Shown here: positions 1 to 64,000 of the stretch, one piece after another
Position numbering within the stretch: the first letter of the stretch is position 1
Layout of the letters: each line of letters begins with the position of its first letter
Assembly: GCA_050298595.1 (NCBI GenBank)
Contig: JBNKUM010000089.1
Span: 13,299 to 77,298, forward strand
From: Gammaproteobacteria bacterium
GTDB lineage: Bacteria; Pseudomonadota; Gammaproteobacteria; GCA-001735895
Length of the DNA stretch: 64,000 nucleotides
Reading direction: 5' to 3'
The notes under the pieces: generated by a model
Database searches by the model: none
Told to the model about the DNA's origin: nothing
The model's input: the letters and a program-made list of their open reading frames with translations, nothing else
Made by a program: the position numbers and the translations under genes

Positions 1-21
1 AATTTTCATGTACCTCCGACC
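1..21. repeat. Partial copy of the GGAGGTACATG...CATGTACCTCC palindromic element
   Basis: aattttcatgtacctccgacc matches the right arm of the copies at 1182-1225 and 2287-2340; cut by the window edge. Confidence 0.8.
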
Positions 22-34
22 AATTTGACTCGAA

Positions 35-214
35 TAGCGCGGTTTCTACGATGATCTTTTTGAACACTCGACTGAAGTCACTGATATCTTTTTCAGTCTT
101 GATCATTTTGGCGGCCTCTCGGGCCAGGGCCTGGATATCTTCTCTCTTCATCTGCTTACCTTCTCCTATTCGAGGATTAAAAATAAGCAGTTTCACAACT
201 TATATTACAGCCTC
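35..214 (-). mobile_element. IS256-family left end plus truncated transposase N-terminus
   Basis: Minus-strand ATG at 151 translates MKREDIQALAREAAKMIKTEKDISDFSRVFKKIIVETAL, resembling the IS285/IS1414-type N-terminus. The end reads GAGGCTGTAATATAAGTTGTGAAACTGC from 214, like an IS256 IRL. Similarity is lost after ETAL, close to a palindromic repeat at 1-21. Confidence 0.75.
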
Positions 215-358
215 CGAAGAAGAGCAGGTTTAGCGGATTATATTTAAACAGGGCAGTTAAACAGAATTTTTTACCGTCTCATTGTGCTCTAATCACAGCT
301 TTTCAATCCTGTTTATTTCAAGACCGAATAATCAAGGCATATTGCTGGATAACCTTGC

Positions 359-1057
359 ATGTATATCATTTCTCTTAGCGATCTCCTACTAGGATTCATT
401 CCGCCTCTGATCACTCTGTTCATTATCTTTAAATGGTCTTTATCTTTTAAAAAAGCCATCTATTCAGTTACAAGGATGCTGTTACAACTCATGTTGATTG
501 GTTATGCGTTAAATTTCATCTTTAGTAGTAACAGTGCCTATCTAGTCACTCTTGTACTCAGTTTGATGTTATTTGCTGCCAGCTGGATTGCGCTTAGCTC
601 TCTAGATCAATCGACCAGTCAGCTTTTTTTATATAGCCTGGCTTCTATCGCTATTGGAGGGGTTTTTACCCTAATTATTACAACGCAGGGGGTTTTACAC
701 CTCGATCCCTGGTTTGACCCGAAGGTTATTATTCCGATAGCGGGAATGATATTTTCTAATTCAATGAATACAATAAGTATCGCTGCGGAACGTTTTTATA
801 GCGAACAGAAACACGTTGAGGACTATTGTCATTGTCGTGATGCGGCCTATCAGGCGGCACTCATTCCAGTATTAAATTCTCTACTTGCGGTTGGATTGGT
901 ATCCTTACCCGGCATGATGACGGGGCAGATACTTTCCGGGGTTTCTCCATTGATAGCAGCACGCTATCAAATCATGGTAATGCTGATGATTATGGGATCT
1001 AGTGGTATATCTGCCGCCCTGTTCCTGACATTGATCAAGCGGCAATTTAAGCCGTAG
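359..1057 (+). CDS. UPF0014/FetB(YbbM)-like ABC permease
   Basis: Multi-TM protein with RMLLQLMLIGY, IPIAGMIFSNSMN and GLVSLPGMMTGQILSGVSPLIAARYQI motifs; no ATPase partner adjacent. Confidence 0.85.
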   Translation: MYIISLSDLLLGFIPPLITLFIIFKWSLSFKKAIYSVTRMLLQLMLIGYALNFIFSSNSAYLVTLVLSLMLFAASWIALSSLDQSTSQLFLYSLASIAIGGVFTLIITTQGVLHLDPWFDPKVIIPIAGMIFSNSMNTISIAAERFYSEQKHVEDYCHCRDAAYQAALIPVLNSLLAVGLVSLPGMMTGQILSGVSPLIAARYQIMVMLMIMGSSGISAALFLTLIKRQFKP

Positions 1058-1181
1058 CAGCCCTGAGATTTTACTCAGAGTAAAATCAAGCAGTAACTTT
1101 AGCAGTGAATAAATAATATAAGCTCCCACCAATTGAAAAGGAAATTACTCTTAAGCTATTCGGTTAGAGCGTAGGTTAAAA

Positions 1182-1225
1182 GGGTCGGAGGAACATAAAA
1201 ATTATTCCCATGTACCTCCGTCCCC
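1182..1225. repeat. REP-like palindromic element
   Basis: gggtcggaggaacata-aaaattattcc-catgtacctccgtcccc, an imperfect hairpin; inverted relative to the copy at 2287-2340. Confidence 0.85.
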
Positions 1226-1292
1226 TGTTATTAATGTTGCTTCGCAAGAAAATTTTTATGGTAAGCTTTTTTGAGTTAAGAGAGGTTCTATT

Positions 1293-2258
1293 ATGACGAC
1301 TAAAGTTTTTGTTGATGGCCAGGAAGGTACAACGGGTTTGCAGATACACGAACGTTTGCAAGGACGCTCGGATTTGGAAATTCTCACCATTGATCCTGCA
1401 CTTCGTAAAGATATCGCTGAAAGAAAAAAACTGCTGAACGCTGCAGACATTGTCTTTTTGTGTTTGCCGGATTCAGCTGCCATGGAAAGTGTGGCCCTCA
1501 TTGAAAATGATAACACCTGTGTCATTGATGCCAGCACAGCACATCGAACCAACCCAGATTGGGTTTATGGTTTAGCGGAAGTAAAGCCAGAACAACGCGA
1601 CCTGATTAAGAACAGCAAACGTATTGCGAACCCAGGCTGTTATGCCACGGGCTTTGTTTTAGCTGTGGCTCCTTTGGTTCAAGCCGGTGTGGTAAAAACA
1701 GATTCTGATTTTGTGTGTCATGCGATTACTGGATATTCTGGTGGCGGGAAAAAATTAATCGCTTTACATGAAGAAGCAGAACATTTAACTCGCGATGCAG
1801 GAAGTTCTCCTCGCATGAATGCTCCCCGTGCCTATGGCCTGGGTTTGCAGCATAAGCATTTACCTGAAATGACTTTGGTCTCTGGCATTGAAAAAGAACC
1901 TCACTTTAATCCTGTTGTGGGTCCTTACTACAAAGGCATGGCAGTGAACGTTCCGATTTTGCCTGGCCAATTGACGAGCGATATTTCTGCACAAGAATTA
2001 CAAGCGGTCATGGAAAAACATTACGCGGGTCAGGAATTTGTAAAGGTTTTACCTTTCGAAGAAAACCCCGCTCTGGATGGTGGCTTTTTAGACGCTACAG
2101 TTTGTAACGACACCAACCGTGCGGATGTACATGTGTTTGGCCAAAAAGGTCATTTGCAAGTAACCGTGGTCCTGGACAATCTGGGTAAGGGTGCCAGTGG
2201 CGCTGCGGTTCAGAATATGAATATCGTTATGGGTATTGATGAAAAGACGGGACTTTAG
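1293..2258 (+). CDS. argC: N-acetyl-gamma-glutamyl-phosphate reductase, type 2 (short form)
   Basis: KVFVDGQEGTTGLQI N-terminus, ANPGCYATG catalytic Cys motif, DNLGKGASGAAVQN; RBS GAGG upstream. Confidence 0.95.
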   Translation: MTTKVFVDGQEGTTGLQIHERLQGRSDLEILTIDPALRKDIAERKKLLNAADIVFLCLPDSAAMESVALIENDNTCVIDASTAHRTNPDWVYGLAEVKPEQRDLIKNSKRIANPGCYATGFVLAVAPLVQAGVVKTDSDFVCHAITGYSGGGKKLIALHEEAEHLTRDAGSSPRMNAPRAYGLGLQHKHLPEMTLVSGIEKEPHFNPVVGPYYKGMAVNVPILPGQLTSDISAQELQAVMEKHYAGQEFVKVLPFEENPALDGGFLDATVCNDTNRADVHVFGQKGHLQVTVVLDNLGKGASGAAVQNMNIVMGIDEKTGL

Positions 2259-2286
2259 AGCTAAGTTTCTTCCCTTACCTTTTTAA

Positions 2287-2340
2287 GTTAAAGGGGTCAG
2301 AGGTACATGGGAATAATTTTCATGTACCTCCCCCTTTAAC
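2287..2340. repeat. REP-like palindromic element (could also act as a terminator)
   Basis: gttaaaggggtcagaggtacatg-ggaataatttt-catgtacctccccctttaac hairpin. Confidence 0.85.
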
Positions 2341-2405
2341 TCTCCATTATATCGAGGCAAAAGACAAGACCTGCCCTCAGAGATTCAAAGAACGCACAGC
2401 GAGCT

Positions 2406-5400
2406 TTATAGTTCACTTATGAAATCAGTTTTTTTTGCTGCCTCGACACTTTGTCTCCATTCTTTGATTTTTTGCTCGATAAAGAGCTTATGATCTAAAA
2501 GATCAAACGTGGAGCACAGGGGTAGCAAGTCCTCCCAATAATCCACCATCGCCTGATAAACAGGAATCATGCTTCCCGAAGAGCTACCCCAGTGGCTTGG
2601 CTCTAAAGATATCTTCTTAAAATCCTGATATGAAGTGTTCTTTCTGAGAAATAATTCGATAAATTGTTTTCGCCGCTCTTCTTTAAACTCTGAAATAACT
2701 TTAAAAATAAGTCGCATAAGGTCCATTTCAGTCGAATGGTTTTCTATAAGAATTTTAAGGAGACTGTCTTGCTTGTCCTTTATTTCAGATGAGCATTCAA
2801 TATTGTTATTGAGACAGAAGAAACGCTTTAAGAGTTGACCAGATACGTAATCGCGATCGAGCTCTTTGTCCATAATCTTTGCTATGGCTGAGGTGATAAT
2901 TTCTTCGAAATTCTCAAGCTCCCAAAGAAAAGAATAGTCCCGATGGTCAGAATAAATATCAGGCCATTCTTCATCGGTATATATGTTCTCAATGAGTTCG
3001 AGTAAAAAATTGCAGTCATTATTGAGGATACGGCTAAGTGTTGCGCCGTTATAGTCAGGGTTATTGTCGATTTTGCAATAGATTAAATATGCCCTTTTAA
3101 TAAGAGATATGTGTTCTTCCAGAATGACAAAAAGTTGTTTGTTAACTTCGGTTAAGTGATTGAATAATATTTGCAGGCATCGACCATACGAGCTATCGTT
3201 TTCGTATTTTTCGACGATGACCTCAATAACGTTATAAACTATGTCACTATCTGCTTGTCGGTATTTCAAGAGGTAATCGAAGTCATAGGGAATGTCACTT
3301 GGAGAAGCGCTTTTATACAATGAAAGAAGAGCCTTGGCGTCCTGTAAGCCGATATCGTCTTCATCGAGACAGCCGTAATAATTAAAAAGCCAATGTTTTT
3401 TTAAAGAATATTCCGGCTCCGTTATTAGGGCTAAGGCCTTGTCTTTCCCGCAGTAGCAGATGAGCTTGGAGATTAACAGGTATGCGTGGCTTAACTTTAG
3501 CGAATTTCCGGATGATAAGTGGTATTTTGTTACGTCTTCAAAAAGTGCTGCGTCTTTTTCGCTTAAAGCCATAAAGGCTTCATTAATCGCACTATTTATT
3601 TGATAGGCTTCATGACCATCTCTAATAACAGATAATATCTCTTTCGCATGATCAAGAAATGCAATGGAGCCTGGATAATCAAATTCTTCAACATAGGATC
3701 TTATTATCTCTTTTTTGATCTGAGAAAATTCATCGTAATTTTCAGTTTCAATATCACCGTAATCAAATGAAAGTATTTTATAGGCTTGATAGGTCTTATT
3801 TTTAAATCTATAGCTCAAATCCTCTGTGGAGCTTATGTCTCTTTCGTCAAGAAACCGGCAATAATTCTGAACGATCAGGCATTCAGTGAAGCTGTCTGGA
3901 TTAAAGGTATTTTCTAAAAAGGGAATAAGGTGCTCAGAATCTTTTTCTACTATCTCTTTTTGAGTAAGATAATATCCATCTCTGCAATAGTTTTTAATTG
4001 TATCAACTACATGCCTCCGAAGTTTATCGATTTCATATAGTTTGAATAAACCTTCAAATATTATTTTTCTCATAGAAATGATGGAATCGGTTGGCAGAAG
4101 ATCGAACTTATAGATCGTTATTGCGCGCCCGTTACCTTCATGGCTATCAAAATGGGTCCTAAGAAATTTTGATGCAACCTTAATGAATAATCTGGCGAAT
4201 AATTCGTCTTTTCCATTTTTAGTTCTCTCCCACAATGACTTTATCAATATACTTTGTATGGTATAATCACTTTTGTAAGAATGACGATTAAACCCAAAGT
4301 CTTCGGTCATGAGTTTAACGAATGAAGGGGATGCACTAGGACTTCTTTCGATATATCTATAGGTAAGCTCAAGAGCCGACTTAAATGTGCTCTCACTGCT
4401 AGACTGACGAAAGAGAGAAAGCGTTCCTAGAATTTGGTGAGATGACAGCGAGTTCACATTTTTTTCAAAATCTATATTGCTGATATCGCATGGGCTTTTA
4501 TCCATCAAGTCAATACGATCTCTGATATAGATAAGAACGTCGGTTTGTAAAAGAAACCAAAAAGTATTAATGAATTCATCTATAATCTTTGAGTCTCCAT
4601 TTTTAATATATTGATCCCATTTACCTTTCACATCGCTTTCGATTTGTTTTGAAATTTCATTGAAGTCAAAAGAGTTAAAGCATGGATAGAGTGCGTCCTT
4701 TATCTTTCCTGATTTTTCAACGAAAAAATGATCTAGGATCGTCGAAAAACTAAGTTTCTTTTCCTTAAAGAAGCACAGATAAAATAAGTAAGTAGACAAA
4801 ACCTGATCGTTTACTTTGGCGACTTCGTCTTCGTGGATATCAACAATTTCGGCTTCATGTAAATATTGGGTGGCCTCCCAGAATTCATCTTGACTGATAT
4901 CGAAGGCATTCTGGATGCGCTCCATAATTCCGGAGTTCGATCTATCAAAAGACCTGAAAAATGAAATAATGCCAGCGACTTTTAGAATGTCGCCATTCTT
5001 TAGATTTTTTAAGTCGTCCGATATCGATGCAAAATACTCATCATAAAGTGCTGTTACATCTCTTATACTGCTTAAGGTATTCTCTTTGGCTGCAATCGAT
5101 GCGGCCATAATTGCGAGTCTTGGATTTCCTCCGGAAATTTCAAAAATACGCTCCTGAAAAGATGGATTTTTAATAGTATATAATTCTTCAATTAAAGCCT
5201 TTATTTCATCGGCTTTCATGGGGCTCAGCGCTATCTCTGATACACTTTCTATCGGTTTTGCTAAAGATAATATTTTGTCACGCGCATAGTCCCTAACTGT
5301 AACTATGCATTTAATTACCTGATCTTCCCTTTGGTTTTGTATCAAATCTACAAAGTAGTCGAATTGGGTTATTCTGTTCGCATCATCCACCAGTATTAGG

Positions 5401-6176
5401 AAGTTACCAGGTTGTGAAAAATACGTTCTTATGTCTTCGAATAAGTCTGGGCCTTTATTGTATATAACGTAATCAGAGTAGTCCTCGTGCATTTTCTGAA
5501 ATTCTTCCATGGCTTTGAGTGCCAAACGTGATTTTCCAACCCCTGCCGATCCAGACAATACCAAAAGATTGTCACTCTCTAAGCTTTCAAGTGCTTGTTT
5601 CAACTCCTCTTCTCGATAATGAAATTGAGTATCAAGAGGTGTGCTTATATGATTTTTTCCAACATTTTTAATAAAATCATCAGGAGATACTATTTGGCCA
5701 GTGTCGATATTAATTCCAAGATAGTCTTGAGCCAGTGCGGGGTATTTTTGGTATAGATCGAAGGAAATATTATCTATACTATAAATTTGAATCTTAATTC
5801 CATTTTCTTTGCACTTTTTATAAAGCTGTTGTTCGTCAATGAGGTCGAGTTGAGAGTTGTGACAGAATATAACCTCCTCAATCTCGTTGAGAGGAATTCC
5901 CGTTTTTGATGGGTCTAGGCATTTATCAAGATCGCTGTTCAACTTCTTTAAGAGGTCTGTTTTGTCTGTCGTATATTCAGCAAAAACAAGCTTTCCGTTA
6001 TCCTGCCTGAAATAGCTGTCAGGAGTTCCTTTTTTAACCTTGTCTGATCCTATGGCTGAGCCAAGTGTATTTATATTGTGATAGCCTTTCTTAAACAAGT
6101 AAGTGTCTGCAAGCTTTTGGAAAGCCCCACCATCCATTTCATTTAAAGCATTTTCTATTTGATTTAGCTTAGACAT
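2406..6176 (-). CDS. Large STAND-type P-loop NTPase with putative N-terminal PD-(D/E)xK-like nuclease (Avs-like defence candidate)
   Basis: 1256 aa; N-terminal GTPDSYF...FAEYTT; Walker A GSAGVGKS, Walker B LILVDDAN, SGGNPRLA (GxP) motif; long helical C-terminus; AT-rich. Confidence 0.7.
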   Translation of the reverse strand: MSKLNQIENALNEMDGGAFQKLADTYLFKKGYHNINTLGSAIGSDKVKKGTPDSYFRQDNGKLVFAEYTTDKTDLLKKLNSDLDKCLDPSKTGIPLNEIEEVIFCHNSQLDLIDEQQLYKKCKENGIKIQIYSIDNISFDLYQKYPALAQDYLGINIDTGQIVSPDDFIKNVGKNHISTPLDTQFHYREEELKQALESLESDNLLVLSGSAGVGKSRLALKAMEEFQKMHEDYSDYVIYNKGPDLFEDIRTYFSQPGNFLILVDDANRITQFDYFVDLIQNQREDQVIKCIVTVRDYARDKILSLAKPIESVSEIALSPMKADEIKALIEELYTIKNPSFQERIFEISGGNPRLAIMAASIAAKENTLSSIRDVTALYDEYFASISDDLKNLKNGDILKVAGIISFFRSFDRSNSGIMERIQNAFDISQDEFWEATQYLHEAEIVDIHEDEVAKVNDQVLSTYLFYLCFFKEKKLSFSTILDHFFVEKSGKIKDALYPCFNSFDFNEISKQIESDVKGKWDQYIKNGDSKIIDEFINTFWFLLQTDVLIYIRDRIDLMDKSPCDISNIDFEKNVNSLSSHQILGTLSLFRQSSSESTFKSALELTYRYIERSPSASPSFVKLMTEDFGFNRHSYKSDYTIQSILIKSLWERTKNGKDELFARLFIKVASKFLRTHFDSHEGNGRAITIYKFDLLPTDSIISMRKIIFEGLFKLYEIDKLRRHVVDTIKNYCRDGYYLTQKEIVEKDSEHLIPFLENTFNPDSFTECLIVQNYCRFLDERDISSTEDLSYRFKNKTYQAYKILSFDYGDIETENYDEFSQIKKEIIRSYVEEFDYPGSIAFLDHAKEILSVIRDGHEAYQINSAINEAFMALSEKDAALFEDVTKYHLSSGNSLKLSHAYLLISKLICYCGKDKALALITEPEYSLKKHWLFNYYGCLDEDDIGLQDAKALLSLYKSASPSDIPYDFDYLLKYRQADSDIVYNVIEVIVEKYENDSSYGRCLQILFNHLTEVNKQLFVILEEHISLIKRAYLIYCKIDNNPDYNGATLSRILNNDCNFLLELIENIYTDEEWPDIYSDHRDYSFLWELENFEEIITSAIAKIMDKELDRDYVSGQLLKRFFCLNNNIECSSEIKDKQDSLLKILIENHSTEMDLMRLIFKVISEFKEERRKQFIELFLRKNTSYQDFKKISLEPSHWGSSSGSMIPVYQAMVDYWEDLLPLCSTFDLLDHKLFIEQKIKEWRQSVEAAKKTDFISEL

Positions 6177-6192
6177 ATTCTCAATCTTTTTC

Positions 6193-6323
6193 GGACACCC
6201 ACTTTTTGAACCTTGACACTACTATAGATCAACGGTCACTAAAAACCCATCGACCCAACGAAAGGAGCGCATCACGCCGAAAGCCTGGAAGACTCAGGTT
6301 TCTGTCGCTCCTACGCCTGTGCC
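6193..6323. repeat. 131-bp direct repeat A, copy 1
   Basis: Near-identical to 7058-7188; starts with the core GGACACCCACTTTTTGAA; internal hairpins (aggagcg/cgctcct). Confidence 0.9.
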
Positions 6324-6384
6324 TCCGCCCCCCCTTTAACTCGGTAAAACTGACCTCAGCGGTGTTAAAAGAGCAAGGCCACAT

Positions 6385-6707
6385 TTACGTCGAAACTGAT
6401 CGCTGTCCTGAGAGCTGCGTCTGACTATCCAGGGTCTTCTCAACCAGAAAATCAATGAATGCGCGGATCGATGGCTTTATATAGGTACTGTTCCGGTAAA
6501 CGGCATAAACCTCTCCTATCGAATTTTCATGGATTGAACACGCCCAGTCCTCTAAGCAGATAACCAGTTTGTCCTGATCAATGTACTCTGCAACCATCCA
6601 TTTAGGAATCTGAATAATGCCGGTACCGCTTAAAGCTGCTTCAAGCAGCGGTGTGCCTCCAGTGGATATCAGGTTACCGCTAACAGGGATCTTTCTTGAA
6701 TAATTTA
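6385..6707 (-). pseudogene. C-terminal fragment of a LysR-type (CrgA-like) regulator
   Basis: LLEAALSGTGIIQIPKWMV...VYAVY...IRAFIDFL matches a substrate-binding-domain C-terminus; no HTH; the 5' part is replaced by the repeat core at 6708. Confidence 0.8.
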
Positions 6708-6781
6708 GGACACCCACTTTTTGAAGCTTTCTAGAGATTTCAATCTTTGCTTGAATTCTCTAGCTATTAACTCCCCATCCA
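6708..6781. repeat. 74-bp direct repeat B, copy 1
   Basis: Near-identical to 6961-7034; same 18-bp core followed by a ctagagatttca/tgaa(a/t)tctctag hairpin. Confidence 0.9.
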
Positions 6782-6791
6782 GATCCGCGGT

Positions 6792-6918
6792 AAAAGTACA
6801 GTCAAATCGGGGTAAATTCGCATGGATGCGAATTTAGGGGCAGTCGCGTCAGGAACGCGACTGGCCCGACCGCGATTTGGCTGTACTTTTGACGACAAAA
6901 ATGTCAGGAACATTTTTG
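6792..6918. repeat. Cloverleaf-like non-coding element (MITE/REPIN-like)
   Basis: Outer stem 6792-6809/6873-6890 encloses hairpins 6813-6836 and 6841-6863; a third hairpin lies at 6896-6918; all have (C/T)(A/G)GGA-type loops. Confidence 0.7.
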
Positions 6919-6960
6919 AACGCACATCGTGCGGCCCGGAAATCTTTTGGAAATCTTTTG

Positions 6961-7034
6961 GGACACCCACTTTTTGAAGCTTTCTAGAGATTTCAAGCTT
7001 TGCATGAAATCTCTAGTTATTAAATCCCCATCCA
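6961..7034. repeat. 74-bp direct repeat B, copy 2
   Basis: Near-identical to 6708-6781. Confidence 0.9.
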
Positions 7035-7057
7035 GGCCCTCGGCAGAGAATCTTTTG

Positions 7058-7188
7058 GGACACCCACTTTTTGAAACTTCACACTACTATAGATCAACGG
7101 TAACTAAAAACCCATCGACTCAACGTAAGGAGCGCATCACGCCGAAAGCCTGGAAGACTCAGGTTTCTGTCGCTCCTACGTCTGTGCC
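7058..7188. repeat. 131-bp direct repeat A, copy 2
   Basis: Near-identical to 6193-6323. Confidence 0.9.
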
Positions 7189-7425
7189 GCTACTCCGAAA
7201 TAAGGTCTAACCCTGACTCTTTAATGCCTCTCGCCACAACTAGTAACCATTTCCAAAAATGAGTATTTTTTAAAAAGCGTCTGATAAAACACTGCACCCC
7301 ACATTAATGCCGAACAGACAACCAAATACAACAGGATCTGCCATAGGTCGCCCAGCAATCAATCAACCTCGATGGCTCTGAATTACTAAAATTCTCGCAA
7401 TCATTAATTATTGTTGAGGTACTTC

Positions 7426-8175
7426 ATGCTTACCAAAACCAAAGAACCTGTGACAACTGCTCCATCGTTTGTAGATTTGCGCGAGTTCGCGAAGGCAGCC
7501 GTGGCTAAACTGGCCAGCCAGAACGACACATCAGCCAACCCATTTATTACCAGCCGCTATCCACTGGCACTCCCCCCCGGCCCGGTCGACATAGGCGCTA
7601 TTCATTTATCTGCAGGCAGTGGCACTATCCCGGCTCAGGAAGCCGACGAATTTATTATTGTTTGCGATGGCCATTTAACCCTCACCAGCCAGGGACAGAC
7701 CTTAGAGCTTGCCGACGGCGACAGTGCCGTACTGAGTGCAGGTGGGGATGTTGAGTGGAAATGTCAGGAATCGGCAACGTTGCTCTACATGCGTTACTTC
7801 GAAAGCGGCGTCGGCGAGGGCAAGCTTGTGTCCATCGACACCTCCGCCGAACTCGTGACTTCCGGCACGCCTCTGGCAGAGCTATTGATTGGCCCTACAC
7901 CACACTGCCGCAACCATACTGATTATGTATCTGCAGACGGTGAATTCATGTGTGGTACATGGGACTCAACGCCCTACAAACGACGCCATATGGCCTTTAA
8001 ACATTTTGAGCTGATGCATCTGTTAGAGGGCGCGGTGACTGTTGAAGATCATACCGGTGCGTCACATACCTTTGTTACCGATGATATTTTTCTGGTAGAA
8101 CAAAAAGCTCAATGCAGCTGGGAAAGCACCCAACAGGTGAAAAAAATCTACGCCATTTATCGCCCAGCGTCGTAA
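7426..8175 (+). CDS. Tandem cupin (DUF861/EutQ-like) protein
   Basis: Two cupin motifs (DEFIIVCDGHL; CGTWDSTPY...HFELMHLLEGAV); ATG at 7426 follows a GAGG RBS. Confidence 0.8.
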   Translation: MLTKTKEPVTTAPSFVDLREFAKAAVAKLASQNDTSANPFITSRYPLALPPGPVDIGAIHLSAGSGTIPAQEADEFIIVCDGHLTLTSQGQTLELADGDSAVLSAGGDVEWKCQESATLLYMRYFESGVGEGKLVSIDTSAELVTSGTPLAELLIGPTPHCRNHTDYVSADGEFMCGTWDSTPYKRRHMAFKHFELMHLLEGAVTVEDHTGASHTFVTDDIFLVEQKAQCSWESTQQVKKIYAIYRPAS

Positions 8176-8255
8176 TGATTAACCCGTACGAATTATTGTT
8201 TAAAAATCTTTAAATAGATAAATCTTTGAAGACACTCAGCGATTGGAAAGGAAAC

Positions 8256-8336
8256 TAAACTTCAGCTATTCAGCTATTCAGCTATTCAGCTATTCAGCTA
8301 TTCAGCTATTCAGCTATTCAGCTATGGCTGAAGTTT
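8256..8336 (-). terminator. Hairpin downstream of glmS containing an 8 x TTCAGCTA tandem repeat
   Basis: Arms taaacttcagc / gctgaagttta; 8-bp unit repeated 8 times over 8261-8324. Confidence 0.7.
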
Positions 8337-8372
8337 AATGGAGAGGGAATTAAGTCAAAACTTCCTGATAAT

Positions 8373-10196
8373 TTATTCCACTGTCACAGATTTTGCTAAA
8401 TTCCTGGGCTGGTCAACATCCGTACCACGCTGAACAGCCACGTGATAACTCAGTAACTGTAATGGAATAGTCGACAGGATTGGCGTAGTCCATTTACTGC
8501 TACCATCTATTTCTACAACAATATCATCCTCATCATGCTCTTCATGACTGGCACCCTGGTGGGCAAAAACATATAACTTGCCGCCCCTGGCTTTTACTTC
8601 CTGCATATTGGAATGTAACTTTTCCAAAAGCTGATCGTTTGGTGCAACCACGATTATAGGCATATCCGCATCGACTAGTGCTAATGGGCCATGCTTCAAT
8701 TCACCTGCGGGATACGCTTCAGCGTGGATATATGAAATCTCTTTAAGTTTAAGCGCACCTTCCATCGCTATGGGATAATGCATACCGCGCCCCAGGAAAA
8801 GCGCATCATTCTTATCAATAAAGTCTTCTGAAATAGTTTCTATACGCTTATCCAGAGCCATTAATTTTTCTATTGAGCCTGGTAACTCATTAAGCTCTTC
8901 TACTATCTCTATAATCAGGGAAGGATCCAGTCCTTTTTCCTTACCCAGAGTAAGCACCAGTAACATTAATGCAACGAGCTGTGTTGTGAACGCCTTGGTT
9001 GATGCAACACCTATCTCTGGTCCGGCTCGAGTCATTAACACAAGGTCTGACTCTCTTACCAGTGAGCTTTCAGGTACGTTACATATGCTTAAAGTGCCAC
9101 AGTAATTTTTCCCAACTGTATCACGTAAAGCTGCAAGTGTATCAGCAGTTTCTCCTGACTGCGAAAGAGTTACAAACAGGGTATTTTCAGGAACAACAAC
9201 TTTGCGATATCTGAATTCACTTGCCACTTCAACCTGACAGGGTATATTCAATAATTCTTCTATCCAGTACTTCGCCACATAGCCCGCATGATAACTGGTA
9301 CCACAGGCTATAATTTGAATATTTTTAGTTGCTGTAAATATATCTTCTGAGCCCGGCCCAAATATTCCTCCAAGTACATCGCTACGAGTTATTCTTCCTT
9401 CCAGACAATCGCTAATCGCCTTAGACTGCTCATAGATTTCTTTCAACATATAATGTCGAAACATTCCTTTTAGAACTGCATCACTGCGTAATTCTGATAC
9501 ATTAATTTCAAGTTCTTTTGCTGTTCCCTCACTATTTAAAATTTGATAATTTTTTCCCTCAAGTACTGCAAAATCACCCTCTTCAAGATAAACAAAACGT
9601 GAAGTTACCGGCAATAATGCTGATACATCAGAAGCCACAAAATTTTCTTCAAAGCCCACACCTAATACCAGAGGACTACCTTTTCTGCAGGCTATTATTT
9701 TATCAGGTTGATCTTTAGCAATGATAGCCAGAGCGTATGCTCCTACCAGCTCTGCTGTAGCCTGAAACACAGCTTTATAAAGATCATCTTCATAATAGCT
9801 ATCAATTAGATGTGCAACGACTTCTGTATCAGTTTCTGATGTGAATTGATATCCCTTAGCAATAAGACTATCTCTTAATTCCTTGTAATTTTCGATGATG
9901 CCATTATGCACTACAGCTATTCGATCATTTGAAAAATGCGGGTGTGCATTTTCTTCTGACGGCTCACCATGTGTTGCCCAGCGAGTATGTGCAATACCAA
10001 TCTTTCCAGCCTGTCCTGCTGGAATCATTTCAGCTAATAGCTGTACTTTACCCAGTGACCTGAAACGTACAAGTCCTTCTGAATTTATTAAAGCTAAACC
10101 TGCAGAGTCATAACCACGATATTCAAGTCTTCTTAATCCTTCAATCAGGATAGAACTCACATCTCTTTGCGCTAATGCACCAACTATTCCACACAT
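8373..10196 (-). CDS. glmS: Glutamine-fructose-6-phosphate aminotransferase
   Basis: MCGIVG N-terminus, HTRWATHG, C-terminal PRNLAKSVTVE. Confidence 0.99.
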   Translation of the reverse strand: MCGIVGALAQRDVSSILIEGLRRLEYRGYDSAGLALINSEGLVRFRSLGKVQLLAEMIPAGQAGKIGIAHTRWATHGEPSEENAHPHFSNDRIAVVHNGIIENYKELRDSLIAKGYQFTSETDTEVVAHLIDSYYEDDLYKAVFQATAELVGAYALAIIAKDQPDKIIACRKGSPLVLGVGFEENFVASDVSALLPVTSRFVYLEEGDFAVLEGKNYQILNSEGTAKELEINVSELRSDAVLKGMFRHYMLKEIYEQSKAISDCLEGRITRSDVLGGIFGPGSEDIFTATKNIQIIACGTSYHAGYVAKYWIEELLNIPCQVEVASEFRYRKVVVPENTLFVTLSQSGETADTLAALRDTVGKNYCGTLSICNVPESSLVRESDLVLMTRAGPEIGVASTKAFTTQLVALMLLVLTLGKEKGLDPSLIIEIVEELNELPGSIEKLMALDKRIETISEDFIDKNDALFLGRGMHYPIAMEGALKLKEISYIHAEAYPAGELKHGPLALVDADMPIIVVAPNDQLLEKLHSNMQEVKARGGKLYVFAHQGASHEEHDEDDIVVEIDGSSKWTTPILSTIPLQLLSYHVAVQRGTDVDQPRNLAKSVTVE

Positions 10197-10206
10197 TGTA
10201 TTATCT

Positions 10207-11577
10207 CTACACTTTATTTTTCCTGGGTCGAACCCAGTTCTGTAAACTGATTTGTTTAGCCCTGGACAAGGTTAACTGATCTTCCGGAGTATCTTTGGTA
10301 ATAGTTGATCCTGCCCCAATAGTAGATCCTTTAGATACACGAACTGGGGCTATAAACTGAGTGTCAGAACCCACAAAAACATCATCTTCGATTATTGTTT
10401 TGTGCTTATAAGCACCATCATAGTTACAGGTGATGGTACCTGCACCGATATTGACGTTTTCACCCATCTCAGTATCACCAATATACGTAAGATGATTGAC
10501 TTTGCTACCTTTTCCAATTAGTGACTTTTTCACTTCAACAAAATTTCCAATTTTGGCATTTTGCATAGTATGTGTTTCTGGTCTTATTCTCGCAAAAGGG
10601 CCAATAATATTGTTCTCACCAATAATTGAATCCTCAATAATACTCATCGATAAGATCTCACTACCAGCACCAATACTACAATTCTTTAAGATACAGTTCG
10701 CTCCTATAGTAACACCATCAGCTAAATTAACATTTCCTTCGAGGATACAGTTTATATCTATTATTACATCCTTACCGGTGATAACACTCCCTCGGATATC
10801 TAAACGAGCTGGATCTACAAGCTTTACACCATTTTGCATTAGTTCTTCTGCTTTTTGATTTCTAAAAATTGCCTCTATCTCAGAAAGTTGCAGTTGATTG
10901 TTAACCCCTAAAACCTCATTCTCGTTTTTACATGTAACCGCACTAACGGTATGATTATTAGCTACTGCATGCTTCACTACATCAGTCAGATAATATTCCT
11001 GCTGTGCATTGTTATTATCAATTTCAGCTAATAAATCCCTGTACTCAGAACCCTTTATATACACGATACCAGAGTTAGACTCTCGTATTTTTAGAATATC
11101 TTCAGAAGCATCTTTTTGCTCTATTATAGCGATGACCGAACCATTTTTGTCTCGCACAATACGTCCATAACCTGTTGGGTCATCCGCGATAAAGCTAAGT
11201 AGTGAAACCACCTGATTTTCACTACTTTCTGAAATCAAAGTTTGTAATGTTTCTATTGAGATTAATGGAACATCGCCGTAGAGAACAAGGATATCGTTAC
11301 CAGGATGAACACTATCATTACATTGCATAACTGCATGTCCTGTCCCTAATTGATCAGTCTGTTCAACCCAGATGATATTCTGTCCTTGAAGTGTAGAGAT
11401 CACCTGCTCTGACTCATGCCCTACCACCACTATGATCTGATCTGGATTCAATTGACGGCTGGTATCAACCACATGCTGAAGCATGGCTTTGCCAGCCAAT
11501 TGATGGATGACTTTAGGTTTAATGGAGTTCATTCTGGTGCCCTTTCCGGCGGCCAGTATGATTATGCTAAGGGGCAT
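10207..11577 (-). CDS. glmU: Bifunctional UDP-GlcNAc pyrophosphorylase/acetyltransferase
   Basis: ILAAGKGTRM, hexapeptide repeats, NIGAGTITCNYDG; start taken at ATG 11577. Confidence 0.98.
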   Translation of the reverse strand: MPLSIIILAAGKGTRMNSIKPKVIHQLAGKAMLQHVVDTSRQLNPDQIIVVVGHESEQVISTLQGQNIIWVEQTDQLGTGHAVMQCNDSVHPGNDILVLYGDVPLISIETLQTLISESSENQVVSLLSFIADDPTGYGRIVRDKNGSVIAIIEQKDASEDILKIRESNSGIVYIKGSEYRDLLAEIDNNNAQQEYYLTDVVKHAVANNHTVSAVTCKNENEVLGVNNQLQLSEIEAIFRNQKAEELMQNGVKLVDPARLDIRGSVITGKDVIIDINCILEGNVNLADGVTIGANCILKNCSIGAGSEILSMSIIEDSIIGENNIIGPFARIRPETHTMQNAKIGNFVEVKKSLIGKGSKVNHLTYIGDTEMGENVNIGAGTITCNYDGAYKHKTIIEDDVFVGSDTQFIAPVRVSKGSTIGAGSTITKDTPEDQLTLSRAKQISLQNWVRPRKNKV

Positions 11578-11635
11578 ACAAGATTTTCCTTTCAACAAAT
11601 AAATAAATTGTGTTGATTTTAGTCCATTATCTTAC

Positions 11636-11660
11636 AAAAAAGGAGGCTAATGCCTCCTTT
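11636..11660 (-). terminator. Rho-independent terminator of the atp operon
   Basis: Minus strand aaggaggc-atta-gcctcctt followed by a T-run. Confidence 0.8.
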
Positions 11661-11686
11661 AAAAATTTCAATCTGTAAAACGAGTA

Positions 11687-12106
11687 TTAACGCTTTATCC
11701 TTAGTTTCTTAATCGCAGCGATCTGAGCTGCAGCTGCTGCAATCTCAGCTCGGGCTTTAGCCACATCAAGATCTGATTTCTGATCTACCAGCGCTGCTTC
11801 AGCACGTTTCTTAGCCTCAAGAGCGGCCGCTTCATCTAAATCATCAGCACGGATGGCTGTGTCGGATAAAACAGTAACAACATGTGGCTGGACTTCCAGT
11901 ATACCACCGGAAATAAAGAAGAACTCTTCCTTACCACCGCCAAGATCCAGACGAACCTCACCAGGCTTAAGAGGAGATATCAACGGCGTATGGCGTGGTG
12001 CGATACCCACTTCACCCATTACCGCTGGTGCATATACCATTTCCGCAGGACCGGAAAAGATTTGCTCCTCAGCACTGACGATATCGACATGTATGGTCAT
12101 TGACAT
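11687..12106 (-). CDS. atpC: ATP synthase epsilon subunit
   Basis: HVDIVSAE...[12 protein letters not shown]; operon position. Confidence 0.98.
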
Positions 12107-12118
12107 AGTATTTAACCC

Positions 12119-13510
<1,392 letters not shown>

Positions 13511-13536
13511 TTACAAATAAATATGTTCAAAATAGT

Positions 13537-14397
13537 TTAAACGGCAGCTGCGCCGCCCACAATTTCACTGATTTCCTGCGTTATAGCAGCCTGACGTTCC
13601 TTGTTATAAACCAGTTGTAATTCTTTAATCAGGTCACCGGCATTATCGGTAGCGCTCTTCATAGCGATCATGCGCGAAGCCATTTCACAGGCAACATTTT
13701 CAACAACAGCCTTGTAAACCAGTGATTCAATGTAACGATCAAGCAGATTATCCAGAACTTCTTTGGAATCTGGCTCGTAGATATAATCCCAGTGGTGTTT
13801 CAGCTCATCGTCCTTTGAAGCTTCTACAGGAACTAACTGAGTCAACTCTGGTTGCTGGGTCATGGTGTTAACGAACTGATTGCTGACCAGATAAATTGCA
13901 TCAATCTCACCACTTTCGTAGTTTTGTAATAATGCCTGTACCGGACCGATAATCTCGGTAATTTCAGGACTATCACCCAGGTGACTCACCTCTGCGATAA
14001 TCTCAGCACCCAGACGCTTGAAAAAACTCAACCCTTTACCACCGATGGTAACAGCCTGAAACTTAATACTATGCTTTTCCCAGGTTTCTAATTCATTTAA
14101 TGCACGTTTAAATAAATTAATATTTAAACCACCACATAAACCACGGTCAGTAGTAATTACGATCAGGCCAACCTTTCTGATAGGTCGATCAATCAGGAAT
14201 GGATGCTTATATTCAGGATGAGAGTTACCCAAATGTCCAACAACCTGTTTGATCTTTTCGGCATAAGGACGAGTGGCCAGCATGCGATCCTGCGCACGAC
14301 GCATCTTACTCGCTGCCACCATCTCCATGGCTTTTGTGATCTTAGCAGTGTTTTGAACACTCTTGATCTTGGTTCTTATCTCTTTAGCACCAGCCAT
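13537..14397 (-). CDS. atpG: ATP synthase gamma subunit
   Basis: [34 protein letters not shown]. Confidence 0.99.
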
Positions 14398-14417
14398 AAC
14401 TGAATCTCAAGTTAGCC

Positions 14418-15959
14418 CTAGTAAACGCCGTTCGCTTTAAAATCTTCAATAGCAGCAGTAATACCTTTGACGATATCGTCACTGTAATCACCGGACTCAT
14501 TGATGGTATCCAGTAAGTCAGCATTATTTGATTTAACATGAGCATGTAGCGCAGCTTCAAAAGCAACAATCTTGGTTACATCCACATCATCAAGGTAGCC
14601 TTCATTAGCAGCGTATAGTGAAACTGCCATTTCAGCTACTGATAAAGGAGCATACTGCTTTTGCTTCATCAATTCTGTTACACGCTGACCACGCTCAAGC
14701 TGCCTACGAGTAGCTTCATCCAGATCAGAAGCAAACTGCGAGAACGCTGCCAGTTCGCGATACTGAGCCAGTGCAAGACGAACACCGCCGCCCAGCTTTT
14801 TGATAATCTTGGTTTGTGCAGCACCACCAACACGAGATACTGATAGACCTGCGTTTATCGCAGGACGTATACCCGCGTTAAACAGATCAGATTCGAGGAA
14901 GATCTGGCCATCGGTAATTGATATAACATTGGTCGGTACGAAAGCTGATACGTCACCACCCTGGGTTTCAATGATTGGTAATGCGGTTAAGGAACCTGTT
15001 TTACCTTTCACTTCGCCATTAGTGTACTTTTCAACATAGTTTTCATTAACACGTGCAGCACGTTCCAGCAGGCGTGAATGAAGATAGAATACGTCACCAG
15101 GATAAGCTTCACGACCTGGAGGACGACGTAACAACAGGGAAACCTGACGATAGGCCCATGCCTGTTTTGTCAAATCATCGTATACGATTAACGCATCTTC
15201 ACCGCGATCACGGAAGTATTCGCCCATTGTACAACCTGAGTAAGGTGCAATGTACTGCAATGCTGCAGAGTCAGAAGCTGATGCCGCAACGATGATAGTA
15301 TGAGCTAAAGCGTCATGTTCTTCGAGTTTACGCACTACGTTAGCGATAGTAGACGCCTTCTGCCCAATCGCGACATAGATACATTTAACGCCAGTGCCTT
15401 TCTGATTGATGATGGCATCGATTGCAACCGCTGACTTACCAGTCTGGCGATCACCGATGATCAATTCACGCTGACCACGACCAACAGGAACCATCGCATC
15501 GATCGCTTTCAGTCCACTTTGTACTGGTTGATCAACAGATTTTCTTTCGATAACACCAGGAGCAACCTTTTCGATGGGCTCAAATTGTTTGCTTGTGATC
15601 GGTCCTTTACCATCGATTGCCTGACCCAGTGAGTTAACTACACGACCTAGTAGCTCTTCACCTACAGGAACCTCAAGAATACGGCCGGTACATTTGGCAG
15701 TGTCGCCTTCGGTAAGGTGCTTATAAGGCCCCAGAACAACCGCACCTACAGAATCTCTTTCCAGATTCAGTGCCATTGCATAGGTGTCACCAGGTAGTTC
15801 GATCATTTCACCGGACATAACATCCGCCAGACCATGTATACGACAGATACCGTCTGTCAGACTGACTACAGTACCTTCAGTCCTGGCTTCAGCGGCACTC
15901 TCAAAATTTTTAATGCGATCCTTAATTAGCTCGCTAATTTCTGACGGATTAAGTTGCAT
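14418..15959 (-). CDS. atpA: ATP synthase alpha subunit
   Basis: [29 protein letters not shown]. Confidence 0.99.
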
Positions 15960-15989
15960 AGCGTTATCCCGTAATAAATAAATTCAGTG

Positions 15990-16541
15990 TTATTTGTTTA
16001 ACTGTGAGGTCAATTTGTTCAACTGCCCACGTGAGGACCCGTCTATAACCAGGTCACCTGCATGAATGATCGCACCAGCGATTAAAGACTCATCGACCTC
16101 GGAAGTAATCGTTACTTCCTTGCCCAGTCTTTGCTTCATTTTCTTAACGATTTCTTTTTCCTGCTTGGCAGTCAGCTTTCTGGCAGAAGTTACAAATACT
16201 TCTATGCTACCTTCGGCTTCCTGCTTAAAAGCTTCATAACCTTTAGCGATTTCAGGTAGCGCCATCAAGCGATCATTTTCAGCGAGCAGGGAGATCAGGT
16301 TCTTCACATGCTCATTCACCTCAGGGCCTTCTTTGACCGCAGACATAATCGAAACAAACATGTCTGCGACTTCTGAACTCAGAATTGATGGCGTAGCGAC
16401 TAGAGCCTGCAGATCTGCATCTTTTGCCAGTGACGCTGCCAACTGCAGAACATCAGACCAGAACTGTAGATTCTTTTGCTCTGTTGCCAGCTCAAAGATT
16501 GCTCTGGAGTAAGGCCGTGAGACAGTTTCAAAATCAGACAT
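15990..16541 (-). CDS. atpH: ATP synthase delta subunit
   Basis: RPYSRAIF, GDLVIDGS; operon position. Confidence 0.97.
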   Translation of the reverse strand: MSDFETVSRPYSRAIFELATEQKNLQFWSDVLQLAASLAKDADLQALVATPSILSSEVADMFVSIMSAVKEGPEVNEHVKNLISLLAENDRLMALPEIAKGYEAFKQEAEGSIEVFVTSARKLTAKQEKEIVKKMKQRLGKEVTITSEVDESLIAGAIIHAGDLVIDGSSRGQLNKLTSQLNK

Positions 16542-16553
16542 ACTGTTAATTTC

Positions 16554-17024
16554 CTAGATCTGAGCCATCATGTCGTCAAGCACTTCGCCATGAGCTTCGG
16601 CGTTAACTTCGCGCTTGAGGATTCTCTCGGCACCAGACAATGCGATAGAAGAAACCTCTTTACGCAGTTGCTCACGTGCTGAGTTAATCTGCTGATCAAT
16701 ATCTGCTGTAGCAGCATTCTTGATCTTTTCAGCTTCTTCACGTGCTATACCTTTGGCTTCATCGACCATTTCATTGGCGCGCTTTTGCGCCTGATTAATG
16801 ATTTCCTGCGCCTGGATCTTAGCTTCTTTCAGGTTATCACTAACTTTTGACTGTGCCAGTTCGAGATCTTTCTGACCTCTTTCAGCGGCAGCCAGACCGT
16901 CAGCAATTTTAGCTTTGCGCTCTTCCAGTGCAGCCATTAATGGCGGCCAGACATATTTCATGCAGAACCAGACAAACACTATAAACGTGATCGATTGTCC
17001 AATCAGGGTTGCATTGAAATTCAT
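16554..17024 (-). CDS. atpF: ATP synthase b subunit
   Basis: [28 protein letters not shown]. Confidence 0.98.
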
Positions 17025-17069
17025 ATCGCTGTCCTCAAATTGAGATTAAACAAGGTGTGTGCTTGAGCA

Positions 17070-17315
<246 letters not shown>

Positions 17316-17346
17316 CTAATAGATCAAAAACAGATTAAATTAAAAA

Positions 17347-18195
<849 letters not shown>

Positions 18196-18579
18196 CTAAT
18201 TACCTTTCTGAATTAATGGTACAAACATGCCCGACATCTGCATAAGCAAATATCCGACGAATAAAATTACCGGATCCCATTGATAAGTAGAAGTAAATGC
18301 TAGCGTAAAAATTATGCCCGTCATTAACCACTTAGCAATATCAGATCGATATGCATACCCGAGCCACTGTTCTGCGTTATTGTTATCAACCTGGCGTAGC
18401 ATCTTAAATGCGAAATATGTACCTGGTATTAAACTTGCGAGACAACCAGTGAATGCTGAGAATACATCACCCAGATTAAATAGCCACACTACAGCCATAT
18501 AGACCAGCATAACCACTGACTGAGAAACCAGCAAAACTTGAATATGCGTCTTCATTTCTAGCCTTTCGACTGACGACAA
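18196..18579 (-). CDS. atpI: ATP synthase protein I
   Basis: Hydrophobic ~127 aa ORF, first in the atp operon; start uncertain (18579 or 18555). Confidence 0.8.
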   Translation of the reverse strand: MSSVERLEMKTHIQVLLVSQSVVMLVYMAVVWLFNLGDVFSAFTGCLASLIPGTYFAFKMLRQVDNNNAEQWLGYAYRSDIAKWLMTGIIFTLAFTSTYQWDPVILFVGYLLMQMSGMFVPLIQKGN

Positions 18580-18712
18580 GGTAGCCCACCCCCGCCAATG
18601 CGCTGCGAAGTATAAGGAGTTGTCAATGAAGAATCAATCGCTCAATCAAAAAATTTATATATCAATTAATTAATAGTTAAGATATGCCGCCCATTAACTC
18701 GTCAACCTAAAA

Positions 18713-19579
18713 TTAATCCTCTAAATGGTGCAAAATTCCTTCTAGCTCATCATTATTGTGGAAATGAATCACCAGACGACCCGCTCCTTTGCTATCGGTA
18801 TTAATTTTAACCTTGGCACACAAACTCTCACTGATTTTCTGCTCCAGGCGCTGAATATCAGGATCAATGCTGTCTGATTTAGTTGTTTTCGCAGCCGGGG
18901 ATAAGATCTTCTTAATCATATTCTCGGTTTCACGAACCGATAGTGCCCGGTTCACCACTACTCGAGCAATGTCAGCCTGCTCGTTCTGAGGCAGGGATAA
19001 CAAAGCCCGCGCGTGCCCCATACTGAGTAATGACTTATTCACCAGATCCTTAACGGAGTCAGCAAGCTCAAGCAGGCGCAACAGGTTGCTTACCGCAACC
19101 CGAGAACGCCCTACCGCTTCGGCGACCTGCATATGGGTTAATTCAAAGTCATTTATCAAGCGTTGGAATGCCGCAGCCTCTTCAAGCGGATTAAGATCTT
19201 CACGCTGAATATTTTCAATCAGAGAAATCGCAGCGGCCGATTGCGTATCCAGATCTCTGATAACCGCAGGGACCACCTGTAAACCCGCCAGTTGGGCTGC
19301 ACGCCAGCGTCGCTCACCCGCAATAAGTTCGTAATGCGAACCTTCTCTACGCACCACTATAGGCTGGACTATGCCCTGTGCTGCAATCGAATTCGCCAGC
19401 TCCTGTAGCGCTTCTTCGTCAAAATACTTACGCGGCTGATATTCACCGCGCTGGATTTTATCTACTGGCAGCTCGGTAAGACCTGTCTCCATCTCAGCAG
19501 CGCTAACCTGAGTCACTTCCTCGACATTGCCGATTAAGGAACCTAATCCACGACCTAATCTTTTCTTCATTGCAGCCAC
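18713..19579 (-). CDS. parB: Chromosome partitioning protein ParB
   Basis: LGRGLGSL, QPRK, AGERRWRA, ENIQREDLNPLEEA. Confidence 0.97.
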   Translation of the reverse strand: MAAMKKRLGRGLGSLIGNVEEVTQVSAAEMETGLTELPVDKIQRGEYQPRKYFDEEALQELANSIAAQGIVQPIVVRREGSHYELIAGERRWRAAQLAGLQVVPAVIRDLDTQSAAAISLIENIQREDLNPLEEAAAFQRLINDFELTHMQVAEAVGRSRVAVSNLLRLLELADSVKDLVNKSLLSMGHARALLSLPQNEQADIARVVVNRALSVRETENMIKKILSPAAKTTKSDSIDPDIQRLEQKISESLCAKVKINTDSKGAGRLVIHFHNNDELEGILHHLED

Positions 19580-19595
19580 ATTTATCCAGTTCTAC

Positions 19596-20387
19596 TTAAT
19601 TTACGTAATGATCTTGCTTGGCATCTCTGCGCAGCACTTCTCCGGCAAGTGCCAGATAAGCCATAGAACCACGAGAGTGCTTATCGTACTGCAGGATTGG
19701 CAGCCCAAAACTTGGGGCTTCTGCGAGTCTTACATTACGCGGGATCACCGTTCTGTACACCTGATCCCCAAAATGCTCGATCAACTCACTGGATACATCA
19801 TTAGATAGATTATTTCGAGGGTCATACATGGTACGCAACAGGCCCTCCAGCTTGATTTGCGGATTCACACTGATGCGAATTTGCTCAATGGTATCCAGCA
19901 ATGAACTCAAACCTTCCAGCGCATAGTATTCACATTGCATGGGTATCACCACACCATTGGCTGCAACCAGAGCGTTTACGGTAAGCATATTCAATGAGGG
20001 CGGACAATCGATCAGAATATAATCATATTCCCCACGCACCTTCTCAAGGGCTAGATCAAGCTGTCGCTCACGACCGATTTTGTTCATCAACTGTACTTCG
20101 GCAGCAGTAAGATCCGCATTGGCAGGCAGCAGGTCGTAACCAGACTCAGGGGTCTTTACCACAGTTTCCTGTATCGTTTTCTCGCCAAGCAACACATCAC
20201 AGACCGTACTTTTCAGGTCATTTTTATCGATCCCACTACCCATGGTGGCATTACCCTGTGGGTCCATATCGACTAGCAGCACCCTGCGTCGAGTAGCCGA
20301 CAATGAAGCGGCCAGATTGACACAGGTGGTAGTCTTACCTACTCCACCTTTCTGATTGGCTATGGTTATAGTTTTGGTTTTGGTCAT
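19596..20387 (-). CDS. parA: Chromosome partitioning ATPase ParA/Soj
   Basis: NQKGGVGKTT, DMDPQGNAT, DCPPSL. Confidence 0.97.
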   Translation of the reverse strand: MTKTKTITIANQKGGVGKTTTCVNLAASLSATRRRVLLVDMDPQGNATMGSGIDKNDLKSTVCDVLLGEKTIQETVVKTPESGYDLLPANADLTAAEVQLMNKIGRERQLDLALEKVRGEYDYILIDCPPSLNMLTVNALVAANGVVIPMQCEYYALEGLSSLLDTIEQIRISVNPQIKLEGLLRTMYDPRNNLSNDVSSELIEHFGDQVYRTVIPRNVRLAEAPSFGLPILQYDKHSRGSMAYLALAGEVLRRDAKQDHYVN

Positions 20388-21013
20388 AATTCCTGTCGTT
20401 TAATTGTGACCAGGCTGCGGCTTTCGCTGATTCCCGGTACCTGTAGCGGCAATATTTCAAGGTCAAACTTTGTATCGTCTAACGCTCGTCGCTCTACTGC
20501 GGTCAATTCTGTTTTCATACTCATCAGCCGTGTACCCGACTGCCACAAATGGTCTACAGAATCGACAAAATCAGCGATAGCCGCATAAGCACGACTGACG
20601 ATGACATCAAAATGAGACTCGGCATGATAATCCTCAACTCGAGACTGCACAACTTTAACATTGGATAAACGACAGGATGCAATGACCTGCTGTATAAAAC
20701 GGGTTTTTTTTCCATTGCTATCGAGCAATACCCAATGAGTCTCTGGCAACAGGATCGCGAGCGGAATACCCGGCAGGCCGGCACCACTGCCTACATCCAG
20801 GCAGTGCGCCTTATCAGGAATCTGTTGCGCAATCGAGAGGCTATCCAATACATGGTAAGCCAGCATTTTTTGTTTACCATTGATTGCGGTCAGGTTATAC
20901 ACCTTATTCCACTTATCCAGCAGATCGATATAGTGCAACAGATTGTCTGCCTGTGATGCATCACAGCTCAGTCCGAGATCGGCCAATCCACATTCCAAAG
21001 CCTGATTACTCAT
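20384..21013 (-). CDS. rsmG: 16S rRNA m7G527 methyltransferase
   Basis: WNKVYNLTA, LDVGSGAGLPG, SRA motifs. Confidence 0.97.
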   Translation of the reverse strand: MSNQALECGLADLGLSCDASQADNLLHYIDLLDKWNKVYNLTAINGKQKMLAYHVLDSLSIAQQIPDKAHCLDVGSGAGLPGIPLAILLPETHWVLLDSNGKKTRFIQQVIASCRLSNVKVVQSRVEDYHAESHFDVIVSRAYAAIADFVDSVDHLWQSGTRLMSMKTELTAVERRALDDTKFDLEILPLQVPGISESRSLVTIKRQEL

Positions 21014-22902
21014 CAGGCGCTTTTCTGCACCGAAGCAGGGAATCGTTTTAAATGTACCAGTAATAAAGAAATAGCCGCGGGAGTCACACCTGAAATCCTT
21101 CCCGCCTGCCCTATGGTAGCAGGACGTGCCTCCTGTAACTTCTGGCGCACCTCATTCGACAATCCCTTAACCAGAGCATAATCCAGTTCCATCGGCAATT
21201 CTGTAGATTCGTGCTTAACAGCCTTATTGATTTCATCCTGCTGACGCGACAGATATCCGGCGTATTTGGCATTGATCTCAGCCTGCTCAAGCACACGCTC
21301 AGAAAATAACTTTTCTGGCCTGATATGCTGAGCCACATCTCCGATCAAAATCTCAGGACGCCTTAACATTTCGGACAGGCGATACTCATGTGTAATAGGC
21401 TTGGGCAACAGTTTATTCAACTCGGCCTCAGCTGCATCGCCAGGACGTACCCAGTTATCAGTCAGCGCTTGATTCAATTGCTCAAGCTGCTCACGATATT
21501 CATTAAAGGCCTGCCAACGCGCATCATCTACCAGCCCCAGATCTCGACCAATCTGTGTAAGGCGCAGATCGGCATTATCCTCGCGCAACATCAGACGGTA
21601 TTCGGCGCGACTGGTAAACATGCGATAGGGTTCGCTGGTACCGCGTGTAATCAGGTCATCGATAAGCACACCGATATAAGCCTCAGATCGTGACAGATTT
21701 AACGGATCTTTACCCAAAACCGACGCGGCTGCATTGGCTCCCGCCACCAGGCCCTGCGCAGCAGCCTCTTCATAGCCTGTCGTGCCATTGATCTGTCCGG
21801 CAAAATATAGGCCTTCAAAGAAACGTGTTTGCAGGTCGGGACGTAAATCGCGTGGATCGAAATAATCATATTCAATCGCATAGCCGGGACGCATGATATG
21901 GGCTTTTTCAAAGCCGGGAATACTATGGATCAAACGCTCCTGGATATCGTAGGGCAGACTGGTAGAGATTCCATTCGGGTAAACCTCGGTCAGTTTCAAC
22001 CCTTCAGGCTCAACAAAAATCTGGTGCGATGTTTTATCTGCAAAACGCACCACCTTATCTTCGATAGATGGGCAATATCTTGGCCCGGTACCTTCTATAA
22101 CGCCGGAAAATAAAGGGGAGCGATCCAGACCACTGCGAATAATGTCGTGAGTTTCCTCGGAGGTATAAGTGATGTGACAACTCACCTGACGCGGATGCAG
22201 ATCCACCGAACCCATGGTGGAAAATACAGGCAGAGGGTCATCGCCTGGCTGTTCATCCATTTTAGAATAATCCAGCGTGCGACTATCCAGTCGTGCTGGG
22301 GTACCGGTTTTCAGGCGATCGATACGAAACTCGCGTTCACGTAATCGAAGCGCGAGGCTAGTAGCCGGTGGATCACCCGCGCGACCACCACTGTAATTAG
22401 CCTGTCCGATATGAATCTTGCCCGCCAGAAAGGTGCCTACCGTTAGCACCACCCGTTCGGCATAAAAATCCAGCCCCATCTCGGTTCTAACGCCTTCGAT
22501 ACGACCGTTATTCTCGATCAAATCGGTTACCGGCTGCTGGAACAGCAATAGATTAGGCTGGTTTTCCAGCGTTTCTCGGATCGCCTCGCGATAAAGCTGA
22601 CGGTCGGCCTGAGCACGCGTGGCGCGCACTGCTGGACCTTTGCGTCGATTCAATATACGAAACTGAATCCCTGAACGGTCGGCTGCCAGTGCCATCGCAC
22701 CACCCAGTGCATCAACCTCTTTTACCAGATGCCCTTTTCCAATGCCGCCAATCGCGGGGTTGCAGCTCATCTGACCTAGCGTTTCCATATTATGTGTCAG
22801 CAGCAGGGTTTTCACACCCATACGCGCAGCAGCCAGCGCCGCTTCGGTACCAGCGTGCCCACCACCCACAACAATGACATCAAATCGACGGGAATATTTC
22901 AT
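21013..22902 (-). CDS. mnmG: tRNA uridine-5-carboxymethylaminomethyl modification enzyme
   Basis: [32 protein letters not shown]; start taken at ATG 22902. Confidence 0.98.
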
Positions 22903-23115
22903 CCGCATAAGCCTGTAGAAAAATTTAACTGAGTATTTTAGTCGGTTTTTACCCGCGATTTCCAGTGATCGATTCAAGCTGTATCGATTACTTCACAATT
23001 GACCTCTGGCAATTAATGCTTAATTAACCTGATAACCCTATGGTTACTATTTTTTTTTGCCTTTAGTATTCCTCAAAAATTCAATAAACATAATATATTG
23101 CAGAGGGTAATCATC

Positions 23116-24264
23116 ATGAAAATCAGCAGTAAGCAAATACTGGCAGTCACTACGGCATTGGCAATCACCGCACTGAGCAATATTGCCCTGGCCGCCGAAA
23201 CCATCAAAGTTGGGACTTTCCTGTCCGTCACCGGCCCCGCCTCTTTTCTGGGCGACCCTGAACTAAAAACCCTGCAGATGTATATTGAGGCGATCAATAA
23301 GTTCGGCGGCATTGATGGCAAAAAAGTTGAACTGGTACATTACGATACCGGTGGCAAGGCCAAGGAAGCCGTTAAATTCGCCAAACGCCTGATTCAGAAA
23401 GATAAAGTCGATGTGATCGTTGGTGGCTCTACTTCTGGCACCAGTATCGCTGTAATGCCTCTGGTTGAGAAAAACAAGGTGCCTTTCATCTCACTGGCCG
23501 GCTCGGTGAAAATCATCAACCCAGTGAATAAGTGGGTATTCAAAACACCGCATACCGACCGTATGGCAGCCTCAAAAGTCTTTACCGATATGCAAAAACG
23601 CGGTATCAAAAAGATTGCCCTGATCTCTGGTAGTGGTGGCTTCGGTAAATCGGGCCGTGCGCAATCACTTACACTTGCCCCAGAATACGGACTGACCGTA
23701 GTGGCCGATGAATCATACGGCGCAAAGGATACCGATATGACCACCCAACTCACCAAGATACGCGACACCGATGCTGAAGCCATACTTAATTTTGGTTTTG
23801 GTTCTGGCCCGGCGATAGTCACCCGGAATATTCGTCAGCTCGGTATCACATTACCACTATATCAATCTCATGGTGTTGCCTCGAAAAAATTCATTGAACT
23901 GGCAGGTGATGCTGCTGAAGGCGTACGCCTGCCAGCGGCAGCATTATTAGTCGCGAACAATCTTAGTGATGACGATGAGCAAAAGAAAATTCTGATCGAT
24001 TATAAAAATCGCTTTGAAGCTGAACATGGATCGGTTTCCACATTTGGCGGCCATGCCTACGATGGCCTGTACATTGCACTGGAAGCAATCAATCGCGCCC
24101 ATTCAACCGATCCTGAGAAAGTTCGTTCTGAAATCGAAAAAACCACTCATTTTGTCGGTACTGGCGGGGTATTTAACATGTCTGCCAACGACCATATGGG
24201 CCTAGGTCTTGATGCTTTCAAAATGCTGGAAATCAAAAATGGTGACTGGACTATTGTTGACTAA
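23116..24264 (+). CDS. Liv/HAAT-family ABC substrate-binding protein
   Basis: Signal peptide, IKVGTFLSVTGPASFLG, periplasmic binding protein type 1 pattern. Confidence 0.9.
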   Translation: MKISSKQILAVTTALAITALSNIALAAETIKVGTFLSVTGPASFLGDPELKTLQMYIEAINKFGGIDGKKVELVHYDTGGKAKEAVKFAKRLIQKDKVDVIVGGSTSGTSIAVMPLVEKNKVPFISLAGSVKIINPVNKWVFKTPHTDRMAASKVFTDMQKRGIKKIALISGSGGFGKSGRAQSLTLAPEYGLTVVADESYGAKDTDMTTQLTKIRDTDAEAILNFGFGSGPAIVTRNIRQLGITLPLYQSHGVASKKFIELAGDAAEGVRLPAAALLVANNLSDDDEQKKILIDYKNRFEAEHGSVSTFGGHAYDGLYIALEAINRAHSTDPEKVRSEIEKTTHFVGTGGVFNMSANDHMGLGLDAFKMLEIKNGDWTIVD

Positions 24265-24279
24265 TTTCTGAACTCAATC

Positions 24280-24304
24280 GGCGGCCCCTAAGGACCGCCT
24301 TTTT
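24280..24304 (+). terminator. Intra-operon terminator-like hairpin after the binding protein gene
   Basis: ggcggcccc-taa-ggaccgcc followed by ttttt. Confidence 0.65.
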
Positions 24305-24351
24305 GATTTCATAGCCACTACCTCCCATCAACTCCAGTATTTGTGCAGTAA

Positions 24352-25233
24352 ATGTCTGACCAGATTCTTCAATTCCTTATTACAGGGCTGACAACAGGGG
24401 CCATCTATGCCCTGGTTGCTCTGGGCTTTACCATCATCTATAACGCCTCCGATGTGGTGAATTTTGCCCAGGGTGAATTCGTCATGATGGGTGCCATGAT
24501 GACTATCTTCCTCAGCGCTGGGGATGATGGTTTACCACTTTTCTTAGCAGCTCCAATAGCTGTTATTTTCGTAATCGTCATCGGCATGATGCTGCAGCGA
24601 TTTGCGATCAACATGGCGCGCGGCGCATCTGTCGTCACGACGATAATCATTACCATTGGCGCCTCTATCTTGCTGCGCGGTTTGGCTCTCGTACTATGGG
24701 GTAAAGATATCTTTGGCATGCCCCATTTTTCCGGAGAGCTACCCATCCATATTGGCAATGCTACTCTACTACCGCAGAATCTCTGGGTGATGGGCGGCAC
24801 AGCGGTGATGGTGTTGGGTGTGCATTATTTCTTCCACCACACCATACACGGTAAAGCGATTCTAGCCTGCTCCTATAATCGCGATGCCGCCAGCCTGATG
24901 GGTATCAATATCCAGCTGATGTTACTGGTCGCTTATGGCCTGTCTGCATTACTGGGTGCCATGGCTGGCATTCTGGTGACCCCCATTTCTTTCACCTCTT
25001 ACGATGCCGGTGTCATGCTCGGTCTGAAAGGGTTTTCTGCCTCCATCCTTGGCGGCATGGGCAATCCGATGGGCGCTGTAGTCGGTGGACTGCTACTGGG
25101 CCTGGTTGAATCCCTGGCCTCTGGATTAATATCATCCAGCTATAAGGATGCGATTGGATTTGTCATTTTATTACTGGTGCTGTTTATCCGCCCCAGTGGC
25201 CTGATGGGCAAACGCTCATCAGAGAGGGTATAA
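24352..25233 (+). CDS. Liv-type ABC permease (LivH-like)
   Basis: GAIYALVALGFTII, VVNFAQGEF, GGMGNPMGA. Confidence 0.92.
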   Translation: MSDQILQFLITGLTTGAIYALVALGFTIIYNASDVVNFAQGEFVMMGAMMTIFLSAGDDGLPLFLAAPIAVIFVIVIGMMLQRFAINMARGASVVTTIIITIGASILLRGLALVLWGKDIFGMPHFSGELPIHIGNATLLPQNLWVMGGTAVMVLGVHYFFHHTIHGKAILACSYNRDAASLMGINIQLMLLVAYGLSALLGAMAGILVTPISFTSYDAGVMLGLKGFSASILGGMGNPMGAVVGGLLLGLVESLASGLISSSYKDAIGFVILLLVLFIRPSGLMGKRSSERV

Positions 25234-25236
25234 GCC

Positions 25237-26217
25237 ATGGAGCGTTTTCCCGCAGTGATTTTTCTGGCTCTGATACTGGCCGCCTTACCGTTTCTATTTC
25301 CTGACAACTATTTCGTCACGGTAGTGTTTACCAGCGCAGCATTGCATGCCACCCTCGCCATCAGTCTCAACCTGCTGATGGGTTACGCCGGTCAGATATC
25401 ACTGGGGCATGCGGCATTCTTTGGTATGGGCGCTTACAGCTCGGCCATACTGACTTCGCGTTATGAATGGAATGCCGTATTGGCGATCTTTGCCGGAATG
25501 CTATTGACGGGCATCATCGCTTTCATCATAGCGCGCCCAATACTACGCCTAAAAGGCCATTATCTGGCGATGGCCACGCTGGGTTTCGGCATCATAATTT
25601 CTATTATTCTGGTGCAGGCTGGTGATTTTACCGGCGGACCCGATGGCCTGGGAAACATTCCGCAACTGGTACTTTTCGGCCGGGTCGTGGAAACTGATTT
25701 TCACTGGTACGTGATTATGTGCAGCGTTCTGGTCATAGTCATGTGGTTATCCAATAATCTGATCGATTCGCGCAATGGTCGCGCCTTACGCGCTTTACAT
25801 GGATCAGAAATCGCTGCTGAACTGATGGGGATTAACACAGCTGCTGTGAAGAGCTCAATCTTTGTACTTTCTGCACTTATCGCCTCCTTCGCAGGCAGTC
25901 TGTTTGCGCATCAACAATCCTTCATCAGTCCCGATTCTTTCAGCTTTTTCTTCTCCATAGAACTGGTCACTATGGTTGTGCTCGGCGGACTGGCCTCTAC
26001 CTATGGCGCAATCTTTGGGGCGGTAGTGCTTACCTTTCTGCCAGAGCTGCTGGTGGTATTCGAAGATTACGAGGTAATGGTATTCGGTGCGATCCTGATG
26101 ATTATCATGATCTTTATGCCGCAGGGCCTGTTCGTCACACTGCAAAAACAGCTGCTACGCCTGTACGCCAATTTAACAGGGCAAAGCAATATCAGGGAGG
26201 AGCAGACGGATGCTTAA
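25237..26217 (+). CDS. Liv-type ABC permease (LivM-like)
   Basis: GYAGQISLGHAAF, LRLKGHYLAMATLGF. Confidence 0.92.
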   Translation: MERFPAVIFLALILAALPFLFPDNYFVTVVFTSAALHATLAISLNLLMGYAGQISLGHAAFFGMGAYSSAILTSRYEWNAVLAIFAGMLLTGIIAFIIARPILRLKGHYLAMATLGFGIIISIILVQAGDFTGGPDGLGNIPQLVLFGRVVETDFHWYVIMCSVLVIVMWLSNNLIDSRNGRALRALHGSEIAAELMGINTAAVKSSIFVLSALIASFAGSLFAHQQSFISPDSFSFFFSIELVTMVVLGGLASTYGAIFGAVVLTFLPELLVVFEDYEVMVFGAILMIIMIFMPQGLFVTLQKQLLRLYANLTGQSNIREEQTDA

Positions 26218-27001
26218 GGTATGTGGCCTGCTAAAATCCTTCGGCGGAGTTACGGCTATTGCCGATCTGGATTTTGATGTCCCGGAAGGCATCGTCTACT
26301 CTGTTATCGGTCCCAACGGTGCTGGCAAAACCACGCTATTTAATATGCTATCGGGTATTTACGTTCCCGACGAAGGAAGCATCTCGCTGATGGGCCGTGA
26401 CATAGTTGGTATGCCTCCCTATAAAATCGCCCGCTGTGGGGTTTCTCGTACCTTCCAGAACCTGCAAATATTCTTCAATATGAGCGTGCTGGAAAATGTA
26501 CTGGTCGGTTGCCACCTACGCCTGAAAGGAAATTTCCTGTCCACCCTGTTGCGGCTGCCGATGAACATCGCCGAAGAAAAAAAAGCACGCGAGTGGGCTG
26601 AGCAGGCTATCCATTTTTGCGGGCTGGAGCAATACCTGACGAGTCAATCCGATGCACTTCCCTACGGGGTTTTAAAGCGCCTTGAAATTGCACGTTCATT
26701 AGCCATGAATCCCAGCCTGATCATGATGGACGAACCCGCTGCAGGGCTAAACGATACTGAGACCAGGGAAATGATAGACCTGATCCGACGCATTAGTTAC
26801 CGCGGCATTACTGTATTACTGGTTGAGCATAATATGAATCTGGTGATGCAGGTTTCTGACCGCATCCTTGTACTTGATTATGGCAGCCGTCTAGCCGAAG
26901 GTAGTAGTGAAGAGATCCAGCGCAACCCTCAGGTCATCGCTGCTTACCTGGGCGAAGAAAATACTGATCATCATGTCGGTGGTGTGCATTATGCAGTCTG
27001 A
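26210..27001 (+). CDS. Liv-type ABC ATPase (LivG-like)
   Basis: GPNGAGKTT, RTFQN, MDEPAAG, VEHNM. Confidence 0.92.
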   Translation: MLKVCGLLKSFGGVTAIADLDFDVPEGIVYSVIGPNGAGKTTLFNMLSGIYVPDEGSISLMGRDIVGMPPYKIARCGVSRTFQNLQIFFNMSVLENVLVGCHLRLKGNFLSTLLRLPMNIAEEKKAREWAEQAIHFCGLEQYLTSQSDALPYGVLKRLEIARSLAMNPSLIMMDEPAAGLNDTETREMIDLIRRISYRGITVLLVEHNMNLVMQVSDRILVLDYGSRLAEGSSEEIQRNPQVIAAYLGEENTDHHVGGVHYAV

Positions 27002-27740
27002 ACACCTCAACCAGCTAAGCGCTATTGATGACCTGCTCAGTATCAGCGATCTATGTAGCAGTTATGGCCCGGTGCAGGTACTGCACAGAATCTCATTGAA
27101 TATTAAAGCGGGTGAACTGGTGACCATTGTTGGTGCTAACGGAGCGGGTAAATCCACCCTGCTCCGAGCCCTCTCTGGCTTACAGAAATGCCACTCCGGA
27201 AAAGTGTTTTTTTCAGACACAGATTTAACCAATAAACCACCACACCACATTGTCAGGGCTGGCATCTGTCATGTTCCAGAAGGAAGACAGGTTTTTGCCC
27301 CCTTATGCGTAGATGACAATTTACGTCTGGGTGGTTACAGCCAGCGACAGGATGCGCAATGGCTGGAGTCTGAAATTGAACATATCTACAGCCTGTTCCC
27401 CATCCTGCGCGAAAAATACAGGCAGGAAGCTGGCACCCTGTCTGGCGGTCAACAGCAAATGCTGGCAATAGGCCGCGCACTTCTCGGACGCCCAAGATTG
27501 TTATTGCTGGATGAGCCCTCAATGGGACTGGCACCGCTACTGGTAGAAGAAATATTCCGCATCGTGCAGGAGCTGAATCAACAGGGTGTGACCATCCTTC
27601 TAGTTGAGCAGAATGCACGCATGGCACTCAAGGTAGCTGACAGGGGTTATGTACTGGAAACCGGACATATCATCACCAGTGCGCCAGCCGACGAGCTGCT
27701 CAATGATGAAGCAGTGCGCAAGGCTTATCTCGGATACTAA
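26991..27740 (+). CDS. Liv-type ABC ATPase (LivF-like)
   Basis: GANGAGKST, LSGGQQQ, LDEPSMGLAP, VEQNA; start taken at ATG 26991. Confidence 0.92.
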   Translation: MQSEHLNQLSAIDDLLSISDLCSSYGPVQVLHRISLNIKAGELVTIVGANGAGKSTLLRALSGLQKCHSGKVFFSDTDLTNKPPHHIVRAGICHVPEGRQVFAPLCVDDNLRLGGYSQRQDAQWLESEIEHIYSLFPILREKYRQEAGTLSGGQQQMLAIGRALLGRPRLLLLDEPSMGLAPLLVEEIFRIVQELNQQGVTILLVEQNARMALKVADRGYVLETGHIITSAPADELLNDEAVRKAYLGY

Positions 27741-27764
27741 TTACAGCATGTTAGGAGACATAGT

Positions 27765-28883
27765 ATGTATATTGAACAGATCATGACACGCCATGTAGAT
27801 ACTGTGACTGAGGATATGAAGCTTAGTCAGGCATCTCACCTGATGCAGCAAAAAGGTCGTCGCTTCATGCCTGTGGTGGATGAAAATAATCAACTACTAG
27901 GTCTACTCACCCGGGCTGAAATTATCCGCGCCGAACCTTCGGCTATCACTACCCTGTCGGTCGGTGAAGTCAATTACCTGATGTCCAAACTACGTGTGGC
28001 GAATGTAATGGCCAAAGAGGTCATCACCTGCGGCCCGGACACGCTGGTTGAACAGGCTGGTCAAAAAATGCGCGACAAAAAGATAAGCTGCCTGCCAGTT
28101 GTAGATAAAGGTAAGCTCATTGGGATTATCACCGGGGTGGATATCATGGACTTTTTACTTGATATAACTGGTTGCAATCTAGCGGAAAGCACCCGCATCG
28201 CACTCAATCTCAGCGATGAACGCGGCACTCTCGGACATTTACTGGATGACATCACAGCACTGGGTGGATATATCGCTACAGTTGTGTCTCCCTACAGCCG
28301 AGATGATCAGGGCAAACGCACGGTCATCCTGCGCCTTACTGCGGAAAATCCACAGGCCATTATAAAATCCCTGAGCGAAAAGGGTTACGAGTTAATAACT
28401 AACACTCCACCTGCTGAAGTCCCTACGACTCAAACTAAAGCGACATCTCATTCCAGCGACGAACCGGGGGCGCAACAGATTGCCGAGTTTATGCAACAGC
28501 ACGATAAGTTCGCCAAACTACTAGGCATTCAAATGATTGATGTAAAACCCGGCTACGCACAGACCCGCATGGTGGTGCGAGAAGACATGCTCAATTCAAT
28601 CAATATCACACACGGTGGCGCAACGTTTAGTCTCGCTGACTATACCTTTGCACTGGCTTCTAACTCACATGGCATGGTGTCTGTTGGACTGAATGCTCAG
28701 ATCAACTATACCTCACCATCAAACATAGGAGACATACTCACCGCCACCGCTACTGAAAACAAAATCAGCACACGCAGTGGACTGTATACCATCGAAATCA
28801 AGCGTAGTGATAACACCCTGATTGCACTATTTACCGGCACTGTGTTCCGGCGTAACGACTACATGCAACAGTGGATGAAGTGA
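27765..28883 (+). CDS. CBS-CBS-ACT (AcuB-like) domain fused to a PaaI-type hot-dog thioesterase
   Basis: N-terminal CBS pair (MTRHVDTV...MPVVD; [14 protein letters not shown]), ACT-like segment, linker, then C-terminal [28 protein letters not shown]. Confidence 0.85.
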
Positions 28884-28923
28884 ACCCAATACAATATTAA
28901 TCAGAACTGACAAGAGGAAATCA

Positions 28924-30228
28924 ATGATACTGCATACAGATATTGAAACCATGTCCAGGGAGCAACTGGAGGCACTCCAGTTGCAGCGTTTACAAAACAC
29001 GGTTGAGCGTTGTTATGCCAATGTTAAAAGCTATCGTGATTCAATGGATGAAATCGGCTTTAAACTCGAGCATTTAAAAAGCCTGAAAGACCTTCGGCAT
29101 CTTCCATTTACCGAAAAAGATCATCTACGCGCCAATTATCCATTTGGCTCTTTTGCCATACCGCGTGAACAGGCTGTTCGCTTACATGCTTCCTCTGGTA
29201 CTACCGGCAAACCCACCGTGGTTGGTTACTCCAGACGAGACATCGACACCTGGTCTGATCTGATGGCACGCTCCATTGCATCGGCTGGCCTGAAGCCGGG
29301 TAACTGTTTTCATAATGCCTATGGATATGGTCTTTTTACCGGCGGACTTGGTTTTCATTATGGCGCTGAAAAACTCGGCTGCACGGTAACCCCCATATCT
29401 GGCGGGCAGACCCAGAAGCAGGTCATGCTACTGAATGACTTTGCCGCCGACGGGCTGGGATGTACGCCCTCCTACGCCTTGAATATCGCTGAAGAAGCAG
29501 AAAAAGAAGGTGTCGATTTTCGTCAGCTACCACTTAAGATTGGCATCTTTGGTGCCGAACCCTGGACCGAAGAAATGCGCAGTCAAATCGAATCCCGTCT
29601 TGGAATTGATGCGATCGACATTTACGGCCTGTCAGAAATCATGGGGCCAGGGGTGTCGGTGGAATGTATCGAAGCCAAGAACGGTCTGCATGTCTGGGAA
29701 GATCATTTTTATGTGGAGATAGTCGACCCTGATACCGGAGAGCCATTGCCCTATGGTGAACAGGGCGAACTGGTGTTCACCTCACTCACCAAGGAAGCGT
29801 TTCCGATCCTGCGCTACCGTACCCGTGACATCTCCACTCTGGATGCCGCACCCTGTTCCTGTGGACGAACCCATGTACGTATGCAACGTATTACCGGGCG
29901 CTGTGATGACATGCTCATCATTCGCGGGATTAATGTGTATCCCTCTCAGATTGAATCGGTACTGGTGCGCTCGCAAACACTCAGCCCGTTTTACCAGATT
30001 GAGATCTTTCGTGAAGGCACTATGGATCAACTGCTGGTGAATGTTGAAGCTACCGCCCCACTTGCAGAACAGGGGGAAGAAGCCATGCAAAGAGTGGCTG
30101 CCCAGGTGATGCGCGATATCAAGGATTTTATCGGCGTATCCTGCAAGGTTGAAGTCAAGGGCATCGGCCAGGTACCTCGCTCTCAGGGCAAAGCAGTACG
30201 AGTCATTGACCATCGTCAAAAAATGTAG
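28924..30228 (+). CDS. paaK: Phenylacetate-CoA ligase
   Basis: [41 protein letters not shown]. Confidence 0.93.
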
Positions 30229-30318
30229 CCTTAAAACTGACATTTATTAACCCCCATTTAGGCTTCCCTGCCATAATTGGGCGCAATTTTTTACTGTGAT
30301 TTCTGTAAAGGTATTCAT

Positions 30319-32208
30319 ATGAGTCCACAGCAACAAAAGCTTGATCAACAACGCCTCTTCATGTCGGGTAACGAGGCTGTTGCCCTCGGTATGTGGCAGG
30401 CTGGTTGTCGTGTTGCCGCCGCTTACCCCGGCACACCATCCACCGAAATTCTGGAATATGCCGCCCAGTATGAGGACATGTATAGCGAATGGTCAGTCAA
30501 TGAAAAGGTATCACTGGAAGTCGCCATTGGTGCCTCGCTGGCAGGTAGCCGAGCTTTTTGTGCGATGAAACATGTTGGCCTGAATGTCGCTTCCGATGCA
30601 TTGATGAGCCAGACACTCGCTGGGGTTAACGCTGGACTGGTGATTGCAGTCGCCGATGACGTAGGTCTTTCCTCTTCGCAAAACGAGCAGGATTCACGCT
30701 ACTGGGGACGCTTTGCGCATGTGCCGATACTGGAGCCCTGTGACTCGCAGGAAGCCTACGAAATGTGTGCCTCAGCATTCGAGATTTCTGAGCAATTCGA
30801 TACGCCTGTTATCCTGCGCCTGACCACTCGCATCTGTCATGTAAAAGGCGTTGTAGTCGCCAGTGGAGAGCGTTGGCAACGCAGCGAAGAAAAAAGCTTC
30901 GAATACACACCCAACAAATACGTGATGACACCGGCTAATGCGCGCGGGCGCATTCCATTGATGTTCGAACGCGACAATCAACTTGCCAGTTACAGCGCAA
31001 CAAGCAAGTTAAACTACGCGCTGGAGGGCAGTGATAAACGCATTGGCTTTATCACCTCAGGGCCGACCTTTTTACACGTACAGGAAGCATTCCCCGATGC
31101 ACCTATTTACAAGCTGGGGATGAGTTACCCAGCACCGATGGAAAAGCTGCGTGAATTTGCTACTTCTGTAGAAAAACTGATCATAGTGGAAGAAATCGAA
31201 CCATTGCTGGAAACTGAAATGAAAGCCGCAGGCATCGATGTGATCGGCAAACATCTGCTACCGAAGTTTGGTGAATTATCACCACAGGTTTTACTGCCAG
31301 CCATCAACCCCTTGCTGGGCCGAGCCGATATTAAAGCCCAGCCCGAGACCCAGAATGTCACAGTAAAACTCGATGTAAGCAAAACAGGCGCTGAGATATT
31401 CCCACGCCCACCCACCATGTGCGTGGCCTGTCCACACCTCGGTATCTACTACACATTGTCGCATATTCGAAACAAAATCATTTCCGGGGATATCGGCTGT
31501 TACACACTGGGAGCCGGTCATCCGTGGAACTCTCTGGATAGCTGTATCTGCATGGGTGCCTCCATGGGCGTTGCTCATGGACTGGATAAGGGTCGCACTG
31601 AAGCCGATGCCAACAAAAGCATTATTGCAGTCATCGGTGACTCAACCTTTATGCATATGGGCATGCAGGGCCTGCTCGATATCGCCTATAATAGGGGCAA
31701 TGTCACTGTACTATTGCTGGACAATCGCGCTGTTGGGATGACCGGTGGACAGGAAAACCCGGGCACAGGGCACGACATACATGGCAATGAAACCCCTAGA
31801 GTCGATTTTCGTAAACTCACTGAAGCTATTGGCATCAAGCCAGAACGTATTCACGAGGTGAATCCCTACGAATTACCCACTTTATTTAAGGCCCTGCGTG
31901 CTGAAACCAAAATAAATGAAGCTTCGGTTATTATCACTAATCAGCCCTGTGTACTGGTCGATTACTATGCGACCAAGGCTCCCTATGAAGTTAAAGAGGA
32001 TGTCTGTACCGGCTGCACCAACTGCCTGGATGTCGGGTGCCCGGCAATCAGCGTAACCCGTCGCGAAACCGTAATGAAACCCAACGGCAAGGAAAAAGAG
32101 CTCGCGTTCGTCAGCATAGATAGCCAGGCATGTACCGGCTGCGAACTCTGCCTGAAAACCTGTGGCCCGAATGCCATTCTACCTGTCGCTGATTTTTCCA
32201 GAGGTTAA
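30319..32208 (+). CDS. iorA: Indolepyruvate:ferredoxin oxidoreductase alpha subunit
   Basis: SGNEAVA, YPGTPSTEI, MKHVGLNVA, GDIGCY, GDSTF TPP motif, C-terminal ferredoxin CxxCxxC; start taken at ATG 30319. Confidence 0.93.
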   Translation: MSPQQQKLDQQRLFMSGNEAVALGMWQAGCRVAAAYPGTPSTEILEYAAQYEDMYSEWSVNEKVSLEVAIGASLAGSRAFCAMKHVGLNVASDALMSQTLAGVNAGLVIAVADDVGLSSSQNEQDSRYWGRFAHVPILEPCDSQEAYEMCASAFEISEQFDTPVILRLTTRICHVKGVVVASGERWQRSEEKSFEYTPNKYVMTPANARGRIPLMFERDNQLASYSATSKLNYALEGSDKRIGFITSGPTFLHVQEAFPDAPIYKLGMSYPAPMEKLREFATSVEKLIIVEEIEPLLETEMKAAGIDVIGKHLLPKFGELSPQVLLPAINPLLGRADIKAQPETQNVTVKLDVSKTGAEIFPRPPTMCVACPHLGIYYTLSHIRNKIISGDIGCYTLGAGHPWNSLDSCICMGASMGVAHGLDKGRTEADANKSIIAVIGDSTFMHMGMQGLLDIAYNRGNVTVLLLDNRAVGMTGGQENPGTGHDIHGNETPRVDFRKLTEAIGIKPERIHEVNPYELPTLFKALRAETKINEASVIITNQPCVLVDYYATKAPYEVKEDVCTGCTNCLDVGCPAISVTRRETVMKPNGKEKELAFVSIDSQACTGCELCLKTCGPNAILPVADFSRG

Positions 32209-32210
32209 CT

Positions 32211-32816
32211 ATGAAGACAGCAAACTCTATCACCAATATCCTGGTCGCCGGCATTGGTGGACAGGGGGTAATGACCGCTGCCGAAATCTTATCGCAAACC
32301 GCGCTATCACTCGGCTACGATGTGAAAAAAACCGAAGTCGCTGGTATGGCCCAACGTGGTGGCATAGTAACCTCGCATGTGCGTTTTGGTGATAAAGTTC
32401 TATCACCGGCCATCCCGCATGGAGAAGCAGACATACTGGTGGGTTTTGAACCAGCCGAGGCACTACGCTGGATGCAGGAACTAAAGCCCGATGGCGTCGC
32501 CATGGTTAATCTCGACCAGCAAAAGCCCCCGATAGTCAGCATCGGCCTGTTTGATTACCCCGAAAACCCGGTCGCACAAATGCAGGCCAGTGGTATCAAG
32601 GTATTCCCCTTCGAAGCCGGTAAAATCGCGCGGGATCTGGGCAACTTTCGTCTGGTCAATAGTGTTATGCTAGGCGCTATTTCCAGTTACCTGCCTTTCG
32701 ATAGCGACATTTTGAAAAATTCCATTCTGGATCGTTTCCGTAAGAGCAAGCCAAAGCTGGTTGATATCAATAAACTGGCATTTGAATGTGGCAGAGAATC
32801 TGTCGCTCAGGCCTGA
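32211..32816 (+). CDS. iorB: Indolepyruvate:ferredoxin oxidoreductase beta subunit
   Basis: AGIGGQG, GMAQRGG...SHVRFG. Confidence 0.93.
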   Translation: MKTANSITNILVAGIGGQGVMTAAEILSQTALSLGYDVKKTEVAGMAQRGGIVTSHVRFGDKVLSPAIPHGEADILVGFEPAEALRWMQELKPDGVAMVNLDQQKPPIVSIGLFDYPENPVAQMQASGIKVFPFEAGKIARDLGNFRLVNSVMLGAISSYLPFDSDILKNSILDRFRKSKPKLVDINKLAFECGRESVAQA

Positions 32817-32835
32817 ACACTAAAGGAATACTTTC

Positions 32836-33723
32836 ATGCGTTTTAACATATTAAGATTTAGCAAAGGAGCTGGGCTCTCTTTCCTGTTAATGCTAACAAC
32901 CCTGGAGGCAGCACAGGCAAAGAGTCCAGTATGGAAGGTTGAAAATGGTAACAACATCACCTATCTGGCAGGCACCATACACGTGTTACGCAGCTCGGAT
33001 TATCCGCTACCCGCTGCTTTCGAACAGGCCTATAAGCACTCTCAAATTGTCACCTTTGAAGTCGATATCGCGCAAAGTCAGAGTGCGGAATTTAATCAGG
33101 CCATGCTAAAAACAGCTTTATTGCCAGAGGGCAAAACATTACATGATTATATCAATGATGAGACCTATCAATTATTACTCGATTATCTAAAAAGTAACCA
33201 TCTAACCATCCAGCAGTTCAGCGGATTAAAACCATCCATGCTCGCGATTACCTTAACCATGCTGGAGCTGCAGAAAATGGGAGTAGGTGGACAAGGTGTT
33301 GATGAACACTTTTATGCCCGCGCCAGCAAAGATGGCAAAACACTACAGGCACTGGAAAGCATCCAGCAACAAATTGATTTTATCGCCCAGATGGGTGCAG
33401 GCGTAGAAGATGAAATGATCCGTCAGACACTAGCCGATATCGCCACACTGCAAACTGAGTTTGATAGCATGACTAAAAGCTGGCGCAACGGTGATCGTAA
33501 ACAGCTAGAAGAGTTTTTTGTAAAACCCATGCGCGAACAGTTTGAACCTATGTACCAACAACTGCTGGTACAGAGAAACCAGAAATGGATGTCTAAAATC
33601 AAGCAATACCTGCAAACTCCTGCCACAGAATTCGTCATGGTCGGCAGTGCTCATTTGATCGGACCAGACGGACTGCTACAACAACTCAGCAAATCAGGCT
33701 ATCGAATCAGCCAGCTTGATTGA
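32836..33723 (+). CDS. TraB/GumN family secreted protein
   Basis: Signal peptide, YLAGTIHVL, RNQKW, VGSAHLIG. Confidence 0.88.
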   Translation: MRFNILRFSKGAGLSFLLMLTTLEAAQAKSPVWKVENGNNITYLAGTIHVLRSSDYPLPAAFEQAYKHSQIVTFEVDIAQSQSAEFNQAMLKTALLPEGKTLHDYINDETYQLLLDYLKSNHLTIQQFSGLKPSMLAITLTMLELQKMGVGGQGVDEHFYARASKDGKTLQALESIQQQIDFIAQMGAGVEDEMIRQTLADIATLQTEFDSMTKSWRNGDRKQLEEFFVKPMREQFEPMYQQLLVQRNQKWMSKIKQYLQTPATEFVMVGSAHLIGPDGLLQQLSKSGYRISQLD

Positions 33724-34628
33724 TGAACAACCTGCTGACCTACCTGAAGCTGCTGGGTGCGGTACTTGCCTGGGGCGGTACCTTTATTGCTGCCAAGTAT
33801 GCTGTTATCGATGCATCGATTGAAGTCAGTGCCCTTCTACGTTTTACTGTAGCTTCGGTAGTTTTACTGCTTATACTCAGACTGCAGCTGGGCCGATTGC
33901 CCAGTTTAAATTCTCAGCAACTGTTTTATATCACACTACTAGGATTAACCGGTGTAGCTTTATACAACCTGTTTTTCTTTTTCGGCCTACAAACCGTTGA
34001 AGCTGGCCGGGGCGCTTTAATCATCACCTCCAATCCACTGTGGGTTGCATTGGGTTCGGTATGGTTTTTTCACCAACGTTTCAGGTTTATCAATATTGCA
34101 GGGCTGATGATCTGCAGCCTGGGGGTTGCTATTGTTTTATCACGTGGGCAACTTGCGGTACTGTTTTCTCAGGGCGTGGCACTGGGGGAACTTTCTCTAC
34201 TTGGCTGTGCATTATCGTGGGCTGCCTATACCCTACTCGGTAAAAAACTGATGAACTCATCCAGCCCATTACAACCTTTGGCCTTAGTGACCTATTCCTG
34301 CGTCAGCGGTAGCCTGTTATTACTGCTGTGGATTGTTTTATCTGGACACCCGCTACGTATCCATAATAACACCGTCAATCTGTGGGGCTCGATATCCTAC
34401 CTGTCGTTGCTGGGTACAGTCGCGGGATTTGTCTGGTTTTTCCAGGGGGTGCAGAAAATAGGTGCGGCACAGGCTGCTGTGTTTGTGTTCTTTGTCCCTG
34501 TGAGCGCTATACTACTCGGATTCCTGATTTTGAATGAAGCGATTACTTTGTCACTTTTTATCGGTGCGGTACTCATTATAAGCGGGGTTGCGATGGTTAA
34601 TAAACCAGCAAAATATCAGGCGCTTTGA
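33723..34628 (+). CDS. DMT/EamA family transporter
   Basis: About 10 TM segments, WGGTFIAAK, two EamA repeats. Confidence 0.9.
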   Translation: MNNLLTYLKLLGAVLAWGGTFIAAKYAVIDASIEVSALLRFTVASVVLLLILRLQLGRLPSLNSQQLFYITLLGLTGVALYNLFFFFGLQTVEAGRGALIITSNPLWVALGSVWFFHQRFRFINIAGLMICSLGVAIVLSRGQLAVLFSQGVALGELSLLGCALSWAAYTLLGKKLMNSSSPLQPLALVTYSCVSGSLLLLLWIVLSGHPLRIHNNTVNLWGSISYLSLLGTVAGFVWFFQGVQKIGAAQAAVFVFFVPVSAILLGFLILNEAITLSLFIGAVLIISGVAMVNKPAKYQAL

Positions 34629-34696
34629 TTTTAAAAAATTAAATCTGATCCAGGGTGACTCGAACCCTGGTATAAGCTGGTATAAATGTTTAAAGA

Positions 34697-34720
34697 AGTC
34701 AGAGCATATTTGCTCTGACT
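34697..34720. terminator. Hairpin between the convergent DMT and hemerythrin genes
   Basis: agtcagagca-tatt-tgctctgact. Confidence 0.6.
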
Positions 34721-34753
34721 CCGTTTTACAACTAATACATACTAACTCTTATA

Positions 34754-35149
34754 TCAACTGCTCAAGACAGGACCATATTTTCTATCGATGACAGGGATAT
34801 GGTTATCCAGCCAATCCTTGATAAAAGTCATGGTATCCGCTCCGATTTCTGCTTCGTTCGCATGAAACTTCTCCTGCAAATCGGCGCAGGTATTAACGAG
34901 ATCCGCGTGTACTTCCTTGTGTTTATCTAGATCGACATAGCCTTTTTCCTCCATTTGGCGCTCTTCATCCTGAAAATGCTTCACTACATATTCGATCAGA
35001 CTATCAAGGCAACTGCCAATCACTGGCCGCTCACCTTGTGAAACTGCCGAATTCAATGCATTTACCCGTTTAAATAACTCCTGATGTTGCTCATCAAAAA
35101 ATGCTACAGATGTGCCATAGTCTTCCTGTGTCCACTTCATTAATGTCAT
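34754..35149 (-). CDS. Single-domain bacteriohemerythrin
   Basis: DEQHQEL, HFQDEE, HKEVH and HIPVID di-iron ligands; RBS GAGG before ATG 35149. Confidence 0.92.
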   Translation of the reverse strand: MTLMKWTQEDYGTSVAFFDEQHQELFKRVNALNSAVSQGERPVIGSCLDSLIEYVVKHFQDEERQMEEKGYVDLDKHKEVHADLVNTCADLQEKFHANEAEIGADTMTFIKDWLDNHIPVIDRKYGPVLSS

Positions 35150-36036
35150 GTTATTTCCTCTTTTTATGAGTTTCCTTATGTAATATCCATTTTTGCAAAC
35201 GTGAATCGACATAAATTCATCGCCTATCCTGTTCTCCAATGGGTCGCTTTCCCAATAGATACGTAACGGCTGTTCACACGTACCAAAACCCCAGGGGGGT
35301 CAGAAAATAGCGCACAGTCAACTACTGGTAAAGGAACTATTTAACAAATTCTATCGAGATATTCACATTAAAACCCTGGAGCTTGTCTTTTGAGTAAGCT
35401 AAAAAAATTTAAGCGGAAGACTTCGACACCTTTTCGATATCTCATTCTATACACTCAAAGGCTTCCCCGTCTAAACACAAACGCCTAAAGCAGAATTAAA
35501 AAAAGCCCTCAACGATAAATTCAAACTTGCCTCAAAGGTTTATAAAGCCCCCTCTCGGTTGTCACTATTGAGGCAAAGACCGGAACCGGATCTGTATTTT
35601 TTATTATCAATGATGACTTTATAATCACCAATAAACACGTAGTCAGACCCATCACATCAATACATAATGAAGATCAGAATCTGGCACTACTTAAAAGGGA
35701 CAATGACACAACACCAGCGCTGAAATAAAAAAAACATCCTCTTCTCAGGGTGCATTAGTATTTACCATTAGAAGTCCATTAGGTATTTCAGATTCTTTAA
35801 CCACGGGCATCATTACCAAGCCCGATTTAGATCATCTAATCACCGACACATAAATCCTGCACGGTAGTAGCGAAGAGCCACTAATCAATGCCGATAGTAT
35901 TGTACCTGGTGTGAATATCGCTATCGTGTCAAAAATAGTTTACGAAACAGCGGGTTAGTCTCTAACGCGAGAGGTCAACTGCGGAATCTATGTTCAAGCA
36001 TTAAACATCGGATTAAAACTCTTTACTACAGGCTTT

Positions 36037-36312
36037 TCAGGAAACACGAATCCTGACCACTTTCATCGTTTCAAATTCTATGCCGGCGATTAACTCAGCT
36101 TGCGGGTAGTAGGTTAAATTCACTGTCGCTCCCGTTAGATTTTTGTAACGTTTTTTTCGCTTGTATTTGAACGGGACTTCACAATTTTCAATCATTATCG
36201 TATTAATAAACCACTCCCCACTTTGACGTTGTACATGAGAAGTCACTTTCATCATATCCGAGTGGATCAGCTGCGGGTTCTTCTTAAGTAGCTTATCAAC
36301 CTGGGACTTCAT
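36037..36312 (-). CDS. Small basic hypothetical protein
   Basis: 91-aa ORF with ATG and plausible RBS; no motif recognised. Confidence 0.65.
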   Translation of the reverse strand: MKSQVDKLLKKNPQLIHSDMMKVTSHVQRQSGEWFINTIMIENCEVPFKYKRKKRYKNLTGATVNLTYYPQAELIAGIEFETMKVVRIRVS

Positions 36313-36509
36313 CGTTGTTAATTCTCTAATATTTGTTAATTGATCATCTGACTGCTACAGTCCTCATCTTACTGGCCCACTAAGATGACACTATACTCGC
36401 TGAGTAAAAGCTCAATAGCAACCCGATAATGAACAGATTTTATTCCATGCTCTGTAGCATGATTTTCCTTGCTTGACTTGAAAAAGGTGGCACTTCATAG
36501 TCGCGCAGC

Positions 36510-37652
36510 ATGAATGATAATAATTCTACATTGGAGCCAGAACCAGGCCTGAGTCTTGACGTGCGCGTCAGGGCTGACCGCCTGCAGCTATTATATCACC
36601 AGTCATTTCCTGCGGTCTTCACCAGCCTTATTGTGGCATTGCTGTTATTCTCGATATTGTGGGGACATGTGCGGAATGAACTGCTAATTGGCTGGATGAT
36701 TTGCATCGTAATCTCTGTTGCTATCCGATTCCTGCTGTTTTGGGAATTTCGACGCCGCAAACCCGACAGCTTACAGATTCTGGACTGGCAACTCCCCTAT
36801 GCAGTCACGCTGTTTATCTCCTCTCTGGTATGGGGACTGGGTGTATTATGGATCATGACCGAGAATGAGCTGCTGTATCAGGTTATAGCTTTTATCTTCC
36901 TGCTTGGCATGGCAGGTGGCGCTATCTCTCTCTATTCCGCTCACCGTGTCATGGCGATTGGTGCGATGCTCAGTGTATTACTCCCAGCCACACTCTGGCT
37001 ATTGTTTCAGTGGCAAATACCTGAAGTCAACCTGAGCCTGGCGGCGATATTATTTATGGGCGTATTAATACGCACCAGTAATGTGTTGTCTTCCGCTTTA
37101 AGCAGCAACTTCAGATTAGCGCATCGACTTGCCATCGCCAAACAGAGCGCTGAGCAGCTTGCCCAGACCGACTTTCTGACTGGACTGGATAACCGTCGAG
37201 CTTTCTTTGAGCACGGACAGGTGTTAAGTAATTATTGCGAACGCAACCAGCTTGCGCTCAGCGTTATCATGATGGACGCTGATCATTTCAAACAAATCAA
37301 TGACCGTTACGGTCATGCTGCTGGCGATACCGTATTACTGCAGCTGGCCAAGCTGTTAAAAAACACCCTGCGAAAATCCGATGTATGTGGGCGTATGGGA
37401 GGCGAGGAATTCGCCATACTTTTGCCCGATACTTCACTTAGTGAAGCTGCAGCTCTGGCGGATAGATTTTGTCAGCTGTATGCATCAACGCCTGCCAACA
37501 TCAATGGGCAGGTAGTGACTAATACGGTCAGTATCGGTGTAGCTCATGACGGATACGATATCGACCACCTGTTACATTGTGCAGACCAGGCACTTTACCA
37601 GGCTAAGTCAGCAGGTCGTAACCGGGTAGTTTCTGCGGTTTGTAAGGCCTAG
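36510..37652 (+). CDS. Membrane-bound diguanylate cyclase
   Basis: N-terminal TM helices; DFLTGLDNRR, DADHFKQINDRYGH, RKSD I-site, GGEEF. Confidence 0.93.
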   Translation: MNDNNSTLEPEPGLSLDVRVRADRLQLLYHQSFPAVFTSLIVALLLFSILWGHVRNELLIGWMICIVISVAIRFLLFWEFRRRKPDSLQILDWQLPYAVTLFISSLVWGLGVLWIMTENELLYQVIAFIFLLGMAGGAISLYSAHRVMAIGAMLSVLLPATLWLLFQWQIPEVNLSLAAILFMGVLIRTSNVLSSALSSNFRLAHRLAIAKQSAEQLAQTDFLTGLDNRRAFFEHGQVLSNYCERNQLALSVIMMDADHFKQINDRYGHAAGDTVLLQLAKLLKNTLRKSDVCGRMGGEEFAILLPDTSLSEAAALADRFCQLYASTPANINGQVVTNTVSIGVAHDGYDIDHLLHCADQALYQAKSAGRNRVVSAVCKA

Positions 37653-37778
37653 AAACAGTCTGTAACTTAGTTTGCAAATAGAGCTGTTTCATCAGATATG
37701 TTTTCTTCGTGTTCTCGGTTACCACTCGGCTCAGGCATCCTGCCTTAATCTGTGTCCTTCGTCGTTAATTAACTGAGT

Positions 37779-38015
37779 TCACTTAAGCTTGGAAGCCCAA
37801 ATAGCCAGCTTATGCCGCATGGTGACCTGAGATACATCGATTTCTGGAATGGGCTGGATGACCTTGTCATGAACCAGCAACCGGTAGATATACTCTATTT
37901 TTTCATTGGCTGAGTCGGTGGCTTCGAACTCCACTACACCTCTACCTTCTCCGTATTTAATCCCTTCTTCAATCGCCTTTTTAATCAGCTCTTTTTCATT
38001 CTTGAGTTTTTTCAT
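37779..38015 (-). CDS. Small conserved hypothetical protein (DUF5062-like)
   Basis: MKKLKNEKELIKKAI...YRLLVHDKVIQP...HKLAIW; family name from recall. Confidence 0.7.
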   Translation of the reverse strand: MKKLKNEKELIKKAIEEGIKYGEGRGVVEFEATDSANEKIEYIYRLLVHDKVIQPIPEIDVSQVTMRHKLAIWASKLK

Positions 38016-38100
38016 GCCGGACCTTTCTTGCCTTAAGCGGATGCCGACTAGATTAGTCGCTGCTCTTCGCGCGGTCAATCACCGGACAATGTAAGGACTC

Positions 38101-39477
38101 TTAAGCACATATTTGCTGATACATTTGCATGGCACTGGAAGACTCCTTGCCGGTTAAAATGAAACCAACCAGCTTGCCTTCAGACAGGTACTCAATATGC
38201 TGATCGTTCACATCTCTGCGCTCCAGCGCACTTTGATCCAGAGTATTTGGCAGACATATAGTAAGTGGAAAACTCGGTGTTTTCACGCGCACCAGAGGAG
38301 ATACTGACTGAAAAGGTACAACATTCCCTTTCAGCTGAGCTGCAATAGTTTCAGCCTGCCGACGTATGGGCTCTATGTACGCAAATATCTGACCATCAAC
38401 CTCTGCACAATCTCCAATTGCATACACATCGGCAACTGAACTACGCATCAGGTGATCGGTGATAATACCCTTACCTACTACCAGCCCGGCTTTTTCGGCC
38501 AGTTGTGTATTGGCCTGTAAGCCCGCAGCCGACAACACCAGATCGGTTTCCAGTGCCGTTCCGTCAGCAAGAACGGCTCGTAAACGGTCAGCATTGTGCT
38601 CTACCTGATCCAGCGTAGTACCCAGATGCCAGTCAACACCTCTTTGCTGAAGCTGGGCCTTTAATTGCTGTGATACATCATTCGGTAGCAAACTGGGCAT
38701 TGCGTGATCACCAGGTTCGATCACACTAACCTTGTAACCTGCTGATGACAAATCTTCGGCAAATTCACAGCCGATAAGGCCTGCGCCCAGAATGGTGACA
38801 TGTCGAACACCTTCATCCAGACGTTTACGTAATTTTTTATACGCCATCAGGTCATTAACACTGACAACGCTTTGGGCGGCATCACCCGCTATGGGTATGT
38901 GACGCTGATGCGCGCCCATGGCGAGAATTAAATGGCCATACTGAATGCCACCTTTTGATGTGGTAATACGCTTTTTCTGCGTATCTATCTTGATCACTCG
39001 GGTTTCGGTTCTCACATCGATATTTAACGATTCAGCTTTGCTGGCCGCATCCATATCGGATAGATCTTCTACTGTTTTACCTTTTGCCAGCGCTGTAGAC
39101 AACGCCGGTTTTGGGTAAATGATGCCTTCGCAGGCTGATACTAAAAGCACAGGCGTTTGCTGGTCCAGTTTACGCACGGCCTCTGCCACCGACCAGCCAC
39201 CGATGCCTGAACCAATAATAACGATGGCATCTTCACTACCTCGACTCGTTTTCTTAGCTGCCGATTTGACAACCTTACTCACAGCAGCCATTACCGGGGC
39301 ATCCGGTAACAGACGTAAATCACTTTTAGTCAGACCACATAATGGGCACTCCCAGTCATCAGGGATATCCTCAAAGCGCGTTCCAGCTATTAGTCCCGAA
39401 TCCGGATCCCCGACGGCTTCATCATAGATAAACCCACAGGCATCGCACACATAACGTTTAAAGTCTGACACAGTCAT
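38101..39477 (-). CDS. Rubredoxin fused to an NAD(P)H:rubredoxin reductase-like flavoprotein
   Basis: CDACG...[10 protein letters not shown] rubredoxin, then [20 protein letters not shown] and YAIGDCA. Confidence 0.92.
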
Positions 39478-39480
39478 TAT

Positions 39481-39861
39481 CTAGCCCTCATCTACCGAGT
39501 TAATGATATTGCTAAAAATTTCATCCAGTTCCTGACCGATAGCTTCAAGCTCTGGCGAATTAAATGGTGTAAATACTTCTCCAGGCATACGGCAGGCAAC
39601 GATGACGTCTTCATCCTGCTCATAAACATGGATTCGCAAAGGAATATCATGCCCTGCTGGCTTGCAGGCTTGCCACACTCGAATGGCAAAATCGGGCCTG
39701 AATACTTCCAGGATTTGGTCAGCGGGTACGGTTTTACCCATTTTGGCTGCATTGGCCTGACCATTAATATGCGCGACGACACGCATGTTGTTTTGTTCAA
39801 TGGCAGCAAGCAAGGTTTCTACAGTTTGCTCCGCTGACAGATTGGATTTGATTTGTTTCAT
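39481..39861 (-). CDS. DUF302 family protein
   Basis: VVAHINGQANA...LEVFRP...PLRIHVYE pattern. Confidence 0.8.
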   Translation of the reverse strand: MKQIKSNLSAEQTVETLLAAIEQNNMRVVAHINGQANAAKMGKTVPADQILEVFRPDFAIRVWQACKPAGHDIPLRIHVYEQDEDVIVACRMPGEVFTPFNSPELEAIGQELDEIFSNIINSVDEG

Positions 39862-39910
39862 CGCATTCTCTTTTATAGAGTGAGGGGCTTAACGCCCCTC
39901 GTGATTAGGA

Positions 39911-41044
39911 TCAGGCTGCGACTGCTACGGTGTCGAGTTCTTTACGCAGATGTTTGATTGCCGGTGTTACGATGGCAATAAAATATGACTCACGTAGTTT
40001 CCTCTGTGCAGGAGCTTCCTTCAGATAACCCTTTGCACCCGTGTGCATCATAGCTGACTGAGAAGCCCGAATGGCCAGTTCACCGGCAGCCAGACGCAGT
40101 TGCAAAATCTCGCGGAAAAACTCATCCGAGGTTTCGAAAGGATCCTCAGCCAGTGCCAGAGTAGCCTCAACAGCGTCATCCAGCTCTTCCTGAAGTTCAT
40201 CAGGTCTATCTTCAAGATAACAGTTAACGTGACCTAACAGTGGCTCTACTTCACGGCTGATATCGATACAGGATTGAATATTGCCAACGCCCATACCAAA
40301 TTGCAGCAATACCATACCGGCACGAATGCGTTTCAGGAATGCTGCACCATCGTGATCAATAATCATTGAGTCTGGAATAAATACATTGTCAAAGATACAG
40401 GCAAAGGTTCTGGTGCCTTCCAATGCGGTAAAATGCGCGGAAAGTCTGAGTGTAAAACCCTCCGTTGAACAATCTACCAGCGCCATTACCGAGCGACCAT
40501 TTGCACCTTCCAGTTCGAATAAGGTACCAAAGACGTGGTTTTCTCCCAGATTAGATACCCAGGGCAGAGAACCGTTGACGATATATCCACCGTCAACTTT
40601 CTTACCTTTCAGACGTAGAGGCTCGATACCGGCAAATGCCTTCATAGTATTCGACATACCGGTACCAGCGAGTACCTCACCGCTGGAAACCTTTGGTAAC
40701 CAGATGTCACGTACCTCTGAATTTTCTGCATTTTGCAGATACCATCCACAGGTATCCTGACACCACATGGTAAACCCGGTCGACAGGCATTCATGCGAAA
40801 CGGTAGCCATCGCCAGAATAGCTGCTCCCATATCATGAGCGCCATCTGGGCGTGCAAAAGGCAGGTGCTGTTTAAAAGCACCGATGGGGCCAAGTTGACG
40901 CAGGATTTCTTCAGGATAATAACCTTCAATATCAATCTTGTTGGTTAATGGCTTTAAGCTGGTATCGACAATCTGCTGTGTCGCGACTATTAATTCATCG
41001 ACAGATAACAGCTCGTCGATCTTTTTCATTGAGGTTTCGCTCAT
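39911..41044 (-). CDS. Acyl-CoA dehydrogenase-fold flavoprotein (possible monooxygenase)
   Basis: GGYIVNGSLPWVSN, HTGAKGY, RKLRESYFIAIVTPAIKHL; divergent from canonical ACADs. Confidence 0.8.
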   Translation of the reverse strand: MSETSMKKIDELLSVDELIVATQQIVDTSLKPLTNKIDIEGYYPEEILRQLGPIGAFKQHLPFARPDGAHDMGAAILAMATVSHECLSTGFTMWCQDTCGWYLQNAENSEVRDIWLPKVSSGEVLAGTGMSNTMKAFAGIEPLRLKGKKVDGGYIVNGSLPWVSNLGENHVFGTLFELEGANGRSVMALVDCSTEGFTLRLSAHFTALEGTRTFACIFDNVFIPDSMIIDHDGAAFLKRIRAGMVLLQFGMGVGNIQSCIDISREVEPLLGHVNCYLEDRPDELQEELDDAVEATLALAEDPFETSDEFFREILQLRLAAGELAIRASQSAMMHTGAKGYLKEAPAQRKLRESYFIAIVTPAIKHLRKELDTVAVAA

Positions 41045-41070
41045 AGCTATGGCTCCTTTAAAACCGACAA

Positions 41071-41619
41071 TTAAGCAGGTTGAACTTCCAGCGCTACATT
41101 GTTACGTAGTGTATTCGCAACTGGAGACCAGACATTTGAATGGGCAATGATTTCATCGATCTGCTCTTTGCTGGCATCTCCTTCTGCATCAATCTTCACA
41201 CGCACTGCTGAAAAACCCAGAGTCTTGGCTTCATCCAGATCTCCAGTTCCCCATACGGCGGTAACATTAATATCGCCTTCCAGTTCTAATTCCAGCTTGC
41301 TTAGCTTAATACCACGAGCTGTTGCATTGGCATGCACACCTACTGCAAGACAGGCTCCCAGAGTAGCCAGTACCGCTTCTGATGGATTGGGTGCATTATT
41401 TTCACCTAGCAGATGAGGAGGCTCATCAATCAACATAGGCTCAAGGTCACGGACATAGGTTTGCATACGAAACTGACCTTCACATACGGTCTTTGCCTTC
41501 AGAGTCACTACTGATTCCGGATTAGCCTTACCTTTTTCACCCAGTTCTTTTAGACCTTCGCTATCCAGTGGACGCAGGCAGCTCATATTTTTTGCAATTG
41601 TTTGTTGATTTACACTCAT
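41071..41619 (-). CDS. OsmC/Ohr-like protein
   Basis: DEPPHLLGENNAPNPSEAVLATLGACL; the usual second Cys-Pro appears as WSPV. Confidence 0.85.
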   Translation of the reverse strand: MSVNQQTIAKNMSCLRPLDSEGLKELGEKGKANPESVVTLKAKTVCEGQFRMQTYVRDLEPMLIDEPPHLLGENNAPNPSEAVLATLGACLAVGVHANATARGIKLSKLELELEGDINVTAVWGTGDLDEAKTLGFSAVRVKIDAEGDASKEQIDEIIAHSNVWSPVANTLRNNVALEVQPA

Positions 41620-41662
41620 GTTAATTCTCCAAATGGTTATTAGTTAAACATACTGGAGATAT

Positions 41663-41678
41663 TGCAACGGTCGAGCCA
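41663..41678 (-). promoter_or_regulatory. Sigma54 -24/-12 promoter of the osmC-like operon
   Basis: Minus strand TGGCTC-GACCG-TTGCA (GG-N10-GC). Confidence 0.85.
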
Positions 41679-41752
41679 TATGATGAATAATCCTGTTAAA
41701 TCAATCACTTATATAAAATACAAGGATCACTCATCAGCCACAACAAAACTCT

Positions 41753-41766
41753 TTGTCGACATTGTC
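41753..41766. promoter_or_regulatory. Putative activator binding site TTGTCGACATTGTC
   Basis: About 75-90 bp upstream of the sigma54 promoter; recurs at 43439 and 46640. Confidence 0.7.
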
Positions 41767-41808
41767 CATTGCTTACGAACACTTTGTCATCAATGTCACT
41801 GGACAATG

Positions 41809-43428
41809 TCAAACGTCCAGCTTCAATTTCTTAATCCGATAGCGGAACTGGCGCGGCGTCATACCCAGACTCATTGCTGCACGCGTCTTATTACCCTGCT
41901 GCTGCGCCAGAGCCTGCAGGATTTGCTCGGACTCATCCTCTCTCACCCTTAAATAGGGTCGCAATCCATCAGTTGCCATAGAGCCTGGATTGAAATCTAC
42001 TACAGGCATTGTGGTCTCTGAATTTATTGCTTGCGGCTGCTCTGTAACATCCTGTATCTCTGGCGAATTTACACCCACCTCATCATCCAGAACCTGTTTT
42101 ATCAGTTCCTGTGATATCTGACTATCTACACATAACAACACTGCCCGTTTAACCAGATTTTCAAGCTGCCTGATATTGCCCGGCCATGGGTACTGCTCCA
42201 TAATTCTTAAGGCACCGGTAGTAAAACTCTGCTGGCGACCATATTCTTCATTGGCCAGGTTCAGAAAAAACCGACACAGTATAGGGACGTCTCCTCTGCG
42301 CGCGCGCAGTGGCGGCAAACGGATAGGGAAAACATTCAGACGATAGAAAAGGTCGAGTCGAAAGCGGTTTTCATTCACCGCTTCCTGCAGGTTTTTATGC
42401 GTGGCAGCCAGTATTCTGACATCAACATTAATATCCTTACTGCCCCCCACCCTTTGTATTACCTTATACTCCAGCACCTTGAGCAACTTGGCCTGTAGAT
42501 CAAGATCCATATCGCCAATTTCGTCCAGAAATAAGGTGCCGCCAGAGGCCAGTTCTATCTTGCCCTGCTTGGTACTGACCGCACCTGTGAAGGCACCTTT
42601 CTCATGACCAAACAACTCTGATTCGATCAATGCTGACGGGATAGCTGCGCAATTAATACTGACAAAGGGCCCCTGAGCTCTTTTACTCGCCAGATGCTGC
42701 ATACGCGCAAACCTTTCCTTACCGGTACCCGACTCACCCAATAACAGTACGGTGGTATTGGTATCAGCGACCTGTAATGCCTGCTGTATTGATTGATGTA
42801 AGGCAGGGCTCTGACCCATAATCCCGAACTGAGCGCCTTTACTTTCCAGTGTATTTTTTAATAACAGGTTTTCAGACATTAACTGAGCCGTACGTTCTGA
42901 AATCAGCTCATTGATCACCAGCACCTGCGCAATAAAGGTGGCCATCACCTGCAGCAAAGCAAGGTCTCTGGCGAAGGGTCTTTCTCTGACACGCAATCGA
43001 TGCAAGGCAAGCACACCAATCGGGGACTCATCTGCGATGATAGGTACTGCCATATAGGAAACGACTTCATCGGGTAAGGTACTACGATCAACGGCTCTAG
43101 CAAGATAGGTTGGCTCTTCGTCAATATTCTGAATCAACGCAATCTGACCCGTTTTATACACCTTGCCGGTGACTCCTTCTCCGAACTGATAGCTCCCTCG
43201 ATCACGCTCGTCTTTGGTCAATCCATAAGAGTACTGGATTACCAGGCTACCGTTTTCAAGATCAGGCAGTAATACGCGCCCCCGGTTTAAACCGAGCAAT
43301 TGGGAAAGCAATCTTAATATGCCCTGGATGGCAGGGCCTGGTTCTACGTATTTGGTTATTAGCTTGGATGCTTCATGTACAACCAGCAATTCTGATTCAA
43401 GAATGGATGACTCACTACTCAGATCCAT
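41809..43428 (-). CDS. NifA-like sigma54 activator (GAF-AAA+-HTH)
   Basis: GAF domain, GESGTGKE, ESELFGHEKGAFTGA, WPGNIRQLEN, C-terminal HTH; AGGAG RBS before ATG 43428. Confidence 0.92.
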   Translation of the reverse strand: MDLSSESSILESELLVVHEASKLITKYVEPGPAIQGILRLLSQLLGLNRGRVLLPDLENGSLVIQYSYGLTKDERDRGSYQFGEGVTGKVYKTGQIALIQNIDEEPTYLARAVDRSTLPDEVVSYMAVPIIADESPIGVLALHRLRVRERPFARDLALLQVMATFIAQVLVINELISERTAQLMSENLLLKNTLESKGAQFGIMGQSPALHQSIQQALQVADTNTTVLLLGESGTGKERFARMQHLASKRAQGPFVSINCAAIPSALIESELFGHEKGAFTGAVSTKQGKIELASGGTLFLDEIGDMDLDLQAKLLKVLEYKVIQRVGGSKDINVDVRILAATHKNLQEAVNENRFRLDLFYRLNVFPIRLPPLRARRGDVPILCRFFLNLANEEYGRQQSFTTGALRIMEQYPWPGNIRQLENLVKRAVLLCVDSQISQELIKQVLDDEVGVNSPEIQDVTEQPQAINSETTMPVVDFNPGSMATDGLRPYLRVREDESEQILQALAQQQGNKTRAAMSLGMTPRQFRYRIKKLKLDV

Positions 43429-43438
43429 AACTACTCCT

Positions 43439-43452
43439 GACAATGTCGACAA
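43439..43452. promoter_or_regulatory. Putative operator next to the activator RBS
   Basis: GACAATGTCGACAA, the exact reverse complement of 41753-41766. Confidence 0.7.
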
Positions 43453-43588
43453 TGGAGTCAGTATGCTGATTAGCGATAGAGAATCTAATTTTTGCTAAGG
43501 CTCAGACAATCCTCACAAGCCTGGTGCATTAAAAGCAGTTAGCGCACCATGCTAGCGCACTAACTGCCCCAAAACGAACCTCCCAGGC

Positions 43589-44431
43589 TTAGTCCTGATT
43601 ATGCCAACTGAAACGCTTTATAAAGCTGACACAGATTGCATCGAGAAAAAATCCAATAACCCCGATGATCACCACCATGGCTGCCAGAGTATCGTATTCC
43701 AGTGTATCTCGTGCATCATTGATCGCATAACCTAATCCGCTGGTTACTCCCAGATATTCAGCAGGAACCAACACTATCCAGGCAACACCAACAGCCAGAC
43801 GAATACCGGCAAATACATCCTGACCTATGGCTGGCAATATAATACGCCAGAGCATCTGTGTACCACCAGCGCCCAGGTTTTTCGCCACCTTGAACCATAA
43901 TGGATCGATGCGACGAACGCCCTGTGCCGTTGAAAAAACAATGGGCCAAATTGCCGCAATGGCGATCAGAAAAACGATTGCACTATCCCAGGTGGCAAAG
44001 GCCATTACCGCAATAGGCATCCACGCTAGTGGAGAGATCATTCTCAGAAACTGAAAAGGCACATGTGTCAACTCACGCATACGGGCAAACAAGCCGATAG
44101 CTACACCAACTGGCACTCCGATCATCACAGCCCACAAAAGCCCATTACCTATTCTTTGCAAACTGGGTACAGAGGCTTCGATCATATATCCGCTAGTAAC
44201 CAGATCAATCAGGCGACTAAAGGCCGGGCCTGGAGCAAAGTCCGCAAATGATTCGGTATCAGGGTTGTTAGCTATAATCCAGCCACCCAACCACCACAGA
44301 CTCAGCATTATCAGAATACCTGCTGCTGGATAACCCAGGCGGCTCACTAAGAACTCTCCAATACGCGGCCAGTTTATTCCCATTTCAGATTTGCTCGTTT
44401 CAAAAGTCATTACGGACTGTGGTGTACTCAT
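43589..44431 (-). CDS. NitT/TauT-family ABC permease
   Basis: FLRMISPLAWMP, WIVLVPAEYLG. Confidence 0.92.
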   Translation of the reverse strand: MSTPQSVMTFETSKSEMGINWPRIGEFLVSRLGYPAAGILIMLSLWWLGGWIIANNPDTESFADFAPGPAFSRLIDLVTSGYMIEASVPSLQRIGNGLLWAVMIGVPVGVAIGLFARMRELTHVPFQFLRMISPLAWMPIAVMAFATWDSAIVFLIAIAAIWPIVFSTAQGVRRIDPLWFKVAKNLGAGGTQMLWRIILPAIGQDVFAGIRLAVGVAWIVLVPAEYLGVTSGLGYAINDARDTLEYDTLAAMVVIIGVIGFFLDAICVSFIKRFSWHNQD

Positions 44432-45666
44432 ATCTTCACCACTTCTTTTCTCTCATACGGATTTGCTGCATCTACACCTGGTGAATTCTCCCAGCCTTTG
44501 TATTTTTCCATCGCTGCTTTTACATGCTTGTAATCAACCAGGTCATCCGCCACAAATTGAGGGTCCAGCTTCTTGATAAAGGTGTTGTCGCCACTCACCA
44601 GGGTATCGCCCATTGCATCAACAATCATCTTGGTAGCAGATGGGTATGGATAGGGAGAGAAGTCGATACGACCATTGCCAAACGCAGACTTGTTACGAAT
44701 CGCATCAGGACTGGCATATTTATCTTCATCATAGTAGGTCATGGCCCTTACCACTGCCTTGCCCGGCATAGGAAGGTATTTTTTACCATCTCTCGACATC
44801 ATCATCGCAACTTCTTCCTTATTCTGCTGGGCGTAAACCTCTGCCCGCACGATGGCATTCATGACTTTCTGCGTCCATTCTGGTTTTGCATTAACGGTGT
44901 TTTCATTCATGCAGATAACACAGCAAGGATGGTTCTTCCACATATCGCCCGTGAAGCGCAACACCTTACCGCCTGCTTTCATTTCACCGAAGGCATTAAA
45001 TGGCTCTGCGACGATGAAGGCATCAATCTTTTTCGCTGCCAGTGCGGGTGGCATATCTGGAGGAGGCATGATCATCAGATTAACTTCATCCTTCGCCAGT
45101 TTGGCTTTTTGATCTTTGATGACGGGCTTCAGGCCGGCACTACGTAAGCCCATCTGCAGAACAATATTGTGCATGGAATACCAGTAGGGAACTGCAATCT
45201 GCATACCACCCAGATCCTTAAAATCTTCTGCGCCCGTATGCTTACCAACAACCAGAGCAGATCCATTTATATGTGCCCAGGACATGATCTTAACGGGAAA
45301 ATCATTGTTATAACGCATCCAGACTGGAATCGGTTTAAGGAAATGTACCAGATTGAATTTACCAGCGGCAAAGCCTTCTACCAGAGGAGACCAGCCACGA
45401 ATCAGAGTCGGTTTTTCTGCTTTAAGACCTTCGTCTTCAAAAAAGCCCATACCATGCGCAACCAGCAACGCGGTAGCATCGGTTATGGGTAGATAACCGA
45501 TCCTGACTACCTCATCATCGGGAGGCGTCATACCCGCCAGACTCATACCCGGCATGGTCAGGCCAGCAGCCAGCCCACCCATCGCCATCATGTCGAGCAT
45601 AAAGTCTCTACGGCTCATTTCATGCTTGTAAATATATTCTAATTCATCATCTTTTTGCTTGCTCAT
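44428..45666 (-). CDS. NrtA/CmpA/CynA-like ABC substrate-binding protein
   Basis: Tat-like SRRDFM, RIGYLPITDA, AEPFN, HPCCV. Confidence 0.88.
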   Translation of the reverse strand: MSKQKDDELEYIYKHEMSRRDFMLDMMAMGGLAAGLTMPGMSLAGMTPPDDEVVRIGYLPITDATALLVAHGMGFFEDEGLKAEKPTLIRGWSPLVEGFAAGKFNLVHFLKPIPVWMRYNNDFPVKIMSWAHINGSALVVGKHTGAEDFKDLGGMQIAVPYWYSMHNIVLQMGLRSAGLKPVIKDQKAKLAKDEVNLMIMPPPDMPPALAAKKIDAFIVAEPFNAFGEMKAGGKVLRFTGDMWKNHPCCVICMNENTVNAKPEWTQKVMNAIVRAEVYAQQNKEEVAMMMSRDGKKYLPMPGKAVVRAMTYYDEDKYASPDAIRNKSAFGNGRIDFSPYPYPSATKMIVDAMGDTLVSGDNTFIKKLDPQFVADDLVDYKHVKAAMEKYKGWENSPGVDAANPYERKEVVKI

Positions 45667-45699
45667 GGTACATCTCCAAGGTTAATAAATTTGTTTGGT

Positions 45700-46518
45700 T
45701 CAGGCAGCTTTCTGATCGGAATCTTGCTTGTTTTGGGAAGTTACTGCTGCTTCAGATTCTGTTTCATGCGGGTGAATATCACCCACCAGGCTTTCAAACT
45801 TAGACATCAACTGTTCACGTTGGCGACTAAATTCAGCCGAAGCTCTATTGCGAGGAAGTGGCAAATCTATATTGACCTCACCAACAATCCGTCCAGGGTT
45901 GGCCGACATGATGAGTACACGGTCAGCCATCGCAACCGCTTCATCGATATCGTGGGTCACTATGACCATTGTCAGGCCTTCCTGAGTAACGATGTTCGCT
46001 ACATCGTCCTGCAGACTGGCACGGGTAAAGGCATCCAGCGCTGAAAAAGGTTCATCCAGTAACAGCAATTCCGGCGAGGTCGCCATAGAGCGGGCTACTG
46101 CTACACGCTGCTGCTGACCACCTGACAGGCTCTGTACATTGGCATCAGCCTTATCCGACAGACCTACCATGGCCAGCAGTCGATCTATCTTTTTAGCATC
46201 GCGCTTACCGGTGAATATCAATCCCAGTTCAGCGTTCTCGCGTACGCTCATCCAGGGATATAAAGAGGGTTTCTGAAACATCATGTTCCATTTTGCACTG
46301 GGCTTGGTCACAGTATGCCCATGAATACGCACACAGCCCTGAGATGGCATCAGTAATCCCGCCAACATATGTAACAGCGTGGATTTTCCACAACCACTAC
46401 GTCCGATAAGAGCGATTTTTTCGCCCGGTTTAATCTGTAACTCTATATTTTCAAGGGTTGGCTGCTTCTGCCCCTTAAATGTGTGAGTGATGAAATCGAT
46501 ACTTAAGTTTGCACTCAT
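45700..46518 (-). CDS. NitT/TauT-family ABC ATPase
   Basis: GRSGCGKST, LSGGQQQR, DEPFSALD, THDIDEA. Confidence 0.93.
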   Translation of the reverse strand: MSANLSIDFITHTFKGQKQPTLENIELQIKPGEKIALIGRSGCGKSTLLHMLAGLLMPSQGCVRIHGHTVTKPSAKWNMMFQKPSLYPWMSVRENAELGLIFTGKRDAKKIDRLLAMVGLSDKADANVQSLSGGQQQRVAVARSMATSPELLLLDEPFSALDAFTRASLQDDVANIVTQEGLTMVIVTHDIDEAVAMADRVLIMSANPGRIVGEVNIDLPLPRNRASAEFSRQREQLMSKFESLVGDIHPHETESEAAVTSQNKQDSDQKAA

Positions 46519-46552
46519 GGCAATACCTCAAAACATAATTTGATTTCTTCAA

Positions 46553-46568
46553 TGCAGGGATCATGCCA
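46553..46568 (-). promoter_or_regulatory. Sigma54 -24/-12 promoter of the ABC operon
   Basis: Minus strand TGGCAT-GATCC-CTGCA (GG-N10-GC). Confidence 0.8.
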
Positions 46569-46639
46569 TAAGCATTACTGTCCGTTTCAGCCGTTTCATT
46601 ACGACTTTCTCTACCTTTGTCCATTCTGTCATGTCCACA

Positions 46640-46653
46640 TTGTCGACTTTGTC
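46640..46653. promoter_or_regulatory. Putative shared activator site between the divergent promoters
   Basis: TTGTCGACTTTGTC, one mismatch to 41753-41766, within a TGTC-rich tract. Confidence 0.7.
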
Positions 46654-46731
46654 GGACAAACTCAGCGCTCTTTAGCCCTTCATATACATGTTTTTATGTA
46701 CACAGCTAATAACTTCCCCAAAAAACGACTC

Positions 46732-46747
46732 TGGCATTGCATTTGCA
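46732..46747 (+). promoter_or_regulatory. Sigma54 -24/-12 promoter of cynS
   Basis: TGGCAT-TGCAT-TTGCA. Confidence 0.85.
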
Positions 46748-46800
46748 TTGCAGCAATTACCAATAACTGAATCGTTACTAATTAATCGAGGTAAAAATCT

Positions 46801-47241
46801 ATGAATAAACACGAAATGAAAGAAGCCATACTGGCTGCAAAAAAAGATAAAGGACTCAGCTGGGCAGCCATTGCTGAAGCAGCCGGACTGGCGCCTGAAT
46901 ATACCACCTCAGCCTGCCTGGGCATGAATCACCTGGAAAAAGAGAATGCAGATCCAGTAGCAGAGATTCTGGGACTGGGTGCAGATCTTTCATCTGCTCT
47001 ACAGGACTACCCGAACAAGAAATGGGAACAGATGGTACCTACTGACCCTGTCATTTATCGCTGGTATGAAATTGTTGGTGTGTATGGCGAAACCATTAAA
47101 GAACTGATCCATGAAAAATTTGGCGATGGCATCATGTCAGCTATCGATTTCACCATGAATATCGACAAGCAGGAAGATCCTAAAGGAGACCGAGTCGTGG
47201 TAACACTGAATGGTAAATTCCTGCCTTATAAATCCTGGTAA
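46801..47241 (+). CDS. cynS: Cyanase
   Basis: PTDPVIYRWYE, HEKFGDGIMSAIDF, GKFLPYKSW. Confidence 0.97.
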   Translation: MNKHEMKEAILAAKKDKGLSWAAIAEAAGLAPEYTTSACLGMNHLEKENADPVAEILGLGADLSSALQDYPNKKWEQMVPTDPVIYRWYEIVGVYGETIKELIHEKFGDGIMSAIDFTMNIDKQEDPKGDRVVVTLNGKFLPYKSW

Positions 47242-47323
47242 TCACTGACAGACAGATTAACTGCAAAGCCATACTCCCGAGCGCTAATTAAGGCTTGGGA
47301 GTGATTTTAATCAGGCTCAGCAT

Positions 47324-48313
47324 TCACTTGTGGCTTGTTAATTCGTACAAAGCCTTATCCAGACGCGCCCACTCCACTTCTGTAGCAGGTAGCCCAAAAC
47401 GCAGGCTATCCGGCTGATTAAACAGCCGAGTCAGAATTCCCCGCTGCGCCAGCGCCTGATGCAGGTCACTGGCACTGGAGGTGCAGATCCATTGGAACAA
47501 CGTGCTACCGCCGCTGGGGGTAAGCCCATGCTTCGATAGTAAACTATGTAGGCGCTCGCCTGCGGCTAAAAGCTGTTGACGCGCGGTTATCTGCCATTGA
47601 TGATCACTCAGCGCGGCGGCGGCGACCCAGCGCGCGGCGGCGTTGATGCACCAGGGTCCAAGCAGGGCTTGCAGCGCATCGAGCAGGGATGGATGAGCGC
47701 ACACAAAACCCACTCGCGCCCCTGCAAGACCAAAAAACTTGCCCAGCGAACGCAACACGATCAACCCCTGATTGCTTGCATGAGCGCACAGACTCAGCTC
47801 TGGTGTGCTATCCATAAACGCTTCGTCAATCACCAGCCAACCGCCGCGTGCCGCGAGTCGTTGATGCCAGTCGAGTAGTTGCTCTGTCGCAAAGCGAACC
47901 CCGCTGGGGTTGTTGGGATGGATCACAACCACCACATCGTTATGCGCTATCGCCTCATCCAGATGTTCCGCAGCACAGGCGCTGACCTCGTGACCAGCTC
48001 GCCGCCATGCAGCAGCATGCTCTGCATAGCCAGGACTAAGTACCGCCACCCGCGAATGCGCACGCAAACGCGGCAATGCCTGAATGGCCGCCTGGGAACC
48101 GGCCACCGCCAAGATAGGCCCACTCGCATAATACGCCTGCGCAGCCTGTTCCAGGCCATCATCCTCCTCAGGTAGACGCGTCCACAGCGAAGCGGGAATC
48201 TCGGGTAGCGGCCAGCCGTTAGGGTTGATACCGGTGGAAAGATCGAGCCAGTCTTCCAGCGCAATATTATAGCGCTGCGCTGCCTGGCGAATTTTGCCAC
48301 CATGCTCAAGCAT
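47324..48313 (-). CDS. cobD: L-threonine-O-3-phosphate decarboxylase
   Basis: MLEHGG, DLSTGINP, HPNNPSG, RSLGKFFGLAGAR PLP motif (named cobC in Pseudomonas denitrificans nomenclature). Confidence 0.93.
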   Translation of the reverse strand: MLEHGGKIRQAAQRYNIALEDWLDLSTGINPNGWPLPEIPASLWTRLPEEDDGLEQAAQAYYASGPILAVAGSQAAIQALPRLRAHSRVAVLSPGYAEHAAAWRRAGHEVSACAAEHLDEAIAHNDVVVVIHPNNPSGVRFATEQLLDWHQRLAARGGWLVIDEAFMDSTPELSLCAHASNQGLIVLRSLGKFFGLAGARVGFVCAHPSLLDALQALLGPWCINAAARWVAAAALSDHQWQITARQQLLAAGERLHSLLSKHGLTPSGGSTLFQWICTSSASDLHQALAQRGILTRLFNQPDSLRFGLPATEVEWARLDKALYELTSHK

Positions 48314-49226
48314 AGGTCATCAAGCCTCCAGCAATCACTAGCACCGCAAGCCACAACAGCACGCCATTGCGCACCAGTGACAGCGCCCGTTCGATGTCAT
48401 TGCTCTGAGGAGGATGACCCCGGCCCAGTTGGGGGCGTTGATGCCATTCTCCCCGATAACAGGCCGGTCCGCCCAGCGCGACACCCAGGGCGCCCGCCCC
48501 GGCAGCCATGACAGGACCCGCATTGGGGCTATCCCACACAGCAGCCTGGGTCCGCCAGCATGACAACGCGCTTACCGGCATACCAAGCAGCGCATAGGTC
48601 AGGGCCGTGAGGCGTGCAGGAATATAGTTGAGCAGGTCATCAAGGCGCGCCGCCGCCCAGCCAAAATACCTGTAGCGGTCATTACGGTAGCCCCACATGG
48701 CATCCAGCGTATTGACCAGCCGATACAGTACAACCCCTGCACCGCCTGCGATAACAAACCAGAACAGCGCGCCGAACACGCCATCGTTGCCATTTTCCAG
48801 TACTGATTCAGTGGTAGCGAGCGGGATATCCAGTTGCTCGGGGTCACGGCTGACTATGCGGCTGGCCAAATGGCGCGCTAGTGTATCATCACCATTGCGT
48901 AAGGACTCTGCTACCGGGCTTGCATGCTGATGCAGGCTTTTATGTCCGAGGGCAAAGTACAGCAACAGTATACTGATGACGTTGCCAATATAGGGCAGCA
49001 TGACGAATACAGCAGCGATCAGCGTAATCGGCAGAACCAGTATCAGCACGCCCAGTATACCTCGCAGACGGCGCTCGCCTGAGCTGGCCCGCTCAGCGCC
49101 ATAGATAATCCGTTCCAGTTGTTTGACTAGCTTGCCGAACCCGACCAGCGGATGCCATCGCCCGGGCTCGCCCAGTAGCCAGTCCAGCAGCACCGCAGCC
49201 ACTGCCGACAGGGCCAGACTCAACAT
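48306..49226 (-). CDS. cbiB: Adenosylcobinamide-phosphate synthase
   Basis: HPLVGFG, ESVLENGND, NTLDAMWGY, SPNAG. Confidence 0.95.
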   Translation of the reverse strand: MLSLALSAVAAVLLDWLLGEPGRWHPLVGFGKLVKQLERIIYGAERASSGERRLRGILGVLILVLPITLIAAVFVMLPYIGNVISILLLYFALGHKSLHQHASPVAESLRNGDDTLARHLASRIVSRDPEQLDIPLATTESVLENGNDGVFGALFWFVIAGGAGVVLYRLVNTLDAMWGYRNDRYRYFGWAAARLDDLLNYIPARLTALTYALLGMPVSALSCWRTQAAVWDSPNAGPVMAAGAGALGVALGGPACYRGEWHQRPQLGRGHPPQSNDIERALSLVRNGVLLWLAVLVIAGGLMTYA

Positions 49227-49879
49227 GGCTGTTCCTCAGCATAGTTGTCCCAACTGTTTTCAAATACAAACTCCTGCCATTGCTGTCTTTGTGTCCAGCC
49301 ATGCATTTCCAGCATCGGTTGCGGATAGAACTCCTCAACATGACCGAGACAGAGGATGGCAACAGGCCGAGCACCGCTGGGCATCGCCAGCAATTGCGCC
49401 AGTGCGAGTGGGTCGAACAGGGAAACCCAGCCCAGTCCCAGTCCTTCAGCGCGCGCCGCTAGCCACATATTCTGGATCGCGCAGGCGACCGAAGCCAGAT
49501 CCATCTCCGGCATGGTGCGGCGACCAAACAATAGTCGTTCACGCCCATCCATCAGCGCCACCACGAAAAGTTCACCACACTCGCGCACACCTTCCACCTT
49601 GAGCTGCATAAACTCACTCTTGCGTTCGCCCAGCGCGTCAGCTGTACGCAGGCGCTCCTTTCCCACCAGTGCGTGAATTTCCTGACGCACTTGTGTATCG
49701 CTAATGCGGATAAAACGCCATGGCTGTATCAGGCCGACACTGGGTGCCTGATGTGCCGCTTCTAGCAGACGCTCTAGCACCGCTGGATCCACAGGGTCTG
49801 GCAGGAAATGGCGCATGTCACGCCGTTCGCGTATGGCGCGATAGACGGCATCGATTTCTTTTTCTGAGTATCTGCTCAT
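49220..49879 (-). CDS. bluB: 5,6-dimethylbenzimidazole synthase
   Basis: RRDMRHF, AHQAPSVG..QPW, CAIQNMWLAARAEGLGLGWVS. Confidence 0.95.
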   Translation of the reverse strand: MSRYSEKEIDAVYRAIRERRDMRHFLPDPVDPAVLERLLEAAHQAPSVGLIQPWRFIRISDTQVRQEIHALVGKERLRTADALGERKSEFMQLKVEGVRECGELFVVALMDGRERLLFGRRTMPEMDLASVACAIQNMWLAARAEGLGLGWVSLFDPLALAQLLAMPSGARPVAILCLGHVEEFYPQPMLEMHGWTQRQQWQEFVFENSWDNYAEEQPC

Positions 49880-49983
49880 GACCGAAACAACCCGGCGCTT
49901 ACCTCGTCACGTGAAACTGCAATGCTCACGCCCTGCATGGCCGCACACAGCAATACCGTCACATAGATATAACATTTCTTCAT
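49876..49983 (-). pseudogene. 35-aa ORF, probable deletion-fusion remnant
   Basis: Strong RBS GAGGGG; signal-peptide-like MKKCYIYVTVLLCAAMQGVSIA; stop overlaps the bluB ATG (ATGA). Confidence 0.5.
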
Positions 49984-50113
49984 TTTCCCCTCAGGCACGC
50001 TCACCCGCATGCAAAACCAGATGATATATATGCAAGGCGGGGGAAACAGACACAAACAGGAGAGATAGAAACCCTGAAGCCTGAGCATAGCCCACCGCAA
50101 TGCTAACCTACGG

Positions 50114-50320
50114 CTTCAGGTCGGTCTCCGGACTCGTGAGTGGTCTAATAAAGACCTGGCAGATCGCCTTCCCGCGTCAAACGCAGTGGCTGAGTGATCC
50201 GCCGCAACTCACTTACCGTTGCGGGGGCAGTGCCGGAATTATTCCTGAGCAGAATGTCAGGTACGCACCGGCTTCCCGTTTAATCCTGTGGGTGGATACC
50301 TAAAGGACACCTGAAGCAGA
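50114..50320 (-). ncRNA. Cobalamin riboswitch
   Basis: Minus strand carries AAACGGGAAGCCGGTG, ACTGCCCCCGCAACGGTAA, GCCACTG...GGGAAGGC and the AGTCCGGAGACCGACC B12 box; upstream of cob genes. Confidence 0.95.
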
Positions 50321-50352
50321 TTTGCGCAAGGTATAGAAGCTCCAAAGCGATG

Positions 50353-51303
50353 TCAATCATTCACAATAGCGGCTCGTGCTGTCGTTGCCTGGATGGCTTT
50401 TAACAGGCACTTCATTTCATCGGGTGATTTCACGGTAATCTGTTGCAGACTCTGGTTCTTCAGGGTATTCCAGCTCAGCATGCGGGATAACCAGAAGCGG
50501 CAGGCGCCTAGCTGACGCATCAACGGTAATGCCTGTCGCTCATCCCGGCTCAATCGACGCTTGCACTGATAGCCGTTTATCATGGCATCAATACGGCGCT
50601 GATCAAAACCCTGACCCTGACGACACCAGTCGTTAATCATGATAGCCAGGTCCAGCAGCAGATAATCCGTGCAGGCAAAAGACCAGTCGATGACTCCAGT
50701 GAGCAGGCCATCATGAAACAGGGCATTATCATGGAATAAATCGGCATGAATAATACCGACTGGAAGCTCCATGCGCGTTAATTGCTCGAGCTGATCCAGG
50801 CTGCGGTTGAACAGCTCATAATCCTCCTCCGCCATCCATTCCCGATACTGACGATGAGCCAGCAGCCAGTCGAGACCGAATGGATTATACCGTTGGATAC
50901 TCAGTTTCTGCCCAGCCAGATGCATCTCACCCATAGCACAGCCCATTTGTGAACAATAATCCTGAGTGGGTTGGGCTACATGGTGACCGTCCAGCTTTTT
51001 AAACAATACCGCCGGTTTATCGGCGACAAGCTGTAGCGCATTGCCAGCCTTATCGTGTATCGGTTCGGCGACTTTACAGTTTGTTGACTTGAGATGATCA
51101 AGGAGCTTCAGCAAAAACAGTAATCCCCGTTCAGTCTGGTTTTCAAACAGTGTCAGAACATATTCATCCTGTGTCGTGGTAATAAAAAAACTGGAATTGT
51201 CTGTACCGGCTTCGATACCTTTAAAACTGATCAATTGTCCCAGGGGATAACGCAATAAAAACTCATGCAACTGAGCTTCGGTAACGGGGGTGAATACACT
51301 CAT
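50353..51303 (-). CDS. thrB: Homoserine kinase type II
   Basis: MSVFTPV, YVLTLFE, GIIHADLFHDN, RFWLSR. Confidence 0.9.
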   Translation of the reverse strand: MSVFTPVTEAQLHEFLLRYPLGQLISFKGIEAGTDNSSFFITTTQDEYVLTLFENQTERGLLFLLKLLDHLKSTNCKVAEPIHDKAGNALQLVADKPAVLFKKLDGHHVAQPTQDYCSQMGCAMGEMHLAGQKLSIQRYNPFGLDWLLAHRQYREWMAEEDYELFNRSLDQLEQLTRMELPVGIIHADLFHDNALFHDGLLTGVIDWSFACTDYLLLDLAIMINDWCRQGQGFDQRRIDAMINGYQCKRRLSRDERQALPLMRQLGACRFWLSRMLSWNTLKNQSLQQITVKSPDEMKCLLKAIQATTARAAIVND

Positions 51304-51535
51304 CAGGTTTGGGGTCTGGTTTCACTCAGGACTCTGGCTACAGGGGCGTGTTGACAATGCTCTGAATTCATCATTTGGACAGGGCGGCTCAATTTAGCGC
51401 TATCACCACCAGGGCGAGGCATTCCACTAATACCAGCATAGCGCCAGCGATGGCGTAGGATACCAATAATTGTGGTGTGTTCTTTCATTAAGGCCAGTAA
51501 GTGCGAGGCCTGAAACATAATTAATCAAAGAAGCC

Positions 51536-52279
51536 CTAATAACATTGAGCCTGAGTCAGGCCTTTATTCAAGCGCCTGCCATGCTTGTAGCCTTTCCAGT
51601 ATGAAGCCTTCGCTTCTTCCTGAATCTCCTTAGGCATCTGCGAAATGACTTCATTAAAGTCACGGCTGATCACTTGTTTATCCCCACAAAATTTACGCCT
51701 GTAGGCCAGCTGACCCGAAAGTTCGGCAATTCTCAGCTGTTTAAGTTTGGGATCTTCGGCCATAACCGGCTCGGGTTCAGGCGCAGATTCTGGCTTTGCT
51801 TGTTCAACACTATCCACCTTGGCATCGACTTCTTTACTGCCACGGCTACGTGATTTAGTCAGACGCGCACATTCATCTTCGGATAACAGTGGTGTTTCTT
51901 TCTTGCCCTGCTCAAACCCTTCCTGGAAGGCATCACGCATAGGATCACGAAAATCCTGAGGCAGTTGTTGCACACGTTTAGTAAATTCGGCCAGCACTTC
52001 TGCCTGACCACATTGCAATCGGGAATAACTCAATTTACCCAGAGTACGTGACAGATTAACTACCGTTCCAGTTGCAGCTTGCTGATCTTTCTTCACCTGT
52101 TCAGGATCTGCATTTTCGTTTGGTACAGCCTGACTGTTAATTTTTTCAATCGCAAGGTCTATGATCGACATTATCGAGCTTAAGCCCTGATCGGCTAGCG
52201 CATAAGCTGAAGTAGGTATTAGAAAGGATTGTAAAATCAATAGTATGGAAATGGTTCTGATCATTGAACTATAACTCAT
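51536..52279 (-). CDS. Secreted hypothetical protein with an internally duplicated Cys-containing domain
   Basis: Signal peptide; LGKLSYSRLQCG...FQEGFEQG...EC and SGQLAYRRKFCG...YWKGYKHG...QC. Confidence 0.75.
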   Translation of the reverse strand: MSYSSMIRTISILLILQSFLIPTSAYALADQGLSSIMSIIDLAIEKINSQAVPNENADPEQVKKDQQAATGTVVNLSRTLGKLSYSRLQCGQAEVLAEFTKRVQQLPQDFRDPMRDAFQEGFEQGKKETPLLSEDECARLTKSRSRGSKEVDAKVDSVEQAKPESAPEPEPVMAEDPKLKQLRIAELSGQLAYRRKFCGDKQVISRDFNEVISQMPKEIQEEAKASYWKGYKHGRRLNKGLTQAQCY

Positions 52280-52515
52280 GGTTATTTATTTGCTGTTAAC
52301 AGCCCCAACTGCATTAAAGCATGTTATCCCGTTTTCATCCACTCTGCAGGTGGCATGCAGCGCTTATTTTGCCGCATTCAAAGACCGTAAAACCTGTCTG
52401 CTGTAAAGGATCAAGCCTATATCAGTCAAATCAGGGATATGTTAGGAATAAGTATTGTATAGTAAAAGATTCAGCACTCTTATCCAGAGATCACCTATAG
52501 CGCTCAAGACATTGC

Positions 52516-54291
52516 ATGCCAGTAGATGCCAGACAGATAGCCAAAACCATCATCAAGGGCTTTAACAAGCACTATCGCATCTTTCTGGATATCACCAAAG
52601 CTGCCCAGCAACGTTTCGAAAACTGCCAGTGGAGCGATGACCGTAAAGCCGCCAAAAAGCGCATCACACTGTATAACAAACGTGTCATTGAGACCAATAC
52701 CATCCTGCGAGAGCAGTTTGCCCAGTATGAATTCGATGAGGCCCTGTGGAGGCAGGTTAAAATCAGTTACCTTCAATTGCTTTATCAGCACAAACAACCC
52801 GAACTGGCCGAAACCTTTTACAACTCGGTGTTTACCTCGCTGTTTCATCGACGCTATTACAATAATGACAATATCTTCGTGCGACCAGGACTATCCACCG
52901 AATACCTGGATGACGATGAGCTCACCTATATCGGTTACTACCCTACCCGTCACGGTATCACCAGCACGGTCAGGCAGATATTAAAACTGAATAATCTATG
53001 CCTGCCTTTCGAAGACTTTAATCGCGATGTACGCCGAGTAGTCATGGTAATAAAACAGCAGATTCTACCGCGTCTGGTGTTTCGCAGGCATTTTCAGATA
53101 CGCGTCTTAAGCAGCCTGTTTTATCGCAACAAGGCCGGTTATATCATCGGTATGGGAGTGAATGGCGATGAAATCATTCCGTTTGCAATCCCGCTGCTGA
53201 ATAACGAGAAAGGCGCGATATATGTAGATACCCTGATCCATCAACCGAACGATATAGCCAACCTGTTTAGCTTTGCGCGCAGCTATTTTATGGTGGACAC
53301 GCAAACACCCTCTGCCGTGGTCAATTTTCTACTACATATCCTGCCGACCAAATCAAAAGCCGATATCTATACCGCTATCGGATTGCAGAAACAGGGTAAA
53401 TCCGAGTTTTATCGCGACTTCTTACATCATCTAAAGCATTCATCAGATCAACTTGAGATTGCACCCGGCATCAAGGGCATGGTGATGACGGTATTCAATC
53501 TACCGTCCTACCCCTATGTATTTAAGGTGATCAACGATGTATTTCCTCCACCCAAAAAAACAACGCGTGATCGGGTTAAGGAAAAATATCAGATCATCAA
53601 GATGCATGACCGTGTTGGGCGTATGGCCGATACGCTGGAATACTCCTATGCCGCCTTTCCGCTGGAGCGTATCTCACCAGCCCTGATGCAGGAGTTGAAT
53701 GAAAAGATTCCCTCCAGCATGGAGATTGAAAACGATATGCTGATCATTCGTCATCTGTATATCGAACGTCGTCTGGACCCACTCAATCTTTATGTTAGCA
53801 ACCCGACCAATGATGCTGAATCTGCCATGCTCGACTATGCCCAGGCCATCAAGGATATGGCGGTAGCCAATATCTTCCCCGGCGACCTGCTGCTGAAAAA
53901 TTTTGGTGTCACCCGTCATGGACGTGTTATTTTTTACGATTACGATGAAATTGAATTCATGACCACGATGAATTTTCGCCACCTTCCCGAGCCAATGACA
54001 CCCGAGCAGGAAATGGCCTCTGAGCCGTGGTATTCGGTTGGTGATTACGATGTTTTTCCTGAAGAATTCATTGCTTTTATTACCGGTAACCCACAGCTAA
54101 AACGCCTGATACTTACAAATTTTGCGGAATTATTTCAACCCAGTTACTGGAAATCGGTACAGCAGGATATTAAAAATCATCGCTATCGTGATATTTTTCC
54201 CTATTCCAGCAGCATTCGATTCGAGAGGGTTTTCACCTCAGAACATCAGCAAACCTCGAATCTTGAGCGTAAACTGGCTGGTAGCCCTTAA
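52516..54291 (+). CDS. aceK: Isocitrate dehydrogenase kinase/phosphatase
   Basis: ELAETFYNSV, APGIKGMVM, HDRVGRMADT, NIFPGDLLLKNFGVTRHGRVIFYDYDEI. Confidence 0.97.
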   Translation: MPVDARQIAKTIIKGFNKHYRIFLDITKAAQQRFENCQWSDDRKAAKKRITLYNKRVIETNTILREQFAQYEFDEALWRQVKISYLQLLYQHKQPELAETFYNSVFTSLFHRRYYNNDNIFVRPGLSTEYLDDDELTYIGYYPTRHGITSTVRQILKLNNLCLPFEDFNRDVRRVVMVIKQQILPRLVFRRHFQIRVLSSLFYRNKAGYIIGMGVNGDEIIPFAIPLLNNEKGAIYVDTLIHQPNDIANLFSFARSYFMVDTQTPSAVVNFLLHILPTKSKADIYTAIGLQKQGKSEFYRDFLHHLKHSSDQLEIAPGIKGMVMTVFNLPSYPYVFKVINDVFPPPKKTTRDRVKEKYQIIKMHDRVGRMADTLEYSYAAFPLERISPALMQELNEKIPSSMEIENDMLIIRHLYIERRLDPLNLYVSNPTNDAESAMLDYAQAIKDMAVANIFPGDLLLKNFGVTRHGRVIFYDYDEIEFMTTMNFRHLPEPMTPEQEMASEPWYSVGDYDVFPEEFIAFITGNPQLKRLILTNFAELFQPSYWKSVQQDIKNHRYRDIFPYSSSIRFERVFTSEHQQTSNLERKLAGSP

Positions 54292-54497
54292 AATTGTAGA
54301 CTTTAAGCGCCTGATTCATAGTCATTTAATTTACTGTTTAGGGGATTAGCAATGCTTATTAAAAAAGCATTGATAAACGCAATGCTGTTTTTAATGGTTA
54401 CTATTGGAATTCACTACAGGAAAATCGTGCCAACAGCCGTTAATATCACTGCTCCTAAATTGGAGAAATCCAACACGTTTCATTTCAGGACACAATC

Positions 54498-54983
54498 ATG
54501 ACGTTTAAAACTGCAGATTTATGCGATGACTTTGCCGACCAGGTTCGCGTTGTAGAACCCGGCTTTTCCGATTTTGGTGGAAATACGGTATTTAGTGGCC
54601 CAATCTCAACCATCAAATGTTATGAAGACAATTCAAAGGTCAGGCAACAATTATCAACGCCTGGCAATGGTCGCGTACTGGTTGTGGATGCCGGTGGTTC
54701 AAAGCGTTGCGCCATGCTAGGTGACATTCTGGCCGATAAGGGCGTACAAAATGGCTGGGCTGGCGTGGTCATGTATGGCCTTATCCGTGACAGTCATGAC
54801 ATTAGCCAGATGCCTATCGGGGTCAAGGCATTGGGTACCCACCCGATGAAAAGCGAAAAGAAAGATATCGGCGATGTTGATGTCGCTGTGCACTTTGGCG
54901 GGGTCACCTTTGTGCCAGGTGAATACCTCTACGCAGATCATGATGGCATCATCGTATCCAGCAACGCGTTAGCACTAAAGTAA
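54498..54983 (+). CDS. rraA: RraA family protein
   Basis: TADLCD, VLVVDAGGS, GWAGVV..G.IRD. Confidence 0.93.
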   Translation: MTFKTADLCDDFADQVRVVEPGFSDFGGNTVFSGPISTIKCYEDNSKVRQQLSTPGNGRVLVVDAGGSKRCAMLGDILADKGVQNGWAGVVMYGLIRDSHDISQMPIGVKALGTHPMKSEKKDIGDVDVAVHFGGVTFVPGEYLYADHDGIIVSSNALALK

Positions 54984-55053
54984 CACTCTGCACCATGTGC
55001 ACAGGGTAAATAAATATATCGAATAAAAAGAAATCAAAACTGAGGAATAGAGC

Positions 55054-56946
55054 ATGTCAAAATATAGTGAGATATATCAACAATCCATCAATGATCCAGA
55101 TACCTTCTGGGCGGCCGCTGCGGAAGAATTACATTGGTATAAAAAATGGGACCAGGTGCTGGACAGAGATGCCAAACCAGTTCCGCGCTGGTTCACGGGT
55201 GGCGAATTCAACACCTGCTATAACGCAGTGGACAGACATGTAGAGTCGGGACGAGGCGATCAAAGCGCCATCATTTATGACTCCCCTATCACAAACCAGC
55301 AGCGCAAGATCAGCTATGCAGAACTGCTTGAACAAGTAGCAAAATTCGCGGGAGTATTACTTAGCCAGGGCGTAAGCAAAGGCGATCGTGTCATTATCTA
55401 TATGCCTATGATCCCCGAAGCTGCGGTTGCCATGTTAGCCTGCGCTCGAATTGGCGCCATCCACTCGGTGGTTTTCGGTGGTTTTGCTGCTAACGAACTG
55501 GCCACCCGTATCGATGATGCAAAGCCCAATGTAATCATCAGTGCCAGCTGTGGTATCGAACCCGGCCGTGTGATCAAGTACAAACCGCTGCTCGACGAAG
55601 CTATTGAGATTGCCAAACACAAGGTAAGCAGTTGCATCATCAAGGCCCGCCCTCAGGCTGAAGCCAGCCTGATCAGTGGCCGTGATATCGACTGGGATAG
55701 CGCTGCCAAAACTGCTGAACCCGCAGATTGCGTTCCGGTACTGGCTACGGATCCTCTTTATATTCTTTATACCTCAGGTACAACTGGACAGCCCAAAGGC
55801 GTTATTCGTGACAATGGCGGTCATGCAGTTGCTATGAACTGGAGCATGAAAAACCTTTATAACGTTGACGCAGGTGACGTGTACTGGGCAGCGTCGGATG
55901 TGGGCTGGGTGGTTGGGCATAGCTATATTGTCTACGCTCCGCTGTTGAAAGGCTGCACTACTATTTTCTACGAAGGTAAACCAGTCGGCACTCCCGATCC
56001 CGGCGCTTTCTGGCGAGTGATCAGTGAACATAACGTGAAGGTATTGTTTACCGCGCCTACCGCATTTCGTGCGATCAAGAAGGAAGACCCTGAGGGTGAG
56101 TTCCTGAAGAAATATGATATCTCCTGCATGGATACTTTATTCCTCGCTGGAGAACGCTGTGACCCGGATACCCTGTTCTGGGCACGCGACAAGCTGAAAA
56201 AACCGGTCGTCGACCACTGGTGGCAAACCGAAACCGGCTGGGGTATCGCCGCCAACCCCATGGGCATAGAGCCAATGGAGGTTAAACCCGGTTCACCAAC
56301 CGTTGCTATGCCGGGATATGACGTACAAATTCTGTCAGAAAATGGCGAACAGATGCCCGATGGTGAAATGGGTAATATCGTCATTAAATTACCCTTACCG
56401 CCCTCCTGCCTACCCAGCCTGTGGGGCAATGACCAGCGCTTTATCGACTCTTATCTCTCCAAGTACCCGGGCTATTACCTGACTGGAGATGCCGGCTATA
56501 AGGATGCTGATGGCTATCTATGGATTATGAGCAGAACCGATGACGTCATCAACGTGGCCGGACATCGTCTATCGACGGGAGCGATAGAAGAAGTACTGGC
56601 AGGTCATGCCGATGTTGCCGAATGTGCCGTTATCGGCGTCAGCGATCAACTTAAGGGTCAGATGCCGCTAGGACTGGTGGTACTGAAGGCTGGTGTAGAT
56701 CGTGACGAAGCTGAAATCGTCCAGGAACTTGTGCAACGTGTACGTGATCTGATTGGTCCTGTTGCTGCTTTTAAAATGGCGCACGTAGTCAAAAGATTAC
56801 CCAAAACACGCTCAGGCAAAATCCTGCGCGGCACCATGGTCAGTATTGCCGATAACAAGGAATGGAAAATGCCTGCCACCATCGATGATCCGCTCATTCT
56901 GCAAGAAATTACAGAAGTCCTGCAGGACATGGGCTACGCCAGATAA
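55054..56946 (+). CDS. prpE: Propionyl-CoA synthetase
   Basis: [30 protein letters not shown]; next to prpBC. Confidence 0.9.
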
Positions 56947-56963
56947 CCTTTACGAGAATTACT

Positions 56964-57845
56964 ATGTTTACAAACTCACCCGGAAAAAGATTCCGCAAAT
57001 TGGTCGAGAGCGAAAAGCCATTACAATGCGTTGGCGCGATCAATGCCTATCACGCGCGTATGGCACAGGCCTCTGGTTTTAAGTCTATCTATATCTCAGG
57101 TGGTGGCGTTGCTGCCGGTTCCTGTGGCATCCCTGATCTGGGCATTACCACACTGGAAGATGTGCTGATTGATGTGCGCCGTATTACTGATGTGACCGAT
57201 CTGCCCCTGCTGGTCGATATCGATGTTGGCTGGGGTGGCGCTTTCAATATTGCACGTGCCATACGCTCCATGACCAAAATGGGTGCCGCAGCGGTCCATA
57301 TCGAAGACCAGGTAATGCAGAAACGTTGTGGCCATCGCCCTAATAAAGCGATAGTGTCATTAGAAGAAATGGTGGACCGCATCAAGGCTGCTGTAGATGC
57401 TAAAACCGACCCCGATTTTGTCATCATGGCACGTACCGATGCACTGGCTGTAGAAGGATTGCAATCCGCTATAGACCGTGCCTGTGCCTGCGCCGAAGCC
57501 GGGGCCGATATGATCTTCCCTGAAGCGATTACCGAGCTTGAAATGTACCGACAGTTTAAGCAAGCCGTAAAGGTACCCATACTGGCGAATATCACAGAAT
57601 TTGGCTCGACCCCCTTATTCACCACAGAAGAACTGGCTTCTGCCAATGTTGATATTGCTCTGTACCCTTTATCGGCTTTCCGCGCTGCCAATGCTGCGGC
57701 ACTCAATGTATATAAAACACTGATTGCTGAAGGCTCACAGAAAAATGTGGTAGATACCATGCAAACACGCGTCGAGTTATACGAATATCTCGACTACTAC
57801 AGCTATGAACAAAAACTCGACGCCCTGTTTTCGGAGGAAAAATAA
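56964..57845 (+). CDS. prpB: 2-methylisocitrate lyase
   Basis: [23 protein letters not shown]. Confidence 0.97.
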
Positions 57846-57847
57846 TT

Positions 57848-59002
57848 ATGACTGAAAACCCAAATCAGGTTTTACCGAAAGCCAAAAAATCGGTAGCACT
57901 TTCTGGCACGGCTGCAGGCAATACTGCCATCTGTACCGTCGGGCGCACTGGCAATGATCTGCATTATCGTGGCTATGACATTCTGGATTTTGCAGACAAG
58001 GCTGAATTCGAAGAAATCGCCTATCTGCTGATACATGGCCATCTGCCAAACGCTACTGAACTTAGCCGCTATAAAACCAAACTTAAATCACTGCGTGGAT
58101 TACCAAAGGCAGTAAAAAAAGCACTGGAAGCTTTGCCTTCTACCTCACATCCAATGGATGTTATGCGTACTGCCTGCTCAATATTGGGCACCTGCTTACC
58201 TGAAAAGGAAAGCCATCCAGTGAGCGAAGCACGCGATATTATCGATCGACTGATGGCAAGTTTTGGTTCCGCACTGTTGTACTGGTATCACTTCGCGATA
58301 AATGGCAAACGCATAAGCGTAGAAACCGACGACGATTCAATTGGTGGACATTTCCTACATTTATTGCACGGTGAAAAACCCCGTGAATCATGGGTACGTG
58401 CCATGCATACCTCACTGAATCTCTATGCAGAACATGAATTCAATGCCTCCACCTTTACCGCGCGCGTCATCGCAGGTACCAATTCCGATATATACTCAGC
58501 CATCACTGGAGCCATTGGTGCATTACGTGGTCCAAAACATGGTGGTGCCAACGAAGAAGCCTTCCGCATTCAGAGTCGCTATAAAACTGCCGACGAAGCC
58601 GAGGCAGATATTCGACAACGCGTAGCGAATAAAGAAATCGTTATCGGATTCGGACACCCGGTTTACACCGTAGCTGACCCACGCAACGAAGTCATCAAAG
58701 GCGTCGCTAAAGAACTTTCTGATGAAGCTGGAAATAGCAGGATGTACGATGTTGCTGAACGACTGGAATCGGTGATGTGGGAAATCAAAAAGATGTTCCC
58801 CAACCTTGACTGGTTCTCCGCAGTCTCCTACCACCAGATGGGTGTACCTACCGATATGTTCACTCCCTTATTCGTTATCTCACGCGTCACTGGCTGGGGT
58901 GCGCATGTGATCGAGCAACGCGAAGATGGCAAGATTATTCGACCCTCGGCGCATTACAATGGGCCAGAAAATCGGGAGTATGTTTCTATCGATAAGCGAT
59001 AG
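57848..59002 (+). CDS. prpC: 2-methylcitrate synthase
   Basis: [34 protein letters not shown]. Confidence 0.96.
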
Positions 59003-59170
59003 GTTTTTATTGTTAACCACAGAGCACACGAAGAGCACGAAGGGGGTTCTTTGTTGTGCTTTGTTGATTACCGGGGCTTGCTGGCGCTGCGGTGACGTCC
59101 TACCTAATTGAAAGAGGTATTTAAACCGCAGAAGGCACAGAGAAAAGCAATTTAACGTAGTCCATAACGT

Positions 59171-60178
59171 TTACTCATCAGTTTTTAGCTCTTTAGATTT
59201 TACGAGCCCTTCCAGCGGACTAATGACACCCTTTCCACCACGACCAATGACGTGGGTATAGATTTCAGTTGTTCTCACATCACTATGCCCTAATTGTTCC
59301 TGTACAGTACGTATGTCCATTCCCCTTTCTAGCAGGTGTGTAGCAAATGAGTGGCGCAAAGTATGACAGGTAGCAGGTTTTTGAATACCCGCTTTGAGTA
59401 CCGCAGACTTAACCGCTTTTTGCAGAGCAGAAGCATCCAGATGGTGTCGACGTGTAATCCCGCTACGAGGATCAACACTACGTTTGGATGCCGGGAAAAC
59501 ATACTGCCATCCCCACTCCCTATCAGCATTCGGATACTTCCGAGCTAACGCATGTGGTAAATACACCTTACCGAACCCATCAGCCAAATCCTTATCATGC
59601 ACATTCTTCACCGCTGATAAATGTCGTTTCAATGGAACCACCAAATCCCTGGCAAGCGTCACAACCCGGTTTTTCCCGCCTTTTCCAGCAATAATCATTA
59701 CCGACAAATGATCGAAATCAAGGTTATGGATCCGAAGCCTCAAACACTCCATCAACCTTAACCCGGATCCATACATCAATGCTGCTGCAAGCCACTGACT
59801 ACCATCCAAATGTGCAAACAAGTCGGCGACTTCCAAAGGTGTTAAAACTACAGGAATCTTTGGGCGCTTTCTCGCACGGACGATACCTTTTAACTCACCC
59901 AAAGGGCGCTCAAGAACCTTCGCATACAAAAAAACTAAAGCATTAAGCGCCTGGCTTTGCGTTGATGGAGCAACATCACTGTATACAGACAAGTGAGTGA
60001 GGAATGTGACAACATCCACTTCACTAAGGTTTTTGGGATGCGCTTTGTTATGGAACAGAATAAAACGATAAATCCAGCTCATATACGTTTTTTCAGTAGT
60101 AAATGCATAATGTCCAACACGTAAAATCTGGCGAACACTCTCCATAAAAGGTGATTTTACTGGGTGACTTTCTTCCAT
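59171..60178 (-). CDS. intI: Integron integrase
   Basis: Tyrosine recombinase catalytic motifs (YGSGLR, GKGGK, HTLRHSFATH, LGH, IYTH) plus the IntI-specific insertion VYLPHALARKYPNADREWGWQYVFP. Confidence 0.97.
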   Translation of the reverse strand: MEESHPVKSPFMESVRQILRVGHYAFTTEKTYMSWIYRFILFHNKAHPKNLSEVDVVTFLTHLSVYSDVAPSTQSQALNALVFLYAKVLERPLGELKGIVRARKRPKIPVVLTPLEVADLFAHLDGSQWLAAALMYGSGLRLMECLRLRIHNLDFDHLSVMIIAGKGGKNRVVTLARDLVVPLKRHLSAVKNVHDKDLADGFGKVYLPHALARKYPNADREWGWQYVFPASKRSVDPRSGITRRHHLDASALQKAVKSAVLKAGIQKPATCHTLRHSFATHLLERGMDIRTVQEQLGHSDVRTTEIYTHVIGRGGKGVISPLEGLVKSKELKTDE

Positions 60179-60194
60179 ATCTAGCCTTCATATT

Positions 60195-60209
60195 GTTCTC
60201 AGTTTGTTC
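60195..60209. promoter_or_regulatory. GTTC-N7-GTTC direct repeat (alphaproteobacterial-type LexA box) upstream of intI
   Basis: GTTC-TCAGTTT-GTTC, 16 bp from the intI ATG. Confidence 0.5.
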
Positions 60210-60499
60210 TCATTCAGACCATAATGAATTTAACTTTAAATTTCAAGCTTCTCGTTCCAATATCATGGAAAATTGCGTTAATATTACAGGGGTGCTAAAG
60301 TTCCAGCCCTCAAATCCTGATTTAAGTATCTGAAATACAAGGTAATTTTAGGATATACTGTGAGGTATATATGGTTTCAATTGGTTGATATGCCGCAAGT
60401 TGCGTCTTTTTCACAACATCTGGAACCTGAAATACCAGTTTAAAGTTGCCGTTAAGTAACTGATATAAAAGGGAAATGAATGAATAAACCGCGAATAAA

Positions 60500-60556
60500 T
60501 ACAGCTACACCGTTGCGTGATATGTTGCAATTTGCGGGTTATTCCAACTGTTATGC
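60500..60556 (+). other. Putative attI (core GTTATGC at 60550-60556)
   Basis: The core precedes the first cassette ORF and is complementary to GCATAAC of attC1; left boundary approximate. Confidence 0.8.
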
Positions 60557-60560
60557 ATAA

Positions 60561-61001
60561 ATGAAAAACTATCGCACATTCCTTTTTGTTCTTCTCACAG
60601 TATTTATATCTGGCTGCAGTCAGAAGAGACTTGAGGAAATAACTAATGCCGGAGCAATAGCCGTCACATTGGTTATCGCAATACCTGTGATAGTGGTTTA
60701 TTCTCCTGTTATTCTAGCCAAATTCATCAAGGAAAGAAGAGATTCAAAGTTAAAGGAGGTTAAAATAAATGGTGAAGATTTTGTAGAGCTAGGTGTTGAC
60801 GTATCTAAAGCTGATATAAAGCTGTTACTGGGGGAACCAACAAATAAGTACGCTTGTATCAAACCGAAGTTCGAAATTTGGGAATATGATTTTTCCCAGC
60901 TTAAGGATCAGAAGTATATTGTTTTTGGGGAAGATGATCTAATTCAGTTTTACCCTACGACATGGAAAGTTTCAGACACTTGTTACCAAGTTACTAGCTA
61001 A
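60561..61001 (+). CDS. Cassette 1: putative lipoprotein
   Basis: Lipobox ISGC; SmpA/BamE-like motif SKADIKLLLGEP...WEY. Confidence 0.75.
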   Translation: MKNYRTFLFVLLTVFISGCSQKRLEEITNAGAIAVTLVIAIPVIVVYSPVILAKFIKERRDSKLKEVKINGEDFVELGVDVSKADIKLLLGEPTNKYACIKPKFEIWEYDFSQLKDQKYIVFGEDDLIQFYPTTWKVSDTCYQVTS

Positions 61002-61019
61002 AAATAGAGATAATATATT

Positions 61020-61095
61020 GCATAACAAGGCATTTTCAGTCGGAAATTTTGTTCCGTTACACTCCATAAAATCCCGCTGAAATGCGACGTTAGGT
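61020..61095 (+). other. attC site 1
   Basis: GCATAAC...imperfect palindrome...GTTAGGT. Confidence 0.9.
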
Positions 61096-61121
61096 TTTTA
61101 AAAGGAGGAGGAACAGGGTCT

Positions 61122-61430
61122 ATGGGTAAATACGAATTCGAAGGCCCTGATGCAATGAGCACTGAAGACGAGAAAATCGTCGAGGCTCTCACGGAAGCGG
61201 AAGTTACAAGTATCGATGAATGGGTCCTGTCCAGCGTCGAAGAAAAATGGAGGAAAGTCGCAATGATTGTTGCTCGGGTTATTAAGAAGTCCGATGAAGC
61301 AGGCGTCCTGCGCGAGGTGCCAGATATCTTCTTCGCAATGCGGATTCATCATCATTGCAAAGTCGGAATCCTGGAACTAAGGGGCGATAAGAGCCGAATG
61401 AGGTATTGCGAGGTCCATCGAGTTGCGTAG
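61122..61430 (+). CDS. Cassette 2: hypothetical protein (DUF3658-like)
   Basis: IDEWVLS...WRKVAMIVA...GDKSRMRYCEV; AGGAGG upstream. Confidence 0.75.
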   Translation: MGKYEFEGPDAMSTEDEKIVEALTEAEVTSIDEWVLSSVEEKWRKVAMIVARVIKKSDEAGVLREVPDIFFAMRIHHHCKVGILELRGDKSRMRYCEVHRVA

Positions 61431-61447
61431 CCGTCAAGCTGCAGAAA

Positions 61448-61563
61448 ACCTAACACACACATCCAGCCGACCCACAACTCCGCGCGGTTTTTTTGCGCAT
61501 GGCTTCGCCATTATTGCGCAAACGCCGCACTCCGTTGTGGTCGGCTGATGTTAAGCGTTAGAT
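61448..61563 (+). other. attC site 2
   Basis: ACCTAAC...cagccgacccacaac/gttgtggtcggctg...GTTAGAT. Confidence 0.9.
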
Positions 61564-61573
61564 TGGGAATGAC

Positions 61574-62056
61574 ATGGAAGAAGTGATCAAATTTCTTGGT
61601 GGGACAGCAATCGCTATCGCAGCTGTAGCATGGTTAATAAAAGCCTTGGTAAGCCATTTGCTCGGCAAGGATGTTGAGACATTTAAGTCCCGCATAAAGT
61701 ATGAGGCAGAGCATGGCAACCACCTCCTCATGCAGAAGATATCCTTGTACAAAGAGGTGGCAAATCCAGTCATCGATCTGATCGTAAAAGCCCAACACAA
61801 CGGTCAATTAACACAGGCAGATCTTCAGCAATTCGATAAAGACCGATTATCAACAACCGCTTTATTAGCTATGTTTGCACCAGTTGATGTCTTTGATGAA
61901 TACAATAATATGATCGACTACATCTATGATGCAGTTGAAAGAAAGCAAACGTGGGGCTTCGATATCTTTAGAGGCAAAGCTTTAATATTCCTGTCCGCCG
62001 TACGCCTCGATATAGGTCTGTACGATGACTCAGTTAAATACAATGGAACCAGATAA
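61574..62056 (+). CDS. Cassette 3: hypothetical protein with an N-terminal TM helix
   Basis: 160 aa ORF filling the cassette. Confidence 0.75.
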   Translation: MEEVIKFLGGTAIAIAAVAWLIKALVSHLLGKDVETFKSRIKYEAEHGNHLLMQKISLYKEVANPVIDLIVKAQHNGQLTQADLQQFDKDRLSTTALLAMFAPVDVFDEYNNMIDYIYDAVERKQTWGFDIFRGKALIFLSAVRLDIGLYDDSVKYNGTR

Positions 62057-62119
62057 ATCTAACAAGGCGCTCGTGTGGGACCGTCGCTTCGCTCCGGCCC
62101 CACAGCTTGGCCGTTATCT
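62057..62119 (+). other. attC site 3
   Basis: ATCTAAC...GTTATCT, 63 bp. Confidence 0.9.
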
Positions 62120-62155
62120 GTGTAGGCTGCCTCAATCCTAAAGGATGAATTTTCT

Positions 62156-62845
62156 ATGAAATTGAAAACACTTGAAGATGATGGTGAACAATTCGATGTT
62201 TCGGTGTATGAATCTGATGAAAACTCTCCAGTGGTACTTTTTGCTGTTGGCTCTGGAGGCCTGCCTAATCGATACAGTTCGCTTTTAAAAGTATTAGTGA
62301 ATTCGGGTTTCACTGTCATTGCTCCGCATTTCGAACGACTTGTTTCGCCATATCCTAAAGAGAATGAACTGGTATTGCGGGGGAGGCGACTGTCTCTTGC
62401 TCTCAATGCATTCAGTCAAAACGGTGCTAAGGTTGCTGGTGTCGGCCACTCTATTGGTGCAAGTACCCTTTTAGCTATGGCTGGTGCTGGAATGTGGTTA
62501 GACCCCGAGACAAAAATTAATATTGCTCCCGAATCCAAACTATCTCGTTTAGCATTATTGTCACCGCCAACTGGATTTTTTCGGGCACCTGGAGCATTGG
62601 ATAACGTGACTGCCCCAATTTTGGTTTGGGTTGGTTCTGAAGATGACATAACGCCCCTGGAGCAAAGCAAATGGTTGGCGCAAACTATTACTAGTTCGCC
62701 TCCTGTCGATCTTAAAGTTGCTGAGGGTGCTGGGCATTTTTCATTCATGGATCAGGCTCCTCCAAATACCATTGAACCATTGGTCAATAAGAATGAATTT
62801 ATTGCTCAGTATTCAAGAGAGGTTTCTAAATTTATAGCTGGGTAA
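62156..62845 (+). CDS. Cassette 4: alpha/beta hydrolase
   Basis: GHSIG nucleophile, GSEDDITP Asp, GAGHF His. Confidence 0.88.
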   Translation: MKLKTLEDDGEQFDVSVYESDENSPVVLFAVGSGGLPNRYSSLLKVLVNSGFTVIAPHFERLVSPYPKENELVLRGRRLSLALNAFSQNGAKVAGVGHSIGASTLLAMAGAGMWLDPETKINIAPESKLSRLALLSPPTGFFRAPGALDNVTAPILVWVGSEDDITPLEQSKWLAQTITSSPPVDLKVAEGAGHFSFMDQAPPNTIEPLVNKNEFIAQYSREVSKFIAG

Positions 62846-62885
62846 GTTGCGCAACCTAATTAAAAGGCTGACCGTTAAATGAAAC

Positions 62886-62967
62886 AGATAACAAGGCAAA
62901 TTCACTCGGACGCCAAAAAGCGCCGCTTCGCTTTGCTTTTTGTCTCCAGTGATTTGCGGCGTTATAC
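62886..62967 (+). other. attC site 4
   Basis: AGATAAC...GTTATAC, 82 bp. Confidence 0.9.
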
Positions 62968-62979
62968 GCAATAAAATAT

Positions 62980-63795
62980 ATGAGCATTGTAGAAATCGAG
63001 GAAAAGCTGTTTGTAGAGAACGAAAAAATTGGTGTTTCGGTCTACGATTTTGAATTTGAGTTATATTTCTCATGCAAACACCCCTATATTCTTAATAGTG
63101 ATCGTCCCTGTGTCTTGAGAAAGGGGGCTATCTCTGACTATGAGCGAGAGTATGGCGATAAACAGGAACTGGGGGTAAATCTGATAAATAATCCTGCCCA
63201 GCACTTGTTAGCAAGCGAGCTATCTGAATGGTACGAGCATATACAAGAATATACGCCTTTCTCCATTTGTGAAGATAAATTCCCTGATGTTGAAGCAATT
63301 GAAAATAAATTCGGCTGGCCAGTATTTATCAAAGGATCTAGACAAACAAATCGCCATAGCCCTGAATTATCGATTGCAAAAAATGCAACGGAATATTCAT
63401 TGATTCAGGAGAAATATAAAAACGATCCCATTTTACACTGGCAACAAGTTGCAGTTAGGAAATTTATAGAGTTATCGCCACTAAAGGAATCGGTTCCCGG
63501 TAAAGTCATGGCGTCAAGAGAGTATAGAACGTTCTGGTGGCAAGAAAAACTTGTAGGCTGGGGGTGTTATTGGTTTCAAATAAAAGAATACTCAGATAAT
63601 GATATTGATGAAGGTCTGGGAATTGCAGAGCAGGTTGCAAAGAAACTAAAAGTTCCATTTATTGCAATCGATATTGCCAAGACAGTACGTGGCGATTGGA
63701 TAGTAATAGAGTGTAATGATGCGCAAGAATCCGGTTATGCAGGTGTTTCACCAAAAGCTCTTTGGGAGAACATTTTAAATGAAATCAGCGTATAA
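62980..63795 (+). CDS. Cassette 5: ATP-grasp domain protein (DUF4343-like)
   Basis: PVFIK, VRKFIEL, EYRTFW, FIAIDIA...WIVIECNDAQESG. Confidence 0.85.
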   Translation: MSIVEIEEKLFVENEKIGVSVYDFEFELYFSCKHPYILNSDRPCVLRKGAISDYEREYGDKQELGVNLINNPAQHLLASELSEWYEHIQEYTPFSICEDKFPDVEAIENKFGWPVFIKGSRQTNRHSPELSIAKNATEYSLIQEKYKNDPILHWQQVAVRKFIELSPLKESVPGKVMASREYRTFWWQEKLVGWGCYWFQIKEYSDNDIDEGLGIAEQVAKKLKVPFIAIDIAKTVRGDWIVIECNDAQESGYAGVSPKALWENILNEISV

Positions 63796-63849
63796 CCAAG
63801 CCATCAAATCCGACGCTCGTACCTCGCGCGGCTTATGGCAACGTTAGCT
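63790..63849 (+). other. attC site 5
   Basis: GTATAAC (contains the ORF stop)...GTTAGCT, 60 bp; a sixth cassette starts after it. Confidence 0.9.
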
Positions 63850-64000
63850 GTTGAAAAGACAAAATGTAATTAGCATTCAATTTTGAATTGCCAAATTTAT
63901 AATTTCAGTTTTTAAGTGCTGTCATATCAAATAATGGGCTGAAGCAGAGTAAGAAGTGCTGTTTTCAACTTTCAAACTTAATTGCAAGTTGCAGCCTCGT

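Follow-up and report, generated by a model that had tools for sequence, protein, structure and literature searches.

Cyanate assimilation has been described for the cynFABDS cluster of Pseudomonas pseudoalcaligenes CECT5344, which is induced by cyanate and carries a sigma-54 promoter before its structural genes (PMC6627978). In sulfur-oxidising Gammaproteobacteria a copper thiocyanate dehydrogenase, reported from Thioalkalivibrio and Thiohalobacter as the 'cyanate pathway', converts thiocyanate to cyanate and sulfur, the reaction that we propose below for a different set of genes (PMC5328954, PMC6504805). The locus analysed here lies in a window of 64,000 nucleotides of a gammaproteobacterial contig and matches the published outline of cynFABDS in encoding cyanase, an activator dependent on sigma-54 and an ABC importer from the nitrate/cyanate superfamily, and in having a sigma-54 promoter before the structural genes; the combination of cynS, ABC importer and sigma-54 activator as a cyanate-assimilation unit is already known (PMC6627978). 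It differs from that outline in that a separate divergent promoter serves cynS, the importer permease and ATPase, likened to the Pseudomonas system by description, score below nitrate-type cut-offs, and four redox genes form an additional operon that shares the promoter type and the upstream box (Table 1; PMC6627978). Literature searches did not find a description of this module, which encodes an OsmC-like protein, an acyl-CoA dehydrogenase (ACAD)-fold flavoprotein, a DUF302 protein and a rubredoxin-reductase fusion. A first-pass annotation had read the cluster as a cyanate-yielding, possibly thiocyanate-degrading system; its tie to cyanase, its non-standard ACAD and its sulfur link held up, but it had overlooked both the cynFABDS precedent and a thiocyanate hydrolase encoded elsewhere in the genome.

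Table 1. Genes, promoter-like sites and upstream boxes of the locus (positions in the window)
Feature	Position	Strand	Evidence or remark
Rubredoxin fused to NorW-like NAD(P)H:rubredoxin reductase	38101..39477	-	Pfam and NCBIfam
DUF302 protein	39481..39861	-	Pfam DUF302, 37 bits
ACAD-fold flavoprotein	39911..41044	-	Pfam Acyl-CoA_dh_N
One-cysteine OsmC-like protein	41071..41619	-	Pfam OsmC, 69 bits
-24/-12 promoter-like site TGGCTCGACCGTTGC before OsmC-like gene	41664..41678	-	45 nt upstream of start
Upstream box TGTCGACATTGTC, presumed activator-binding site	41754..41766	.	Shared motif
GAF / sigma-54 AAA+ / HTH_8 activator, CynF-like	41809..43452	-	Pfam, NCBIfam
Box at start of regulator gene	43439..43451	.	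TGTCGAC palindrome 43444-43451; ACATTGTC at 43439-43446
ABC permease	43589..44431	-	BPD_transp_1
Periplasmic binding protein, NrtA/CmpA/SsuA superfamily	44428..45666	-	NMT1_2, 145 bits
ABC ATPase	45700..46518	-	ABC_tran, 129 bits
-24/-12 promoter-like site TGGCATGATCCCTGC before importer operon	46554..46568	-	Pattern match
Upstream box ACATTGTCGAC in cynS/importer divergent region	46637..46647	.	Shared motif
-24/-12 promoter-like site TGGCATTGCATTTGC before cynS	46732..46746	+	~55 nt before ATG
Cyanase CynS, divergent	46801..47241	+	NF002773, TIGR00673, both Pfam cyanase domains

Here we establish the gene content of the locus, its promoter and box architecture and the conserved tie of the OsmC-like/flavoprotein pair to cyanase. 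All nine genes first listed are open frames at these positions, and Pfam and NCBIfam agree with their family assignments; CynS exceeded the NCBIfam cut-offs of NF002773 (212 bits, cut-off 150) and TIGR00673 (172 bits, cut-off 113). The grouping is not due to chance, as 54 loci from named genome records have the gene set.

The -24/-12 (sigma-54) pattern TGGC-N8-TGC occurred at three sites, which are exactly the three promoter regions of the window. Across related loci it was present upstream of the OsmC-like gene in 44/51, of the ATPase gene in 32/32 and of cynS in 30/36, there mostly 61-79 nt before the start, compared with 9/51, 3/43 and 5/34 for the internal-gene controls (ACAD, reductase and one further control, respectively). 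Of 51 loci, 42-43 had the 8-mers TGTCGACA and ACATTGTC in the region before the OsmC-like gene, and related box 8-mers recurred in 18-22 of 32 importer and 13-20 of 36 cynS upstream regions. These sigma-54 promoters and the upstream box in common with cynS and the importer support the functional tie between redox genes and cyanase that had been postulated initially. The activator, encoded in 46/54 loci, matched Sigma54_activat (237 bits), GAF (60 bits) and HTH_8 (43 bits) in Pfam, and its best NCBIfam match, NifA, reached 449 bits, below the cut-off of 528.85; the NorR model likewise fell short with 347 bits (cut-off 476). The box at the start of the activator gene possibly reflects autoregulation. 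We propose that the whole region forms one sigma-54 regulon, in which the dedicated GAF-domain activator would bind ACATTGTCGAC-type boxes and fire three -24/-12 promoters, driving cynS, the NrtA-superfamily anion importer and the four-gene operon for the one-cysteine OsmC-like protein, the ACAD-fold flavoprotein, DUF302 and the rubredoxin-reductase fusion.

The concern that homologous clusters might usually lack cynS did not materialise: cynS adjoined the OsmC-like/ACAD-like pair in 36/54 loci, and in 21 of the 27 with full flanks (8 kb or more to either side of the locus). This tie survived rearrangement in Acidithiobacillus, Aquabacterium, Armatimonadota, Cardiobacteriales and one alphaproteobacterium, and 5/5 genomes whose locus is devoid of cynS carry the gene elsewhere. 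Among 400 sampled genomes of the class, 13 encode the flavoprotein family and 13/13 of these have cynS, within ~10 kb of the family gene in 10/13, as against 42/388 genomes without the family; these counts were drawn from related genomes, which overstates their independence. Module carriers are mostly sulfur oxidisers.

Within the module, the OsmC-like gene was found in 52/54 loci, where it immediately preceded the flavoprotein gene in every case; the other two loci end at the ACAD gene. The protein is 77-92% identical among the listed homologues from different orders, C90 is its sole invariant cysteine, and the usual second-cysteine position is an invariant Ser165. Its closest structure, GSU2788 (2opl), a structural-genomics entry titled hypothetical / OsmC-like protein and without stated function, has the same long OsmC fold form at 30% identity, with Ser replacing the second Cys. 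The reductase fusion (47/54 loci; 26/27 with full flanks), the presumed electron donor, matched Rubredoxin (75 bits), Pyr_redox_2 (198 bits) and Rbx_binding (36 bits) in Pfam, scored 297.9 bits on the NorW model NF003437 (below the cut-off of 392), and contains two CxxC motifs, CDAC and CPLC, in its translation. DUF302 was present in 42/54 loci, and its closest solved chains, 1j3m (E-value 0.004) and 1q9u (0.018), are both weak matches; 6 of 8 loci judged to be without DUF302 have the module rhodanese. The latter belongs to one clade (50-87% mutual identity, CFKGARAS loop) found in 13/54 loci, and a separate -24/-12 site precedes it in L019, L057 and L063; this dedicated clade supports the sulfur link suggested at the outset. 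The window genome has no module-type rhodanese, its best matches being 24-30% identical, which counts against the thiocyanate reading given below. The one-cysteine OsmC-like protein and DUF302 would act as sulfur carriers.

The explanation that we favour, tentatively and with a probability of about 0.4, is a sigma-54 regulon with a module that turns a sulfur-carbon-nitrogen anion into cyanate for cyanase. Judging from sequence, the module probably makes cyanate from a compound such as thiocyanate; that the imported anion is most likely thiocyanate itself is a guess, to which we give somewhat less than even odds. NADH would reduce the FAD of the flavoprotein via the rubredoxin-reductase fusion, and the sulfur of SCN- would be oxidised by the reduced flavin together with O2. 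Cyanate would be released as the oxidised sulfur is captured by the OsmC-like protein through its invariant cysteine; DUF302, or the dedicated rhodanese in other genomes, would take over the sulfane sulfur, and CynS would convert cyanate to ammonia and CO2. Copper thiocyanate dehydrogenase is a periplasmic copper enzyme that passes electrons to cytochrome c, whereas the module is predicted to be cytoplasmic, flavin- and cysteine-based and NADH-linked.

It is rather unlikely that the locus represents a cyanate-only regulon with a cyanate-specific importer and sensor, whose module handles cyanate side products in sulfide- or persulfide-rich cells, for example by oxidising thiocarbamate (isocyanic acid plus sulfide) to cyanate and sulfur or by clearing S-carbamoyl thiol adducts. 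We know of no enzymatic precedent for such adduct chemistry. Since cynS, an ABC importer and an activator suffice in the Pseudomonas cluster as described, which is induced by cyanate and has a sigma-54 promoter, importer and sensor may be cyanate-specific here as well; moreover, in Aquabacterium (L057, L063) the module comes directly behind the regulator of a canonical regulator<>ABC-cynS arrangement, ordered as in cynFABDS (PMC6627978). The alphaproteobacterium G675 has the module beside an ABC-cynS row, where a sigma-54 regulator was not detected. The sulfur-oxidising carriers are also compatible with this reading, as is the rhodanese tie, which fits any sulfur-releasing step. However, 42 of 55 cynS-bearing class genomes do without the module. 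Furthermore, cyanate breaks down quickly in acid and thiocyanate is stable; because acidophile carriers exist, which are unlikely to meet external cyanate, it is unlikely to be the only substrate.

Properties of the importer bear on the same question. Its permease reached 129 bits on the nitrate permease model TIGR01183 (cut-off 209) and its ATPase 216.5 bits on TIGR01184 ntrCD (cut-off 291.8), and the closest solved relatives of the binding protein are the NrtC/CmpC regulatory domains and NrtA (2g29). In four Chromatiaceae-type loci the module's own importer is accompanied by a second activator and a canonical nitrate/cyanate-type ABC system, which suggests that the specificity of the module importer differs and argues against a cyanate-only regulon. 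In Acidithiobacillus a formate/nitrite-family channel and a porin take the place of the ABC system, which likewise fits the uptake of an anion.

The initial statement that the described thiocyanate enzymes are unrecognisable holds for the scanned window genes but not for the genome, as contig C14 encodes a thiocyanate hydrolase (gamma subunit 384 bits on TIGR03887, cut-off 291.45; beta subunit split). In this genome and in G004 it adjoins a second cynS, so an additional thiocyanate pathway would be redundant in part here, a point in favour of the cyanate-only alternative. Thiocyanate hydrolase is a cobalt nitrile-hydratase-type hydrolase that yields COS and ammonia. Its scnBAC loci resemble the module, as we read it, in physically tying a thiocyanate-degrading enzyme gene to cyanase: 6/10 sampled genomes, among them the window genome on contig C14, had cynS and the gamma-subunit gene no more than 8 kb apart. 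The hydrolase has no sequence relationship to any of the module proteins, and two LysR-type regulator genes adjoin it in the window genome. Hydrolase and module overlapped in the class sample only in G000 (1/13 module genomes).

More doubtful than the cyanate-only reading is a nitrogen-scavenging module whose chemistry has nothing to do with cyanate: it would share nitrogen-limitation control with cynS and act on another ABC-imported small nitrogen compound such as an amine, amide, nitroalkane or nitronate. Nitrogen scavenging is typically under sigma-54 control, nitroalkane oxidase is an ACAD-fold enzyme, and in G405 a distant paralogue is accompanied by an AraC regulator, a CMD/AhpD-like protein and an ABC system resembling this one, cynS being on another contig. 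This is opposed by the specific cynS tie that survives repeated rearrangement, by cynS in every genome with the flavoprotein family, by the rhodanese association pointing to sulfur, and by the dedicated regulator and the box common with cynS.

Less probable again is a cyanide oxygenase, in which a peroxyflavin on the NADH-reduced flavoprotein, or a sulfenate at the cysteine of the OsmC-like protein, would turn cyanide into cyanate for CynS and rhodanese would constitute a parallel cyanide-detoxifying route. To our knowledge, cyanide monooxygenase still has no established gene; the module has an NADH-driven reductase and is joined by a dedicated clade of rhodanese, the classical cyanide-detoxifying enzyme. 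Peroxide chemically oxidises cyanide to cyanate (treatment used in PMC6627978). However, HCN is uncharged and membrane-permeant, so that neither an ABC importer of its own nor a channel and porin would serve a purpose, cyanide quickly becomes thiocyanate in sulfur-rich cells, and the annotated loci contain no cyanide-related genes (nitrilase, cyanide dihydratase).

Comparison of the AlphaFold2 model of the flavoprotein (pLDDT 96.3) with the PDB gave short-chain ACADs as best folds (TM 0.84, 17-20% identity). Among the Pfam ACAD models only the N-terminal Acyl-CoA_dh_N matched (38.9 bits); the middle and C-terminal models failed, whereas true ACADs from relatives match all three. Neither catalytic-base position held an acidic residue in the 62 family members: residues 357-362 include no conserved acid, position 360 being T in 54, S in 7 and P in 1, and position 244 is F/M/I/L/V across the family. 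An ordinary acyl-CoA dehydrogenase, one of the objections named initially, in a coincidental neighbourhood is thus very improbable: short-chain acyl-CoA dehydrogenases are the best sequence and fold matches, but identity to them is low, two Pfam models fail, the catalytic base is absent, the Pfam and NCBIfam scan of the cluster gave neither fatty-acid nor ETF genes, and the neighbourhood is kept in 54 loci. By its residues, the flavoprotein is assigned to a distinct, uncharacterised ACAD-fold family without a catalytic base.

The flavoprotein is closer to FAD-bound dehydrogenases than to known ACAD-fold oxygenases, of which only Rv3094c appeared, low in the PDB lists, and this closer likeness counts against an oxygenase role. 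It has its fold in common with Rv3094c (7f70), 3-sulfinopropanoyl-CoA desulfinase (5af7), FkbI (1r2j) and prolyl-carrier-protein dehydrogenases (4irn), several of which act on sulfur or carrier-bound substrates. These four entries, none of them an acyl-CoA dehydrogenase, are weak profile matches (E ~1e-11); none is close, and true short-chain ACADs score higher. Compared with them, the family has its own conserved motifs, namely C86 (60/62 members), W94-C95-Q96 (W94 in 62/62), S131-N132, K135, E352 and T360-P361.

All nine open frames between positions 38101 and 47241 are present as described in the first-pass annotation. The genes for the OsmC-like protein, the ACAD-fold flavoprotein, DUF302 and the rubredoxin-reductase fusion form a four-gene operon, here called the module. 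In translation, the fusion retains both rubredoxin CxxC pairs as well as the FAD and NAD(P) motifs. The cluster is flanked by unrelated genes, DUF5062 and a GGDEF protein on one side and the cobalamin genes CobD, CbiB and BluB on the other, and the window as a whole is core chromosome, carrying mnmG, rsmG, parAB, the atp operon and glmUS. That the cluster is real, conserved and not a product of chance is close to certain.

Genes and promoter-like elements of the cyanase-linked cluster (genes in minus-strand transcription order, then cynS)
Feature	Position	Strand	Remarks
ABC ATPase	45700-46518	-	first in transcription order
NMT1_2-type binding protein	44428-45666	-	NMT1_2 145 bits
ABC permease	43589-44431	-	
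GAF / sigma-54 AAA+ / HTH_8 activator	41809-43452	-	Sigma54_activat 237 bits
OsmC-like protein	41071-41619	-	
ACAD-fold protein	39911-41044	-	Acyl-CoA_dh_N 38.9 bits
DUF302	39481-39861	-	
Rubredoxin fused to NorW-like pyridine-nucleotide reductase	38101-39477	-	last in transcription order
cynS	46801-47241	+	divergent; NF002773 212 bits (cut-off 150), TIGR00673 172 (cut-off 113)
-24/-12-like site	41664-41678		before OsmC-like gene
-24/-12-like site	46554-46568		before ATPase gene
-24/-12-like site	46732-46746		before cynS
Box ACATTGTCGAC / TGTCGACA	41754-41766, 43439-43451, 46637-46647		

To relate the module to cyanase, one genome per species was scanned and gene presence was scored by tblastn with the window's proteins, which yielded 54 loci, 27 of them flanked by 8 kb or more on each side (full-flank subset). 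The OsmC-like gene was detected in 52 loci, the other two being cut at the ACAD gene, and in 27 of 27 full-flank loci; corresponding counts were 47 and 26 for the reductase, 46 and 25 for the regulator, 42 and 23 for DUF302, and 33-35 and 22-23 for an importer of the same type. The co-occurrence of the ACAD-like and OsmC-like pair with cynS, which the first-pass annotation had proposed to survey, was borne out in 36 of the 54 loci and 21 of the 27 with full flanks. All five genomes lacking cynS at the locus carry it elsewhere. The linkage also outlasts rearrangement: the order is regulator, OsmC-like, ACAD, reductase, formate/nitrite-family channel, porin-like protein, cynS and rhodanese in Acidithiobacillus; a canonical unit of regulator divergent from ABC-cynS, followed by rhodanese, OsmC-like, ACAD and reductase, in Aquabacterium; OsmC-like, rhodanese, ACAD and cynS on an Armatimonadota contig; and ABC-cynS convergent with OsmC-like, ACAD, rhodanese and reductase in an alphaproteobacterium. 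In one congener locus (L013), an insertion at 5745-7409 separates the importer permease gene from that of the regulator; it carries a T6SS Hcp gene, a gene resembling AHH nucleases and an unknown ORF.

The flavoprotein family comprises 2267 database proteins at E <=1e-20, the best 120 of which are 77-100% identical, with names including Chromatiales, Sedimenticola and Thiodiazotropha, and 148 clusters (50% identity) at E <=1e-30; it has a distant branch at 27-35% identity. With the class sampled evenly, it occurred in 13 of 400 genomes, all of them among the 55 of 401 that carry cynS (one of the 55, G068, is unpublished), and in 10 of the 13 cynS was no more than about 10 kb away on the contig that carries the family gene; genomes without the family had cynS in 42 of 388 cases. 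These co-occurrence counts take in related, non-independent genomes, and those for the family are floors, since only 5-6 candidates were scored in genomes with many ACAD paralogues. Within the window's genus, the flavoprotein orthologue and cynS were each found in 6 of 14 genomes and together in five, the exceptions being a 74% complete genome with the ACAD gene on a 2.8 kb contig (G012) and a genome with cynS only (G006). Among alphaproteobacterial genomes, the family was found in 3 of 301, including the unpublished G667; no conclusion rests on G068 or G667.

Common control was examined at the promoter level. Across the window, the pattern TGGC-N8-TGC shows no overall enrichment (11 sites compared with 11.9 expected), and 3 of the 11 sites fall, on the correct strand, exactly in the three promoter regions of the cluster. 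When related loci were searched within 260 nt upstream of each gene, the pattern preceded the OsmC-like gene in 44 of 51 loci, the ATPase gene in 32 of 32 and cynS in 30 of 36; internal controls gave 9 of 51 for ACAD, 3 of 43 for the reductase and 5 of 34 for the binding protein. The regulator gene was preceded by it in 32 of 43 loci; no such site lies upstream of the regulator gene of the window. A second element, the box, occurs at three places in the cluster, and its half ACATTGTC alone has nine sites in the window, a number reached in 0 of 100 shuffles. Upstream of the OsmC-like gene, no words are commoner than the 8-mers of the box (42-43 of 51 loci), which recur in the importer/cynS divergent region (13-22 of 32-36 loci). 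An additional ACATTGTC half-box just past the reductase stop codon (38085-38092) may be due to chance. From these sequence patterns we infer that one dedicated activator would drive all three promoters. Altogether, we assign a probability of about 85% to the reading that the genes form a single regulon with a functional tie to cyanate metabolism.

Part of this arrangement is familiar. Sections of a study of Pseudomonas pseudoalcaligenes CECT5344 (PMC6627978) describe cynFABDS, consisting of cynS, an ABC importer and a sigma-54 activator, as a cyanate-assimilation unit that cyanate induces and ammonium represses and that depends on CynF as an essential component. The window's cluster shares with it the cyanase gene, the sigma-54 activator and the -24/-12 promoter-like sites before structural genes. 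A look-up of sequencing runs listed no RNA run for this DNA. The four-gene operon is an unexplained addition to such a unit: literature searches covering main texts found no paper treating it, and cyanase and OsmC are dealt with in separate sections in the relevant portion of PMC9062700.

Other assignments of the regulator and its companions failed on profile scores. The regulator reached 449.4 bits on TIGR01817, below the NifA cut-off of 528.85, and the window holds no nif genes. A NorR/NorVW system is opposed by scores of 297.9 vs 392 for NorW and 346.6 vs 476 for NorR and by the absence from the cluster of a flavodiiron protein such as the partner NorV. The selenocysteine-assisted organometallic (SAO) system, as presented in part of a preprint (bioRxiv 10.1101/2022.07.06.499078), was dismissed on the scores for SaoA (213.5, cut-off 360), SaoP (139 vs 295), SaoX (60.8 vs 300) and its OsmC-related protein (53.1 vs 95).

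A true acyl-CoA dehydrogenase, the outcome named in the first-pass annotation as fatal to its proposal, is an unlikely identity for the flavoprotein. Its AlphaFold2 model (pLDDT 96.3) has short-chain acyl-CoA dehydrogenases as nearest folds (TM 0.83-0.85), at 17-20% identity. Among the Pfam ACAD models only Acyl-CoA_dh_N was matched, the middle and C-terminal models being unmatched, and control true ACADs from relatives (loci L007 and L008) matched all three. Profile alignments to solved ACADs end at the invariant E352, which is paired with the Asp of the 'RDA' motif. The loop that follows is the site of the MCAD-type catalytic Glu in true ACADs; across 62 members its residues 357-362 are A/S, I/V, V/L, T/S, P and S/A, with no conserved acid. 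At the IVD-type position, the 62 members aligned with two true ACADs have F/M/I/L/V, and positions 240-247 contain no conserved acid. The lack of a catalytic Glu at either position, together with the single Pfam match, argues against a true acyl-CoA dehydrogenase. Family-specific residues include C86 (60/62), W94 (62/62) and C95 (55/62), as well as S131-N132, K135, S164-N165, Q248 and E352. Concerning two-component flavin monooxygenases of the DszC/SfnB type, no chain so named was among the matches listed, with Rv3094c alone appearing (E 7.8e-12); the partner in the module is a rubredoxin reductase, not the flavin reductase that goes with that type. A distant flavoprotein paralogue (29% identity, one in-frame TGA) was found in genome G405 (L067, contig C75, 8792-13225), where a CMD/AhpD-like protein takes the place of OsmC in front of it. 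Behind it come an ABC system with 41-46% identity to that of the window and a divergent AraC-type regulator, and cynS is on another contig.

The OsmC-like protein is the most conserved component, with 77-92% identity among the homologues listed and 50-92% identity to the window protein across 52 loci. Cys90 is its sole invariant cysteine, and the usual position of the second cysteine is occupied by an invariant Ser165 (16 of 16 sequences). The protein has the OsmC fold and lacks the pair of peroxidatic and resolving cysteines that marks an OsmC/Ohr two-cysteine hydroperoxidase. The structure nearest to it, GSU2788 (2opl), is uncharacterised.

A link to sulfur is supported by a two-domain rhodanese that lies within or next to the module in 13 of 54 loci and additionally in genome G675. 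Eight compared copies share 50-87% identity and a common CFKGARAS loop, and in three loci (L019, L057, L063) the rhodanese has a TGGCAC-N5-TTGC site of its own. This module rhodanese is present in 6 of the 8 loci judged to lack DUF302 vs 6 of the 42 with DUF302, two congener pairs being among these, which hints that DUF302 and the rhodanese can replace each other. The window's genome has no rhodanese of this clade, its best matches being 24-30% identical. An apparent ACAD-rhodanese fusion in L058 proved to be an ORF-calling artefact of two genes in different frames. A small CopD-domain membrane protein adjoins the module rhodanese between the regulator and OsmC-like genes in L019 (7021-7488) and L023 (7628-8098).

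The importer belongs to the nitrate/cyanate superfamily, with NrtA and CmpC as the structures closest to its binding protein; permease (129 vs 209) and ATPase (216.5 vs 291.8) both score below nitrate-type cut-offs. In four loci (L029, L031, L039, L045) a second sigma-54 activator and ABC system adjoin the module and its own importer, and in L039, the one annotated, the second system's permease and ATPase pass the nitrate-type cut-offs. Two ABC systems side by side suggest that the module importer and the neighbouring system differ in substrate. The HPCC motif of the binding protein is a family feature, common to canonical nitrate-type binding proteins in the loci. The acidophile carriers Acidithiobacillus and Acidihalobacter use a channel and a porin. 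Since cyanate is unstable in acid and thiocyanate is not, thiocyanate is favoured as the external anion in these organisms.

To our knowledge, only two types of thiocyanate-breaking enzyme have been described, a cobalt hydrolase and a copper dehydrogenase. As first noted, the hydrolase ScnABC is not recognisable in the window, and no gamma subunit at the TIGR03887 level occurs among the window genes scanned. The same genome encodes one on another contig (C14:12592-14146; 384 bits, cut-off 291.45), with a second cynS 5 kb away; the stretch between them holds two LysR regulators and a GlcF-like protein. Genome G004 has the same pair of hydrolase and second cynS. In the organism of the window, a second route for thiocyanate would thus be redundant in part. 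Across the class sample, thiocyanate hydrolase exceeded the cut-off in 10 of 401 genomes and had cynS within 8 kb in 6 of the 10, so that cyanase linkage is a feature of a proven thiocyanate locus. Hydrolase and module coincide only in the window's genome (1 of 13), numbers too small to claim exclusion. The C14 region (12111-18769; L065 112-6770) comprises the hydrolase operon, in which the split beta-like subunits measure 143 and 122 aa, the gamma subunit 249 aa and a further NHase-beta-like ORF 156 aa, then the two LysR regulators, the GlcF-like Fe-S protein, which exceeds the GlcF cut-off, and the second cynS. Immediately upstream of cynS, a GlcF-like Fe-S/CCG protein is encoded in two contexts unrelated to each other (L054 1875-4744, accompanied by a FAD_binding_4 protein, and L065 4967-6770) and may be another recurrent cyanase partner.

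Electron transfer from NADH to rubredoxin is downhill, and the couple (cyanate + S0)/thiocyanate lies at about -0.17 V by a rough estimate from free energies. With NAD+ accepting the electrons, the oxidation of thiocyanate would then run uphill, so the reductase is more likely the donor, with electrons flowing from NADH to rubredoxin, and the flavoprotein would accordingly be an oxygenase or reductase rather than a dehydrogenase. OsmC and CMD/AhpD are both cysteine hydroperoxidase-like, which fits a partner handling an oxidised, peroxide-like or sulfenyl-type intermediate. In the proposed sequence, SCN- would be S-oxygenated, the sulfur captured on Cys90 of the OsmC-like protein, cyanate released and the sulfur handed over. 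We hold it somewhat below even odds that thiocyanate is the substrate. More tentatively, the OsmC-like/ACAD-fold/rubredoxin-reductase module with DUF302 or rhodanese could be a third type of system for degrading thiocyanate, based on flavin and cysteine, converting SCN- in the cytoplasm into cyanate and protein-bound sulfane sulfur and feeding nitrogen assimilation through CynS as well as sulfur oxidation; it would be widespread in marine sulfur oxidisers, relatives of lucinid symbionts and acidophilic bioleachers. The module is a strong candidate for a missing cyanate-producing step, or else for something, as yet unknown, that cyanate metabolism requires when cells are rich in sulfur. Among its carriers are bacteria related to the sulfur-oxidising symbionts that live in lucinid clams and salt-marsh plants, as well as bioleaching acidophiles, thiocyanate and cyanide being practical problems in bioleaching. 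Its compactness, its dedicated sensor and its occurrence in at least a few strains in culture, such as Thiohalocapsa halophila DSM 6210, Acidithiobacillus ferrianus MG and Zwartia panacis KCTC 42751, make the cluster testable.

Elsewhere in the window, the gene for an integron integrase (TIGR02249 466 bits, cut-off 265) precedes four ORFs, 146-271 aa in length, none of which matches an NCBIfam model at E <=1e-20; they are possibly a cassette array, and the GC content there drops to about 41% (59171-63795). A 1256-aa minus-strand ORF, likewise with no NCBIfam match at E <=1e-20, lies in a low-GC stretch of 36-38% (2406-6176). Finally, a PaaI-like thioesterase fusion, a PaaK-like phenylacetate-CoA ligase just under its cut-off and the alpha and beta subunits of indolepyruvate oxidoreductase (27765-32816) come after a branched-chain/urea-type ABC system and look like an aromatic-acid activation cluster.
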